A stretch of 64,000 nucleotides of DNA from NCBI GenBank assembly GCA_002269645.1, contig NIVC01000859.1:124001-188000 (forward strand), in the 5' to 3' direction. Under the pieces are notes generated by a model that was not told the DNA's origin, did no database searches, and saw only the letters and a list, made by a program, of their open reading frames with translations. Of the stretch, positions 1-64,000 are shown piece by piece. Source of the DNA: Macrostomum lignano. Taxonomy: Eukaryota. Each line of letters starts with the position of its first letter. Positions within the stretch are counted from its first letter, which is position 1. Both the position numbers and the translations under genes were made by a program.

Positions 1-27
1 GAAGACAGCCGCCACGGAGTCCACACC
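1..27 (-). CDS. TBCK: TBCK third coding exon, truncated by the window edge
   Basis: Acceptor CCTTAG| at 30-28, then GVDSVAAVF. This continues YYQ|G as in the TBC motif YWQGLDSLCAPF. Confidence 0.88.
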
Positions 28-87
28 CTAAGGCATGAGTTATCAGGTGCGATCGTTTGCTTAAAATGGGATTTGCTGATTTTAATG

Positions 88-695
88 GGGATCTGGAAGG
101 CTGGCCCAGCAACTGAGGATCTGGGAGGCTGGCCCAGCAACTGAGGATCTGGGAGGCTGGTGGCCCAGCAACTGAGGATCTGGGAGGCTGGCCCAGCAAC
201 TGAGGATCTGGGAGGCTGGTGGCCCAGCAACTGAGGATCTGGGAGGCTGGCCCAGCAACTGAGGATCTGGGAGGCTGGTGGCCCAGCAACTGAGGATCTG
301 GGAGGCTGGCCCAGCAACTGAGGATCTGGGAGGCTGGCTCAGCAACTGAGGATCTTGGAGGCTGGTGGCCCAGCAAATGAGGATCTGGGAGGCTGATGGC
401 CCAGCAACTGAGGATCTTGGAGGCTGGTGGCCCAGCAAATGAGGATCTGGGAGGCTGATGGCCCAGCAACTGAGGATCTGGGAGGCTGATGGCCCAGCAA
501 CTGAGGATCTGGGAGGCTGGCCCAGCAACTGAGGATCTGGGAGGCTGATGGCCCAGCAACTGAGGATCTGGGAGGCTGATGGCCCAGCAACTGAGGATCT
601 GGGAGGCTGGCCCAGAAAATCAGGATCTGGGAGGCTGGAACAGCAACTCAGGATCTGGGAGGCGGGCCCAGAAACTGAGGATCTGAGAGGCTGAC
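88..695. repeat. 28-32 bp minisatellite (GGCCCAGCAACTGAGGATCTGGGAGGCT +/- GGT/GAT) filling a TBCK intron
   Basis: About 20 tandem units visible. Same family as 57960-59890, in reverse complement. Confidence 0.95.
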
Positions 696-713
696 CCAGA
701 AACAGCAAAATAC

Positions 714-2378
714 CTGATAATATGCGCACGAAGGCCTCCGCAGCACCCAGGCCTTGATCAGCTTGCGCAGTTTGGCGTGCCCGTGCGGCGAGGCCATCAG
801 CGGGTTGTACTGGTGACACCTGGGAATGTCGCTAGCCAGCTGCTTATCGCTAATCCGTCGACTCTCCCTAGGCGTGACGGTGTCCAGAGCGCCGTATCGA
901 GACCGGACATCGCCGGACACGCCCAGCAGGTGAGCCCAGGTCAGAGCTCGGTACAGAGGAGGGATGTCCTTGGCGGACTCAGCCAGGAGCAGCGGTCTGG
1001 CATAGGGGCAGCACAGCAGCAGCTGGTGGAACAGAACGCACCGCTCGATCTGGTAGGCCACGTCGCGCTCTTTCACAGCTTTCGGCTGCGAGGACGTGTC
1101 CGCGTAGGCCCCGTGCCGGCCGGGAGCTGACGAGGTGGCAGCGGTGGCGGCAGCGGATGTAGCGCTGACAGACTCCGGCTGCCGAGGCACAGGGAAGAAC
1201 ACCAGAGGATTCAGCTTTCGTACCCGATCGCGAAGCTCTCGATCGTTCAATGCCACGACGAACTCGTGCAGCAGGTGCGGCTTCGGCTGCTCCAGGTAGA
1301 GGATGAGGCCGGCGCTGCCGCCTAGGTAGCAGGGCAGCTGGGTGATGGGGCGGTGGCGCTGGACCAGGCCGGCCTGACGAATCGGCTGCACAGGATCGCC
1401 TCCGGCCAGCGTCCACCAGTGGTAGAACTCTTCAACAGAGCGGAGGCTGGCCAGCTCCCCGCGCGTGATCAGCCGCTTCTCCGACGGGCCAACATCAACA
1501 TCATCGTCAGCATCCAGCTGCTTTCCGAGAGCTGCTGCATCCCCGTTCGAGACAGACGATTTCTCCGGACGAAACTGTCCGAATCTTCGTCGGCAACGAA
1601 TATCAACTCGAGGCTGAAAGCCGCCGAGCTCTGAGGAACTTCGCGATCGGAGCTGCTCCAGCTTAGCGGCCAGGGGGGCTTCGAACTTGGCCGAGACCAG
1701 GTCGGACACGAACGGTCTGTGACTCGGCCAGCCAGACAGACAAGACCGAATCATGTCAAGAGTGCCGCCCAGGCCAATGCCCAGCTCCCGGTCAACAGCC
1801 GCCCAGTCGAAAGATTTAAAAGCGTGGGTAAAGTCGCTATCCACTGCCAGCAGGGAGTCTAACAAGCAGTCGCCAGTACATCCGCATCGGATCAGCATAG
1901 CAACCGTTGCTAAGGCCTCATCAGAGTCTGGCAACGCAGCCGGCAAAGGCGGCACTCCAACCAGCAGGTGCAGAGCCAGCAGTCCCAAGCCGAAGCTGTC
2001 CATTCTGGAGTCCACATTTGAGCAGTCCAGCCGGGGACACTCGGGATTCGGTTTCTGACGAGTTGACTTCGAGTTCTGCGTCGATTTGGCCTCGTCAGCG
2101 GTGGCGAAGGTGGCGAAGGCGACAGCGGAATCAAGCAGAACCTCGGGCGCAGCGCAGTCCAGACGGTGGACAGGAAAGTCGACCTCCTCGCCGCAGCCAG
2201 TCAAATAGTACATCGCGTAATTAAACAGTTTGGCTCGGTAGGCATTCTCAGAAATCGTATCGGACGCTTCTTCCAAATCCGTGAGCATTTCTAAGAAAAT
2301 GCAGGACGCCGAGATGCGAGCGCAGACAATGGAGCGACTGTGGAGATAAGCAACACTGTCCGCCACCTCGCAGAGGAT
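714..2378 (-). CDS. TBCK: TBCK second coding exon (pseudokinase domain and start of TBC/RabGAP domain), 1665 nt
   Basis: Acceptor TTCAG|ATC at 2380-2379, in frame with ORF 648..2366. Motifs VDFP..APEV, RSVEEFYHWWTLAGGD, ERDVAYQIER, DIPPLYRALTWAHLLGV, DIPRCHQYNPLMASPHGHAKLRKLIKAWV. Donor CAG|GTA at 713-712. Confidence 0.95.
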
Positions 2379-2712
2379 CTGAAGTTAAATAGGGGAGTTT
2401 TTAAGGGAACTCGGCTAACTCGTTTTGAGGACTTCTTGAGGATTTTTCAGTTAAGGAATTTTCAAAATGTCTCTGATTTTGGTCATTTGGGAAAGTTTTG
2501 AGTTTTGGATGTTTTTTAGATTTATGATTTTATGGGCTTTTTTTCAAATTATTGATCTGTGGGATTTTGGTGGATTTTGAGGACTTCTGAGTCTTGGGAG
2601 TTTTTAGTTTATTTGTGATTTCGGGGACTACTAGTAATTTCAGGAGCTACTAACTACTGATTTGATTCAATAGCATTCTGATTGACCCTTCATATCAGCA
2701 AGACAAACAAAC

Positions 2713-2982
2713 CTGAACTCTTTGAGCCAAAGTCAGTTCCACTAAACAGTCAAGCAGCGGCCTCTTAGTGAGCTCGGACACCACAATCAACTGCTCATCC
2801 TTGCACCTGACAATATCCAGGTAGCGGCAGAGTCCCGAATGCTGCAGGCCATCTTTGATGGCGTGAAATCGGCCAACAATTTTCACCGAGTTCGGCGTCA
2901 AAGGCAGGCCGTCGCTGCCGCACTCGTCACCCTGATGAGATCGGGAGTAGAAAGTGAAGGCGCCCAACCGGTGCGTTCGCAT
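2713..2982 (-). CDS. TBCK: TBC1-domain-containing kinase-like protein, first coding exon
   Basis: ATG at 2982-2980. Peptide LGAFTFYS...CGSDGLPLTPNSVKIVGRF...LCRYLDIVRCKDEQLIVVSE matches the TBCK N-terminus as I recall it (MGAFTFFAS...CGSNGLPLTPNSIKILGRF). Ends at phase-0 donor CAG|GTTTGT (GT at 2712-2711). Confidence 0.93.
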
Positions 2983-4233
2983 TATTTGCAGCCCTGAGCC
3001 TGCAGATCATTTGTTAACCAAATTCAAGCAGGTTTCCAAGAGGTTTCGATGGTAAAGCATTGCATTTATAATACATAAATTACATAATTTTTTATAATTC
3101 AATGAGCATTTCAACTAAAACTTAGGAAAAAGAAATTCTTACATTTCATTTTAAACTTTAATGATCTGTGTATAACTTTTCAGTTACTGAATTGTTTCCT
3201 TCACTTTTGCAATAGAACAAAATTGAAAAAAATGTTTGTAAATCAACTGACTACATGCATTGGTATTAAATTAAAAATCAAAAGGTTTTGTATTGTTACA
3301 AATATAGGTAATATTTTGTGTGTAGGAATATTTTAAGCTTTTGAAAGTTTTTCTAAACTTATGTTTATATTAACAATTTGAAATTCTAATTTGGCTCTAA
3401 ATAATGTACAAATAATCTTCAATTTATATTTTAAATACTCTAGGTATGAATTTTTAATGCTAGTTTTATTTGATCAGATTATGATTTTAATTGGCACACA
3501 TTAATTTTAAGTCTTTAGACTTTAAATGCCTACTTCACAAACAGTCATATATGCTTGCATACATATTTTTGTAGACCATTATATATTACTTTTTATCAGT
3601 TTTTGCTTTATACCACTGAATGCCAAAATTTTCTGCCTTGTTGAAGTATGCTAGAATTTTATACCATATTAGTAAATGAAGTTAAGGTATTCATATCTTA
3701 GAAAACTACTGTTCTAAGTCTAAAAAAATACTATTATAATGAAATTTTTGTGATTTAGATATTTACACATCAACTTTTTAACATTACAAAACTCAAACTA
3801 TTATTGACATAATCTTACTTGCCTTTTAAAGTAAAAATCTCTTGGTTGGTTGGTTAGGAATATATGTACATGCACAACTGTTGGCTGACCTAGCCAATCC
3901 AGGTGGACCATAATTTAAAACACCATTGTGGTAGTGTTTTTATATCTGATATAACAGCAATTAGCAAGACATTAAGTCTTTTATAGCAATTAAACAAAAT
4001 ATGGAACATACATGCATCCACCCATATACTAAAAATGAAAATTATACACTCTTCATTGCACATTTGATAAAATATTAAATGTTGCTTGAGTGGAGTCTTA
4101 TTTAAATTTTACTGATTTTACTAATATTATTATAAAATTAAACAGATATCACCCTCAGTTTCATCTTATATTAAAATCACCTTCATATAAATACAATATC
4201 CCTATTTAAATGATTATACAATAGAAGTGAATA

Positions 4234-6391
4234 TGAGGGATATTCAAAAACTTTCCAGACAATATGAAACAACTTGTTTAAGTCTGCACACAATGTATTT
4301 AACTAAAATATGTATGTCTCAAGCTTACTTATCAAATATAAAGGCTCCACTTTCAACCCTGCCACTTAGAATTTTATTTTAGTCCCCCCCCCCATTATCA
4401 AACCTATCTGCAATGGAACTATTGTGCACTTATTGAAAATGGATGATTTACTGATTTACAACTACAAAAGTGGTTTGATATATAGTCAAAGAGCTTGGAA
4501 TGGTTTTACCAGGCCTTTGGCAACACTGCACCTTCTAGAACAAATGTTTTTGACTGGTTTGCCAAATTTTGTAAGGTTTGGCTGTGGCTTGAAGATGAAG
4601 CTTAAGAGGGACAACCTCTAAGCTTGACAACTGATAAAAACATTGCTGCAGTGCAAGCACTGATTGAAAAAGATCCACAAATGACAGTTTAGCAATTAGC
4701 CACAGCTATTAGCATTTCATTGGGAAGCATTCTGCAGGCTTAGGCTTAGGCTAAGCAGGGTATCCACCTGTTAGGTACACCACCACCTAACCTAGGAGCA
4801 AAAGCAGGCCCAGGTCAGTTGGTGCCAAGACATGCTAAACAGATTTAACAGTGGGAGATCAATGAGCACCTGGAAGATTGTCACTGGTGATGATACCTAG
4901 GTATACAATTTTGACCCCAAAAGCAAGTAGCAGTCAACTCAATGGACCCTAGTTGGCAGCCCATTGCCTTTAAAGTTGGTGTGGTCCCAAAGCATTGCCA
5001 AGCAGATAGTTGCTGCTTTTGTGGCTCATAGTGGTCCTGTGACCTTGATCTCACTGGTGACATAGTGACTGCCAGATAATATGTTAGTATGTTACTAAAT
5101 GCTATAGTCTATCAATGAAAGGCATCCAAGGACTTGAACTTGCAGTCTGTTGCTCCACTAGGACAATGCCCTAGCCTACATTACATAACAAACAATCAAG
5201 TTTATAGAGCAGAACTGCATCTAGCTGCTTCAACATCTACCCTACAGTCTAGACCTGGCCCTATGCAATATCTTTGTATTCCCTTAGGTCAAGTGCCTGC
5301 TCAAAAGAGTTTGGTTTGAGTTGCTGGAATTGGCTGTCAAGGCCTTTAATAGTTACCTGTATAATATATTTTAGTCCAAATGGAGTGGCTGCTTTTCTAC
5401 TTGGTTTGAGAGGATGAGGAAGTGCATTGAAGCTGCTGGGAAGCCATAGTCAGGAAGGTGGCAAGTGCACGCGGGAATCAATTTATGGAAAAATCCTTGG
5501 TGCACGCCAATGTACGCCAATTTTTTAAAACCCTTAACATGACGTTTCTGTTGCATGCCAAAAATCTTGAATACCAAAAATCATGTACGCCGAAAATTGT
5601 GTATACCAAAATCCTGTATGCCAAAAGTGGTTACACCGTCTGTTTACCCTACAGTAAATTGTAAAAAAATTGGTAAAATGACTTAACCAATTCTTATTCT
5701 ATGTATTCTACTTATTCTACGTAGACAATGTATTTGCATTCTTGATTTGAATATTAACCGTATTAGATACTATTTTTAAATAAATTTTCTACTTACGTTA
5801 AACAAAATTTATATAAAAAAGGAAATTCGCTACAAAGAACATAGTGAGTATAAAAAACTTTTTTTTCACATTTCAAGAAACAAATAAACTAAAAGTCTAC
5901 AAGAGTCACAAAATAAGAGCGTTTAAAAGTTATTGGATATTTTAATTTTAATGTAGGCTGTAGAGTGTAGGCCTGGCTGTAGGCTAGGCTGTAGCCTCAA
6001 CTAGTTGGTTTAATCAATATTCAAATTCAATTGTTCACTTTTAACTTTATATATTGTATATATATAGTGTATACATCTATATCTGACTTGTTGATATACT
6101 GTCAGTTTATAATTGCATGCCAAGGTAACACGCCAAGTAAAAAACTTGTACGCTGAAAATTTAGGCGTGGCTTGAGACCCCTATTTGCACGCCAACTTTG
6201 CACGCCAAAATTTTAGCGTGGCTTGTGCACGCGGGAATTTTCCTGAAGGAAGCAGGCCACCTTCCTGAGTATGGCTGGGGAGTACTTTGAAAAGACCTAA
6301 TAATATTAATTTTTATTAGCCATTTTTTATTCTAAAAACTAAAGATATACTAGATATTTTTTATCTTTAGAAACTCATTAAATACCCCTCA
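4234..6391 (+). mobile_element. Full-length decayed mariner (Tc1/mariner) element interrupted by a MITE
   Basis: TA-flanked imperfect TIRs (TGAGGGATATTCAAAAACTTTC at 4234; reverse complement of GAAACTCATTAAATACCCCTCA ending 6391). Relic peptides from ATG 4413: AFGNTAPSRTNVFDWFAKF, IVTGDDT*VYNFDP, LH*DNA, HLPYSLDLALCNIFVFP, WFERMRKCIEAA, then GEYFEKT* at 6277-6300. About 1.32 kb net of the insert. Confidence 0.92.
5442..6276. mobile_element. 835-bp non-autonomous DNA transposon (MITE) nested in the mariner ORF
   Basis: 21-bp TIR AGCCATA(G/C)TCAGGAAGGTGGC with 1 mismatch (5442-5462 / 6256-6276). Subterminal TG(C/T)ACGCC repeats. Flanks GGGA / GGGG (imperfect 3-4 bp TSD). Confidence 0.88.
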
Positions 6392-6593
6392 TATATCTAG
6401 ATATTCTAGGCTTTGTTTGTAGCCACTTGTATTGCATAGTACTATATAGCTATACTCCATTTATATTTGATGACAATCAATCATTTTGAAGGTGAATATG
6501 TCTAATTTTTATTTCTTTTAAAACACCATTTGTATTTTGCAAATTTTATAATAAAAACAAGTTCTAAGCTATAAATAAAAATGTATATAAATA

Positions 6594-7870
6594 GGGACTT
6601 CAGTGAGTTATAAGAAGTGCGTGCCAATGGCAAAAAAGTAAGAAAAAAGTCCAATTTTTCAAGGGCGATTTTAAAGAAACTATAGAAGCCAGGATGAAAG
6701 TAAAATATGCATTTAAAAGGTAAAAAGGAGCTCTTTCAAATGACACCAACTGCAAGTCTAGCTTTGTTATACTTTTTGCACTGTCTATTTTTAAAGTTGA
6801 CCATTTTTTAGGAGGAATATAAAATTGAAGCCAAAATGAATAAAAAAACAGTGGTTCAGAAAATGCTTTTTCTTAGCTGCAATGTGTTTCTTATAATGGA
6901 AACAAAGGTTTTATAGTGTAAAGGGATAATTTAGAAACATTTTTCTGGTGTTAAAAAAAATTTTTTTTCTTTTAATGCCCATATGGCTCTATGCAAAATT
7001 TCAAATCCAAAATTTTCCATGAAATCCTTTTCCTGCATTGTTTCTCTTTATATTTTTCATTACATATTGACAATACAAGCACAGTAAAAAAAACCGCTTG
7101 CCAATAGCTATAGGCGCAAAAAATTTGTGGAGGTTTCTTTTTTTGATACGTTTACATGTAAAATACCCATTGAAACGTGTATTTCGTGTTTTTTGTGAGA
7201 CTCTGCCTTCCGGCAAACTAGTTCTCTGTGTCATTTAACTAATTCTGCTATGCTGAACACGATAGACAAAACCGTTTTTTAATAAACCCATGCGCAAAGC
7301 CTGTACAGCACATTACATTGCAGTTGGGGTGTCTGTCATGCATTAAAAATTTAGGGCAAGAAGTAGAATAGTATTATAGTAGGTAAAAACCTGAACAAAA
7401 TGACACTAGCCTTGTATAAATTAAGCAAGCAGAACAGATGCTATTGTATTTTTAAAATTGCAATCATTGCGTATCTGGTTAAAATAGTCAAAATTTCATA
7501 CACCCATCCTGTTTCAATTAGCTTAGCAACTTGGGCATATAAAATAATATTAAAATATATAATTCATACAATTAACACTAAAAAACTGAACAAAATGACA
7601 CCAAGCACAGTCATTTTGGTTGGCTAGAAAATTAATTACAAGTGTTCAAAGACAAAAAGCCAACTTTTTGGCCAAAAATGATCACAAACCGTAATGTAAA
7701 AATTCCATTGGCTAAAGGCACAAATCGGGGTTACTAAAATAGCTGTAGTTTCCTTATTACTCAACCAAATCACTAAAGTTTGGCCATTTTGGAAATGGGA
7801 AAGTAAGATCTATCTAGTGAAATAGCAGCCTATAACAATTTCTGAAATTTAATTTTCTCACTGAAGTGCC
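6594..7870. mobile_element. 1277-bp non-autonomous DNA transposon
   Basis: 14-bp TIR GG(G/C)ACTTCAGTGAG (6594-6607 / 7857-7870), TA on both sides, AT-rich non-coding interior. Confidence 0.7.
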
Positions 7871-7933
7871 TAATATAAACTATATCTATCATCTAAACAT
7901 TAAAATAGTATTTTAGTTATCCAAATAACTTTT

Positions 7934-8721
7934 GGCTCATTCCATATAAGATAGACATATTTGGAAAATAGAAAAAAGTCAATATTTTTGCTTGCCATTG
8001 CCTAATTAGCCTATTTTTTTTTACCAAATGTTTATATTGTGCAATATATACAATCTAAGAATAAAGGAATGGTAAAATGTTGGATTAGTATGTTATCAAT
8101 TGGCAAAAAGTCATTTTTGTAAAAATTTGGACATTTTTCGAAGCAAAAGACATCATTACGATTTTGTACCTTTTAAAAACAAATAGAAAGCTTTTGAAGG
8201 TTGAAACAAACTATAGATAAAAGTATAGTACTCTCATCATCAGATAAAAGCATTGGTGACCAAATAATCTATTATATTTTTAATGTATTAGTACCTCAAA
8301 GTTACTGAATTGACAGAAAAAAATATGTTACGACCATAATGTTACAACCATAAGGCTGCCTTTTCTTTTGTATCTTTGTTGCCTTTTGAGTTTATATATT
8401 CTAATAAAAGAGTATGATTTCTAAAGATGTTCTTAGTCAAATTTTAAAAATGTATTGCAAAATATCAAAAATGAAAAATGTTATAAGACTTTTACCTTTT
8501 AGTTTCTATATGTCAAAAATCCTGTCGTTACGACCATAAGTGTCATTTAAGGTTTAATAGCATCTATACTAATGATGATATCTATATGAAACTCTATAAA
8601 TATATTCTAGACAAAATAATCTTTCATTTAAAATATTGGTTTAGTATATTCTATTATTAGATTTCATTTTATAAGTAAAAATAACCTGTCATGTTACGAC
8701 CATGCTTATATGGAATGAGCC
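7934..8721. mobile_element. 788-bp MITE
   Basis: Perfect 17-bp TIR GGCTCATTCCATATAAG (7934-7950 / 8705-8721), TTTT on both sides, internal GTTAC(G/A)ACCAT repeats. Confidence 0.82.
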
Positions 8722-9329
8722 TTTTGCTTATAACCAAAAAGACTGTACTCCATTATTTAAATGGTAACTAAAACAAATACTAATTTTATCTACTATATAA
8801 CACTTATAGGCCTAGCCTAGCTATGCGTATGGACCATGGTATAATTATATTTGACTATATATAAATCTAACTTTTTAAAGTGAATAAGTTGCATTTTTTA
8901 TTTGTTTTTTTGAAACATCATTCATACATTGCATTATTAATAGTATGAGCTAATAAAAATGCAATAAAGTGCCAACTTTGTAATCATTTTCTAAAGTAAA
9001 CACCTTAATAAGCAAAGTCCTGCCAAAAAACTGGAAGACCATATAGGCCTCTGGTCAAGAAATGATGTTTATATTGACAACTCAAACTTTTAAGACTCAA
9101 ACATTGCATGGTAAAATGGAATAACCAAGGACAACTAAAGCAACGCATCTACTTTAGTTGTTCTTGGAAATTAACATTGTATTATTAAAATTGTGGTCTC
9201 AGCTTTTTGAACATTGTTATTGTTGTAGATCTAAGATATTAGGACAGATATAATGGTTTAAGCACATTAGACCATGATCCTAAGACAATAAAAAATTATT
9301 TCCCTCCTGTTATACCAATATACCTCACC

Positions 9330-9526
9330 CAGTGGCGTAGCCAGGATTTCCTTCTAGGGGGGGGGGGGGGGGGGGTCACAGACACAGTCAGTCAGGCTCA
9401 CAGCGTCAGCAGCAACACAGCAACAGGGGCCCGGGGGCAGGGGGTGCTAGGCCTCTGGGGAGGGGGCCTGGATCAGCCGGCGGGAGGGGGGTCATGACCA
9501 TGACTCCCCCCTTGGCTACGCCCCTG
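9330..9526. mobile_element. Short hAT-type MITE with poly-G tract
   Basis: Ends CAGTGGCGTAGCCA ... TGGCTACGCCCCTG. CCTCACC occurs on both flanks as an imperfect TSD. Confidence 0.75.
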
Positions 9527-9984
9527 GTCCTCACCTGAACTCAACTGAACTGCAGTGTGTCAGTGTCACTATGTACGAATGTTACGAATACGAATACGAT
9601 TAAACAGGGTTTCTTAGAAAAAATTTTTTTGAATTTTAGAATTAAGATATAAGAATCGATATTTTATAATAATTTTCTAGTTTACCTTATATATGAAACA
9701 ATCATGTAAAAAATACTTTCAATTACCTAAAACAAAAATATACGAATTTTTAAAAAACATTCTTGTTTGTTTTGTTTAAATACGTTCAAACCCTCAGGTT
9801 TAGATTTATCGAGTTTTCTGTGTGCGGAAAGTACACTAATTAACAAGGCCATCCGCGCTGATCAAATCCGCGACTTTGATGGCACTGACTTGAAGGCTTT
9901 GACTGAGCGCCTCACAACCTTAGAGAAAACAACAAAGTAAGCCGCGATCAACAGGTGGTTTCCAAGGAGCTATATACAGTGTCC

Positions 9985-10256
9985 TTGCTCTGAGGCTGGC
10001 CTTCAGTGTGCGATGAACTCGCTCGATCATGCCGTTGGCATTAGGATTATATGCGGCCGTGCGGATGTGACGGACGCCGAGAAGATTCACCAGGTTAATT
10101 TGCCCATTAGTTCCGAGCGAAATTGAGCTCCTTGGTCTGCATGTGATGAGTGTTAACGGTGGGCCAAATCGACAAACCCAGTGGGCAACGAAGGCTTGTG
10201 CAACAACCGTACTGGTGATCGATTGCAATGGGATTGCTTCGACCCAGCGGGAGTAC
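9985..10256 (-). pseudogene. Ty3/Gypsy integrase core (rve) fragment
   Basis: YSRWVEAIPLQSITSTVVAQAFVAHWVCRFGPPLTLIT...LLGVRHIRTAAYNPNANGMIERVHRTLKASL is a typical integrase core. It is frameshifted near the second catalytic Asp, and no other pol domains are adjacent. Confidence 0.88.
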
Positions 10257-10371
10257 TCAAAAGAAAGTACGGTTGTATAATTTCTTATATACTTTTATTA
10301 ATCGCAAGGACAGTGGGAAACAAGGCGCAACAAACTAATCAATAATTTTGCTTCATGGGGACAAAACATAG

Positions 10372-10490
10372 CTAAAATGAGTGCCTGTGGCGCTAAAATG
10401 AGTGCCTGCAGCGCTAAAATGAGTGCCTGCGGCGCCAAAATGAGTGCCTGCGGCGCCAAAATGAGTGCCTGCGGCGCCAAAATGAGTGCC
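10372..10490. repeat. 21-bp minisatellite AAAATGAGTGCCTGCGGCGCC, about 6 units
   Basis: Visible tandem units. Confidence 0.9.
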
Positions 10491-10839
10491 GACAACACCG
10501 ATTCTGGAAAGAATGTACATATGTAGGGATTTAGTCGTGTACATGTAACATGTACAGAATTCTTGGCTTTGTCCCCCCACCATAAAATCCATGGCGACGC
10601 CTCTGCATACGAGTAAACCGTGTATCGCATTATGGTTTTTATGTAACTTCTCTAGTGATGAAATTGTTCTTAAATACACTCCTCACTATGTTATATGATA
10701 TGATTGAAAAGCTAAACTCAACAAGCTCGTATGTAAGCAAAGCAGGTAGTTTATAAAATAGACAGCAGCGTTGTTCATTGTTGAAAAATAAAATAAGTAA
10801 AAATGTAAGAAGCGATCAGTTGCATATGAGCCTGTTTTG

Positions 10840-11150
10840 TTATTTTATAGTTAATATGTCTTTAACTTCCCAGAAGTGAGGATCGTCCTCAGACATGCGC
10901 GAGAGTTCGTACGCTTGGCCACGCGGAGCCTGTACATTCCTTTTTCTGCTTTTCGCCAAAGGTTCACCATGGCTTTGCAAGTTTTCATAACGCTTGCGAA
11001 AAGCGTCGGCCGTCCGCTTGGCCAGTGGCTTCCTCGCTGGTTAATGAAGCGCTCTCGGTCTCCACTCGAATTCACGACGGGTTTAGTGCATAGCGCCACC
11101 AATCGAAACAAGAGATCATCGAGCTCGCTGGTCCACTTGGTGTAGTCCAT
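10840..11150 (-). pseudogene. Possible frameshifted Myb/SANT-like coding relic
   Basis: MDYTKWTSELDDLLFRLV in one frame and KRTADAFRKRYENLQ in another resemble helix 1 and helix 3 of a Myb/SANT domain. No family assignment is possible by eye. Confidence 0.3.
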
Positions 11151-11791
11151 TTTATACGATTACTTGTTTTGTTGCTGCAATATAATTATGGCATTTCACA
11201 GTCAGTTTAAAACCTTAAGAAGTCGGGAAGGTCGTTTTCGACCACTTACACCTTCGCAGCGCAGTCGGTTCAAAATATCTATGGCCAGCGCACAAATTCT
11301 GTACCCACTCGACCAAAAATAGAAGTAAAATAGCCTAAAGCCTGCTCCGGAAAATTTGCAGTTTTCCCATATAAGTTTTGACGCTGACTTGGCAGAATTG
11401 TAGGAGTTCACTTGCTACATACAGACAGACAGACAGACAAACATCGCGTCGGTTTTAGTATTAGGAGAAGCAAACAAACTTTGCAAAGATGGCCTCAGAC
11501 TGCCATAGACTGATTTCATCCGAAGCCAGTGCTATTACGAGGTACTCCAGCATGGGCAGCAGGAAGTTGCGAAACTGCTTGTGACGAATTTAATCTGGCA
11601 GTCCTTAGCAGAACAAGACCAAACAGAGAACAGAAAAATGCAAGTAGTAGAAAAGTCCAATTTTCAAATGAAGTGATATAGTTTGCTTGCTTAGTTGGCC
11701 AAGTTTTTATTTTATTTGAGTAGCGACGAAAACTACTCGACGTACGACGAGTAGCGACGAAACAGTTAATATACAAAAATAGAGAATACAT

Positions 11792-12133
11792 CTCCGTTGT
11801 AGGACAAAATTTCTCCATGTGCGGACAAAATTTCTCCGTGTGCGGACAAAATTTCTCCGTGTGCAGACAAAATTTCTCCGTGTGCAGACAAAATTTCTCC
11901 GTGTGCGGACAAAATTTCTCCGTGTGCAGACAAAATTTCTCCGTGTGCGGACAAAATTTCTCCGTGTGCAGACAAAATTTCTCCGTGTGCGGACAAAATT
12001 TCTCCGTGTGCAGACAAAATTTCTCCGTGTGAAGACAAAATTTCTCCGTTGTAGGACAAAATTTCACCGTGTGCGGACAAAATTTCTCAGTGTGCAGACA
12101 AAATTTCTCCGTGTGCGGACAAAATTTCTCCGT
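11792..12133. repeat. 21-bp minisatellite TGTGC(G/A)GACAAAATTTCTCCG, about 16 units
   Basis: Visible tandem units. Confidence 0.95.
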
Positions 12134-12345
12134 GGCATCCGGGGCAGCGGAGTCAGCAAATCTTCAGGAGCGATGGAAGTTCAGGTAAAGTCCGTCAAAC
12201 AGGTCTCAGAAACCCCTGAAAGACTTACCGGAGAGCTCAGCGCCGCAGGTGGCAAAGCTGGTGAGCAGCGGACACTCGGGCAAGTCGCGGAGCATCGGAG
12301 CAGCGCTGTGATGTCTTCCTTATTACCAAGACTTTCTCGGTAATC
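12134..12345 (-). pseudogene. Degenerate LRR-like fragment (F-box/LRR family paralogous piece)
   Basis: DYRESLGNKEDITALLRC, then after a frameshift LRDLPECPLLTSFATCGAELSG with stops. Resembles the 15945-16680 pieces (FYRDSDEQLRKILRC, LADLAECPRLSLL, STGAELGG). Confidence 0.4.
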
Positions 12346-12375
12346 AAGGAACAATCACTTCTAGCTACTTTGCTA

Positions 12376-13197
12376 GGCAACCCAGGTATCAAATGAAGGT
12401 ACTGCTTACCTTGACTCCGGTTTGAGAGATCTCCTTGTAGTACTAGGACTTCTTAATTGACTCGTTAGACATCTATTTCATAAACCAGGTCCACGTTCCT
12501 TTACTTCCGCTGAAGTCGTTTCCGGCCGGTATCTGTCGTTTGGACCAATCAGAAGCTTCGTGTTATCGATGGGAATCCCTGCACCTTAATGCGGTTTCAA
12601 GTAAGCCTTCTCCTTCTAGTGGTGTCTTAATGCAAGCTGATAGTCCTCTAAGATCTATCAGGATAGTCCTTCGGGAGACTACAACCAATGGAGTCTCAAT
12701 AGACTCAAACACCTGGCGCAAATGAATAAGGCTTACCGCAAGAACTCGACCGAGTCTCGATTTACTTGGTCGGAAGGAAGACCTTTGGAGGCTTCCTCTC
12801 GGAGCTTTTCTTCCTTCTGGAAGGCAAAAATTTGAGCTCCGGTCCGCTCCGGATCACTTGTATTTATAGGCAATCGGACCCCACATGAGGTCATTGAGTC
12901 CATTGTCTTAAATGTCAAAGGTTCACGGATTGGCTGCTGTCAAACATGACAGGTTAGAAAGTTACTCCATTGGTTTAGTGTGAGCATGCATGATTGGTTA
13001 CCATAGCTGAGTTATTTTTAGATATCTTTGATTGGTTCATCTGAGTGCAGACTGAATGATGTATCGCAACTGGGGTTTGAGCTGACAATCGCGGGTAACA
13101 CGTGATTGCGTGATTTCTAAAATTAGCATGCTCGAGATTTCTCTCTTCCTATTGGTTGATTCAAGTATATGTATGGTTCATCGCATATCTTTATACA
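12376..13197 (-). mobile_element. Probable solo LTR (822 bp)
   Basis: 5-bp direct repeat TGCTA on both sides (12371-12375, 13198-13202). Minus strand starts TGTAT, has five CCAAT boxes, then TATAAATA (12868-12861) and GTAAGC donors (12736 and about 12407). The 3' end reads GTTGCC rather than canonical CA. Confidence 0.55.
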
Positions 13198-13214
13198 TGC
13201 TACTTAGTATACTA

Positions 13215-14130
13215 CTAGCAATCTAGTGCGGCCCCGTTCGGGGCGCCCAATAAGCAAGGAGCAAAAATAGTTAATGGAAAACAATCGCAAAAATGCAAAA
13301 ATAATGTGCAAAAAGCACATTTTCTTAAGAACCAATTCCTTCTTAATTTTTAAAAATCACCTGATTCGTGCAAAATTGTCACGGACAAAGGTGTTTGCTA
13401 GGAATCATCACCTTTTCTCTAAAATAAACAAGCAGACAACAAAATATAGCTCCCTCTAAATAGAAAATATTCCCAAGACAGCAAGCATCCCCCCAGATAG
13501 CAAGCACCCCCTCCCAAAAGTAAGCAACCGCAGATAGCAAGCATCCCCTAATGCTCATAGCAAGCATCACCTCAGATAGCAAGCATCTGCAGATAGCAAG
13601 CATCCCCCAGATAGCAAGCATCACCCCAGATAGCAAGCATCACCCCAGATAGCAAGCATCCCCCAGATAGCAAGCATCACCCCAGATAGCAAGCATCACC
13701 CCAGATAGCAAGCATCACCCCAGATAGCAAGCATCCCCCAGATAGCAAGCATCCTGCAGATAGCAAGCATCCCCCAGATAGCAAGCATCACCCCAGATAG
13801 CAAGCATCACCCCAGATAGCAAGCATCACCCCAGATAGCAAGCATCCCCCAGATAGCAAGCATCCTGCAGATAGCAAGCATCCCCCAGATAGCAAGCATC
13901 CCCCAGATAGCAAGCATCCTGCAGATAGCAAGCATCCCCCAGATAGCAAGCATCCCCCAGATAGCAAGCATCCCCCAGATAGCAAGCATCCTGCAGATAG
14001 CAAGCATCCCCCAGATAGAAGTATCCACCCAGATAGAAGCATCCTGCAGATAGCAAGCATCCCTGGATAGAAAGAATCCCATACATGTAACCAGTACCCA
14101 ATATACTACTGAATAAAATGTGTGAGTAGT
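13215..14130 (-). mobile_element. Non-autonomous Helitron: 3' end clear, 5' end not located
   Basis: Minus strand reads GGGCGCCCCGAACGGGGCCGCACTAGATTGCTAG|T, i.e. a GC hairpin (13231-13244) followed by terminal CTAG at 13218-13215 and then T. The upstream limit is a guess. Confidence 0.6.
13478..14075. repeat. 18-19 bp minisatellite AGATAGCAAGCATC(CCCC/ACCCC/CTGC)
   Basis: About 32 tandem units. Confidence 0.95.
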
Positions 14131-14154
14131 AAATTAACACTTTTTATGTCTTTT

Positions 14155-14553
14155 TTACGGGAGATGGAACACTCTACAGCTGCTCCAGCTTCTCACGGAC
14201 AGGCTGGCGACGCGGCAGACCTGCTCAGCAAACAGCTGCTGGCTGCAGCTCCACCCGACCGCGCATCGCAGGCAGCTGCTCGGCTGTCCATCTGCAGCAG
14301 CGAGAGGCGCGGGCAGCCGGTCAGCAGGCTGCACGCTGCCGCCTAGCCAGTCTCTGAGCCGCTTCATCAGCTCGGCAGATCGCTGATCGCAGATCGCTGA
14401 TGCGGTGCGGCCGTCAATGCGGATTTTGCGCCACAGCCGCGGCTGCGTGGCGAGCCGCCACCAACGCCTGCTCAGCTGAGGGCCCCGGCCGAGGCTGGTC
14501 TGGTCCAGCTCGGACAGGATCTGCGTGAGCAGCTCTTCTGGCAGCTGCTCCAG
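14155..14553 (-). pseudogene. F-box domain exon followed by frameshifted LRR-like sequence
   Basis: Acceptor CTTTCTTACAG| (14555-14554), then LEQLPEELLTQILSELDQTSLGRGPQLSRRWWRLATQPRLWRKIRI (F-box pattern LPxE(I/L)LxxIL...SRRW...LW). An alternative frame downstream gives LLTGCPRLSLLQM. Confidence 0.7.
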
Positions 14554-15097
14554 CTGTAAGAAAGAAAGCAGAATATTTGAAGAAACAGACGGAAGCGACT
14601 GCCTCCTGTTGTCAAGAAAGCAGCAAAATTGAACAATGGTTTAAAACTGCAGCAACACTGCCCAGCCTACGGTGCAGGCACCAACACTGGCTCATTGAGA
14701 AAATGCATTTATTTTTAACTTGAATCTCCGGTGGGTTTACAGGCTATAACCACAACAGGCTTACAGGTGAACAGGACAAATAGGATTACAGTTAAGAATT
14801 ATATATTAGATGTAAGAGAATGAGTCAAGTAAATATTAGGTGTAGGGGAACAGGTACGAGAAATAAGAGTACAATTTTAAAACGTTTTTTAGTAAAAAAT
14901 TAACTTGTCTAGGAATATAGTTTGTCTGGATAGGGTTCACCAACTTGAAATTTCACAACGTAGAAAACTACTCAATGGTTGTTGTTATAATAAGTTTTCG
15001 ACGTTGTAAACTATTGAATTTATGAAGTCTCTTGCTAAAGTTTAGCAGGGACACGGTGGAAGCCAAACAATTTTTGAATCCTCCAGCCTCCACAAAC

Positions 15098-15942
15098 TGC
15101 TGAGTGTGAGCATCTGGGAGAGCAGCAGTGTGAGCATCTGGGAGAGCAGCAGTGTGAGCATCTGGGAGAGCAGCAGTCTGAGCATCTGGGAGAGCAGCAG
15201 TGTGAGCATCTGGGAGAGCAGTCAGCAGTGTGAGCATCTGGGAGAGCAGCAGTCTGAGCATCTGGGAGAGCAGCAGTGTGAGCATCTGGGAGAGCAGCAG
15301 TCTGAGCATCTGGGAGAGCAGCAGTCTGAGCATCTGGGAGAGCAGCAGTGTGAGCATCTGGGAGAGCAGCAGTCTGAGCATCTGGGAGAGCAGCAGTCTG
15401 AGCATCTGGGAGAGCAGCAGTGTGAGCATCTGGGAGAGCAGTCAGCAGTGTGAGCATCTGGGAGAGCAGCAGTCTGAGCATCTGGGAGAGCAGTCAGCAG
15501 TGTGAGCATCTGGGAGAGCAGCAGTGTGAGCATCTGGGAGAGCAGCAGTGTGAGCATCTGGGAGAGCAGCAGTGTGAGCATCTGGGAGAGCAGCAGTGTG
15601 AGCATCTGGGAGAGCAGCAGTGTGAGCATCTGGGAGAGCAGCAGTCTGAGCATCTGGGAGAGCAGCAGTGTGAGCATCTGGGAGAGCAGCAGTGTGAGCA
15701 TCTGGGAGAGCAGCAGTCTGAGCATCTGGGAGAGCAGCAGTGTGAGCATCTGGGAGAGCAGCAGTGTGAGCATCTGGGAGAGCAGCAGTCTGAGCATCTG
15801 GGAGAGCAGCAGTGTGAGCATCTGGGAGAGCAGCAGTGTGAGCATCTGGGAGAGCAGCAGTCTGAGCATCTGGGAGAGCAGCAGTGTGAGCATCTGGGAG
15901 AGCAGCAGTCTGAGCATCTGGGAGAGCAGCAGTCTGAGCATC
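15098..15942. repeat. 24-bp minisatellite GAGCATCTGGGAGAGCAGCAGT(G/C)T with 28-bp variants
   Basis: About 35 tandem units. Source of many repeat ORFs in the track. Confidence 0.95.
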
Positions 15943-15944
15943 AA

Positions 15945-16680
15945 TCCGAGTATCTACCACAGGAGCGGCAAGGTGAGCGGGACTCACCTGGACAGCCACT
16001 CAGAATGTCAGACAACTGTAAGCTCCATGGATCATCAAAGAACGACCCCGTGAGCTGCAGCCGCTGAAGCCCCGGTGGCAGCGGACCGCCCAGCTCAGCT
16101 CCGGTAGAGCACTGACTTCCGTGAATCATAACTCGAAGGTCCGCAAGGCCGGCAGGCAGGCAGCGGAGGATCTTGCGGAGTTGCTCATCTGAGTCTCGGT
16201 AAAACACTAAATCGAGGCTCTCAAACGAGGGCCGGCTGGGCAGCAGCCACAATGCTACCTTCGTATTACAATAACGAAGGCTCAGGTGCCTCAAGCTGGG
16301 TACGGGCTTGAATTCAGAATAAGCACTAGTACAGAGGAGTGGCAAGCGCAAAGTCCTGCAATTGCCATTCTTCCAATCTTTTTAGTCGTCTTTAAAACAG
16401 ATTTTCCAGACGAGTGATTCTACAGGTTGGGCGGTCCGTGCTGTGAGATGGGGACTTCAGCAGCGCTGATGCATTTTAAAGCAGCACCGGGGCTTCAAGC
16501 AGATTCCCATGCACGGGTGCCAAGTGAATATTTAAATAAGCCAAGTGAAAAGGGGAAGGTACTGACGGTTGGCTGCCAGCCGCACCGACAACAAGGAGAG
16601 CCGGGGACACTCTGCCAGATCAGCAAGGAGCTTCGAAGCACCGATGCACGGCAGGTGCAGCGTGCTTCTGCAAATTGTCA
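15945..16680 (-). pseudogene. LRR-like (FBXL-type) coding fragments
   Basis: PSLRHLSLRYC, SFESLDLVF, PPGLQRLQL (LxxLxL pattern) in ORF 15941..16351. Upstream LHLPCIGASKLLADLAECPRLSLLSV ends in a stop. Confidence 0.45.
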
Positions 16681-17198
16681 ATAAAGTTCTACACTTACCA
16701 AGTTACAAAATTGCCCCTCTAGCGTGCTTCAGTGATACTTGAACTAAAAAAGAGCCTTTCGCTAAGTAGTTCATGTGATATCATATGTAATTACTATAGA
16801 CGTGGGCCATTTAAAAGAAAAAAAAATACACAGCAGTAGCTATATTGTTAATAGTATCTAACAGCTAGATGTCCCAAACTTATATTTATGTATATTCTTG
16901 AAAATCAATCAAGTTACATGCATTTATAGACACATGCATCTCTGTAGTATTCAGGGGCAAGCTTTAAACTTGTGTTATTTTAATGTGCATGAAAGTACAA
17001 AAACACATGTTATTAAAGAGTCAAGCGATATAAAAAAGAAACACTTAAGAAACTAGGAAAAAACTTTTAAATACGTAAAATAAATATAGTTTATAGACAA
17101 CTGCTGGCAACAAAATTCTACAATGAATACGTAACTTTACAGTTTATAACGATTCATATTGTTCTGACGATCAAGTGTTGTAGTGTCAGTCCGGATCG

Positions 17199-17726
17199 TT
17201 ACACCAGAACTATCCGCAATATCACAATAGAGCCGGGAAAGCCGACAAGCAATTTGAAACGTAAATCTTCACCTGCCAAATCATTGTTGGGCTCGCCGCT
17301 GCCCCACACAGTCGGGCTGACGCTGGTGTTGCAGCCGATCCAGAAAAATCCGTCATCTGGCTCAGCACTGCCAGGGTACTGGCGGCCTCCCAGCCAGAAC
17401 GACTGTCCAGAGTTGTAGGTGGATAAAATCACGTCGATGTGACTCAGTTCCTCAGCGCTGGTCACGTCGGCCATGATGACCAGACCGCTCTCTGACTCGC
17501 ACTTCTGCCTGCTCGGCCACCACGTCCCGATGCCAGAGTACAGCCTGTACTTCACTCCGCACAGGTCCATGCCGTAGCCAGACGGACACAGCGCGCCCGC
17601 CTCGAGTCCCGGCCGCTGCTTGACGAACACCCGGCCTCTCCTGGAGCAGCCGCAGCTCCTCACCGACTTGCTGCACTTGTCTTCTGTGCCTGCGTGTCCC
17701 GTGAGTCTGCCATAGAGCCAGTGCGC
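17199..17726 (-). pseudogene. C-type lectin domain exon, apparently disrupted after the EPN motif
   Basis: CPSGY...KYRLY...TWWPSRQKCE...MADVTSAEELSHI...FWLGG...FFW...WGSGEPNN...GED. The C-terminal C..LYCD occurs only in another frame and there is no in-frame WND. Acceptor is supplied by the adjacent (GACA)n (17728-17727). Confidence 0.75.
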
Positions 17727-17755
17727 CTGTCTGCCTGTCTGTCTGTCTGTCTGCC

Positions 17756-17824
<69 letters not shown>

Positions 17825-17883
17825 GCCTTTCAGTCTGTCTGCCTGTCTGTCTGCCTGTCTGCCTGTCTGTCTGTCTGTCTGCC

Positions 17884-17924
<41 letters not shown>

Positions 17925-17941
17925 GCCTGTTTGTCTGTCTT

Positions 17942-18035
<94 letters not shown>

Positions 18036-18095
18036 CTCTCTGTCTGTCTGTCTGCCTGTCTGTCTGCCTGTCTGCCTGTCTGTCTGTCTGTCTGC

Positions 18096-18191
<96 letters not shown>

Positions 18192-18192
18192 A

Positions 18193-18227
<35 letters not shown>

Positions 18228-18230
18228 GTC
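17727..18230. repeat. (TGTC)n microsatellite
   Basis: Direct observation. Confidence 0.97.
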
Positions 18231-18465
18231 TGTTACTGTCTACCTGTTTTTCTTTCCCGCCTGTCTATCTAGCTTGTACTGCAAGGATACAGTGTATTCT
18301 AGTAATCGATAACACTAGGAAATAACAATGGAATTTTCCACAAAACATCGATATTAAAAAATTAGTAAGCAAGTAACTCTACTAACAGTAATAAAGTATT
18401 AAGTAGACTGTAAAAGTTGTAGAAAATGTGGAAGTAAACATTTTTTCTGAGGTTGATCAACGAGC

Positions 18466-19188
18466 TTTAGCACCAGAGGCTTTAGCACCAGGGGCTTTAG
18501 CACCAGGGGCTTTAGCACCAGGGGCTTAGCACCAGGGGCTTTAGCACCAGGGGCGCCAGCACCAGGGGCGCCAGCACCAGGGGCGCCAGCACCAGGGGCG
18601 CCAGCACCAGGGGCGCCAGCACCAGGGGCGCCAGCACCAGGGGCGCCAGCACCAGGGGCGCCAGCACCAGGGGCGCCAGCACCAGGGGCGCCAGCACCAG
18701 GGGCGCCAGCACCAGGGGCGCCAGCACCAGGGGCGCCAGCACCAGGGGCGCCAGCACCAGGGGCGCCAGCACCAGGGGCGCCAGCACCAGGGGCGCCAGC
18801 ACCAGGGGCGCCAGCACCAGGGGCGCCAGCACCAGGGGCGCCAGCACCAGGGGCGCCAGCACCAGGGGCGCCAGCACCAGGGGCGCCAGCACCAGGGGCG
18901 CCAGCACCAGGGGCGCCAGCACCAGGGGCGCCAGCACCAGGGGCGCCAGCACCAGGGGCGCCAGCACCAGGGGCGCCAGCACCAGGGGCGCCAGCACCAG
19001 GGGCGCCAGCACCAGGGGCGCCAGCACCAGGGGCGCCAGCACCAGGGGCGCCAGCACCAGGGGCGCCAGCACCAGGGGCGCCAGCACCAGGGGCGCCAGC
19101 ACCAGGGGCGCCAGCACCAGGGGCGCCAGAACCAGGGGCGCCAGAACCAGGGGCGCCAGCACCAGGGGCGCCAGCACCAGGGGCGTCA
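18466..19188. repeat. 15-bp GC-rich minisatellite AGCACCAGGGGCGCC, about 48 units
   Basis: Near-perfect array. Variant units (GGGCTTT) are confined to the left edge. Confidence 0.97.
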
Positions 19189-19861
19189 GCTACGAAATGT
19201 AGAACTCCGCTAATATAGCACTCAGATTACCATATTTGGAATTGGCTTTACCACTGAAGAAGTTCATCAATAGATTTACCATGAACAGCGCGCCCCCTGT
19301 CAAAAGCTGTGGCATATTACACTGTTATATAACTCGCATCGAAAATCTTGCCAAGAAAAGTTTTGTTCCGCCAAGTAAATCTTTTTGAGAGGCGTTGTGA
19401 AGGCGTGGCTTCCAAGCGCTTGCAATACTAATGATAATAACCACTTTCTTGGCCTTAAGCTAGATCAAAAGTCATCGAACCGTGGCAGTTGCTTTTGTCT
19501 GAACCAACTGAGCAACAAGATTCTGGGAGAGAATTGCTTTAATGACAATAAGCAGGCGAAAGGTTGAAAATACGGTTGGACTCTTGGCAGTGACAAACAG
19601 GCAGACAAAACTCACTGGGGTCCAGTTGTCAACTGTCAAATAATGACTAAGGAAATGTCCCTAGGGCAAAGCTGAGATTTTCTTTTTGTAGAGAATGTTA
19701 AAACTTCATTTGCATGGCTACAGAATTAAGTGGCATTTTACCTTTCTTATAGGTCAGACAATTTAACCGATTTTTATAATTGCAGCTAACTTGATGCTGT
19801 TATTTCTTCTTTTTGGCTTTGTAGTTTAATTTTAAACCCATAAGCGATGCCCAGTGTCTGT

Positions 19862-21180
19862 TTGGCAACCCTAAGAGTCCATTCGGCAACCCTAAGAGTC
19901 CATTCGACAACCCTAAGAGTCCATTCGGCAACCCTAAGAGTCCACTCCGCAACCCTAAGAGCCCATTCGACAACCCCAAGAGTCCACTCCGCAACCCTAA
20001 GAGCCCATTCGACAACCCTAAGAGTCCATTCGACAACCCTAAGAGTCCATTCGACAACCCTAAGAGTCCATTCGACAACCCTAAAAGCCCATTCGACAAC
20101 CCTAAGAGTCCATTCGACAACCCTAAGAGTCCATTCGGCAACCCTAAGAGTCCATTCGACAACCCTAAAAGCCCATTCGACAACCCTAAGAGCCCATTCG
20201 ACAACCCTAAGAGTCCATTCGACAACCCTAAGAGTCCATTCGACAACCCTAAGAGTCCATTCGACAACCCTAAGAGACCATTCGACAACCCTAAGAGTCC
20301 ATTCGGTAACCCTAAGAGTCCACTCCGCAACCCTAAGAGTCCATTCGACAACCCTAGGAGTCCATTCGGCAACCCTAAGAGTCCATTCGACAACCCTAAG
20401 AGTCCATTCGACAACCCTAAGAGCCCATTCGACAGCCCTAAGAGTCCATTCGGCAACCCTAAGAGTCCATTCGACAACCCTAAAAGCCCATTCGACAACC
20501 CTAAGAGCCCATTCGACAACCCTAAGAGTCCATTCGACAACCCTAAGAGTCCATTCGACAACCCTAAGAGTCCATTCGACAACCCTAAGAGTCCATTCGG
20601 CAACCCTAAGAGTCCACTCCGCAACCCTAAGAGCCCATTCGACAACCCCAAGAGTCCACTCCGCAACCCTAAGAGCCCATTCGACAACCCTAAGAGTCCA
20701 TTCGACAACCCTAAGAGTCCATTCGACAACCCTAAGAGTCCATTCGACAACCCTAAAAGCCCATTCGACAACCCTAAGAGTCCATTCGACAACCCTAAGA
20801 GTCCATTCGGCAACCCTAAGAGTCCATTCGACAACCCTAAAAGCCCATTCGACAACCCTAAGAGCCCATTCGACAACCCTAAGAGTCCATTCGACAACCC
20901 TAAGAGTCCATTCGACAACCCTAAGAGTCCATTCGACAACCCTAAGAGACCATTCGACAACCCTAAGAGTCCATTCGGTAACCCTAAGAGTCCACTCCGC
21001 AACCCTAAGAGTCCATTCGACAACCCTAGGAGTCCATTCGGCAACCCTAAGAGTCCATTCGACAACCCTAAGAGTCCATTCGACAACCCTAAGAGCCCAT
21101 TCGACAGCCCTAAGAGTCCATTCGGCAACCCTAAGAGTCCATTCGACAACCCTAAAAGCCCATTCGACAACCCTAAGAGT
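19862..21180. repeat. 21-bp minisatellite AACCCTAAGAGTCCATTCGAC with a 672-bp higher-order repeat
   Basis: About 63 units. Rare variants recur exactly 672 bp apart (19969/20641; 20271/20943). Confidence 0.95.
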
Positions 21181-22475
21181 CATTTAAATGCCTTTTCAGC
21201 GCCTCCGGAATGCAGTTTGTGCCCCGCTCTCATTTATTTACCTGTTAACTGACTTCCTGTGACTTTTTTTCACACATCCCCTTTATCCTCCCATTCCACA
21301 GGTTCATACATCATAATAACACCGCTCGCTTCCCAAGTCAAGAGCAATAAGTCAGAGAATTATTGTAAACCAGCTATAGCTTAAGATAACTATGTATCAA
21401 GCAATTCCCCAGGGACAAATTGCCCATGCCTATAAAGCCTTCCACCCATCATTCGCACAAGAAACTTTCTACTTCCATCCAGAGCCAGAGAAACTTCCCT
21501 AGCAACAGCTTCTAAGCTGTGATAGGTAGCGGGCTCTGGGTCCTGTCACTCGTCAGGCGGAAGCGAGGAGAGGAGAGAGAGAGAGGTGTTCGCTTCCTGT
21601 CAGGATGAAGCCAAGGAAAGGTGAAAGAGTGGAACAGAATCTTTCTTGAAAGGGCTGCTGCTTGCACCTTCTCTCTCTTGAAATGATGCAACCAAGCGTT
21701 CTGTGCAGCTCGGGTAGCGGTCAGCAACCGTCTCGTTCGTTACCTAAGGAAGTATATATTTTTAAACAAAGGGCCCATCAGCAGCAACAGGTGCTCCTCT
21801 TGGTACAGATCAATGAATGGTGCTTTGACCACAGAACCAAGTGGCATTGCAGTTACTGTAGAAGTTCGAATTACATTATGGGTCAGGAAACTGGGTCTTC
21901 TCCATCTCGGCAAACTTGCAGTTGTCATATTATATATACAATATACAACCCCTGTGCCTGACCTACCCCTCTCGCAGCCAAAGGTTTTCGAGTTGCTAAG
22001 CATGGCCAAAGTAAAGCTCCAACGGAAGGAAAGGAGATCGCGCGGTCCAAATGACAACTGTTTAAGACGCTAGCTTTCCCATGACTCTGCTGTATGACAT
22101 GATTTATTGCATATAGTATATAGAGTAATTATAATATACGACTCTCATGCTAACAGCTAAAAAGTAAGGTGATAACTTCGTGTAGTGTGTTTTTTTTGTT
22201 GTTGCTAGGCCAAACAAATCATTGATCACTTGACAGTCAAAGGATTTCCTTCATATAGCTTTTTCGCTTTGAAGAGTTTTATGGAGATATGACCAACTAG
22301 CGAACTAGCGAATAAATAAATGATTCAATTGACTTCCGCTTGAAACCTGGTCTCTGAGACGCTGACCAAGAGTGGTGTTGATCTTGACACCTTTTTTAGA
22401 AACTGTCTCTATATTGTGTGTATGTGTGTGTCCTTTTGTGTTCTTGCAGCTGGCGCCTCTCATTATTCTAGATTT

Positions 22476-23015
22476 GTCTGTCAGCATCTGCCTGTCAGTG
22501 TCTGTCTGCAGTGTCTGTCTGTCAGTATCTGTCTGTCTGTCTGTCTGTCAGTGTCTGTCAGTGTCTGTTTGTCAGTATCTGTCTGTCTGTCTGGCAGTAT
22601 CTGTCTGTCACTATCTGTCTGTCTGTCTGTCAGTATCTGTCTGTCTGTCTGTCTGTCAGTGTCTGTCAGTGTCTGTTTGTCAGTATCTGTCTGTCTGTCT
22701 GGCAGTATCTGTCTGTCACTATCTGTCTGTCTGTCTGTCCGTATCTGTCTGTCTGTCCGTCTGTCTGTCAGTGTCTGTCAGTGTCTGTTTGTCAGTATCT
22801 GTCTGTCTGTCTGGCAGTATCTGTCTGTCACTATCTGTCTGTCTGTCCGTATCTGTCTGTCTGGCAGTATCTGTCTTCAGAATCTGTCTGTCAGTGCCTG
22901 TGGGCTGTCTGTCTGTCATTGTCTGTCTGTCAGTATCTGTCTTGTCTGTCTTTCTGTCATGTGTGTCCTTCTGTCTGTCAGTGTCTGTCTGTCAGTATCT
23001 TCCTGTCAGTCTGTC
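22476..23015. repeat. Compound TGTC/CAGTATC microsatellite
   Basis: Direct observation. Confidence 0.9.
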
Positions 23016-23711
23016 ACTGCAAATGCATAATTAACCATGCAGCCCCAACCCCAGTCAATTGACAACACCCAAAAGCAGCCCCCGGCCCCCTATACACATA
23101 GCTTCTCTACAGCTTCGCGAAAAAAAGGTTTGATGAAGCATTAATCTTGTTGATTAGGCCAAGTCAGATTGGCCCCCGCACAGCGGTGAAATTGGTTTCA
23201 AACAATTTCTCCCTCCGACGTGGCATTTTGATCAAACGCGGTGGGAGGCTGTTTGAGCAAGGCAGTCATGATGAACCGGCACTGCAGATCTCAAGGTCTG
23301 ATTTGGAGAACTGCACATGCAGGCTCCCGGGCCCAGTAGCGATTGGGCAAAGATTAACCCCTGTTTGACATTTGATATCAGGCCCAGCCCTGGGGTTCCT
23401 CACACAGCACTGTGGGTGTTTGTCAAACCCTTTCTCTGTATTGAGCAGAGCAATGCTATGAATGAAGACGGAGGGCCCTTGGAGAGAAATTTATATATTT
23501 TTATTTCCCGAATATCTGCTTTTTTGATGCTCTAATGTTGAGATATTTATCTGAGTTGTTCTGTGTTGTTGGCGATGCTTTTCCCATCTTTGAGGCATTC
23601 TTTCTTTGATCCCAATTATTATTATCATTGTAGATTTGAGTGGCAGATTTATAACATCTCATGCCCTTCATAACCTTTTTGGTTGCTTTTGGATTCTGAT
23701 TCCGCATTGTT

Positions 23712-24065
23712 TTATAGATTTGGCGCTTTTTACATTGGTCTATAGATTTGGCGCCTCTCCAATTACTGTATAGATTTGGCGCCTCTTACATGACTCTATA
23801 GATTTGGCGCCTCTTACATGACTCTATAGATTTAACGCCTCTCCTATTGACTCTATAGATTTGGCGCCTCTACTATTGACTCTATAGATTTGGCTCCTCT
23901 CGCGTTACTCTATAGATTTGGCGCCTCTTCCATTTACTCTTTATTTTTGGCGTCTCTTCCTTTACTCTATAGATTTTGCGCCTCTTATGTTGGTCTATAG
24001 ATTTGGCGCCTCTCCTTTTTGCTCTACAGATTTGACGCCTCTCACATCTCTATAGATTTGGCACA
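23712..24065. repeat. Diverged 28-29 bp minisatellite, core CTATAGATTTGGCGCCTCT
   Basis: About 12-13 diverged units. Confidence 0.85.
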
Positions 24066-24911
24066 TATCACGTTTGAGTCCTCTAAACCTACTGGTGCGA
24101 AATCTAAGCGAAATCTATTCGTTAGACCGCCAGACAACAATTTTATCGGCCTTCTGCTGGTCTTTGCCTTTGAGAGCAAGACTACATGCTACCAGGTTAG
24201 ACCTCCAGATTCGCTCTTAACCGCCCTATTAGAAGGATTCTAAAAATATTTCAACATTGGCTTGCTTTGATGTGGACTGTTCCGAAACTGAAGGCGAGGA
24301 AAAGACAGGCGGAGGGCTTCGGTGGCTCTTGTTAGAGAGGGGAGAGGAGAGATTGCTATCGGACACATGCGCGAACACACAACAGGGCCGCCCGCCTCTT
24401 TAGTTTTAAAGGTTTAAAGAGTGCTGCATGGTGGTGTTGGGTCGATGGGGTAGGGAGGGGGTGCCATGTTCCATGCGCTGTCCCAACATCCCCTTCCGCG
24501 CTCCTTATCGGCACAGAGAATCAGGTGAATTAATGCTGGCCTCATATATATATTTGAGCTCCAAGGACTCAAAATTTCGGTGTTGTGTTGAGTGTGTGTG
24601 CAACCCCAATTGCATGCATGGTGTTCAGAGTCTAATTTTTCATTCATTCTTTCCTTGTCTCGAATCGCCCTCTCTCTCTGTGTTCTCTGTTCTCAACTCT
24701 TCCGGCAAATGGCGCTTCTAGAAGAAGATCAGGTAGAATTGAGAACGAGCGAAATTAAGAGTGTGCTGATCGGTATCAGCTGAATATAGCTGCCAGGCAG
24801 ATTGCAGTGGCTCCATCAGTCTTCCCCTTGTGTTCGCCTCTTGTTGTCAGGGCGACTGTCGGTCTGTCTACGTGCTGAGGGCCTGGCGCTCTGATTGCTG
24901 ACTAGAGGGAT

Positions 24912-25399
<488 letters not shown>

Positions 25400-26428
25400 G
25401 CAGTTCATCTGTGACACTTCACAGCAGTGGGGGGGGTGTTTTGACAGCTGGACAGGTCATCAAAACCGCAGAGCTGCCAAGTCCTGCTACAGGCGATGTG
25501 GGTGAGAAGTGAGAGGCAGGCACAACAGGACAGGCCAGACTCCGCCCACAATAGCGGTGCTTTCGCTTATTTTAACACTCATTGCTCCTCCAACACATTC
25601 TCGCATTTTCACCTCGCGGCATTAAGACAAGGTGACGCGCATTATTTTGCACAATATTTTGATCGCAAAGAAGAGAAAAAAGAGCTGATTTTTGTATATA
25701 ATAATGACAGGGACTGCGCGGGGGTTTTGTCGCTTCCGAAAGTTTTTGGCAGCCTGCATGCGGTGCCTTCACTGCCTGAGGCGTTAGGCGGCACCCCCCC
25801 CCCTCAAGCCGCCTTTGTTGGTGGCTGCCCCGCCCTTCGAAGAAAAAATCAAACCGTTGTCTCGCTATAGGAAAAGATTTCGATCAACAACTCCGCTCTC
25901 TGCGTTGGTTGTATAGTTTGGGGAAAAAACTCCCCCCCCCTATACGAACCTCCGATGCTCCCCCAGGGCGATGCAATAAACGGTCATTGCTGGGGGTACG
26001 GAGCCACTACAGCCTTTTTGGAATGTCGTTTTGGTTGTTTTCGAATTTAAAAGAAAAAAATATTTCTTTGCCAAAATCGAGTAACAAGTGTGTTCAAAAA
26101 TCAAAATCTGACCATTCTGCAGGGAAAATTAAGCTGCTACTTTGAAACTCCTTGGCAGTGTGAACAACTTGTTCAGTTTTTTTATTTTTTTCTAAAAAAA
26201 TTTGGACCGCCCACAAAGACGATTCAACTATTTCAACCTGCGATTTCTATAAACTACCGTTATGCTGGACACGCAGGTCTAGAGAGAGAACAGTTCTAAA
26301 ATTTTATTGTTATGATCCTGTTGCTAATGCTGCTAATATAGAGTCCAGGTGTGACAGAACAAAACTTCTGGAACCAAAATCTTACAACGCATCTCGTTTA
26401 GAACTTTATGAGCCTCATTGCCCTCTGC

Positions 26429-29400
26429 CATAGAAATCTAGAATACTAACTGGAAGTGAAGGCTTTCGCGGGGGCGTACATACCCGGGCCGGGATAAAAA
26501 GCTCCTCTTCCCCAAAAGTTTTATTTCCCCAAAATTTTAATGTTTATTTATCATTCTTTTCATTGAAACAATTTTATTTAAGGTATATTGCTTACCAAGA
26601 GTACACAAGTTATATTTCTCAAGCAGTGCAGTGAATGCAAAACTTACCATCAGTGGGCGCCAAACTTTGCAACTTTTCTTACAGTCGGTCCAGTCGCTGA
26701 TGCGGACAGGCGTTTAGTCCAGTTCTTTGCAGCAGTGTTAAACATCTTCCTGCACACCAGCTGCAAGATTGGATGCTGATACTCACAATGCGTTTGGAAT
26801 CGCAACTGTGGGAGTTGTTCAAAAATCTTGGAACAAACTGCTTCAAACAGACTGATGTGTCTGTACCTCGATTTCAGAAATCGCTGACAGCGCTGCAGTT
26901 GCATGATTATCACCCAAGCCTCTTTGCAGATGGTGAACACCAGGTCAGAAGGGTTCGTTAGACCACCGCGGTCTAGCTGTCGCAGAAAGTCAGATGGCGC
27001 TTCGGCTGCAGATTCGTCTGGAGTGGCAACTAGTAGCTGGTTGCATGCAGTGCAGCTTCTTTGCGCTGTGATGGACTTGGCGATTTTTCCAGCCACATAG
27101 TAGGTTACGTTGGCATCAGCTGCTTCGATCTCCTCAATTAGGTTTAGTTGGTCTGCAATTTGCCCGGCTTCTTCCATTAAGTCGCTGCCCTCGCTGTGCA
27201 GGTCCTTTGCAGCTGCAAGTGACTGAATTGTCTGTGGTGCAGCATGACTGAACTTCAGAACTGAAACAGAACGGATTGCCTTCTCACCATCCAGAACATC
27301 TTTGCACGAAACATAGTAGTTTAATCCTTTTCGGTGACGGTACCATCCAAATCTTCCTTCCAGTGGGTCCGACTGGAAAGCTCCGACCAGAACATATTCG
27401 AACATAAGACAATTGAGTAAGTACCTGCAGACTTCAACTAGAGCATCCAGCGTGTGACTGAGGGCCAGAAAGGTTTCGTCGCTAAGACCTTTGTTTCTGC
27501 AGGCCTTCCATTCGCGCAGATAATTAGCGACGTCCGCGAGGTAGGTAAGCTTCCAATCTGTGTCTGACCTGACTGGATCTCGGCAACAGTCTCTTTTATG
27601 TTTGCCAATTGAGCTCGTCTTGACATTTAAAACTTTCCAAAGTTGCGTCACCGCATGGACAAAAGTCGCAGTGTCGCCCCACGGCTTTCCTTGATTCGCC
27701 GAGTAATATTCCAAGGCGTGCGCGGTAGACTCAGAAAACACAGCTAGTGCCAACTTTGGTGAGGTCTTCTGAATACTTTTTGGATCGATGACGCTTGAGT
27801 TGAGTTTTGGGGCCAGTTTGAGTGGCTTGTCCTGTTCCAGATTGTACAGCTCTTTGATGTTCTCAAATTTTGCTACAATTAAGGAATCAGCCGTTCTCTT
27901 CACATGTGGTAGCGGGACATTAAAAAAGGCGCTATCTTTTGCTGGGAGCTCCAGAGACTGCCTTTTCTGAAAATTGTTATATACGTTTTTAATTGTGTGC
28001 GTTGGGTCAAACAGAAGGAAAATCTTCTTTTCTCGATGGAACGGATGGGGTACGCATGTTTGCAGAATGCCACCGCAAAGCTTGTGGACAAAAAACGCAC
28101 GGTTTGCGGAATGGTTGTCAACCAAGATGGTCACTACATTAAGGTTTGTGCGCTGCAGCATCCCCATGACGCTCGTGTAGTGCTCGTGCAATATTTCGGC
28201 AGTCAACTTGCTGAGGGGGAAAAGTGCGACGACATCGCGGTACTTTCCGGCGATTGACTTGACCATGAAGCACAGCATTGTTGAAGCCGGGTTGGCCTCC
28301 TGCATGCCAACAATAGACCCGGAAGAGTAGTCTATTCTTCGATTTAGGTGTATCTCATCAATAATCAGGTTGACATTACTCTCCATTATTGACAGATTTT
28401 GAGTCCGTAGATGAAGGTAATTTTCGTCCGAGACGCCAGGGCTGACAGACAGAGGACTAGAAATCGCCGTTAGTCGTCTAACTGATGGCAGAACAAGCAG
28501 GTCTTGATCCAGCAGCACCTGGTAGCAAGCTGAACTGGTGGACTTCAGCACCATGGCAAACACTATCAAACCAGGGGAGTACCGTCTAGCCTCCTTTGCC
28601 TGGCAACGAAGCCTAAGCTGCTCCACTATAAACTGGATTTGCTGCATCAGTGGCGTGGCAGAGTCATTCGATTCCTCCAGCAAGTTGCACAGGCAGTCGA
28701 TGGCAGCTTCAATCCATTTAGCTTCTGCGCTTCTCGGATTGGGATCAGGGATGCCCCACGATTTTGCTAAAGCTAATAAGTTTTGAATCTGCGAAAACAA
28801 GGTGATCTTTCCGAGATCCAAAAATTGTTCAAATCGCTTCATTGGAACCGGTTGTCCTTTCAAACTTACAGAAGCAATCATATCGCGTTGAATTTTTACA
28901 GAGCAGACCAGATTCGGGACATCCTCCACATCAATCAGGCAGAACGCAATGGAGTCGGCGCCAAACACAGGAACGAATCCAACAGGAATCGGATTGCTCT
29001 CTAGCATGGTCTTGATTTCCTCCAACGATCCCACTTTATCCAACGACAGAAACTCCGATGCCGCTGTTTCTAGCCTGTCACTTTCGGCTTGGTGTCGTAG
29101 CTCAGCTGTGGCTGATTCGGTCCGGGAAGTAGAAGCCATTGGCTGCAGTCTTTCCGGAAGTTGAGGAAAAACAGAGGGGATGGCTCCCTTTCGTAAAACG
29201 CGCAGGCTCAGTTGCGCATTTCTCTTGCGCTTTCGACGAGTGTTGGAGTCTTGCGATGTGCTGATGAAGTCCGACTCCAAAAAGTGCGCAGAGCACAACC
29301 GAGACTCCTTAGTTGGGGCATAGTGCTCTCTGCGAATTCTTCGGAGCCACTCAGTCATCAGTTGTGGATCATTTAACGGAAAGGCATGGAAAGATGTTTT

Positions 29401-29947
29401 CACATTCGATTCATTGTTCGAAGTCCTTCTTGCGTAGCCAGATTGGCAATTAAATGCAGCGCATTTGTATCCCATCTAGGCAAATTTGTGATATTCAGTT
29501 TTGGCAGGATTTGGGTGCTAACAGCCGGTTGCCTCTTTGTTATATATATATTTTCCTGTGCAGAATACCGTTTGATGTACATTTCCCTCCTCTCGTTTCC
29601 CATATTCTTTCCTTCCTCCCAAGAATATCCCCACTCCTATTCAATTGATCGTGCACCACTGTAAAGAGCTCTCTGTTTTGCTCCAGTCCAGGGTTTGCTA
29701 TCACTGTACGCTCGTACAGCATTTACAGTGTACATCTGGGTGCTGTCTGAGCTTGAAGGGAATGAAAGATGAAGGCATGAGCAACAAGAAAGAGTTTTAA
29801 AGGGCTGGGGGGTTTTGGGAGGGTCTTTTGGATGCGGGTTTAGTCACTATAACATTTTCAAGCTAAAAAGAATCGGCCCGGGTAGGTACGACTTGAACTC
29901 CCCGACAAAGAAGCCTTCACTTCCAGTTAGTATTCTAGATTTCTATG
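26429..29947 (-). mobile_element. Intact P-superfamily DNA transposon, 3519 bp
   Basis: Perfect 37-bp TIR CATAGAAATCTAGAATACTAACTGGAAGTGAAGGCTT (26429-26465 / 29911-29947). 7-bp TSD CCTCTGC (26422-26428, 29948-29954). Subterminal 17-bp inverted repeat (26475-26491 / 29874-29890). Single transposase ORF. Confidence 0.96.
26650..29475 (-). CDS. THAP-domain P-element-type transposase, 941 aa, intronless
   Basis: THAP C2CH finger (CAAFNC...FHAFP...W...LCSAHF). Candidate catalytic D (IIDEIHL), D (VDNHSAN) and E (QSDPLEGRFG). DPTHTIKN motif of the insertion domain. C-terminal YVAGKIAK..C..C..RGGLTNPS. AATAAA on the minus strand at 26578-26573. Confidence 0.95.
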   Translation of the reverse strand: MGYKCAAFNCQSGYARRTSNNESNVKTSFHAFPLNDPQLMTEWLRRIRREHYAPTKESRLCSAHFLESDFISTSQDSNTRRKRKRNAQLSLRVLRKGAIPSVFPQLPERLQPMASTSRTESATAELRHQAESDRLETAASEFLSLDKVGSLEEIKTMLESNPIPVGFVPVFGADSIAFCLIDVEDVPNLVCSVKIQRDMIASVSLKGQPVPMKRFEQFLDLGKITLFSQIQNLLALAKSWGIPDPNPRSAEAKWIEAAIDCLCNLLEESNDSATPLMQQIQFIVEQLRLRCQAKEARRYSPGLIVFAMVLKSTSSACYQVLLDQDLLVLPSVRRLTAISSPLSVSPGVSDENYLHLRTQNLSIMESNVNLIIDEIHLNRRIDYSSGSIVGMQEANPASTMLCFMVKSIAGKYRDVVALFPLSKLTAEILHEHYTSVMGMLQRTNLNVVTILVDNHSANRAFFVHKLCGGILQTCVPHPFHREKKIFLLFDPTHTIKNVYNNFQKRQSLELPAKDSAFFNVPLPHVKRTADSLIVAKFENIKELYNLEQDKPLKLAPKLNSSVIDPKSIQKTSPKLALAVFSESTAHALEYYSANQGKPWGDTATFVHAVTQLWKVLNVKTSSIGKHKRDCCRDPVRSDTDWKLTYLADVANYLREWKACRNKGLSDETFLALSHTLDALVEVCRYLLNCLMFEYVLVGAFQSDPLEGRFGWYRHRKGLNYYVSCKDVLDGEKAIRSVSVLKFSHAAPQTIQSLAAAKDLHSEGSDLMEEAGQIADQLNLIEEIEAADANVTYYVAGKIAKSITAQRSCTACNQLLVATPDESAAEAPSDFLRQLDRGGLTNPSDLVFTICKEAWVIIMQLQRCQRFLKSRYRHISLFEAVCSKIFEQLPQLRFQTHCEYQHPILQLVCRKMFNTAAKNWTKRLSASATGPTVRKVAKFGAH

Positions 29948-30754
29948 CCTCTGCAGAGCGGGACCGTTACTTGTTAAAGACAATTTTCACTTAACTGGCT
30001 GCTTTGGGGGGGTTGGGGGGTATTTGAAATTTGAGGATTTGGATTTTTATTATTTTGTTTGGTTTTAGTGGTAATTGCGAAAGCAGGTTTCGTAGGCCCG
30101 ACCTCGGCAAGGAAACTCCCCCCCCCCTTGACCCGTTATGCTTTGTCTTCAAGTGGAAACACGGAGTTGAAATCAAGTGGGCCATTGACCATTGTGCAAC
30201 CAATTTGACTTTCCTGAATCCTCGCTTCTACTTAGGAGGAACAACAACCCGAAAAAGAAAGTCTTACAACAAACAAAAGATAAGAATTAGCGACAGGTGA
30301 TTTTTGGCTACTTAAGTTTACCTGAGGAGGGGGGGGGCATCTCTGTTGCTTTGACATGTCGGTGTCTGTGTATGCGTGACCTTTTCAACGGCAAGAAGTC
30401 TATAAAAGATCATCGGATAGCTATAGATACCTGATCAAGATTATCAAAGTCTTAAAATTGGACCCCCTGCTGTTCTTATCTCCGGCCAATGACAATTGTC
30501 GCTGTTGGAGATGGCTTTTTGACATTCTCTGCCGGTGTAGGCCCGAGTTTTGAGTCCCCAATAACCCAAGTTCCGGTTCTGAGTCTGTCAAATGCCACAC
30601 AGACCGCGCAAGGTTTTTCTTAAACTAAAAATGACTAATTATGAGATAATCGATTGACTTTTGGTCATTTTTATGAGCTTGGGATATGATAGGCATCTGA
30701 AATTTTGCTTTTATGGACTACAGGTTTTGGATAGGGAGATGAAAGAGAGAGATG

Positions 30755-31305
30755 AAGGAGATGGAGAGGGGGTGGAGATGGAGATGGAGAGGGAGAGGGA
30801 GAGGGAGATGGAGAGGGAGAGGGAGAGGGAGAGGGAGATGGAGAGGGAGAGGGAGATGGAGAGGGAGAGGGAGATGGAGATGGAGATGGAGATGGAGAGG
30901 GAGAGGGAGAGGGAGATGGAGATGGAGAGGGAGAGGGAGAGGGAGAGGGAGAGGGAGATGGAGATGGAGAGGGAGAGGGAGATGGAGAGGGAGATGGAGA
31001 GGGAGATGGAGAGGGAGATGGAGATGGAGAGGGAGATGGAGAGGGAGATGGAGATGGAGAGGGAGATGGAGATGGAGATGGAGATGGAGAGGGAGAGGGA
31101 GAGGGAGAGGGAGAGGGAGATGGAGATGGAGATGGAGAGGGAGATGGAGAGGGAGATGGAGATGGAGAGGGAGATGGAGAGGGAGAGGGAGATGGAGAGG
31201 GAGATGGAGATGGAGAGGGAGATGGAGAGGGAGATGGAGAGGGAGATGGAGAGGGAGATGGAGATGGAGAGGGAGATGGAGATGGAGTGGGAGATGGAGA
31301 GGGAA
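30755..31305. repeat. (GAGAGG/GAGATG)n purine hexamer array
   Basis: Direct observation. Confidence 0.95.
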
Positions 31306-32445
31306 ATGGGGGCAAGACAACACAAAAGCAATTAGAAATCAATAACTAATGAGTAGCAACAGCAATACATTTATTTAATGATAAATTTCACCAAACAGAA
31401 TTAGCCTAAATGCAATTTACTCAGCTAAAGCTGCCCCAAACAGGTTAAATCAGAAAACTATATACAATATTTGCCCCCAAGCAGCAGCAAGGACAAAATG
31501 CTTTGACTTGCAATAAAATTCAAGTTGCAGTAATTTCTTTTTGCTTCCGTTAAAGAATGCCACAAACCGAAGGCATGTCTGCTTCATGCTTGCATAAGCG
31601 CCAGCGCACACATCGGGGGCCCCCAGTGCGGTCGATCGGTTGAAACAGAGAATTCTGTCTGTTTATACGAGCTGTCTTCTTCTTCTCCTGCCGTTGAACA
31701 GCAGCTCGGATGCCCGCCCTGCTGCACAGTTGGAAGTCTCCAGCCAGCAAACGCGGCGGCCCCTCTAAACAACTTTGGCTGGCAGTTTCTGAAAAGATTT
31801 TGAAAAATTTCCTTTCTATAGGGCTCAGTTTAAAACTGAGCTGCATGCAAGAAGCCCCCCTGTTGTGGCTGGGGGGAATTTCTCTTGACAGGGCAAAAAC
31901 ATTCCAAATAGGATAAATATAGTTTTGCTTGGAACTGCTTGTAATAGGGAGGGGGGGGCTGTTTCTCAGAATTCGTACCGATCTGTATGGCCCCTGTCTA
32001 TGGTGCAAAGCCAACTATAGCAAAAGTCACGTACAATTGCTTAAATTCAAGTTTTTGTTTGGTATACAGAGTCTCGCATTCCAGTTCATATACAGAGCCG
32101 ATAGATCAATAACGCGTTTATTGCATGAATATACTTTTTCTTTAAACGATTATGTATTTTGTTGAAATTTTAGAGTTTGTTTACCGGGCATGAAAAACAT
32201 GAAAACTTGAAAAGCGCAAAATGAATGCATAACTGATATCGATAGTAGTTCAATTGTTTGACTTTTGGTCAAGTGACTCACGTTCCCTGACCCCGGTTGC
32301 CTGAGCGGTTTGCAGTTTACTCATTCTGTGATGCAGGCATTACGTCCGAGTCTCAAAAAAGTGTTTTTGAGCATTCTCAATTTGCACTTTCCATGAACTC
32401 TTATAAGAGTTATATAGAGAAGACAAGAGAATGAGGTTAGGGTAG

Positions 32446-33068
32446 AGTGCAAAGAGTAGGGTAGAGCGAGAAAGGGTAGGGTAGAGCGAGAAGGGGTAGA
32501 GTGGAGCGAGAAGGGGTAGGGTAGAGCGAGAAGGGGTAGGGTGGAGCGAGAAAGGGTAGGGTAGAGCGAGAAAGGGTAGGGTAGAGCGAGAAAGGGTAGG
32601 GTAGAGCGAGAAAGGGTAGGGTAGAGCGAGAAAGGGTAGGGTAGAGCGAGAAAGGGTAGGGTAGAGCGAGAAAGGGTAGGGTAGAGCGAGAAATGGTAGG
32701 GTAGAGCGAGAAAGGGTAGGATAGAGCGAGAAAGGGTAGGGTAGAGCGAGAAGGGGTAGAGCGAGAAGGGCGAGAAGGGGTAAGGGTAGAGCGAGAAGGG
32801 GTAGGGTAGAGCGAGAAGGGGTAGGGTGGAGCGAGAAAGGGTAGGGTAGAGCGAGAAGGGGTAGGGTAGAGCGAGAAGGGGTAGGGTGGAGCGAGAAAGG
32901 GTAGGGTAGAGCGAGAAAGGGTAGGGTAGAGCGAGAAAGGGTAGGGTAGAGCGAGAAAGGGTAGGGTAGAGCGAGAAGGGGTAGGGTAGAGCGAGAAAGG
33001 GTAGGGTAGAGCGAGAAGGGGTAGGGTAGAGCGAGAGGGGGGTAGGTTGGAGCGAGAAAGGGTAGAAA
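32446..33068. repeat. 20-bp purine-rich minisatellite GGGTAGGGTAGAGCGAGAA(A/G)
   Basis: About 30 units. Confidence 0.95.
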
Positions 33069-33751
33069 GGCAATGCAGCAATGCAGAATCCAAAGCTTTA
33101 TTGAGTATACACATTATGCATAGTTTTACCCAAAGATTTCCCAATTAATTGATGGAGCTGGTGCTATCTGATTGTCTGACAACTCTCAGTGTAGAAACCA
33201 TATTTCAGCCGGGAATTCTATGCAGAGCATCGAATAGCATCAACTGTGCAGAGTTAGTTGTAATTGCTCACATTTTGTTAACTTGAAAAGAATTTTTGAA
33301 TTTCTATTATTGAAAAATCTGAAGAGTTGCTTGGTGACGAAGTGAGTCAAGTCAGTGCATAACATCTTTAATTAACCTGACACCCATTCTAGTTTCTAGA
33401 CACTGGGAAACCATGCGTTAGCAACCATGTGATCAGTTGGTTTTGTTGAGTTTTAAAATCGAATTCTCAAATAGAACAATGGATTACATTTAATGAATAT
33501 GTGCAGAGACAATTCTTATGGAAATATTGTCTTCAGAAGATGGGCCGCTCCATATGAATGGCTGTGCGGTGAATCTTTGATGATGAACCTGAAACTTGAG
33601 TTAGCGGATCCCGGAAGTCTGAAGTCTCTGAACTATAATATAACAAAAACTAACGCGGATGCTATTTTTAAATCTGATCAGAGGTGTCAAAATTATTGAA
33701 AGATTGAAGGACCCTTAGGAGTTCTTTAGAAACTTCACGAATCACAAGTCT

Positions 33752-34205
33752 AAAAATGGCACCCTTAAAGATAAAAATGGCAACCTTCAAGATAAAAATG
33801 GCACCCTCCAAGATAAAATGGCACCCTTAAAGATAAAAATGGCAACCTTCAAGATAAAAATGGCACCCTCCAAGATAAAATGGCACCCTTCAAGATAAAA
33901 ATGGCACCCTCCAAGATAAAAATGGCACACTCCAAGATAAAAATGGCACCCTTCAAGATACAAATGGCACACTCCAAGATAAAAATGGCACCCTTCAAGA
34001 TAAAAATGGCACTTTCCAAGATAAAAATGGCACCCTTCAAGATAAAAATGGCACTTTCCAAGATAAAAATGGCACCCTTCAATTTAAAACTGGCACCCTT
34101 CAATGTAAAAATGGCACCCTTCAATGTAAAAATGGCACCCTTCCCGAATCTAAAAATGGCACCCTTCCCGAATCTAAAAGTGGCACCCTTCACGATAAAA
34201 ATGAC
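33752..34205. repeat. 21-bp minisatellite AAGATAAAAATGGCACCCTTC
   Basis: About 21 units. Confidence 0.92.
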
Positions 34206-34499
34206 AACTTCACAAAACAATGGCACACTTCAGAGCTGTAATACCATATGTTCGGAGCAGGAAGCTGGCAAACCTGTTGCTCATTACACTTTCCTGGCCC
34301 TCCTGTTCCTTTCCTCAAAAAAATGAGCAATTCCCCCCATAGTCCAGGCCCATCGCCATTTGCGGGCAACCCCTCACCCAGCCGCTCCAGCGGCAACCAA
34401 TAGCAAACCTTCCGAGGCCACGGGACCATCCCACCAAACCCAAACCCTCAGTCGTGTCCCGCCACCCCCAGCTCTCTGCTTGGCCGCTTACGCACCCCC

Positions 34500-34834
34500 A
34501 AGTTTTCGGCTCCCTTATATCAGATCAGATAGAATCAGACAGGCCGAGAGATCTCAGATCTATCGCTCATTTGTGGTGTCCACCGCCTCCGCTGCTGAAC
34601 TGTTTGCCAACTCGCAGGGCCAGTCAGAGCCAAAGCTTAGGAATTTATCTGCACTTGGCATCGAGACAAGAGCTGTTGGAAGGCAAAGCACTATCTGATC
34701 ACAGCGTTGCTGGCGCTGCTAAGGGCACAGATTGGTCGACGGGTTGTTTGTCTCCTTTCCACATTCATTATCTCATCGCATTCGTTTCTCAATCAGCTGC
34801 ATTAGGGACGCGGTTTTAAAAGAAGAAAAAAGTG
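34500..34834 (+). other. GATA123: Putative non-coding 5' exon of the GATA gene (start unknown), followed by a 90-bp intron
   Basis: Strong donor G|GTAAGT at 34835 and acceptor CATCCAACAG| at 34924, 40 nt before the ATG at 34964. Confidence 0.45.
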
Positions 34835-34963
34835 GTAAGTTCACGTAGATTGTTAGACACAAATATCAACAAATTTTCGAAGGCTTTGATACAATGCTTC
34901 TCATTGTTTCCACACATCCAACAGCTCACCAACAGTGGACAGACAGCAGAGCCAGACAGCAGC

Positions 34964-35231
34964 ATGACAACGGAGATTCGATCTGTAACAGGTCATTGGA
35001 CTCGACCTGACACTGGACTGCATGCCGCTGCGGCTGCCGCTGCTGCCGCCGCTGCCGCTCAGGCATCGTCGCCGACTCCCAGCCATCACCAGCTGATGTA
35101 CGACTGCGACTCCCCGACTCTGCAGCAGCAGCAGCAGCAGCAGCAACATCACTTGCTGCAGGGAAACTGCAATGCTGTGGGATCCGCAACCGTCATGGGA
35201 TATCAGCACCTGCCCACTGCCTATCAGTACA
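34964..35231 (+). CDS. GATA123: Probable first coding exon of the GATA factor (polyA/polyQ N-terminus)
   Basis: MTTEIRS...polyA...polyQ...AYQY, ending at phase-1 donor A|GTGAGT (35232). Phase-compatible with the acceptor at 42281, and same low-complexity style as the next exon. Confidence 0.65.
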
Positions 35232-35253
35232 GTGAGTCTAATTGATTGCTGAC

Positions 35254-36497
35254 ATTCTGTCACTCCCGTTCTGTCACTCCCGTTCTGTCACTCCCGTTCT
35301 GTCACTCCCGTTCTGTCACTCCCGTTCTGTCACTCCCGTTCTGTCACTCCCGTTCTGTAACTCCCGTTCTGTCACTCCCGTTCTGTCACTCCCGTTCTGT
35401 CACTCCCGTTCTGTCACTCCCGTTCTGTCACTCCCGTTCTGTCACTCCCGTTCTGTCACTCCCGTTCTGTCACTCCCGTTCTGTCACTCCCGTTCTGTCA
35501 CTCCCGTTCTGTCACTCCCGTTCTGTCACTCCCGTTCTGTCACTCCCGTTCTGTCACTCCCGTTCTGTCACTCCCGTTCTGTCACTCCCGTTCTGTCACT
35601 CCCGTTCTGTCACTCCCGTTCTGTCACTCCCGTTCTGTCACTCCCGTTCTGTCACTCCCGTTCTGTCACTCCCGTTCTGTCACTCCCGTTCTGTCACTCC
35701 CGTTCTGTCACTCCCGTTCTGTCACTCCCGTTCTGTCACTCCCGTTCTGTCACTCCCGTTCTGTCACTCCCGTTCTGTCACTCCCGTTCTGTCACTCCCG
35801 TTCTGTCACTCCCGTTCTGTCACTCCCGTTCTGTCACTCCCGTTCTGTCACTCCCGTTCTGTCACTCCCGTTCTGTCACTCCCGTTCTGTCACTCCCGTT
35901 CTGTCACTCCCGTTCTGTCACTCCCGTTCTGTCACTCCCGTTCTGTCACTCCCGTTCTGTCACTCCCGTTCTGTCACTCCCGTTCTGTCACTCCCGTTCT
36001 GTCACTCCCGTTCTGTCACTCCCGTTCTGTCACTCCCGTTCTGTCACTCCCGTTCTGTCACTCCCGTTCTGTCACTCCCGTTCTGTCACTCCCGTTCTGT
36101 CACTCCTGTTCTGTCACTCCCGTTCTGTCACTCCCGTTCTGTCACTCCCGTTCTGTCACTCCCGTTCTGTCACTCCCGTTCTGTCACTCCCGTTCTGTCA
36201 CTCCCGTTCTGTCACTCCCGTTCTGTCACTCCCGTTCTGTCACTCCCGTTCTGTCACTCCCGTTCTGTCACTCCCGTTCTGTCACTCCCGTTCTGTCACT
36301 CCCATTCTGTCACTTCCGTTCTGTCACTCCCGTTCTGTCACTCCCATTCTGTCACTCCCGTTCTGTCACTCCCATTCTGTCACTCCCGTTCTGTCACTCC
36401 CGTTCTGTCACTCCCGTTCTGTCACTCCCGTTCTGTCACTCCCGTTCTGTCACTCCCGTTCTGTCACTCCCGTTCTGTCACTCCCGTTCTGTCACTC
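35254..36497. repeat. 14-bp minisatellite CACTCCCGTTCTGT, about 89 near-identical units, in GATA intron
   Basis: Direct observation. Starts about 22 bp after the donor. Confidence 0.97.
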
Positions 36498-37340
36498 GAT
36501 TCAGGCATGCAGCTTAAGCTTCTAACCATGCAGCATCCATCAATCCACCCTATATAGTAAGTTAGCATTTCGTCACTAGCAAGTGCTGACAACAGTCAGT
36601 CAGTCACTAAATTGTATACATAATCTTCTTTCGTTGGTTAATTAACTATTTTGACTTGGCCCCTGTGTTATGATAATCATAGTTAGAGTCAGAAAATTGT
36701 TAAGATTTTCTTCTTTGACTTTAGCTGCACTGGTCAGGAGAGTTGGTTGGCCATCTGCAGTTGTGTGTGTTTATTACTTTGGCAGCCACCAGTTGCAGGG
36801 GGGGGGGGCTTGGATTCTGCACGGTTCTAACTATATACACACACACTGGAGAATATATTAAGAATTCTTGAACATCAATCGCAAGCAGGGCAAAGCAGCC
36901 AGTTGCATCAGTACCTACCAACGCCATCTTTATCGCTCCTAGAAGATCTCGATTCTCATCCTGCTGCAGATCTGTATACAGATTCTGCTTTAGCAAACAA
37001 ATTCAAAATTGTTGCTATTGGGGGGTTGCAGTTGGCAGCGTGTGGTTGGGTTGGGGCTGATTTAGAAATATTTTGCTATTTAGCCATCGCGTGTTTGGGA
37101 GTTCAATGGTGCAATTCAAGGTACTGCAAAGCATGCCGAAAGCCAAACAGCATGCATGCAGTTAATCTTTCATCTATATCTATTGCTAATCCCGTCCCCA
37201 ATCCCGTAGCCTTCGCGCCGTTCTGGGTGGCATCCCCACTGTGTCCAGGTTCAAAATATTAGACACTTAGAAGCACGGATTTTCAGCACAATAAATAAAT
37301 GTATCCCACGAATGCAAGGCGCGGAGAATATTGACTATAG

Positions 37341-37637
37341 ATTTGCGGAGATTATGAGTATTCTCTGCTCGCTGTATTCGCGGGACACGTTTTGTCTATG
37401 GTAGAAGAAAGTGTTCAATCAACCTCAATCTGGCTCACGGCGTTAATTTTATTGTCTATGGCAGCGGAGGAGATTTGCCATAGACATTCTCCGAGTTAGA
37501 TTATACATTTAGTCACAATCGCAAGCCCTAGCGAGAGCATTAGGGTAAATAAGGTTCCGGCCATAGACAAACTCGGGGAAGAAGATTTTATTCTACCCAA
37601 ATTTGGAAGTTTATTTCAACTGGTTATCTCCGCAAAC
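37341..37637. mobile_element. Possible small MITE-like element
   Basis: 12/14 inverted ends (ATTTGCGGAGATTA / TTATCTCCGCAAAC) and internal inverted TGTCTATGG / CCATAGACA pairs. No clear TSD. Confidence 0.3.
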
Positions 37638-38404
37638 GAATACTAAGCCTTACAAACTGCTTGAATTTGGTTGCCATTTGATTCACCCTTTCGCCGATCT
37701 TTGCTTTGGTTTTCTTCAATCCAGTAGCAAGCAGGCGTTACACGCGAAGATGGAGCTGTCAAGATAATGTCGACTATATGTATATATAGACCCATTGGCT
37801 ATTGCAGATTCTACAATAACAGGAGTTCCTATCCCTATACCCATCACTATTAAGGGTAGATTATTGAAAGTACAAAATCAAAAAAAAGAATGATTTCTTT
37901 ATTCAGCAGAGTATGCGGGATGTTGATAGTGTGTTACAATTATCTGCGTGAGGCTAAGCGCGACTATCGTATATCTATATGAACAGGAAAGATCTGTAAG
38001 CCAGATTAGAACATGGAAATAGTAACATGTGCTCAAAACCGACCGATTTGCTCACTTTGGACGCCCTCATTGTGTTGGCGTGGACTCTCTGCAACTCAAA
38101 GCCACCTGGCGCAGGGGCGGCGAAGAAGCCACGCAATGTGGTCAGTATATTTAGCGGCCGAATCGACAGACGCGAGTGATGATAAGCATCTCGGACATCC
38201 ATGCATGCAGAGCCCGCGCGGTCCAACCACCCGAGACTAAAGCGTAATGACTGGTGGGTGGGCCGGACGACGAGATGGGGGCTGAGGTGACCACAGTAGC
38301 GGCCGCTGAGCTCGATTCTCTCTTTTCTTTCAGTTTCAGTCCCATTTTAGGCGCCTTTAAAAGTTTCTGTTAGTTGCCTTTTCACCCACTTTTGAGGGTA
38401 CCTC

Positions 38405-39025
38405 ACCTGACATCGCATTTTAGGTCAGTCTGACACCGCATTTTAGGTCAGTCTGTCATCGCATTTTAAGTCAGTCTGACATCTCAATTTAGGTCAGTCT
38501 GACATCTCAATTTAGGTCAGTCTGTCATCGCATTTTAGGTCAGTCTGTCATTTAATTTTAGGTCAGTCTGACATCTCATTTTAGGTCAGTCTGTCATCGC
38601 ATTTTAGGTCAGTCTGTCATTTAATTTTAGGTCAGTCTGACATCTCATTTTAGGTCAGTCTGTCATTTAATTTTAGGTCAGTCTGACATCTCATTTTAGG
38701 TCAGTCTGACATCTTATTTTAGGTCAGTCTGTCATCGCATTTTAGGTCAGTCTGTTATCGCATTTTAGTTCTGTCTGACATCTCAATTTAGGACATTCCT
38801 GACATCTCAGTTTAGGACATTCCTGACATCTCAATTTAGGACATTCCTGACATCTCAATTTAGGATATTCCTGACGTCTCAGTTTAAGACATTCCTGACA
38901 TCTCAATTTAGGACATTCCTGACATCTCAATTTAGGACATTCCTGACATCTTAGTTTAGGACATTCCTGACATCTCAATTTAGGACATTCCTGACATCTC
39001 AGTTTAGGTCATCCCTGACATCTCA
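38405..39025. repeat. Two-part minisatellite: 23-bp TTTAGGTCAGTCTGACATCTCAA switching to 24-bp TTTAGGACATTCCTGACATCTCA(A/G)
   Basis: Direct observation. The switch is near 38770-38800. Confidence 0.9.
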
Positions 39026-39654
39026 TTACCGGCTTATAAGAGAACAAATGAGATTCGTTTTAAGTTCGACTTATATTGAGATGGATAGCGAGAGAGAAAA
39101 GAGCGTAACTCATATGAAACAATATTTTAGAATCCGACTCAGAGAAGTGGTCCTCCTCTATATGACCAGCGAATAAGGCTCATAAAACTTGTGACTTTAA
39201 GCAAAAATCCTGCAGCATAAAAAGGAAACTCGAACTCTATTTTATGACTTCTTGGTCGGTTTTAATCTGGAATCTTACTCTACGTAATCAGAGATGCCAA
39301 TCTATAGCCTCTTTAATGGTTAGGACAGGTCCCAGACTCTGTAATCTACATGCTTTCAACCTGTACAAAAAAGAGTTTCAAGAGCCATCAAAACTCTGTG
39401 TTTTAGAGTAATAAGCGATAAAAGACAGTTTGTCAGGCAACACATGGATTAGCTTACTCCTTGACTTGTTCTGCCTTTTTATTGTCAGACGAACAGCAAT
39501 TGTTGCTTCAAAAGTTTTATAGCGGCGCCAGAGTGTGTATAGGTATGGCCTGATCCCTGATCCCCTTCAGCTCAAGCTGATCCTGGATCAGCTCAGGTTA
39601 CAAATCGAATTGTCTCTTCTTATCAATGATTTTCAATCTTAACCCAATCTAACA

Positions 39655-40055
39655 CTCTCATCTCACCCGTCTCATCTCACCCGTCTCATCCCACCCGTCT
39701 CATCTCACCCGTCTCATCTCACCCGTCTCATCCCACCCGTCTCATCTCGCCCGTCTCATCTCACCCGTCTCATCTCACCCGTCTCATCTCACCCGTCTCA
39801 TCTCACCCGTCTCATCTCACCCGTCTCATCTCACCCGTCTCATCTCACCCGTCTCATCTCACCCCGTCTCATCTCACCGTCTCATCTCACCCCTCTTATC
39901 TCACCCCGTCTCATCTCACCGTCTCATCTCACCCCTCTTATCTCACCCCGTCTCATCTGACCCCGTCTCATCTCACCCCGTCTCATCTCACCCCGTCTCA
40001 TCTCACCCGTCTCATCTCGCCCGTCTCATCTCACCCGTCTCTTCTCACCCGTCTC
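39655..40055. repeat. 14-15 bp minisatellite CATCTCACCCGTCT
   Basis: About 28 units. Confidence 0.92.
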
Positions 40056-40694
40056 AACTTAGCCGTCGTATCTAAACCACAAAAGTCTCATCTCATCCCT
40101 CCTATCTTGCTCGCCTCTAATATCTCAATTTGCCGCCAATCTTGTCAACCTTTTTTATAATTTCCCCAACAAAAAATCCTCAAAGGATTCCCAAAAAAGC
40201 TAAAAATTGCATTGCAGAATTTCAAAAAAACTATTTTTGCTGCTCAAACCTCCAGACCTCCACAAAGACGAGATGAGCATGCAAAATGCAACAGAAGGAC
40301 TGAAATCATTTTTTTGAATAATTAAATTAGCATTCCTTTTCTGTCCTGTCTTTCTTTGGCGGTGTTATGAAAATATGGCTGCAAAAAATGCTTTAAAAAA
40401 CTGGTAACCTACCATACAAACCCGCACCCCATAACAGCAGAGCTGAATGTGTTGCCAAGCTGTTCTAAATTGTCATGTTACAGAAAACTTCAAACATCTG
40501 TGAAAGAGACTGAAAATCTACAGTTATTATTGAGAGGGGATTAGCCTGATGAGCAACAGGGAACCACCAAACCCCATGGGAAAAGCGAGTTGGGGGGGGC
40601 AGAATTTTTTAGCAACACACGAGTTTTTCAGCTTCATCTTTATGCTCAACTTTTTATGAGCTGCTTCTTTCATTCTGGCGAAGGAAGGTTGTTC

Positions 40695-41380
40695 TATATA
40701 GATCTAAGATCGGATGTTCTATAGATCTAGTTCTATAGATGTAATCTTCGTACCGTATAGATCTAAGATCAGTTTGTCTATAGATATAAGCTTTGTTGTT
40801 CTATAGATCTAAGCTTGGTTGTTCCATAGATCTAGTTCTATAGATCTAATCTTCCTATAGATCTAAGATCAGTTAGTCTATAGATCTAATCTTCGTATAG
40901 ATCTAAGATCAGTTAGTCTATAGATCTAAGCTTGGTTGTTCTATAGATCTAAGCTTGGTTGTTCTATAGATCTAAGCTTGGTTGTTCTATAGATCTAAGC
41001 TTGGTTGTTCTATAGATCTAAGCTTGGTTGTTCTATAGATCTAAGCTTGGTTGTTCTATAGATCTAAGCTTGGTTGTTCTATAGATCTAAGCTTGGTTGT
41101 TCTATAGATCTAAGCTTGGTTGTTCTATAGATCTAAGCTTGGTTGTTCTATAGATCTAGTTTTATAGATCTAATCTTCGTATAGATCTAAGATCAGTTAG
41201 TCTATAGATCTAAGCTTGGTTGTTCTATAGATCTAAGCTTGGTTGTTCTATAGATCTAAGCTTGGTTGCTCTATAGATCTAGTTCTATAGATCTAATCTT
41301 CGTATAGATCTAAGATCAGTTAGTCTATAGATCTAAGCTTGGTTGTTCTATAGATCTAGGCCTGGTTGCTCTATAGATAA
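40695..41380. repeat. 23-bp minisatellite CTATAGATCTAAGCTTGGTTGTT with variants
   Basis: Direct observation. Confidence 0.92.
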
Positions 41381-42281
41381 AAGCCTAATATGCTAAGAAC
41401 TCTTTGATCTTTTAAATTATGGATCTATAGATCTAGTCATATATCTCTATAAGAAATTTTCATTTCCTTGACAGTTGGCAGTTGGGCTGACAGTCTGGTT
41501 TCCTGCATCAAGGAAGCAATTGTCGCTAGTTTTTTGCAACAAGAACAAGACCAACACAAAAGCAACACAAGTTGCTTATTTCATTCAGTGCACTGCGAGT
41601 CTGTAGAGACCCGGATCAAAAAAAGGTTTCCAAGACAGAGAGGCGCCAGCGGGTCTGGTCTGAAAAAGGCAAAAGCTTTAGTAATAAGTAATATAATAAC
41701 CATAGAAGCTAGCATTTCCACCTAGCACTATACCCGAGGAGAGAGAGAGTATTGGGAAGAATTTCAACACGAGGGTGTCTGGCTGACAAGAGAGGCATGC
41801 GGCGGGGGGGGGGTCTCGTGGCGCCGAACCGAGACCATCAAAAATTGCAACGCAAACAATCGAGGCACAGAGCCAAAATTTCAAGTCCTCTCTCTCTCTG
41901 TTTGACAACCTCCGCTTCTCCCCCCTGAGATTCCTTTATAACTTCCCAAGAGAACGAGGTGCAACTCGCTTTCCAAATGATCGCAAAAGGACACCAAGAG
42001 TTGGGACAAAGACCTGACCATAACGGGGTGGTGTTCATAACTCGGGTATATATATATACACAACCAGTACCGCATTCACAACCATATAAGCGAAAAAACT
42101 ATCAGCCTGAAGTGGAGAGAAAGCAACAGTCTGCCTACAAGTTGTTTGCCAGATCAAACGGTGCTTAACAGAGATTAGTTTGTAGTTTTGTACAGCATGC
42201 TTACAGCAGCAAATTTTACCGCATTCGGTCCCATCCCGATGCTCGTGGCACCGACTCCGTCATCGCTGTTTTATTCCGCAG

Positions 42282-43360
42282 ATCATCAGCAGTACAACCG
42301 ATCGTCCGCTCAGAGATTTGCCTGGATGTCAGCTCAGCAGCACCAACAGCAGCAGCAACCGCAGCAGCAGCAACATCACCAGTGGTTTAGCCAGCACGGT
42401 CTTGGGCATCAGCACTATCAACAGCAGCAGCAGCAGCAGCAGCTTCCATTCGCCACAGCTGGCACTCCGGAGACTCCACCAGCAACTATTCCGGTGTCAG
42501 TCGGCTTCATCAACACCAGCAACAGCGGCAACAACTGCAACAGTAGCAGCTACCTGCAACATGCCGCCTATCAATCATTCTTGAACGGTGTCTCCGGCTC
42601 CGCCTCCTCCACTGGCATCTCTGTCAAAGGTGAGCCGCCAGAAGGCCTGTCGCTGCCGCTGTCGCGGTCGCAGAACTCGGCGGCCCTGCACGAGGAGGCG
42701 TCCGCGGTTGACCTGTTGAACAACCAGAGCGGCAGCAACGATCACGAGACCACGGCGGCTACCGACGATCGGCGAAGGCGGAGCAGCACCGAGGACCCCG
42801 GAGATGTCACTAGCGGAGTGCCGGAGGAGCAGGACGAGCGGGAAGACCCGGACGACGTCAGCTGCTACCATGACGGAGCCTCAGCGGCTGTGGCGGCGGC
42901 CTCAGCGCAGCAGTCGTTGGCTTGGGCAGCAGCTGCAGCCGCAGCAGCGGCCTCACAGCAGCATCAGCAGCATCAACAACAGCAACAGCAGCAGCAACAG
43001 CAGATGCTGCAGACTCCGCTGCCTCATCACCAGATCAATGGTCAGCATCTTCTGCTTCCGGAGCAGCAGCAGGAGCTTCAGCTGCAGCAGCAGCAGCATC
43101 AGGAGCACCATCAAACTCCTAACAACCAAATTCTGCCTCCCCTACCGCCGCCAGCGCCTCGGCAGACTTCCACGGGTAAAAAGTCTGGCGGCGGAGGCGG
43201 CAGCGCCGCTACAGAAGGTCGCGAGTGCGTCAACTGCGGTGCCACCAGCACGCCGTTGTGGCGCCGAGATGGCGCCGGTCACTACCTGTGCAACGCGTGC
43301 GGCCTCTACCAGAAGATGAACGGCAGCGCCAGACCGCTGGTGAAGCCCAAGAGGAGGCTG
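42282..43360 (+). CDS. GATA123: GATA factor exon: polyQ/polyA region plus N-terminal zinc finger
   Basis: Acceptor GTTTTATTCCGCAG| (42281, phase 1). [49 protein letters not shown]. Phase-0 donor CTG|GTGAGT at 43361. Confidence 0.93.
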
Positions 43361-44923
43361 GTGAGTGGCGAGTTTGGCTAACTGCTGGGATCTGTGAATG
43401 GGTTGCTCAGTGGCGCACTTTAAGCGACATTGTCACACAACCGGTGAGAGGCATTGCTGCCCATTCCGCCGACTCCCCTGAGCAAGTATACAAGCGCGCG
43501 GATACGGCCCCAACTTTATTTATCGTTAGGCATGTACACTTCACTGGGCCCTGGGGGTTGGCCCTCAAGGCCGTTAATTGCGAGAGCGGAGCCAAGCCGA
43601 GATTCCAATTCAGCCCCAAATTAATGCGACTGCATTTGGAATCGAGCCTGGGCCGCTAAGCACCATAGCTATCAAAAATTTCAATTTTTAATGCAAAAGC
43701 AATTTTCTAAACCAACTTCAATATTTATTCAGACCAGTACTGCACCGTGACTGCAACAAGAATCCCAAAATCCATCACGTCAACAGATTGATAAATCTAT
43801 GCAAATTTCAAAGCTTACAAAAGCCAACGAAAATCCCTAAAAAATTAAAAAAATACTTCACTCATTATTAAGCTTCCTTAAATATTCCTCAGTGATGTTT
43901 CTTCAGCCAGAGCTTCAGACCTAACAATTGACCCATCAACCTTATAGCGCCGGTGTGTTTGCAGAATGTAAGCTGAAGTTTATCTGTATCGGCGCATCGG
44001 GTCTGCTTTCCTCCTTTCCTGTGTACCTCTCGTTCAGAGAGAGGTCCATGAACCCACGGGAGGCTTGGGGCTTGAGGTAAATTTTATCAGCTCAACCATC
44101 TCCAAACCTCGACCTAGGCAAGGGGGGCGCGGCCTCCGGTTTTCTCCACTTTTCGTGGCAGGTCTCGGCGGGAGGTCCTCAAGGGGGGGGTATTTCATGC
44201 CGACAGGCACAGACCAACAGAATGTCCATCAATTCTCTATTTATTCTTTCATTCGATGATTCCTTGAATCGTGAACCCCATACCCTATCCCAGTCTCGTG
44301 TACCACCAGAATGATTGTTAAATTTAATAATAAATTGACAACAATTATTCAAATCAGTTTCGAACTCTGTTCCCCTCTTTGCCTCTCTCCTCTCTCCTCT
44401 CTCTTCTCTCCCTTCTCTCTCCCTCTCTGGGTCCTCTCCCCGTGTCTCCCCATCCGCTCTCTCCCTTCTCTCCCTCTCCTCTATCTCCTCCTCTCTTCCC
44501 TCTCTCTAGCCTCTCTCTCCCCGCTCCCCTCACTCTTTCTCTTTTCTCTGGTCTTCCACAAAAAGCACGGCGGATCTGCACCACCGATTAGGATAATTAC
44601 ATATTAGGGAAAGGTAACTAGGTAGATTTGACAAGCGCCTAATCGTCTTGTTACCAACGACCAAGTTTCGACGCGGTCTGCAGAGCTTCCTTTTCAACTC
44701 TATAGGCAAGACACAATGGAAGCGCTGGATTATGAAAAAACCACCAAGTGTACGGGCTGTCAAAGATGAGGGTTAAAAAGTCGATTAAGCTGTCAAAAGG
44801 TGGCGGGAAGTGACTGTAAGACCGGACTTAATTAAGGGGTTTCTCACGTCGCTTTCGTCCGACTGGCTAAGCAAAGTTTTCAGCAAAATTAACGCACTGG
44901 AATACATTTCTTCTTTTTTGCAG

Positions 44924-45049
44924 ACAACCACCCGCCGGGTTGGCATCATCTGTTCGAACTGCAACACAACATCCACCACTCTCTGGCGCAGGAATGGCAA
45001 CGGCGAACCCGTGTGCAACGCATGCGGTCTTTATTACAAGCTGCACAGC
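44924..45049 (+). CDS. GATA123: GATA factor exon: C-terminal zinc finger
   Basis: Acceptor TTTTTTGCAG| (44923). [33 protein letters not shown]. Donor |GTGAGT at 45050. 126 nt. Confidence 0.96.
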
Positions 45050-45536
45050 GTGAGTTGCCGGAATTCGGTGGTCTTTGTTGTCTCAAGAAACATCCTTCAC
45101 ATCCGCAGAATTTCTGCAGTTTATGAAAAATAACAATAAATCATAGAGCACAAGACCGGGTTTTAGAGAGTCTTTGTTTCCCAATTGGCTCCATTATTGC
45201 GAGGTCTTTGTTGCAAATTAATTCGAAAAACTTGTTAAAAGAACTGTCAGTTAGAATAACAAAATTTTCAAGGCCACTGTCGCAGTGTGAGAGTATTTCC
45301 ACTGATTGGTATACTTACGGAATTAAGTATTTAAAGAGCAATTTTCTAAACATTTCCTATATTCATAAAGCGCACAGGATTTCAATTAAAAGTCTCTAAC
45401 TAGGAGTTAATTGCTGAAATTTAATGCTGCAGATTAGATTAGCCATTGACTTTCAACTTATAATTTTTGATTTTCTAATAATTCCTCCAAACTATAACAA
45501 TACCAAATATTCATCTGGGTTCAGCAATAGAAGTTC

Positions 45537-45931
45537 CATTAGAATCCCCATTACAACCCTCATTAGAATCCTCATTAGACTCCTCATTAGAATCCTCATT
45601 AGACTCCCCATTAGAACCCCCATTAGAATCCCCATTAGAATCCCCATTAGAACCCTCATTAGAACCCTCATTAGAATCCTCATTAGACTCCTCATTAGAA
45701 TCCTCATTAGACTCCCCATTAGAACCCCCATTAGAATCCCCATTAGAATCCCCATTAGAACCCCCATTAGAACCCTCATTAGAACCCTCATTAGAACCTC
45801 CATTAGAATCCTCATTAGAACCATCAATAGAACCCTCATTAGAACCCCCATTAGAACCCCCATTAGAACCCTCATTAGAACCCTCATTAGAACCCTCATT
45901 AGAACCCTCATTAGAACCCTCATTAGAACCA
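45537..45931. repeat. 12-bp minisatellite CATTAGAA(C/T)CC(C/T) in the last GATA intron
   Basis: About 33 units, ending about 19 bp before the acceptor. Confidence 0.93.
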
Positions 45932-45950
45932 TCCAACTAACTCACTGCAG

Positions 45951-46535
45951 GTGAACCGGCCGGTCTCAATGAAGAAAGACGGCATCCAGACTCGAAACCG
46001 ACGACTATCGCAGAAGTCAAAAAAGCGACGTCGATCAGGCGGCGGCGTCGGTCCAATCCCCGGCGGCGGCGGCGGTTTGATCAGCGCCGGTTCCATGTCG
46101 ATTGTGGGCGCGGATTTCAGCCACCACCATCATCATCATCACCACCAGTTCATGGACTCGCACCAGTCCGCCACCGACTATTTGCACAAGTTCGGCGCCG
46201 CTCTGTCGGTCGGACCGCCGACGGCCTCCGTGATCCCAGCAGCGTCGGCTTACTACTGGCACGGAGCCTACGGTAGGGCGGCGGCCGCCGCGGCTGCAGC
46301 TTCCGGCCAGACAGTGACGCCTCATCATCAGCAGCAACAGCATCACCAGTTCCAGCAGTATCCGCAGTCGCAGCCTCATCAGCTTCATCAGCAACAGCAC
46401 AGTCCAATGGGCTACGGACTGCAGACTCCTCCAGCACCTGGCCTGATGGCAGCTGATCATTCATCGGTTGCAGCCGCAGCCTACATGTCGCAGCACCCGG
46501 CAGCGCATCCCTACCCCACCAACTTGACCATTTAG
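45951..46535 (+). CDS. GATA123: GATA factor last coding exon (basic tail, polyH/polyQ)
   Basis: Acceptor CTAACTCACTGCAG|. VNRPVSMKKDGIQTRNRRLSQKSKK fits the GATA1/2/3-type TRNRK..KSKK, not the GATA4/5/6 TRKRKPK. Stop TAG at 46533-46535. Candidate AATAAA at 46738. Confidence 0.95.
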   Translation: MNRPVSMKKDGIQTRNRRLSQKSKKRRRSGGGVGPIPGGGGGLISAGSMSIVGADFSHHHHHHHHQFMDSHQSATDYLHKFGAALSVGPPTASVIPAASAYYWHGAYGRAAAAAAAASGQTVTPHHQQQQHHQFQQYPQSQPHQLHQQQHSPMGYGLQTPPAPGLMAADHSSVAAAAYMSQHPAAHPYPTNLTI

Positions 46536-47072
46536 TTAAGCAGTAAAACAAAAAACACAACGCGGAAAAACAAATTAACGACTGCTTTTTTGCCTTTTAT
46601 CTGTCGGATTTTAATGTCGACTAGCTGATTGTCAAGTTCTATCCATATGTCTATTTTTTGTTCCATCATAATTGCTCCCCTGGAATTAATTTGACGAAGG
46701 TCAATAATAGTCAATTTTTACGCAACAATTAAAATGCAATAAATTTGTTTAACCTGTTTCATTTGTTCCATTCAAATTTAGCAATAACTTTTGTTATAAA
46801 TTTGCATCATTTTTTTCGTTTTGTAAAAAAACAAGTTGATTAAATTTGGCAATTGCATGTTTCGATGAAGATTTGGCAAATAATAATTCGAACGCAATAT
46901 GATAAATTTATAGTTGTATTTTAATTTTGTATCAAGCTGCCAGCTCTCAAAGTCATTTTCCAATTGTGTCTCGTGTAGTCAATAATCAATTGAGTGATTT
47001 TCCATTTACCAAACTGACTTTAATCGGTCTTGGAAAATACTCGTAACTCTTTGATTTAAAAACAACTATAAT

Positions 47073-47543
47073 AGGCGCCAAGCTTAAAGATAATTGGCGC
47101 CAAGCTTAAGATAATAGGCGCCAAGCTTAAAGATAATTGGCGCCAAGCTTAAGGATAAATGGGCGTCAAGCTTAAATAGAATGGGCGCAAAGCTTAAGAT
47201 AATAGGCGCCAAGCTTAAGAAATGGGCGCCAAGCCTAAGATAATAGGCGCCAAGCTTAATATACAGGCGAAAAGCATGAGATAATAGGCGCCAAGCTTAA
47301 GATAATAGGCGCCAAGCATAAGATTATGGGCGCCAAGGTTAAAATAAATGGGCGCCAAGCCTAAGATAATAGGCGCCAAGCTTAAAATACAGGCGACAAG
47401 CATAAGATAATGGGCGCCAAGGTTAAAATAAATGGGCGCCAAGCTTTAAGATAAATTAGATAATAGGCGCCAAGCTTAAGATAATGGTCGCTAAGCTTAA
47501 GATAATAGGCGCGAAGCTTGTAAGATAAAGGGCGCCAAGCTTA
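47073..47543. repeat. About 21-bp minisatellite ATAGGCGCCAAGCTTAAGATA
   Basis: About 21 diverged units. Confidence 0.9.
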
Positions 47544-48744
47544 CGATAATACAGTAACTCAAATTCGATCTATAATCTCTGAGCTTAATCTCTAATCTCT
47601 AAGATAGATTATGATCGAGAGGGCAACCTCTAGAGGTCCTTGACCACCTTGACCAGCACTATCGATTGGTTCGATGGGGTCTCCATTGTAGAGGGGACGG
47701 CTGCCCCCTCGCTCTTGCCCTCTTCCTTATGGCTCCTGACCCCCTTCCAGAGTGATCATGCACATTCCCGCTCGTTCGCACCTCCAAAAAAGCAAGCAAC
47801 ACACCGTGCACCCATCCCAGAAGCAGGCCAAAAGAATGTTTCAATTATATACGACTTGACTTTACTTCGTGCCCTATCCGTCTTGATCTGTTTGCTTTTG
47901 GTGCGGGGCTTACAATACTGTGTTGCTGGTAGACAGTTCATTCTCATTTCTTTGTTGCCGACCTTGTGCTTGACTTGCTTGGCGGAGGAACAAGGGGAAG
48001 CTGATGATGATGATAGCCCCCCCCCCTCCAAGAGAAGCTGGAAAAACTAATTTTTCCTAGCCAAGAAACAATTGTGTCACATCCCGCGGGTCTGTCACCA
48101 GAGATCGCGTCCTGCGCGTTCCTGTTTGTCTTTTGTCAGGTAAATATAATTGCATTTCGGGCAGGTCACTACAGCCAGAGCCATGCAGAGCTAACAGCTG
48201 GGAGGCTGGGAGCAACATAGGCTGATAGAGATCGAGCTAAGAGGGGCCTGCAGGGGGCTGACAAATCAATCATTGAAAGACTGCATGGTTTAGTGAAGGA
48301 TGCAGAAAATTGTATCCTTCAGCTGAAAGACCAATTCAGCGTGCCAAAGTGGACAAGAGGAAACAGCGCCAATCCCCAGATTCTGATCCCCGGCAGCCAC
48401 TATAGTGTCACGTATTAGCACGTTCCCTCCCTCTTTTCATACCGTATTGAGCGTGTTCGTTTGCATTCAAGTGAATTTAGTTAACACCTGGAAGATAGGA
48501 ATTTTCTTTGGGCATTTTCGGTCACATCAGCTGAGATCTTCCCGATCTACATCACTTTCTCCAGGTGGCGTATATCGAAGAGATACAGAGGCTTGTCTGA
48601 CCCTACAAGCATCAGTTGGTACCAACTTAAGTTTTTATAGGGGCCAAGTTGAGGGCTTGTTTTGTCCTCCAAATTGTCAGTTTATTTGGCACTAAAAAAA
48701 AAGTTCTTTTAAAAGTTTTTTAGGGCGCTAAATTGAGAGTTTTC

Positions 48745-49355
48745 GGCCAAAAAATCAATTTGGCGCCAAATTGACAGTTTCTTTGGAGCCAAACTGAGAA
48801 TTTGTTTGTAGACAAGTTGAAAGTTTGTTTGGCGCCAAATTGCAAGAATTTGTTTGGCGCAAAACTGAGGGCTTATTTTGGTGCCAAATTGAATGTTTGT
48901 TGAGCGACAAGTCGACAGTTTGTTTGGCGCCAAATTGAGAATTTTTCTGTCGCCAAGTTGACAGTTTGTTTGGCGCCAAATTGAGAATTTTTCTGTCGCC
49001 AAGTTGACAGTTTGTTTGGCGCCAAATTGAGAATTTTTTTGTCGCCAAGTTGACAGTTTGTTTGGCGCCAAATTGAGAATTTTTCTGTCGCCAAGTTGAC
49101 AGTTTGTTTGGCGCCAAGTTGACAGTTTGTTTGGCGCCAAATTGCGAGAATTTGTTTGGCGCAAAACTGCAAGGGCTTGTTTGGCGCCAAATTCAATGTT
49201 TGTTGAGCGTCAAGTCGACAGTTTGTTTGGCGCCAAATTAACAGCTTGTTTGGCGCCAAATCGCGAGAAGTTGTTTGGCGCACAACTGAGGGCTTGTTTG
49301 GTGCCAAATTGAAAGTTTGTTGAGCGTCAAGTCGACAGTTTGTTTGGCGCCGAAT
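48745..49355. repeat. Compound minisatellite built on TTTGGCGCCAAA
   Basis: Alternating 20-22 bp subunits, with about ten perfect 12-bp palindromes. Confidence 0.88.
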
Positions 49356-50612
49356 TGATAGTTGAGGTTTAAACAAAAGGAGCGCGGAGAGGAGTGGAAG
49401 CAATAAGCTGAATCTGAAAGCTAGGTCACAATGGATCGAAATTAGGCTTGAATTCAAGAGGACAAGACAAGACAAGACAAGAGGATCGAATAAATTTCCT
49501 GAAAAATGCCCCCACCTTTTGTATTTGCCTAGTGGCCTCAGATTGGCACCTGTATACAATGTCCTGTGCATTACTTGGCTATAATAACTTAGCTTTAAAT
49601 TGCTTGGTACTAATGTACACCAAAAAGTTCTATGCAATTGCACGCTTGGTGCCAAATACAAATTTTATGGTTACTCTCCCTCTGCCACTCTCCCCTCTGC
49701 CACCCTCTCCCCTCTGCTACCACTCTTCCCCTAATGTTCATCAGAAAAATTCGCCCAATAGTTCATTGCACATTCACTGAATGGCGTCAACAGTGGCATT
49801 TAATATTAATTCGTAGCAACCCCATTCTTAAAATAGAACTTCTCACGAAAACGCTCAGATCCTACTTTTAGTAGCTAAGCATGCATTGTTTAACTTTGTA
49901 TTTTAGTCAGTAATTAAATTGACTGGATAAATGAATAGTTTTAAAAATGTAAAAAAGATAAAATTTTTTACTGCAAAGAGAGGAACTCTAATTTTTAAAA
50001 TGAAGAAACAAAATTGATATAAAAGAATTGTTATAATACGTTGTATTCTACGCGGGAAACGGTTTCATGTAAACCCAAAAACCTAATTAATTTACTATAC
50101 TAACCCAAGCCAGACGAAAGGGCGGGCAGATGAAAATGACCGCGCCCCACACAGCCAGCCATGCCAGCTGTCTAGCTAGCACCAGACACGCCAATCCAAG
50201 GGCCAGATGACATTGGCAAATCTAGTTTATTTTTTGAGAGTTAAACTTTAAAAGTTATTTTTGCTTAGATTTTGAGATTAAAAATCAAAGTTTTTGCTGC
50301 ATTATTCAGCAGCAGTGAATTTATTTTCTTCACAAATAAATTTTTGGTTAGAAAAATTTTCTAACCTTAGCTTAGCCTTAGACCTTTTGCCATCTTTATT
50401 TTTAGTGCTAGTAAGCTAGATTGAATTGGCATCCTAAGCCTATGGCTATGCTATGCATATTGCATAATCCACAGATTCTAGAATTCTAGAAGCTAGAAGA
50501 ATTCTAGAAGCTATAAGATTCCATTGCCACCTATTTTTCAAACTCTAGCAATTATTTTCAAGATTACAATATTTATTAAGCAAAAGGCCTTTTATGTTTG
50601 ATAAAAAGGTTT

Positions 50613-51057
50613 GGCAATCCTACACTTCCATTCGGTAAATTATTTTGACACTGAAATTTGAACAGGCGTGTTAAATAACAGTGTAACCAAACAAAACAAG
50701 CAGATGGTACTTTGCCAACCACTGCATTGCAGACAGCGTGTCCTGGGTGACAATGTGCAGATCCCGTAGCGACATGTTGAGATTGAGTAGCTCGGTGGTG
50801 TTTCAAACCTCGTCTAATGGGATGATGAACCCGGGTGCTGCAGGTTGCCCAGCCATGGCACCGAAGACAGAAAGATATGAGAAATTGAAGCTCAAAAAAC
50901 AAGCAGCTCACAAGCAACAGCTCCCTTAAACTGACACCCCTTAAACTCTGTTCGCTCAAACTTTTGGCCACAGACACATTGCCAATCGACGTCATTTGAC
51001 TTGGTGGTACAAATTCAAATGTTAAAATAATTTACCGAATGGAAGTGTAGGATTGCC
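50613..51057. mobile_element. 445-bp MITE, Merlin-like by terminal features
   Basis: 38-bp TIR GGCAATCCTACACTTCCATTCGGTAAATTATTTT(G/A)ACA, 37/38 identical. Perfect 8-bp TSD AAAGGTTT (50605-50612, 51058-51065). Confidence 0.85.
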
Positions 51058-52092
51058 AAAGGTTTCAACCTACTTCGGCAAAAGAATTTTTGGCAAAAAT
51101 CAATAACGGCGAAAAATACTTTTGCAATGACCATTTTGTCTAAAGCTGACCATTTTGGCAAAAAATTTATTCTAAGCTTCGCTGAAAAGTTTTTGTTTTA
51201 GAAGAAAGTTAAAAAGAAAAACAACGAACTTTATAAAGACTAATTTTATCGTGACAATGACATGTTTTGTTTTGTCGCAGTTTAATTGAGTTGTTTTATG
51301 AGATGCCCATCTGTTACGGCGGAATTTCAAAGTACGATTTTAGGAGCCTGGATAATCTGAAAAACCACACTGTCATCATCCCTAATCTATCGACTGCCTT
51401 AGACATGTGTCTAAGGTGTTATTGCAAAGCTGAGACATGCATTAAGAAGTGGTAGAAGTTTCAGAGCAAATGATTGAAGCATAGAGATGGAGCAATAAGT
51501 CAAAAATTTGGTTGGTCCTGGTACGGATGATGAATGACTCACGGAAAGCACACTTTGGAAGCAGATATCCCAGGAAATACAAAAGTCAGACATGTGTCTA
51601 AGGTGTCATTGCAAAGCTGAGACATGCGTCAGAAACTGACAAAAAATTCATAGCTACTGTTACTTCATAAGTTCTTTGGCGTGAGAATTTTTTGTAAGGA
51701 ATGTGTGATAAAATTTGTTTTGACACACTTTGTATTTGTACCAATATTTTTTTCTTTAAGACATAAAATTTATTTTCTGCAAAATTTTAAAGTTGAATAA
51801 AATTTATCAGCATTAATGCATCCTGAAACATAAATTCATTTTTTGTTTGAATTATCCGTTTGAAGGAGAAAATATCTGTCAAGAATATCTGTCGGGGAAC
51901 CCTCACACATCATTTTTATACATTATAAATTATAAAATTATAAAACTAATTCTAAAAGAATAACCAGAGTTGGCATATGTCAAAGTGCAAATTCTAGTTT
52001 TTTATTCTAATCCAATATAAATAAATATAATAAACAAAAAATAATAATGTTCTTTAAATAACAGGCTATAACTTTATAATGATAATACTATA

Positions 52093-53290
52093 TAGGTAGA
52101 ACAAAAGTCTTGTCATCAGTTACCTCTTGACAAGCAAACAGGTAAAAAACATGGAATATTTTGTAATGTCTATTTGCTGCAATCACATGCTGGCAGTGGT
52201 CTTGAGGCAGATTCACTTATTTGTTATTCTTAGAAAGCACTTTTAGAGATGCTCTGCAACACCTATAATAAGGCATCTTCAACTTCTTGATAGCTATTAA
52301 GGTCATGTCCCACAGTACATTCTTCATCAAAGGAATAAAAATGAATCACATAGGTTTAGATCAAGACTATAGGGGCTCTGCCATATAATAGTGACAGAAC
52401 GCTCTTGCAGGAAATCTTAAAAGAGTTGTGTAACAATATGCAGTTAAGCATTGTCTATTTGCAAGCTAATCTTGCTCAGTTAGACTGGATTGGAACATAG
52501 AATATGCCACAGGTTTCTAGTTCACTAAAGATAGCTTACTTTCTACTTGGTATCGATTGTCTCATTCCTAAAGCAATATAGGCCTAGTGACTAAGAATTG
52601 ATTATTGGCTATGAATGACTATTAGCAGGGACTTCCATTTCATCATGGTATTTGGTTGCATGACCTGCTTCTGGGGCTTTTCTTTCTCAAACCAAGTCCT
52701 ATTATAGTCTGTTCTATATATGAGCATTCCAGGACACCTATGTTTTATCTTGTACAGTATATAAATTGTACCTTTCCTCTTTTATCCCTAGCAAAACCAT
52801 TGCAATTGTGTGGCACAGTTGACTCGCACTTGTCTCTGCTCATCTGTGAGATTGTAGGATACCTACACAGCACACTCACCTTAGCTACAAGTCCTCTTAA
52901 AGGATACAGAGTATTATGTTATGGTCATTACTCAGCTGCTTAGCTAGATTACAAGACAAGAGATTGGGATCCTTACAGATCATCTCTTTTACCTTCATTA
53001 CCAGCTCACCCATCCTTGAGCTCCTTGGCTAGCCAGGTCAGTTACCATTGCCAAGCACTTCCCATGTCCCATCATTGACATCTTTTATCTAGCAATATAT
53101 GGTTCTTAGGGATAGAACAGCATTGCCCTAAGCAGCTTTTAGATCTTGGTAGACTTTGGTAGCTGAATCACTAAGCTTGTCAATGGTTTCTAAAAAGTTT
53201 ATCTATGGCCATTTTTTAAATGAAAAATTATGGAATAATATCTATTTTAGCAAAGTTATAATATAAATGATAATACTTTTGTTCCACTCA
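52093..53290 (-). mobile_element. Second full-length decayed mariner element
   Basis: Imperfect TIRs (19/25) at 52093-52117 / 53266-53290. Relic peptides ATKVYQDLKAA*GNAVLSLRTIYC*IK, YNLTDEQRQVRV, DKT*V, LQIDNA*LH, SPYSLDLNLCDSFLF. Confidence 0.88.
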
Positions 53291-53734
53291 AAGTATTCTT
53301 AACAAACACATTTTTTAACTTTGAAATATGTATTTTTTCTAAAAAAAATGCTATTTGTTTTTTTCTATATTAGAAGCATATGTTCTATAAATTCTTTAAA
53401 GCTAAATAGAACAAAAATATAAATACTTATTATTATATTGTAAGTTTTATGGTTTTAAATATGCAAACTAGTGCATTTGCATACTACCTAGAGTAGGAAG
53501 AATGTGCAAAAATCTAACTTTTAATATTTGTAAGCTAAACTATATTGCTTATTTAGTCTATATTAAAAAATGAGAATGCATTGTAACTTTTTGTAATAAA
53601 TCCAACAATTAAAACTTTGGTTAATGCTAAAATGGAGTATTTTTATGTATACCAACTTTTATAATTATATAGTTTTGATTCTAATTCTGTCAAAGCCCCA
53701 GTTTGCATGTTTTGAGTCTTAATTATTATATTTA

Positions 53735-54132
53735 AAGCCTTAATTCTCATGTTTAGAGTCCCAATTCTCATGTTTAGAGCCTTGATTCTCATGTTTATTA
53801 GAGCCCTGATACTCATGTTTAGAGCCCTGATTCTCATGTTTATTAGAGCCCTGATTCTCATGTTTAGAGCCTTAGAGAATAGAGCCTAGATTCTCATGTT
53901 TAGAGCCCTAATTCCCATGTTTATTAAAGAGCCCTGAAACTCATGTTTAGAGCCCTGATTCTCATGTTTATCAAAGCCTTGATTCTCATGTTTATCAGAT
54001 CCCTGATACTCATGTTTAGAGCCCTGATTCTCATGCTTAGAGCTCTGATTCTCATGTTTATAGTGTTGATTCTTATGTTTAGACTAGATTCTTATGTTTA
54101 GAGCTCTGATTCTTATATTTGGAGCCCTGATG
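53735..54132. repeat. 21/24-bp minisatellite CTCATGTTT(ATT)AGAGCCCTGATT
   Basis: About 18 units. Confidence 0.92.
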
Positions 54133-54656
54133 ACATTGTCCAAGTAAACACAAAATAATCAATGAATCTAATATTCACAGCCCTGACATATTTAAAGTAC
54201 ATGCTTAAGAATAAATGTAACCAGTTACCAGTACGTATACTTAAAGTAGTTAATAAGAGATGTTATCGATCGTGTACTTGCACATAAATTCTAGTAGCAG
54301 CCCAAAAAAGAGTTATTGAAAAAAATCTTCAAAGTAAATTTTTATCCAGTTAGTTACTAACATTTTGCTTGCATTCCTTTCTAAATGAAGCTTTATTTCT
54401 CTTGAATCTGCGTTTGAAACCCTTTTCTGAGCACTGATACTACAGAAGTACTACACATGCCTGAAAGTCTTTAATTAAGACTTCATTTTCTTTTTTCGTC
54501 CACACTCTAGCCTCGTTTGAACAGTTTTGAGTCTAACAATTACCCAGTTTCCTTCAACTCGAACTCATGTTTGACTGCGTGCATGTGTGCGCGCATGGCT
54601 ACCAACTCTCTGCCTCCCTCATGTGCTCCTCTCTCATGGGTGTGTGTGCTTGTGCC

Positions 54657-54700
54657 TATATAAAGTCTGCTAAAGCTACACTTATTTCCATAACTCAGTT
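54657..54700 (+). promoter_or_regulatory. Candidate core promoter (TATA box plus initiator)
   Basis: TATATAAAG at 54657-54665 and TCAGTT (TCAKTY-type Inr) at 54695-54700, upstream of AAACAAAATG at 54758. Confidence 0.45.
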
Positions 54701-54757
54701 TTCGTTGTTTCATTTTTACTCTCCCGTGACCTGTCTATAAATAGAAAATCAAACAAA

Positions 54758-54929
54758 ATGGCTGAAACTATTCGAAAAAAGTTAGAAATACAGATTGACG
54801 AATCATTGAAATTGTCAGTTGGGGATTTGTCAAATTCTGAAGATGAAGAGGAGGAAGAAGACTGCTTGTCGTCGTCTGGGCTCACATCGCCCAGCTCGTT
54901 TGTGTATTATTATCGTGGCTGCATTTCAG
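54758..54929 (+). CDS. Probable first coding exon of an unidentified gene
   Basis: A-rich start context. MAETIRKKLEIQIDESLKLSVGDLSNSEDEEEEEDCLSSSGLTSPSSFVYYYRGCIS. Phase-1 donor CAG|GTTGGT at 54930. Product not recognised. Confidence 0.5.
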
Positions 54930-55039
54930 GTTGGTTTGTGATGTTTTAACTCGATACGTTTATTCATTGTATATCTGTGTTCATTGTCACTTTTTTTAAC
55001 TGAAATTGTTTTGATGCTTCTCTATTCTTACTTCCTTTA

Positions 55040-56310
55040 TCTCACGCCTGCCCTCATTTCACCCCTGTCCTCTCCACTCTCTTTCTCTCCTCTCCTTTCT
55101 TCCCCTCCTCTTCTCTCTCCTTTCTCCCTTCTGTTTTCTCCCCTCTCTTTTCTCCCCTCCTTTCTCCCCTCTCTTCTCCCCTCTCCTTTCTCCCTTCGTT
55201 TTCCCCCCCTCTCTTTTCTCCCCTCCTTTCTCCCTTCTCTTTTCTCCCCTCCTTTCTCCCCTCTTTTCTCCCCTCCTTTCTCCCCTCTCTTCTCCCCTCC
55301 TTTCTCCCTTCTTTTCTCCCCTCCTTTCTCCCTTCTGTTTTCTCCCCTCTCTTTTCTCCCCTTCTTTCTCCCCTCTCTTTTCTCCCCTCCTTTCTCCCCT
55401 CTCTTTTCTCCCCTCCTTTCTCCCCTCTCCCCTCTCATTTCACCCCTGTCCTCTCCACTCTCTTTCTCTCCTCTCCTTTCTTCCCCTCCTCTTCCTTCTC
55501 CTTTCTCCCTTCTGTTTTCTCCCCTCCTTTCTCCCCTCTCTTCTCCCCTCCTTTCTCCCCTCTCTTTTCTCCCCTTCTTTCTCCCCTCTCTTCTCCCCTC
55601 CTTTCTCCCTTCTCTTTTCTCCCCTCCTTTCTCCCCTCTCTTTTCTCCCCTCCTTTCTCCCCTCTTTTCTCCCCTCTTTTCTCCCCTCCTTTCTCCCCTC
55701 TTCTCCCCTCCTGTCTCCCCTCTCTTTTCTCCCCTTCTTTCTCCCCTCTCTTTTCTCCCCTTCTTTCTTCCTTCTCTTTTCTCCCCTCCTTTCTCCCCTC
55801 TCTTCTCCCCTCCTTTCTCCCTTCTCTTTTCTCCCCTCCTTTCTCCCCTCTCTTCTCCGCTCTCCTTTCTCCCATCTCTTCTCCCCTCTCCTTTCTCCCC
55901 TCTCTTCTCCGCTCTCCTTTCTCCCATCTCTTCTCCCCTCTCTTTTCTCCCATCTCTTCTCCCCTCTCCTTTCTCCCATCTCCTTTGTCCCCTCTCCTTC
56001 CTCCCCTCTCCTTTCTCCCCTCTCCGTTCTTCCCTCCTCTCTTCCTGTCTCACTCATTTCTCCCCTCATTTCTCTTCTCCCCTCTCTCTTTCGTTTCTCC
56101 CCTCTCATCTGTACTCTCTCCTTTTCCTCATCTCTTGTCCCCCTCTCATTTCTACTCTCCTCCCTTTTCTCCTCTCTCCCTCGTTTCCTCTTCTCTCTTT
56201 CCTCTCTACTTGCTTTCTTGCCTTTCGTCTCTCCTCTCTCCCTTCTCCTTATCTCTTCTCTTTCCCGTCCTCTCTACGTCCTCTCCTCTCCTCCCGTTTC
56301 TCATTTCTCC
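55040..56310. repeat. Polypyrimidine (TTTCTCCCCTC-type) low-complexity array
   Basis: Direct observation. Confidence 0.95.
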
Positions 56311-57959
56311 TTTTTATCGCTTTCTTATCTGTACTTTGCTTTCAGTTTTTTACGTTATTCTAATTTTCCCTCCGCCTGTAATCTCATAACTCATCACTCT
56401 CATCTTGAAGGCAATTCCAATCCAATCTACGAAAAATATCGAGTTGAAAATGTACGAGGATTAATACAGATTGACAGTTGATATGAAGTTGAGCTTGAGC
56501 ACGCCATAATGCCATTTGATAATAATCCCTAGCTGCTGCGAATCATGTGCATTTGGCTCTGTAATTAGAGCCTATTATTATGAGACTATTCCATACAGAC
56601 AATGCCAGCCTGAATTAAATGGCATTGGATACTGAAGTAGATTGATTTTTTTCTGTTATCCATCTGCCTTTCTTGTCGTCTTTCGTTTCTCTGAAGTCGT
56701 ATCTGTCCATGGACTCTTTGTAGCATTCTCTGGACTGGAAGCGAACAGGGAAATCCAGGGACTCCTAGCTGGAGCTCTGAACTAGAAACGGCAAGCAGGA
56801 AAAACCAGGGACTCCTAGAAGTCTCTAGATTAGAAAGGATGTAAGAAAGACAGAGACTTCAAAAGAGTCGATGATGCTTTTGTGTATTATATTACATGTT
56901 TATGGCTTCTTGCTGGCTCTGACTTACTAATAATGTACCCTTGGTAACTAAATGGGCGTTGTCTGTTATTCCATTGATTTTGTCAAACTCTTTTCCTCTG
57001 CATTAAGATAGGACAGTAGCTAGGGTCTGTGCTCTGTACTCCCTACGCCCTATGAATCTATAGTCAGTCTATAGTCACCTCTGTTTTTTTTCTAAAAAAG
57101 TTCTTTATTACAACCAACCAAACTCCACGTTGAATGGAAGTTTCCATCGCTCCAGCTCTGTACTGTCTTCACCTGCCTCTCTTCCCCGTTGCACATGTCC
57201 ATCATGTGAATTTTCTTCCTGTCCCTTTTTCTACCTGTCCAAACTGTCTGCACTGCTGTTACCTATGTCTGGAATGGGTTGCCATGGCAACGCCGTACGG
57301 ATGGGGGTGACGGAGCTGTGGCATTTGGGCTGATATACTGGGGCCAGTTTCCAGATTCTTGAGTCTTTTCTCTCTACCCCTTCATTAATCCCCAGTGCCC
57401 GATACTCTCAGGGGATTCGAGCTGAGAACGGTTCATTAGCGCGAAACCGTGTGCTCAAGGGCGAGAGAGAGAGAGAGAGAGAAAGAGCAGAAAGAGCAGA
57501 AAAGGGACTGAGCTGACAGACAGAACGTCACTGCACAGGTAGATTTCTCGCCTCTAAGCTTAACCACGTATTAAAATCCTCTCCCTTGCTCAGAACCTCA
57601 TTGGTCAGCTCTGTACTGACAGACTCAGCTCTGGCTTATTCTAACCCTTATAGAGCATAAAAATCTATTATTCCCATATATGTTCCTGACGAAATAATCC
57701 CCAATTGAATCTCAGTTATAAGCAAATCTCTGTAAGCTTTATTATATAGATATATTCAATCTCTTCAAGTCTTAATGGTTGTTCAACTGCAGTCTACTGA
57801 GAATAAACTAAGAGGTGAATTTTTTTCTATTACTTTTTGCACTACTTTTGTTAGGTCTGTCTGTTTACATTAATAGCAATGTTTTTTTCATGTAGCATTT
57901 TATTTTATTTGTACAAGCTTGCTGCCTGCAACTTGGTTAGGTTCGGACACCCTAATCTG

Positions 57960-59890
57960 CCATCATCCCAGATCCTCGGTTGCTGGGCCAGCCTCCCCGA
58001 TCATCAGTTGCTGGGCCAGCCTCCCCGATCATCAGTTGCTGGGCCAGCCTCCCCGATCATCAGTTGCTGGGCCAGCCTCCCCGATCATCAGTTGCTAGGC
58101 CACCAGCCTCTCAAATCCTCAGTTGATGGGCCAGCCTCCCAGATCCTCAGTTGCTGGGCCAGCCTCCCCGATCATCAGTTGCTGGGCCAGCCTCCCCGAT
58201 CATCAGTTGCTAGGCCACCAGCCTCTCAAATCCTCAGTTGATGGGCCAGCCTCCCAGATCCTCAGTTGCTGGGCCAGCCTCCCCGATCATCAGTTGCTGG
58301 GCCAGCCTCCCCGATCATCAGTTGCTAGGCCACCAGTCTCCCAGATCCTCGGTTGCTGGGCCAGCCTCTCAAATCCTCAGTTGATGGGCCAGCCTCCCCG
58401 ATCATCAGTTGCTGGGCCAGCCTCCCCGATCATCAGTTGCTGGGCCAGTCTCCCGATCATCAGTTGCTAGGCCACCAGTCTCCCAGATCCTCGGTTGCTG
58501 GGCCAGCCTCCCAGATCCTCAGTTGCTGGGCCAGCCTCCCCGATCATCAGTTGCTGGGCCAGCCTCCCCGATCATCAGTTGCTGGGCCAGTCTCCCGATC
58601 ATCAGTTGCTAGGCCACCAGTCTCCCAGATCCTCGGTTGCTGGGCCAGCCTCTCAAATCCTCAGTTGATGGGCCAGCCTCCCAGATCCTCAGTTGCTGGG
58701 CCACCAGCCTCCCAGATTCTCAGTTGCTGGGCCACCAGCCTCCCAGATCCTCAGTTGATGGGCCAGTCTCCCCGATCATCAGTTGTTGGGCCACCAGTCT
58801 CCCAGATCCTCGGTTGCTGGGCCAGCCTCTCAGATCCTCAGTTGATGGGCCAGCCTCCCAGATCCTCAGTTGCTGGGCCACCAGCCTCCCAGATTCCCAG
58901 TTGCTGGGCCACCAGCCTCCCAGATTCTCAGTTGCTGGGCCACCAGCCTCCCAGATCCTCAGTTGATGGGCCAGTCTCCCCGATCATCAGTTGTTGGGCC
59001 ACCAGTCTCCCAGATCCTCGGTTGCTGGGCCAGCCTCTCAGATCCTCAGTTGATGGGCCAGCCTCCCAGATCCTCAGTTGCTGGGCCACCAGCCTCCCAG
59101 ATCCTCAGTTGATGGGCCAGTCTCCCCGATCATCAGTTGTTGGGCCACCAGCCTCCCAGATCCTCGGTTGCTGGGCCAGCCTCCCCGATCATCAGTTGCT
59201 GGGCCAGCCTCCCCGATCATCAGTTGCTAGGCCACCAGTCTCCCAGATCCTCGGTTGCTGGGCCACCAGCCTCCCAGATCCTCAGTTGATGGGCCAGTCT
59301 CCCCGATCATCAGTTGTTGGGCCACCAGTCTCCCAGATCCTCGGTTGCTGGGCCAGCCTCTCAGATCCTCAGTTGATGGGCCAGCCTCCCAGATCCTCAG
59401 TTGCTGGGCCACCAGCCTCCCAGATTCCCAGTTGCTGGGCCACCAGCCTCCCAGATCCTCAGTTGCTGGGCCACCAGCCTCCCAAATCCTCAGTTGCTGG
59501 GCCACCAGCCTCCCAGATTCTCAGTTGCTGGGCCACCAGCCTCCCAGATCCTCAGTTGCTGGGCCATCAGCCTCCCAGATTCTCAGTTGCTGGGCCACCA
59601 GCCTCCCAGATCCTCAGTTGCTGGGCCAGTCTCCCCGATCATCAGTTGCTGGGCCACCAGTCTCCCAGATCCTCGGTTGCTGGGCCAGCCTCTCAGATCC
59701 TCAGTTGCTGGGCCACCAGCCTCCCAGATCCTCAGTTGCTGGGCCACAAGCCTCCCAAATCCTCAGTTGCTGGGCCACCAGCCTCCCAGATCCTCAGTTG
59801 CTGGGCCACCAGCCTCCCAGATCCTCAGTTGCTGGGCCACCAGCCTCCCAGATCCTCAGTTGCTGGGCCACCAGCCTTCCAGATCCTCAG
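57960..59890. repeat. 28-32 bp minisatellite CCCAGATCCTCAGTTGCTGGGCC(ACC)AGCCT
   Basis: About 65 units. Reverse complement of the array at 88-695. Confidence 0.95.
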
Positions 59891-59976
59891 TTTGTTCTTC
59901 ATCTAAAACTGTCAATATTTAGAAAAATCCATAAGTGCAGTGCATTAATCTGTGTGAAACGCTGAATATTTTGCAG

Positions 59977-60102
59977 CGATACCAGAAGAGCTGGCACAAG
60001 GCATGGCAGCAATGGACGCAGATGAAGGCTCAGCACCCGACGGACTGGCAGAGGACTCAACTGTGGATGTCGAACATGATGGAGGCGACGCAGCCATTGC
60101 TC
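59977..60102 (+). CDS. Probable internal exon (126 nt), likely of the gene starting at 54758
   Basis: Acceptor TATTTTGCAG| and donor |GTGAGT. Length is a multiple of 3, and the sequence is GC-richer than its flanks. Phase-1 frame reads IPEELAQGMAAMDADEGSAPDGLAEDSTVDVEHDGGDAAIA. Confidence 0.55.
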
Positions 60103-60649
60103 GTGAGTCGCTTTTGTCTATGGCAGTGAGCCAATATTGAGCAACCATTTTGGATAGCAAAGATGCAGTTAAGAGAAGTAAGGGAAGATTTTTTTTATTC
60201 AGACGTCAATCAACTTCACTTCCTGTCTGCCTCCGGCTGATTTCCTATCACACTATCGAGCAGAGTTATAGAATCATAGCTAATTGCGCACTGGAACCAC
60301 TTCATTCACCCTCTCTAACCCGCAAAAAATAAACTCGCATTTTAGCTGAAGAAAATTCACTTCCGTCACTGTATTATTATTGACTTCCTGCTTGCAGAGT
60401 TTTCTTGCCCAACTATTAATGCATGAAAACTGATTCTATTCTATTTCGTGCAACTTTTAGCTGCTGAGGAGACTTGAGAATGCTCAAAAAACTGTTTAAA
60501 TCAAAATCTTAGCTCATAGGTAGGCTGCTGAGCTTTTTAGGCTGATTGTCGTGAAGTAACTTCTAGACACCTTGATTGTGAACGAGAGATCCGGTTTTAA
60601 GAAACTTGCAACACTAAATAATAAACTCGAACAACGTAAATATAAAACT

Positions 60650-62210
60650 CGGAAACCTTAAACTTGGACACCTTAAAACTCGGAAATCCCAAATTATACT
60701 CGGACACCTTAAATACATTCGGACACCTTAAACATTCGAACACTTAAATAAAACTCGGACACCCTATCTAACACTCGGACACCCTAAATAACACTCGGAC
60801 ACCCTAAATAACACTTGTACACCCTAAATAACACTCGGACACCCTAAATAACACTCGGACACCTTAAATAACACTCAAACACCAATGATAACACACAGAC
60901 ATCCTAAATAACACTTAAAACACCCTAAATAGCACTCGAACACCCTAAGTAACACTCGGACACCCTAAATACACTCGGACACCCTAAATAACACTCGGAC
61001 ACCTTAAATAACACTCAAAAACCAATGATAACACACAGACATCCTAAATAACACTTAAAACACCCTAAATAGCACTCGAACACCCTAAATAACACTCGGA
61101 CACCCTAAAAAACACTTAAACACCCCAAATAGCACTCGGACACCCTAAGTAACACTCGGACAACCTAAATAACACTCGGACACCCAAAATAACACTTGTA
61201 CACCCTAAATAACACTCGGACACCCTAAGTAACACTCGAACACCCTAAATAACACTCGGACACCCTAAATAACACTCGGACACCTTAAATAACACTCAAA
61301 CACCAATGATAACACACAGACATCCTAAGTAACACTTAAAACACCCTAAATAGCACTCGAACACCCTAAGTAACACTCGGACAACCTAAATAACACTCGG
61401 ACACCCTAAATAACACTTAAACACCCCAAATAGCACTCGGACACCCTAAGTAACACTCGGACAACCTAAATAACACTCGGACACCCTAAATAACACTTGT
61501 ACACCCTAAATAACACTCGGACACCCTAAGTAACACTCGGACAACCTAAATAACACTCGGACACCCTAAGTAACACTCGGACAACCTAAATAACACTCGG
61601 ACACCCTAAGTAACACTCGGACACCCTAAATAACACTCAGACACCGTAACTAACATTCGGACATCCTAACTAATACTCAGACACCCTAAATAACACTCGG
61701 ACACCCTAAGTAACACTCGGAAAACCTAAATAACACTCGGACACCCTAAATAACACTTGTACACCCTAAATAACACTCGGACACCCTAAGTAACACTCGG
61801 ACAACCTAAATGACACTCGGACACCCTGAATAACACTCGGACACAAACTAACACTCGGACACCCTAAATAACACTCGGACACCGTAACTAACATTCGGAA
61901 ATCCTAACTAATACTCAGACACCCTAAATAACACTCGGACACCCTAAGTAACACTCGGACAACCTAAATAACACTCGGACACCCTAAGTAACACTCGGAC
62001 AACCTAAATAACACTCGGACACCCTAAATAACACTTGTACACCCTAAATAACACTCGGACACCCTAAGTAACACTCGGACAACCTAAATGACACTCGGAC
62101 ACCCTGAATAACACTCGGACACAAACTAACACTCGGACACCCTAAATAACACTCGGACACCGTAACTAACATTCGGAAATCCTAACTAATACTCGGACAC
62201 CCTAAACCAC
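60650..62210. repeat. 20-bp minisatellite ACACTCGGACACCCTAAATA with recurring variant blocks
   Basis: About 77 units. A block containing CACCAATGATAACACACAGACATCC recurs near 60880, 61015 and 61300. Confidence 0.95.
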
Positions 62211-63039
62211 ATTATGACACTTCAAGTAAGACGCCATAAAAATTGTACACCACAGAATCAATCAAGAACAACAGAAAAAATCAAACTCGAACACTTAATA
62301 TCAGAATCTATTCTTTGGACAAACAAATCTTTGACTTAGATATTAGCAATTAGAAGCATTTGTTTAAAGTATTTGTTAGAAGTGTGAGAAATATTTTCTG
62401 TGTTTTTACACCAGTTACTTTTATTGTGTATTTTTATATAGATTGGATGCAGGAATCCAATTAGTGAGCGGAGGGGGTTGCAAACCTTCTTAAGAATGAA
62501 AAGAAAATGATTGACATCAGTGAATAAGAGGCTCTTATTGAAGTGTACTCAGTAGTTCTACACTTTTTCTGAAAACTATTACCTGTATGGTTATAGTGTA
62601 GGGTTACTTGACGCATTTCATTAATCTACCTTAACCAACCTCTCAGCTACTTCAGGTCAGTTGAGTGTAACAAAAAATATGAGACTGAAAATCTCTCCTG
62701 ACCTCGCTGCATTGATTTATGGAGCATAATTAACTGTGCTCAGAATCCTTCAGTTATCGAGTGCTGTTTTTTTATACTGGGTTCTAAATAAATAAATAAA
62801 TAGTGAGTTACGGCGAAGATTTATGAGAGAGAGAAAGGGACAGCAGAGGAAATGGACTTAGTGCTAGTCGTAAGTCACCAGTCCTAGCTGGTATCTGATA
62901 GCCTACTATTCTCCTGTTCTTAAGCCTGTCATTAGCTTCATCTTGATAGATGAGACTTCTATAGGCCTGCTCGCTGTGTGGGCTGCTGGCTCTGTCTCCG
63001 GCTTGGGGCGCCTCTGCATACTCTCGTCTCTATATAACT

Positions 63040-63410
63040 CCTCCCTCACTACCTCTCCCTCTGCTCTCCCCCTCTGCTCTCTCCCTCCCTCTGCTCTCTC
63101 CCTCCATCTGCTCTCTCCCTCCCTCTCTGCTCTCTTCTACCTCTCCCTCTCCCTCTCTCCCTCCCCCTCTCCCTCTCCCTCTCCCTCTCCCTCTCCCTCT
63201 CCCTCTTCCCCTCTCCCTCTCCCTCTCCCTCTGCCTCTATCTCCCCTCCCCTCTCTCTCTCCCTCCCTCTCGAGTCTCCCTCTCCCTTTCTCCCTCTCTC
63301 CCTCTCCCTCTCTCCCTCTTCCTCTCTCCGTCTCTCTTCTCTCTCCCTCCTCCCTCTCGCTCTCCCTATATGCTATATCCCCCTCTCTCTCTCCCTCTTT
63401 CTCCCACTAT
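63040..63410. repeat. (CTCTCC)n-like polypyrimidine tract
   Basis: Direct observation. Confidence 0.9.
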
Positions 63411-64000
63411 TTACACATTGTCTTCTGTATGTCTTTTTGACTCCTACGAGCTATTTCAATAAAAAATAAGACAAATCTATACTCACTGCCTTTACTCTTG
63501 ACTAGTATAAATATTAGCTGTCTGTGTTAAGTAAAGGAAACATTAAGTAATGTTAATTTTACATTGCATGTATTGCCATTCTATTGCGTATATATGCACA
63601 GCACTGTGCTTATTTTCATGTGTCTGTAAGCTACAGTATCACACCTTATGTTTCCCTTACCTACCGCAGCCACACCCAAGTATGCGCATGCATTCATGCA
63701 TCTATTGTGCAAAAAAATTGTTCTGAAATCTATTTTTAGCATCAACATTTAGTCAGTCTGGTCTTACTGCCATAATTAGGCATGGGTTTTTACACCTGGA
63801 ATTTGTCGCAGATGGTATAGGTCTTCCCCTAAAGACAGGCAGACAGTCCGTGTTCATGTGATCATGGCTATCTAGATATGTAGAATTCTTTATTATTTGA
63901 AAAAGGGATTTTTTTAGAATGTGGAAATTTTGGACGTTTGTACTTATAGTAGTACTCTGTGTGTAACTTGAGCTTAAAAATCTTATAATTTTCTTTCTTG

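Follow-up and report, generated by a model that had tools for sequence, protein, structure and literature searches.

P elements are classic horizontal invaders. The catalytic and GTP-contact residues of the Drosophila P transposase (DmTNP) have been reported, together with P-element ends that carry 9- and 21-bp spacers and follow a 12/23-like pairing rule (PMC7776569). The target-site duplication (TSD) of the P element is 8 bp (PMC7776569, PMC3698922). The related 1360 and Galileo elements have 7-bp TSDs and no introns, and the P superfamily's ancestor is itself thought to have lacked introns (PMC3698922). Zebrafish Pdre2 has terminal inverted repeats (TIRs) starting with CAT, subterminal repeats, and an active enzyme (PMC10983969), while human THAP9 is a single-copy gene with no TIRs or TSD (PMC8230255).

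Against this background we analyzed a 64-kb stretch of Macrostomum lignano DNA (hereafter, the window), in which positions 26429-29947 (3,519 bp) very probably constitute a full-length P-superfamily DNA transposon of the autonomous, cut-and-paste type, lying in satellite-rich intergenic DNA (Table 1). A complete P-superfamily element had been proposed in a preliminary description, and the class assignment was supported by the protein domains, the catalytic alignment, the predicted fold, the TIRs, and the TSD. The TIRs were perfect as described, with 37 nt at each end, 100% complementarity, and CATAG as the first letters, and they were accompanied by a 17-bp subterminal repeat (STIR) at each end, the arrangement characteristic of the superfamily. 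The exact TSD that had been reported without a length was 7 bp (CCTCTGC), in keeping with the 7-8 bp of the superfamily; an 8-bp reading was rejected, as the 8-bp flanks differed. The empty, pre-insertion site would read CATTGCCCTCTGCAGAGCGGG. The 37-mer occurred at two sites in the window, its own ends, with 0 expected by chance, and the STIR (written out as CGTACMTACCCGGGCCG) at two sites, both in the element, with 0.01 expected by chance. Searches of the window with the TIR and STIR thus returned the element's own ends alone and no MITE derivative. An assembly artefact or a contaminant from outside the flatworm genome is a barely credible source of these features. The window was very repeat-rich, and nothing more specific pointed that way; the TSD and unique flanks were continuous with the element, and an independently annotated M. 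lignano protein was about 99.6% identical to its product in aligned blocks.

Table 1. Features of the element and its immediate flanks, in window positions.
Feature	Position	Strand	Basis or remark
TSD copy, element's 3' side, CCTCTGC	26422..26428	.	identical to 29948-29954
TIR, 3' end relative to transposase gene; CATAG start, CTGGA at positions 22-26	26429..26465	+	complementarity to 29911-29947
9-bp spacer between TIR and STIR, 3' end	26466..26474	.	
STIR, 3' end, CGTACATACCCGGGCCG; putative THAP-binding site	26475..26491	+	16/17 complementary to 29874-29890
Three AATAAA (26573-26578, 26543-26548, 26520-26525)	26520..26578	-	72-125 nt past stop
Transposase ORF, 941 aa	26650..29475	-	no intron
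DPLE motif: D703 (~D528, GTP contact), catalytic E706 (~E531)	27358..27369	-	alignment to DmTNP
GTP-binding-type insertion domain, residues 534-621	27613..27876	-	Pfam PF21788 (TNP-like_GBD), E=3.6e-09
RNase H-like N-terminal part, residues 346-462	28090..28440	-	Pfam PF21787 (TNP-like_RNaseH_N), E=1.3e-12
Catalytic D453	28117-28119	-	aligns with DmTNP D303
Catalytic D373	28357-28359	-	aligns with DmTNP D230
THAP C2CH zinc finger, residues 5-103; AIPSVF box 98-103	29167..29463	-	Pfam PF05485, E=1.2e-14
TATA-like box, 71-75 bp upstream of ATG, within element	29546..29553	-	sequence match
STIR, 5' end; CGTACCTACCCGGGCCG on coding strand	29874..29890	-	complementarity to 26475-26491
20-bp TIR-STIR spacer, 5' end; exceeds 3' counterpart by 11 bp	29891..29910	.	
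TIR, 37 bp, 5' end of element	29911..29947	-	complementarity to 26429-26465
TSD copy, element's 5' side, CCTCTGC	29948..29954	.	identical to 26422-26428

The element was occupied by a single gene on the minus strand, the uninterrupted, intronless ORF of 941 aa noted earlier, which ran from an ATG to a stop codon. The AATAAA signal that had been placed downstream of it was found in three copies, all on the coding strand and within the element, and the TATA-like box may serve as its promoter. The 472-nt leader of the ORF held six upstream ATGs. In an exact-sequence look-up, the 941-aa protein was absent from the gene-position index.

The Pfam matches to THAP, TNP-like_RNaseH_N, and TNP-like_GBD were each above their own cut-offs (for THAP, 55.3 bits against 23.9), while the C-terminal ~240 residues (242 aa) and residues 101-279 gave no meaningful match in the Pfam library searched. 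The THAP finger recognized in the preliminary description retained all of its zinc ligands (C5, C10, C61, and H64), and the region matched PDB structures of THAP1 and THAP2. The three acidic motifs singled out there, IIDEI (residue 371), VDNHS (452), and DPLEG (703), contained the residues that aligned with D230, D303, and E531 of the Drosophila P transposase, and this DDE triad was invariant in 26/26 relatives. The DPxH motif was likewise present, and D490-P-T-H493 aligned with D339/H342 of DmTNP and was invariant across the family. A family profile matched PDB 6P5A, the Drosophila P transposase, at E=1e-39. The AlphaFold model of the 941-aa protein (pLDDT 83.5) found 6p5a and 6pe2 as its best PDB structural matches in Foldseek (E=5e-19; TM 0.79-0.81 normalized to target; 0.81 for 6p5a_A).

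Alignment to DmTNP had been recommended as a check on the catalytic and GTP-contact residues, and it upheld the former in full and the latter in part. The fold of the GTP-insertion domain matched that of DmTNP, and five of the eight contact positions were kept or conservatively replaced: K557, S581, N617, and D703 were identical to K385, S409, N447, and D528, and F443 was represented by W613. The other three had changed (K400 to S572, V401 to P573, and D444 to K614). These changes bear on whether the element is structurally intact but a very recent fossil, its mobility lost through missense changes such as K614 and P573 in the GTP pocket or through full piRNA silencing, a reading that we consider possible without calling it probable. 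K614 occupies the position of an essential residue of DmTNP, in which D444C abolished excision and integration (PMC8230255), and P573 was unique among 26 relatives at the V401 position. In addition, the element's TIR had no match in the 84 loci fetched, so that no second copy was retrieved as DNA, and an active PIWI/piRNA transposon-silencing system is reported for M. lignano (PMC4604429). On the other hand, lysine was present at the D444 position in 3 of 26 relatives, including two distant ones, and asparagine in most of the family; this clade therefore appears to have no need for aspartate there. Every other conserved position was kept, and the perfect TIRs and TSD indicated that the lineage transposed very recently, using this protein or one almost identical to it.

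The preliminary description had called the element young, and this was supported by identity at 44/44 paired positions (37 of the TIR and 7 of the TSD), an ORF unbroken over 2.8 kb, and a ~99.6% identical protein at what appeared to be another locus. The latter, M. lignano A0A1I8H379 (P0001), was the nearest protein found, with three substitutions in about 770 aligned residues. P0001 belongs to the same element family and apparently comes from a different M. lignano locus, because the last exon of its gene model is a second THAP exon not found in the 64-kb window; one near-identical protein from a different genomic context was thereby seen. The P0001 gene model contained three spurious internal gaps and a fusion to the foreign THAP exon. 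As read from its letters, the element was judged autonomous-looking and young, and the lack of any difference across the 44 paired positions and of any lesion in the ORF makes it plausible that the copy is still mobile.

A further argument for youth, the retention of CpG relative to mariners in the same window, was not supported. The CpG observed/expected ratio was 0.78 in the element and 0.60 elsewhere in the window, but this contrast means little because the remaining sequence consists mostly of minisatellite arrays. The mariners themselves were not reproduced, as no ORF, Pfam match, or signature motif was found for them: Pfam searches of 20 ORFs across the window, including its AT-rich, low-CpG stretches, and fuzzy searches of its six-frame translations for mariner/Tc1 signature motifs all returned none. 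A window-wide search for direct repeats yielded tandem arrays alone.

The wider family was large: at E<=1e-30 it comprised 3,959 cluster representatives. Relatives included proteins of the sea spider Nymphon striatum, and many came from metagenome contigs of environmental or host-associated origin. The sampled relatives were intronless single ORFs. A second M. lignano protein, P0024 (BOX15_Mlig022091g1; assembly GCA_002269645.1), was 35% identical, had the TIR CAGGGAATCCTA and a 7-bp TSD, and represents a second M. lignano lineage within the same clade. The deposited labels of P0001 and P0024 were generic, THAP-domain or hypothetical protein. In the literature searched, we found neither a description of these two proteins as transposons nor a report of any P-like element from Macrostomum or another flatworm. 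Between the window and one M. lignano DNA locus (L084), the only shared stretch was an (ATAG)n microsatellite, and the link to M. lignano drawn from sequence comparison therefore came from the protein P0001.

The diverse sources of the relatives, together with the reputation of P elements as horizontal invaders, raised the question of whether the element arrived very recently from another animal or belongs to a long-term resident lineage. Horizontal arrival appeared unlikely: the nearest non-Macrostomum relative was only about 41% identical, so no donor was in sight, and the presence of the second, 35%-identical lineage in M. lignano fits long residence.

The ends of the relatives resembled those of the present element. 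Their TIRs were 27-37 bp and began with CAWGG in most cases (17 bp in L084, which is more divergent), the CTGGA motif within the TIR was conserved, and a STIR-related TAC...GGCC motif lay at the same position. An exact 7-bp TSD was present in five elements (the present one, L001, L022, L041, and L084), and an 8-bp TSD was never exact. No convincing TIRs were found in L002 and L003, because their contigs are truncated or their ends degenerate. In 7 of 9 complete members the distance between the STIR and the end of the element was 10 or 11 bp greater on the 5' side than on the 3' side, an offset shared by relatives with only 35-40% protein identity. The element is best explained as part of a large metazoan clade within the P superfamily, most of it unnamed, with a common end architecture. 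It is an additional member of a large and already known group, and not a new kind of element.

The order of THAP domain, coiled coil, HTH, and RNase H-like domain split by a GTP-binding-type insertion was that of DmTNP, and the TIRs begin with CAT in both, but identity across the structural alignment was about 19%. The present protein was longer (941 vs 751 aa), with ~100 extra residues (about 136-241) ahead of the HTH that include a predicted beta module, and differed at the D444, K400, and V401 positions. Its TIR was 37 rather than 31 bp, and its TSD 7 rather than 8 bp. The P gene is multi-exon with a regulated third intron, whereas the present gene has no introns and therefore no IVS3-type germline control. 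The absence of fly-type germline-intron control, as stated earlier, is thus true as description; intronlessness is not special, as the sampled relatives, Galileo, and 1360 are also intronless. Membership in the Drosophila-type P family in the strict sense was rejected, since that family is defined by an 8-bp TSD and a multi-exon gene with a regulated intron. With Galileo and 1360 (Hoppel) the element shares its 7-bp TSD and intronless transposase gene, which shows a trait in common and not membership; the TIRs of Galileo are very long and internally repetitive (Foldback-like), in contrast to the compact 37-bp TIR and one STIR found here.

A likeness to Pdre2/zfTHAP9 and human THAP9 was seen in the ~900-aa THAP-DDE transposase without the fly's intron control, and precomputed THAP9_C matches were present for relatives and the near-identical P0001. 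Pdre2 differs in its 13-bp TIRs, its 12-bp STIRs, which lie about 400 bp in from the ends, and its 8-bp TSDs (PMC7776569, PMC10983969). THAP9-type genes have been domesticated in vertebrates (PMC8230255), and an intact, conserved ORF is also what a THAP9-like host gene would have, but that the present locus is such a gene and no transposon is extremely improbable. Its ORF lay between perfect 37-bp TIRs with subterminal repeats and an exact TSD, the same end architecture recurred in relatives, and a near-identical protein was seen in a different genomic context; domesticated THAP9 is without TIRs and TSDs (PMC8230255). The domesticated THAP9-type class, which is marked by the lack of TIRs and TSD and by one conserved orthologous locus, was rejected on the TIRs, STIRs, TSD, and second genomic context.

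A further parallel with Drosophila P was the asymmetric spacing of the STIRs. In P, a review places the 21-bp spacer at the 3' end (PMC7776569), whereas the long spacer of the present element was at its 5' end. The spacings themselves were alike, at 20/9 bp here and 21/9 bp in P. The primary P-element papers may assign the two spacers the other way round from the review. The recurrence of the offset among relatives suggests that asymmetric end pairing, discussed until now for Drosophila P, is a trait conserved across far more of the superfamily.

By homology with the Drosophila P transposase, a mechanism can be proposed in which the element acts as a self-contained unit, transcribed from the TATA-like box through the minus-strand ORF to the AATAAA signals. 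The N-terminal THAP finger would bind the subterminal repeats (core TAC..GGCC), a role for the STIR that we infer from its position and conservation. The 20- and 9-bp spacers would provide a one-helical-turn asymmetry, favoring the pairing of a 5' end with a 3' end. The HTH region would contact the inner TIR, where the conserved CTGGA motif lies, and the RNase H-like domain (D373, D453, and E706), interrupted by the GTP-binding-type insertion, would cleave and join the DNA. Integration with a 7-bp stagger would then produce the CCTCTGC duplication.

In 2021, M. lignano was described as the sole flatworm with stable transgenesis available, and its transposon option was heterologous piggyBac, which worked at low frequency (PMC8717057). 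An intact endogenous cut-and-paste element whose 37-bp ends are defined and whose transposase is encoded in one ORF makes a ready candidate for excision or integration assays, and it may also give rise to spontaneous mutations in laboratory lines. Its potential as a tool and the end-pairing points leave its classification unchanged, as intronless P-superfamily elements with 7-bp TSDs are already known. We advance tentatively, as a possible reading, that the element is now mobile in M. lignano, that it represents a large uncharacterized metazoan P clade, and that its end design (a TIR of ~37 bp with 20- and 9-bp spacers to the STIR) makes the 12/23-like rule ancient. If this mobility and ancient end rule were true, the element would offer a homologous transposon vector and mutagen without introns for the one transgenesis-capable flatworm.

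The element (3,519 bp) was bounded by the inverted arms and target-site duplication (TSD) described accurately in the preliminary description, which gave neither the TSD length nor the strand. At 8 bp the flanks were no longer identical, so that 7 bp represented the full duplication. With up to three mismatches allowed, the 37-mer of the terminal inverted repeat (TIR) occurred at its two window sites only (0 expected, 100 shuffles). The intronless 941-aa reading frame proposed earlier was recovered as one unbroken frame on the minus strand, and no identical protein was found in the gene-position index. Because a TATA-like box (71-75 bp 5' of the ATG) and three AATAAA signals (72-125 nt 3' of the stop) all lay within the element, it could form a self-contained transcription unit. 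The GGTAAGT after the stop resembled the splice-donor consensus; it may indicate an intron in the 3' UTR or have arisen by chance.

Features of the element and the surrounding window
Feature	Position	Strand	Details
TIR arm	26429-26465		37 nt, starts CATAG; 100% complementary to other arm
TIR arm	29911-29947		37 nt, starts CATAG; 100% complementary to other arm
TSD	26422-26428 and 29948-29954		CCTCTGC, identical 7 bp outside both arms
Transposase ORF	26650-29475	minus	941 aa, ATG start, uninterrupted, between TIR arms
THAP domain	in transposase		Pfam E=1.2e-14, over curated cut-off
TNP-like RNase H N-terminal domain	in transposase		Pfam E=1.3e-12, over curated cut-off
TNP-like GTP-binding insertion domain	in transposase		Pfam E=3.6e-09, over curated cut-off
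Segment without counterpart in Drosophila transposase alignment	~28753-29070	minus	~100 residues (~136-241)
GGTAAGT	26642-26648	minus	directly 3' of TGA stop (TGATGGTAAGT)
GATA zinc-finger ORF	42188-43381	plus	PF00320, E=7e-16
Short ORF	9920-10228	minus	weak integrase-core match (rve_3, E=5e-05, under cut-off)
Minisatellite arrays (examples)	35255-36497, 19866-21181, 18469-19190, 60674-62206
Satellite, 28-31/59 bp	89-693 and 57959-59892		unit ~GGATCTGGGAGGCTG..CCCAGCAACTGA
AT-rich stretches	2400-10300 and 49700-53700		GC 0.31-0.37, no recognisable coding content
Low CpG o/e	4001-8000		0.31

A family profile built from the window protein and 25 relatives matched the Drosophila P transposase (DmTNP; PDB 6p5a) at E=1e-39 over residues 106-547. 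In the profile alignment, repeated with hmmalign, D373, D453 and E706 corresponded to D230, D303 and E531 of DmTNP; these residues lie in the IIDEI, VDNHS and DPLEG motifs singled out earlier. The DPxH motif likewise proved to be D490/H493, which together with K496 aligned to D339/H342/K345, and all six residues were invariant in 26/26 sequences. An AlphaFold model from the family alignment (mean pLDDT 83.5) best matched two P transposase strand-transfer complexes (E=5e-19, target-normalised TM 0.79-0.81), with Hermes and Transib following far more weakly. Within the segment lacking a Drosophila counterpart, a five-stranded beta module (residues 167-210) was confidently predicted, separating the coiled coil from the HTH.

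At the eight GTP-contact residues of DmTNP (PMC7776569), the window protein was identical at D703 (D528), K557 (K385), S581 (S409) and N617 (N447), carried a conservative change at W613 (F443), and differed at S572 (K400), P573 (V401) and K614 (D444). The fly transposase needs D444 (PMC8230255). GTP use by the window transposase is nevertheless plausible, because the clade has Asn at this position in most members and Lys in three separate sequences.

No difference was found among 44 paired positions (37 TIR and 7 TSD), which would place divergence since insertion at or below about 3% (roughly 3/(2x44), 95% confidence), and the unbroken 2,826-nt ORF points to a value below that bound. By these comparisons the element is young under any reasonable rate, as had been suggested. 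The closest database protein, UniRef A0A1I8H379 of Macrostomum lignano, had a reported identity of 86%, a value lowered by three gene-model gaps; the aligned blocks differed at only three residues. That model departed from the element at residue 870 and ran into a different THAP domain, whose exon had no coding match anywhere in the 64-kb window; A0A1I8H379 therefore represents a near-identical copy at another locus, which gives modest support to a family of two or more copies. A second M. lignano P-type lineage (L084; 9737-13307, NIVC01000016.1, GCA_002269645.1; protein P0024, 35% identical) carried CAGGGAATCCTAAAGAC as its TIR and was flanked by exact 7-bp copies of GTCCAGC as TSD. A 7tm_2 receptor gene model spanned this copy, which presumably sits in one of the introns.

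A shared-word search recovered about 50 relatives, and 80 metagenome loci were also recovered; the proteins were ~850-980 aa, mostly single ORFs, and 31-47% identical over the best aligned segment. Many of the contigs were 3.3-5 kb, as long as a single element. Exhaustive searching with the profile returned 3,959 cluster representatives (E<=1e-30); few relatives were named, among them "THAP domain-containing protein 1" of Nymphon striatum and the second M. lignano protein, BOX15_Mlig022091g1 (P0024).

Both ends were located in nine elements: the window's and those at relative-encoding loci L001, L005, L008, L010, L012, L022, L041 and L084. TIRs measured 27-37 bp in 8/9 (17 bp in L084) and began CA(T/A/G)(A/G)G in 8/9 (CGTGG/CGAGG in L001); the terminal base was C/G in all nine, and CTGGA stood at TIR positions ~21-27 in the seven nearest to the window's. 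Exact 7-bp TSDs flanked five of the nine and exact 8-bp TSDs none. In transposase orientation these were GCAGAGG (window), GTTTGCC (L001), ACTGGTG (L022), GGTGGGG (L041) and GTCCAGC (L084), and this G/C-richness hints at a target preference, although five sites are too few for a judgement. In a distant subgroup (L044, L050, L056, L058 and L060, on JAAUY... contigs), an inverted repeat, CTAGAAGCCTTCAC, closely flanked the ORF (~270 bp 5' and ~37 bp 3') and had the 10-mer AAGCCTTCAC in common with the inner end of the window TIR, in opposite orientation. The related L041 carried a comparable inner repeat, GGAACCTTCACA, far inside its true TIRs.

In Drosophila P, 10-bp THAP-binding sites lie 9 and 21 bp from 31-bp TIRs, an asymmetry likened to the 12/23 rule of V(D)J recombination (PMC7776569). 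The subterminal inverted repeat (STIR) of the window element, CGTAC(C/A)TACCCGGGCCG, was present at the element's two sites only in a window search, with TIR-STIR spacers of 20 bp (5' end) and 9 bp (3' end); those of L001 were 19 and 8 bp. The STIRs had a loose TAC...GGCC core in common and, in 7/9 elements, ended farther from the 5' terminus (~74 nt) than from the 3' terminus (~63 nt), with an offset that stayed at 10-11 bp. On the model of the homologous fly enzyme, the STIRs are candidate THAP sites, and the transposase would bring a single 5' end together with a single 3' end; conservation of this one-turn asymmetry despite 35-40% protein identity argues for both proposals. D373, D453 and E706 would perform cleavage and joining, the insertion domain would hold a nucleotide against the terminal base, and integration with a 7-bp stagger would produce the TSD. 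For Drosophila P the review places the 21-bp spacer at the 3' end (PMC7776569), whereas the long spacer lies at the 5' end in the window element. Its counterpart may be either end of P, since primary papers on Drosophila P reportedly assign the long-spacer end opposite to the review.

ORF/Pfam scans and signature-motif searches found no mariners in the AT-rich stretches or elsewhere in the window, contrary to the preliminary description. CpG o/e was 0.78 in the element and 0.60 elsewhere in the window, a contrast that carries no weight because ~25 minisatellite arrays dominate the remaining sequence. These separate arrays (units of 12-59 bp, up to 89 copies, 99% identity) occupied much of the window and yielded long spurious ORFs on both strands. 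One satellite stood at the window's two ends, 57 kb apart, in opposite orientation and ~85% identical. The GATA ORF probably represents one exon of a GATA transcription factor gene of the host and was the only clear host coding sequence observed, and the short integrase-like ORF may be a retroelement remnant.

The element has the defining P-superfamily traits that were examined, namely the THAP domain, aligned DDE residues, insertion domain, TIRs with STIRs and a TSD in the 7-8-bp range, while the 8-bp TSD and intron-containing gene of the strict Drosophila P family were absent. Among known families, 1360 and Galileo have 7-bp TSDs and intronless genes, and an intronless gene is presumed for the superfamily ancestor (PMC3698922). 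The lack of fly-type intron control noted earlier thus holds as to the intronless gene, but is expected rather than remarkable. Zebrafish Pdre2, an active relative, differs at its ends (13-bp TIR, distant STIRs, 8-bp TSD; PMC10983969). We found no description of P-like elements from Macrostomum or other flatworms in the literature, Repbase being outside the scope of the search. Judged from the ends, ORF, domains and aligned DDE residues, M. lignano carries here a genuine P-superfamily transposon that is complete, young and of autonomous type, upholding the original identification. The element does not represent a new type and falls in a large, unnamed clade with conserved asymmetric ends. It is well suited to an activity assay and provides useful comparative data on end pairing.
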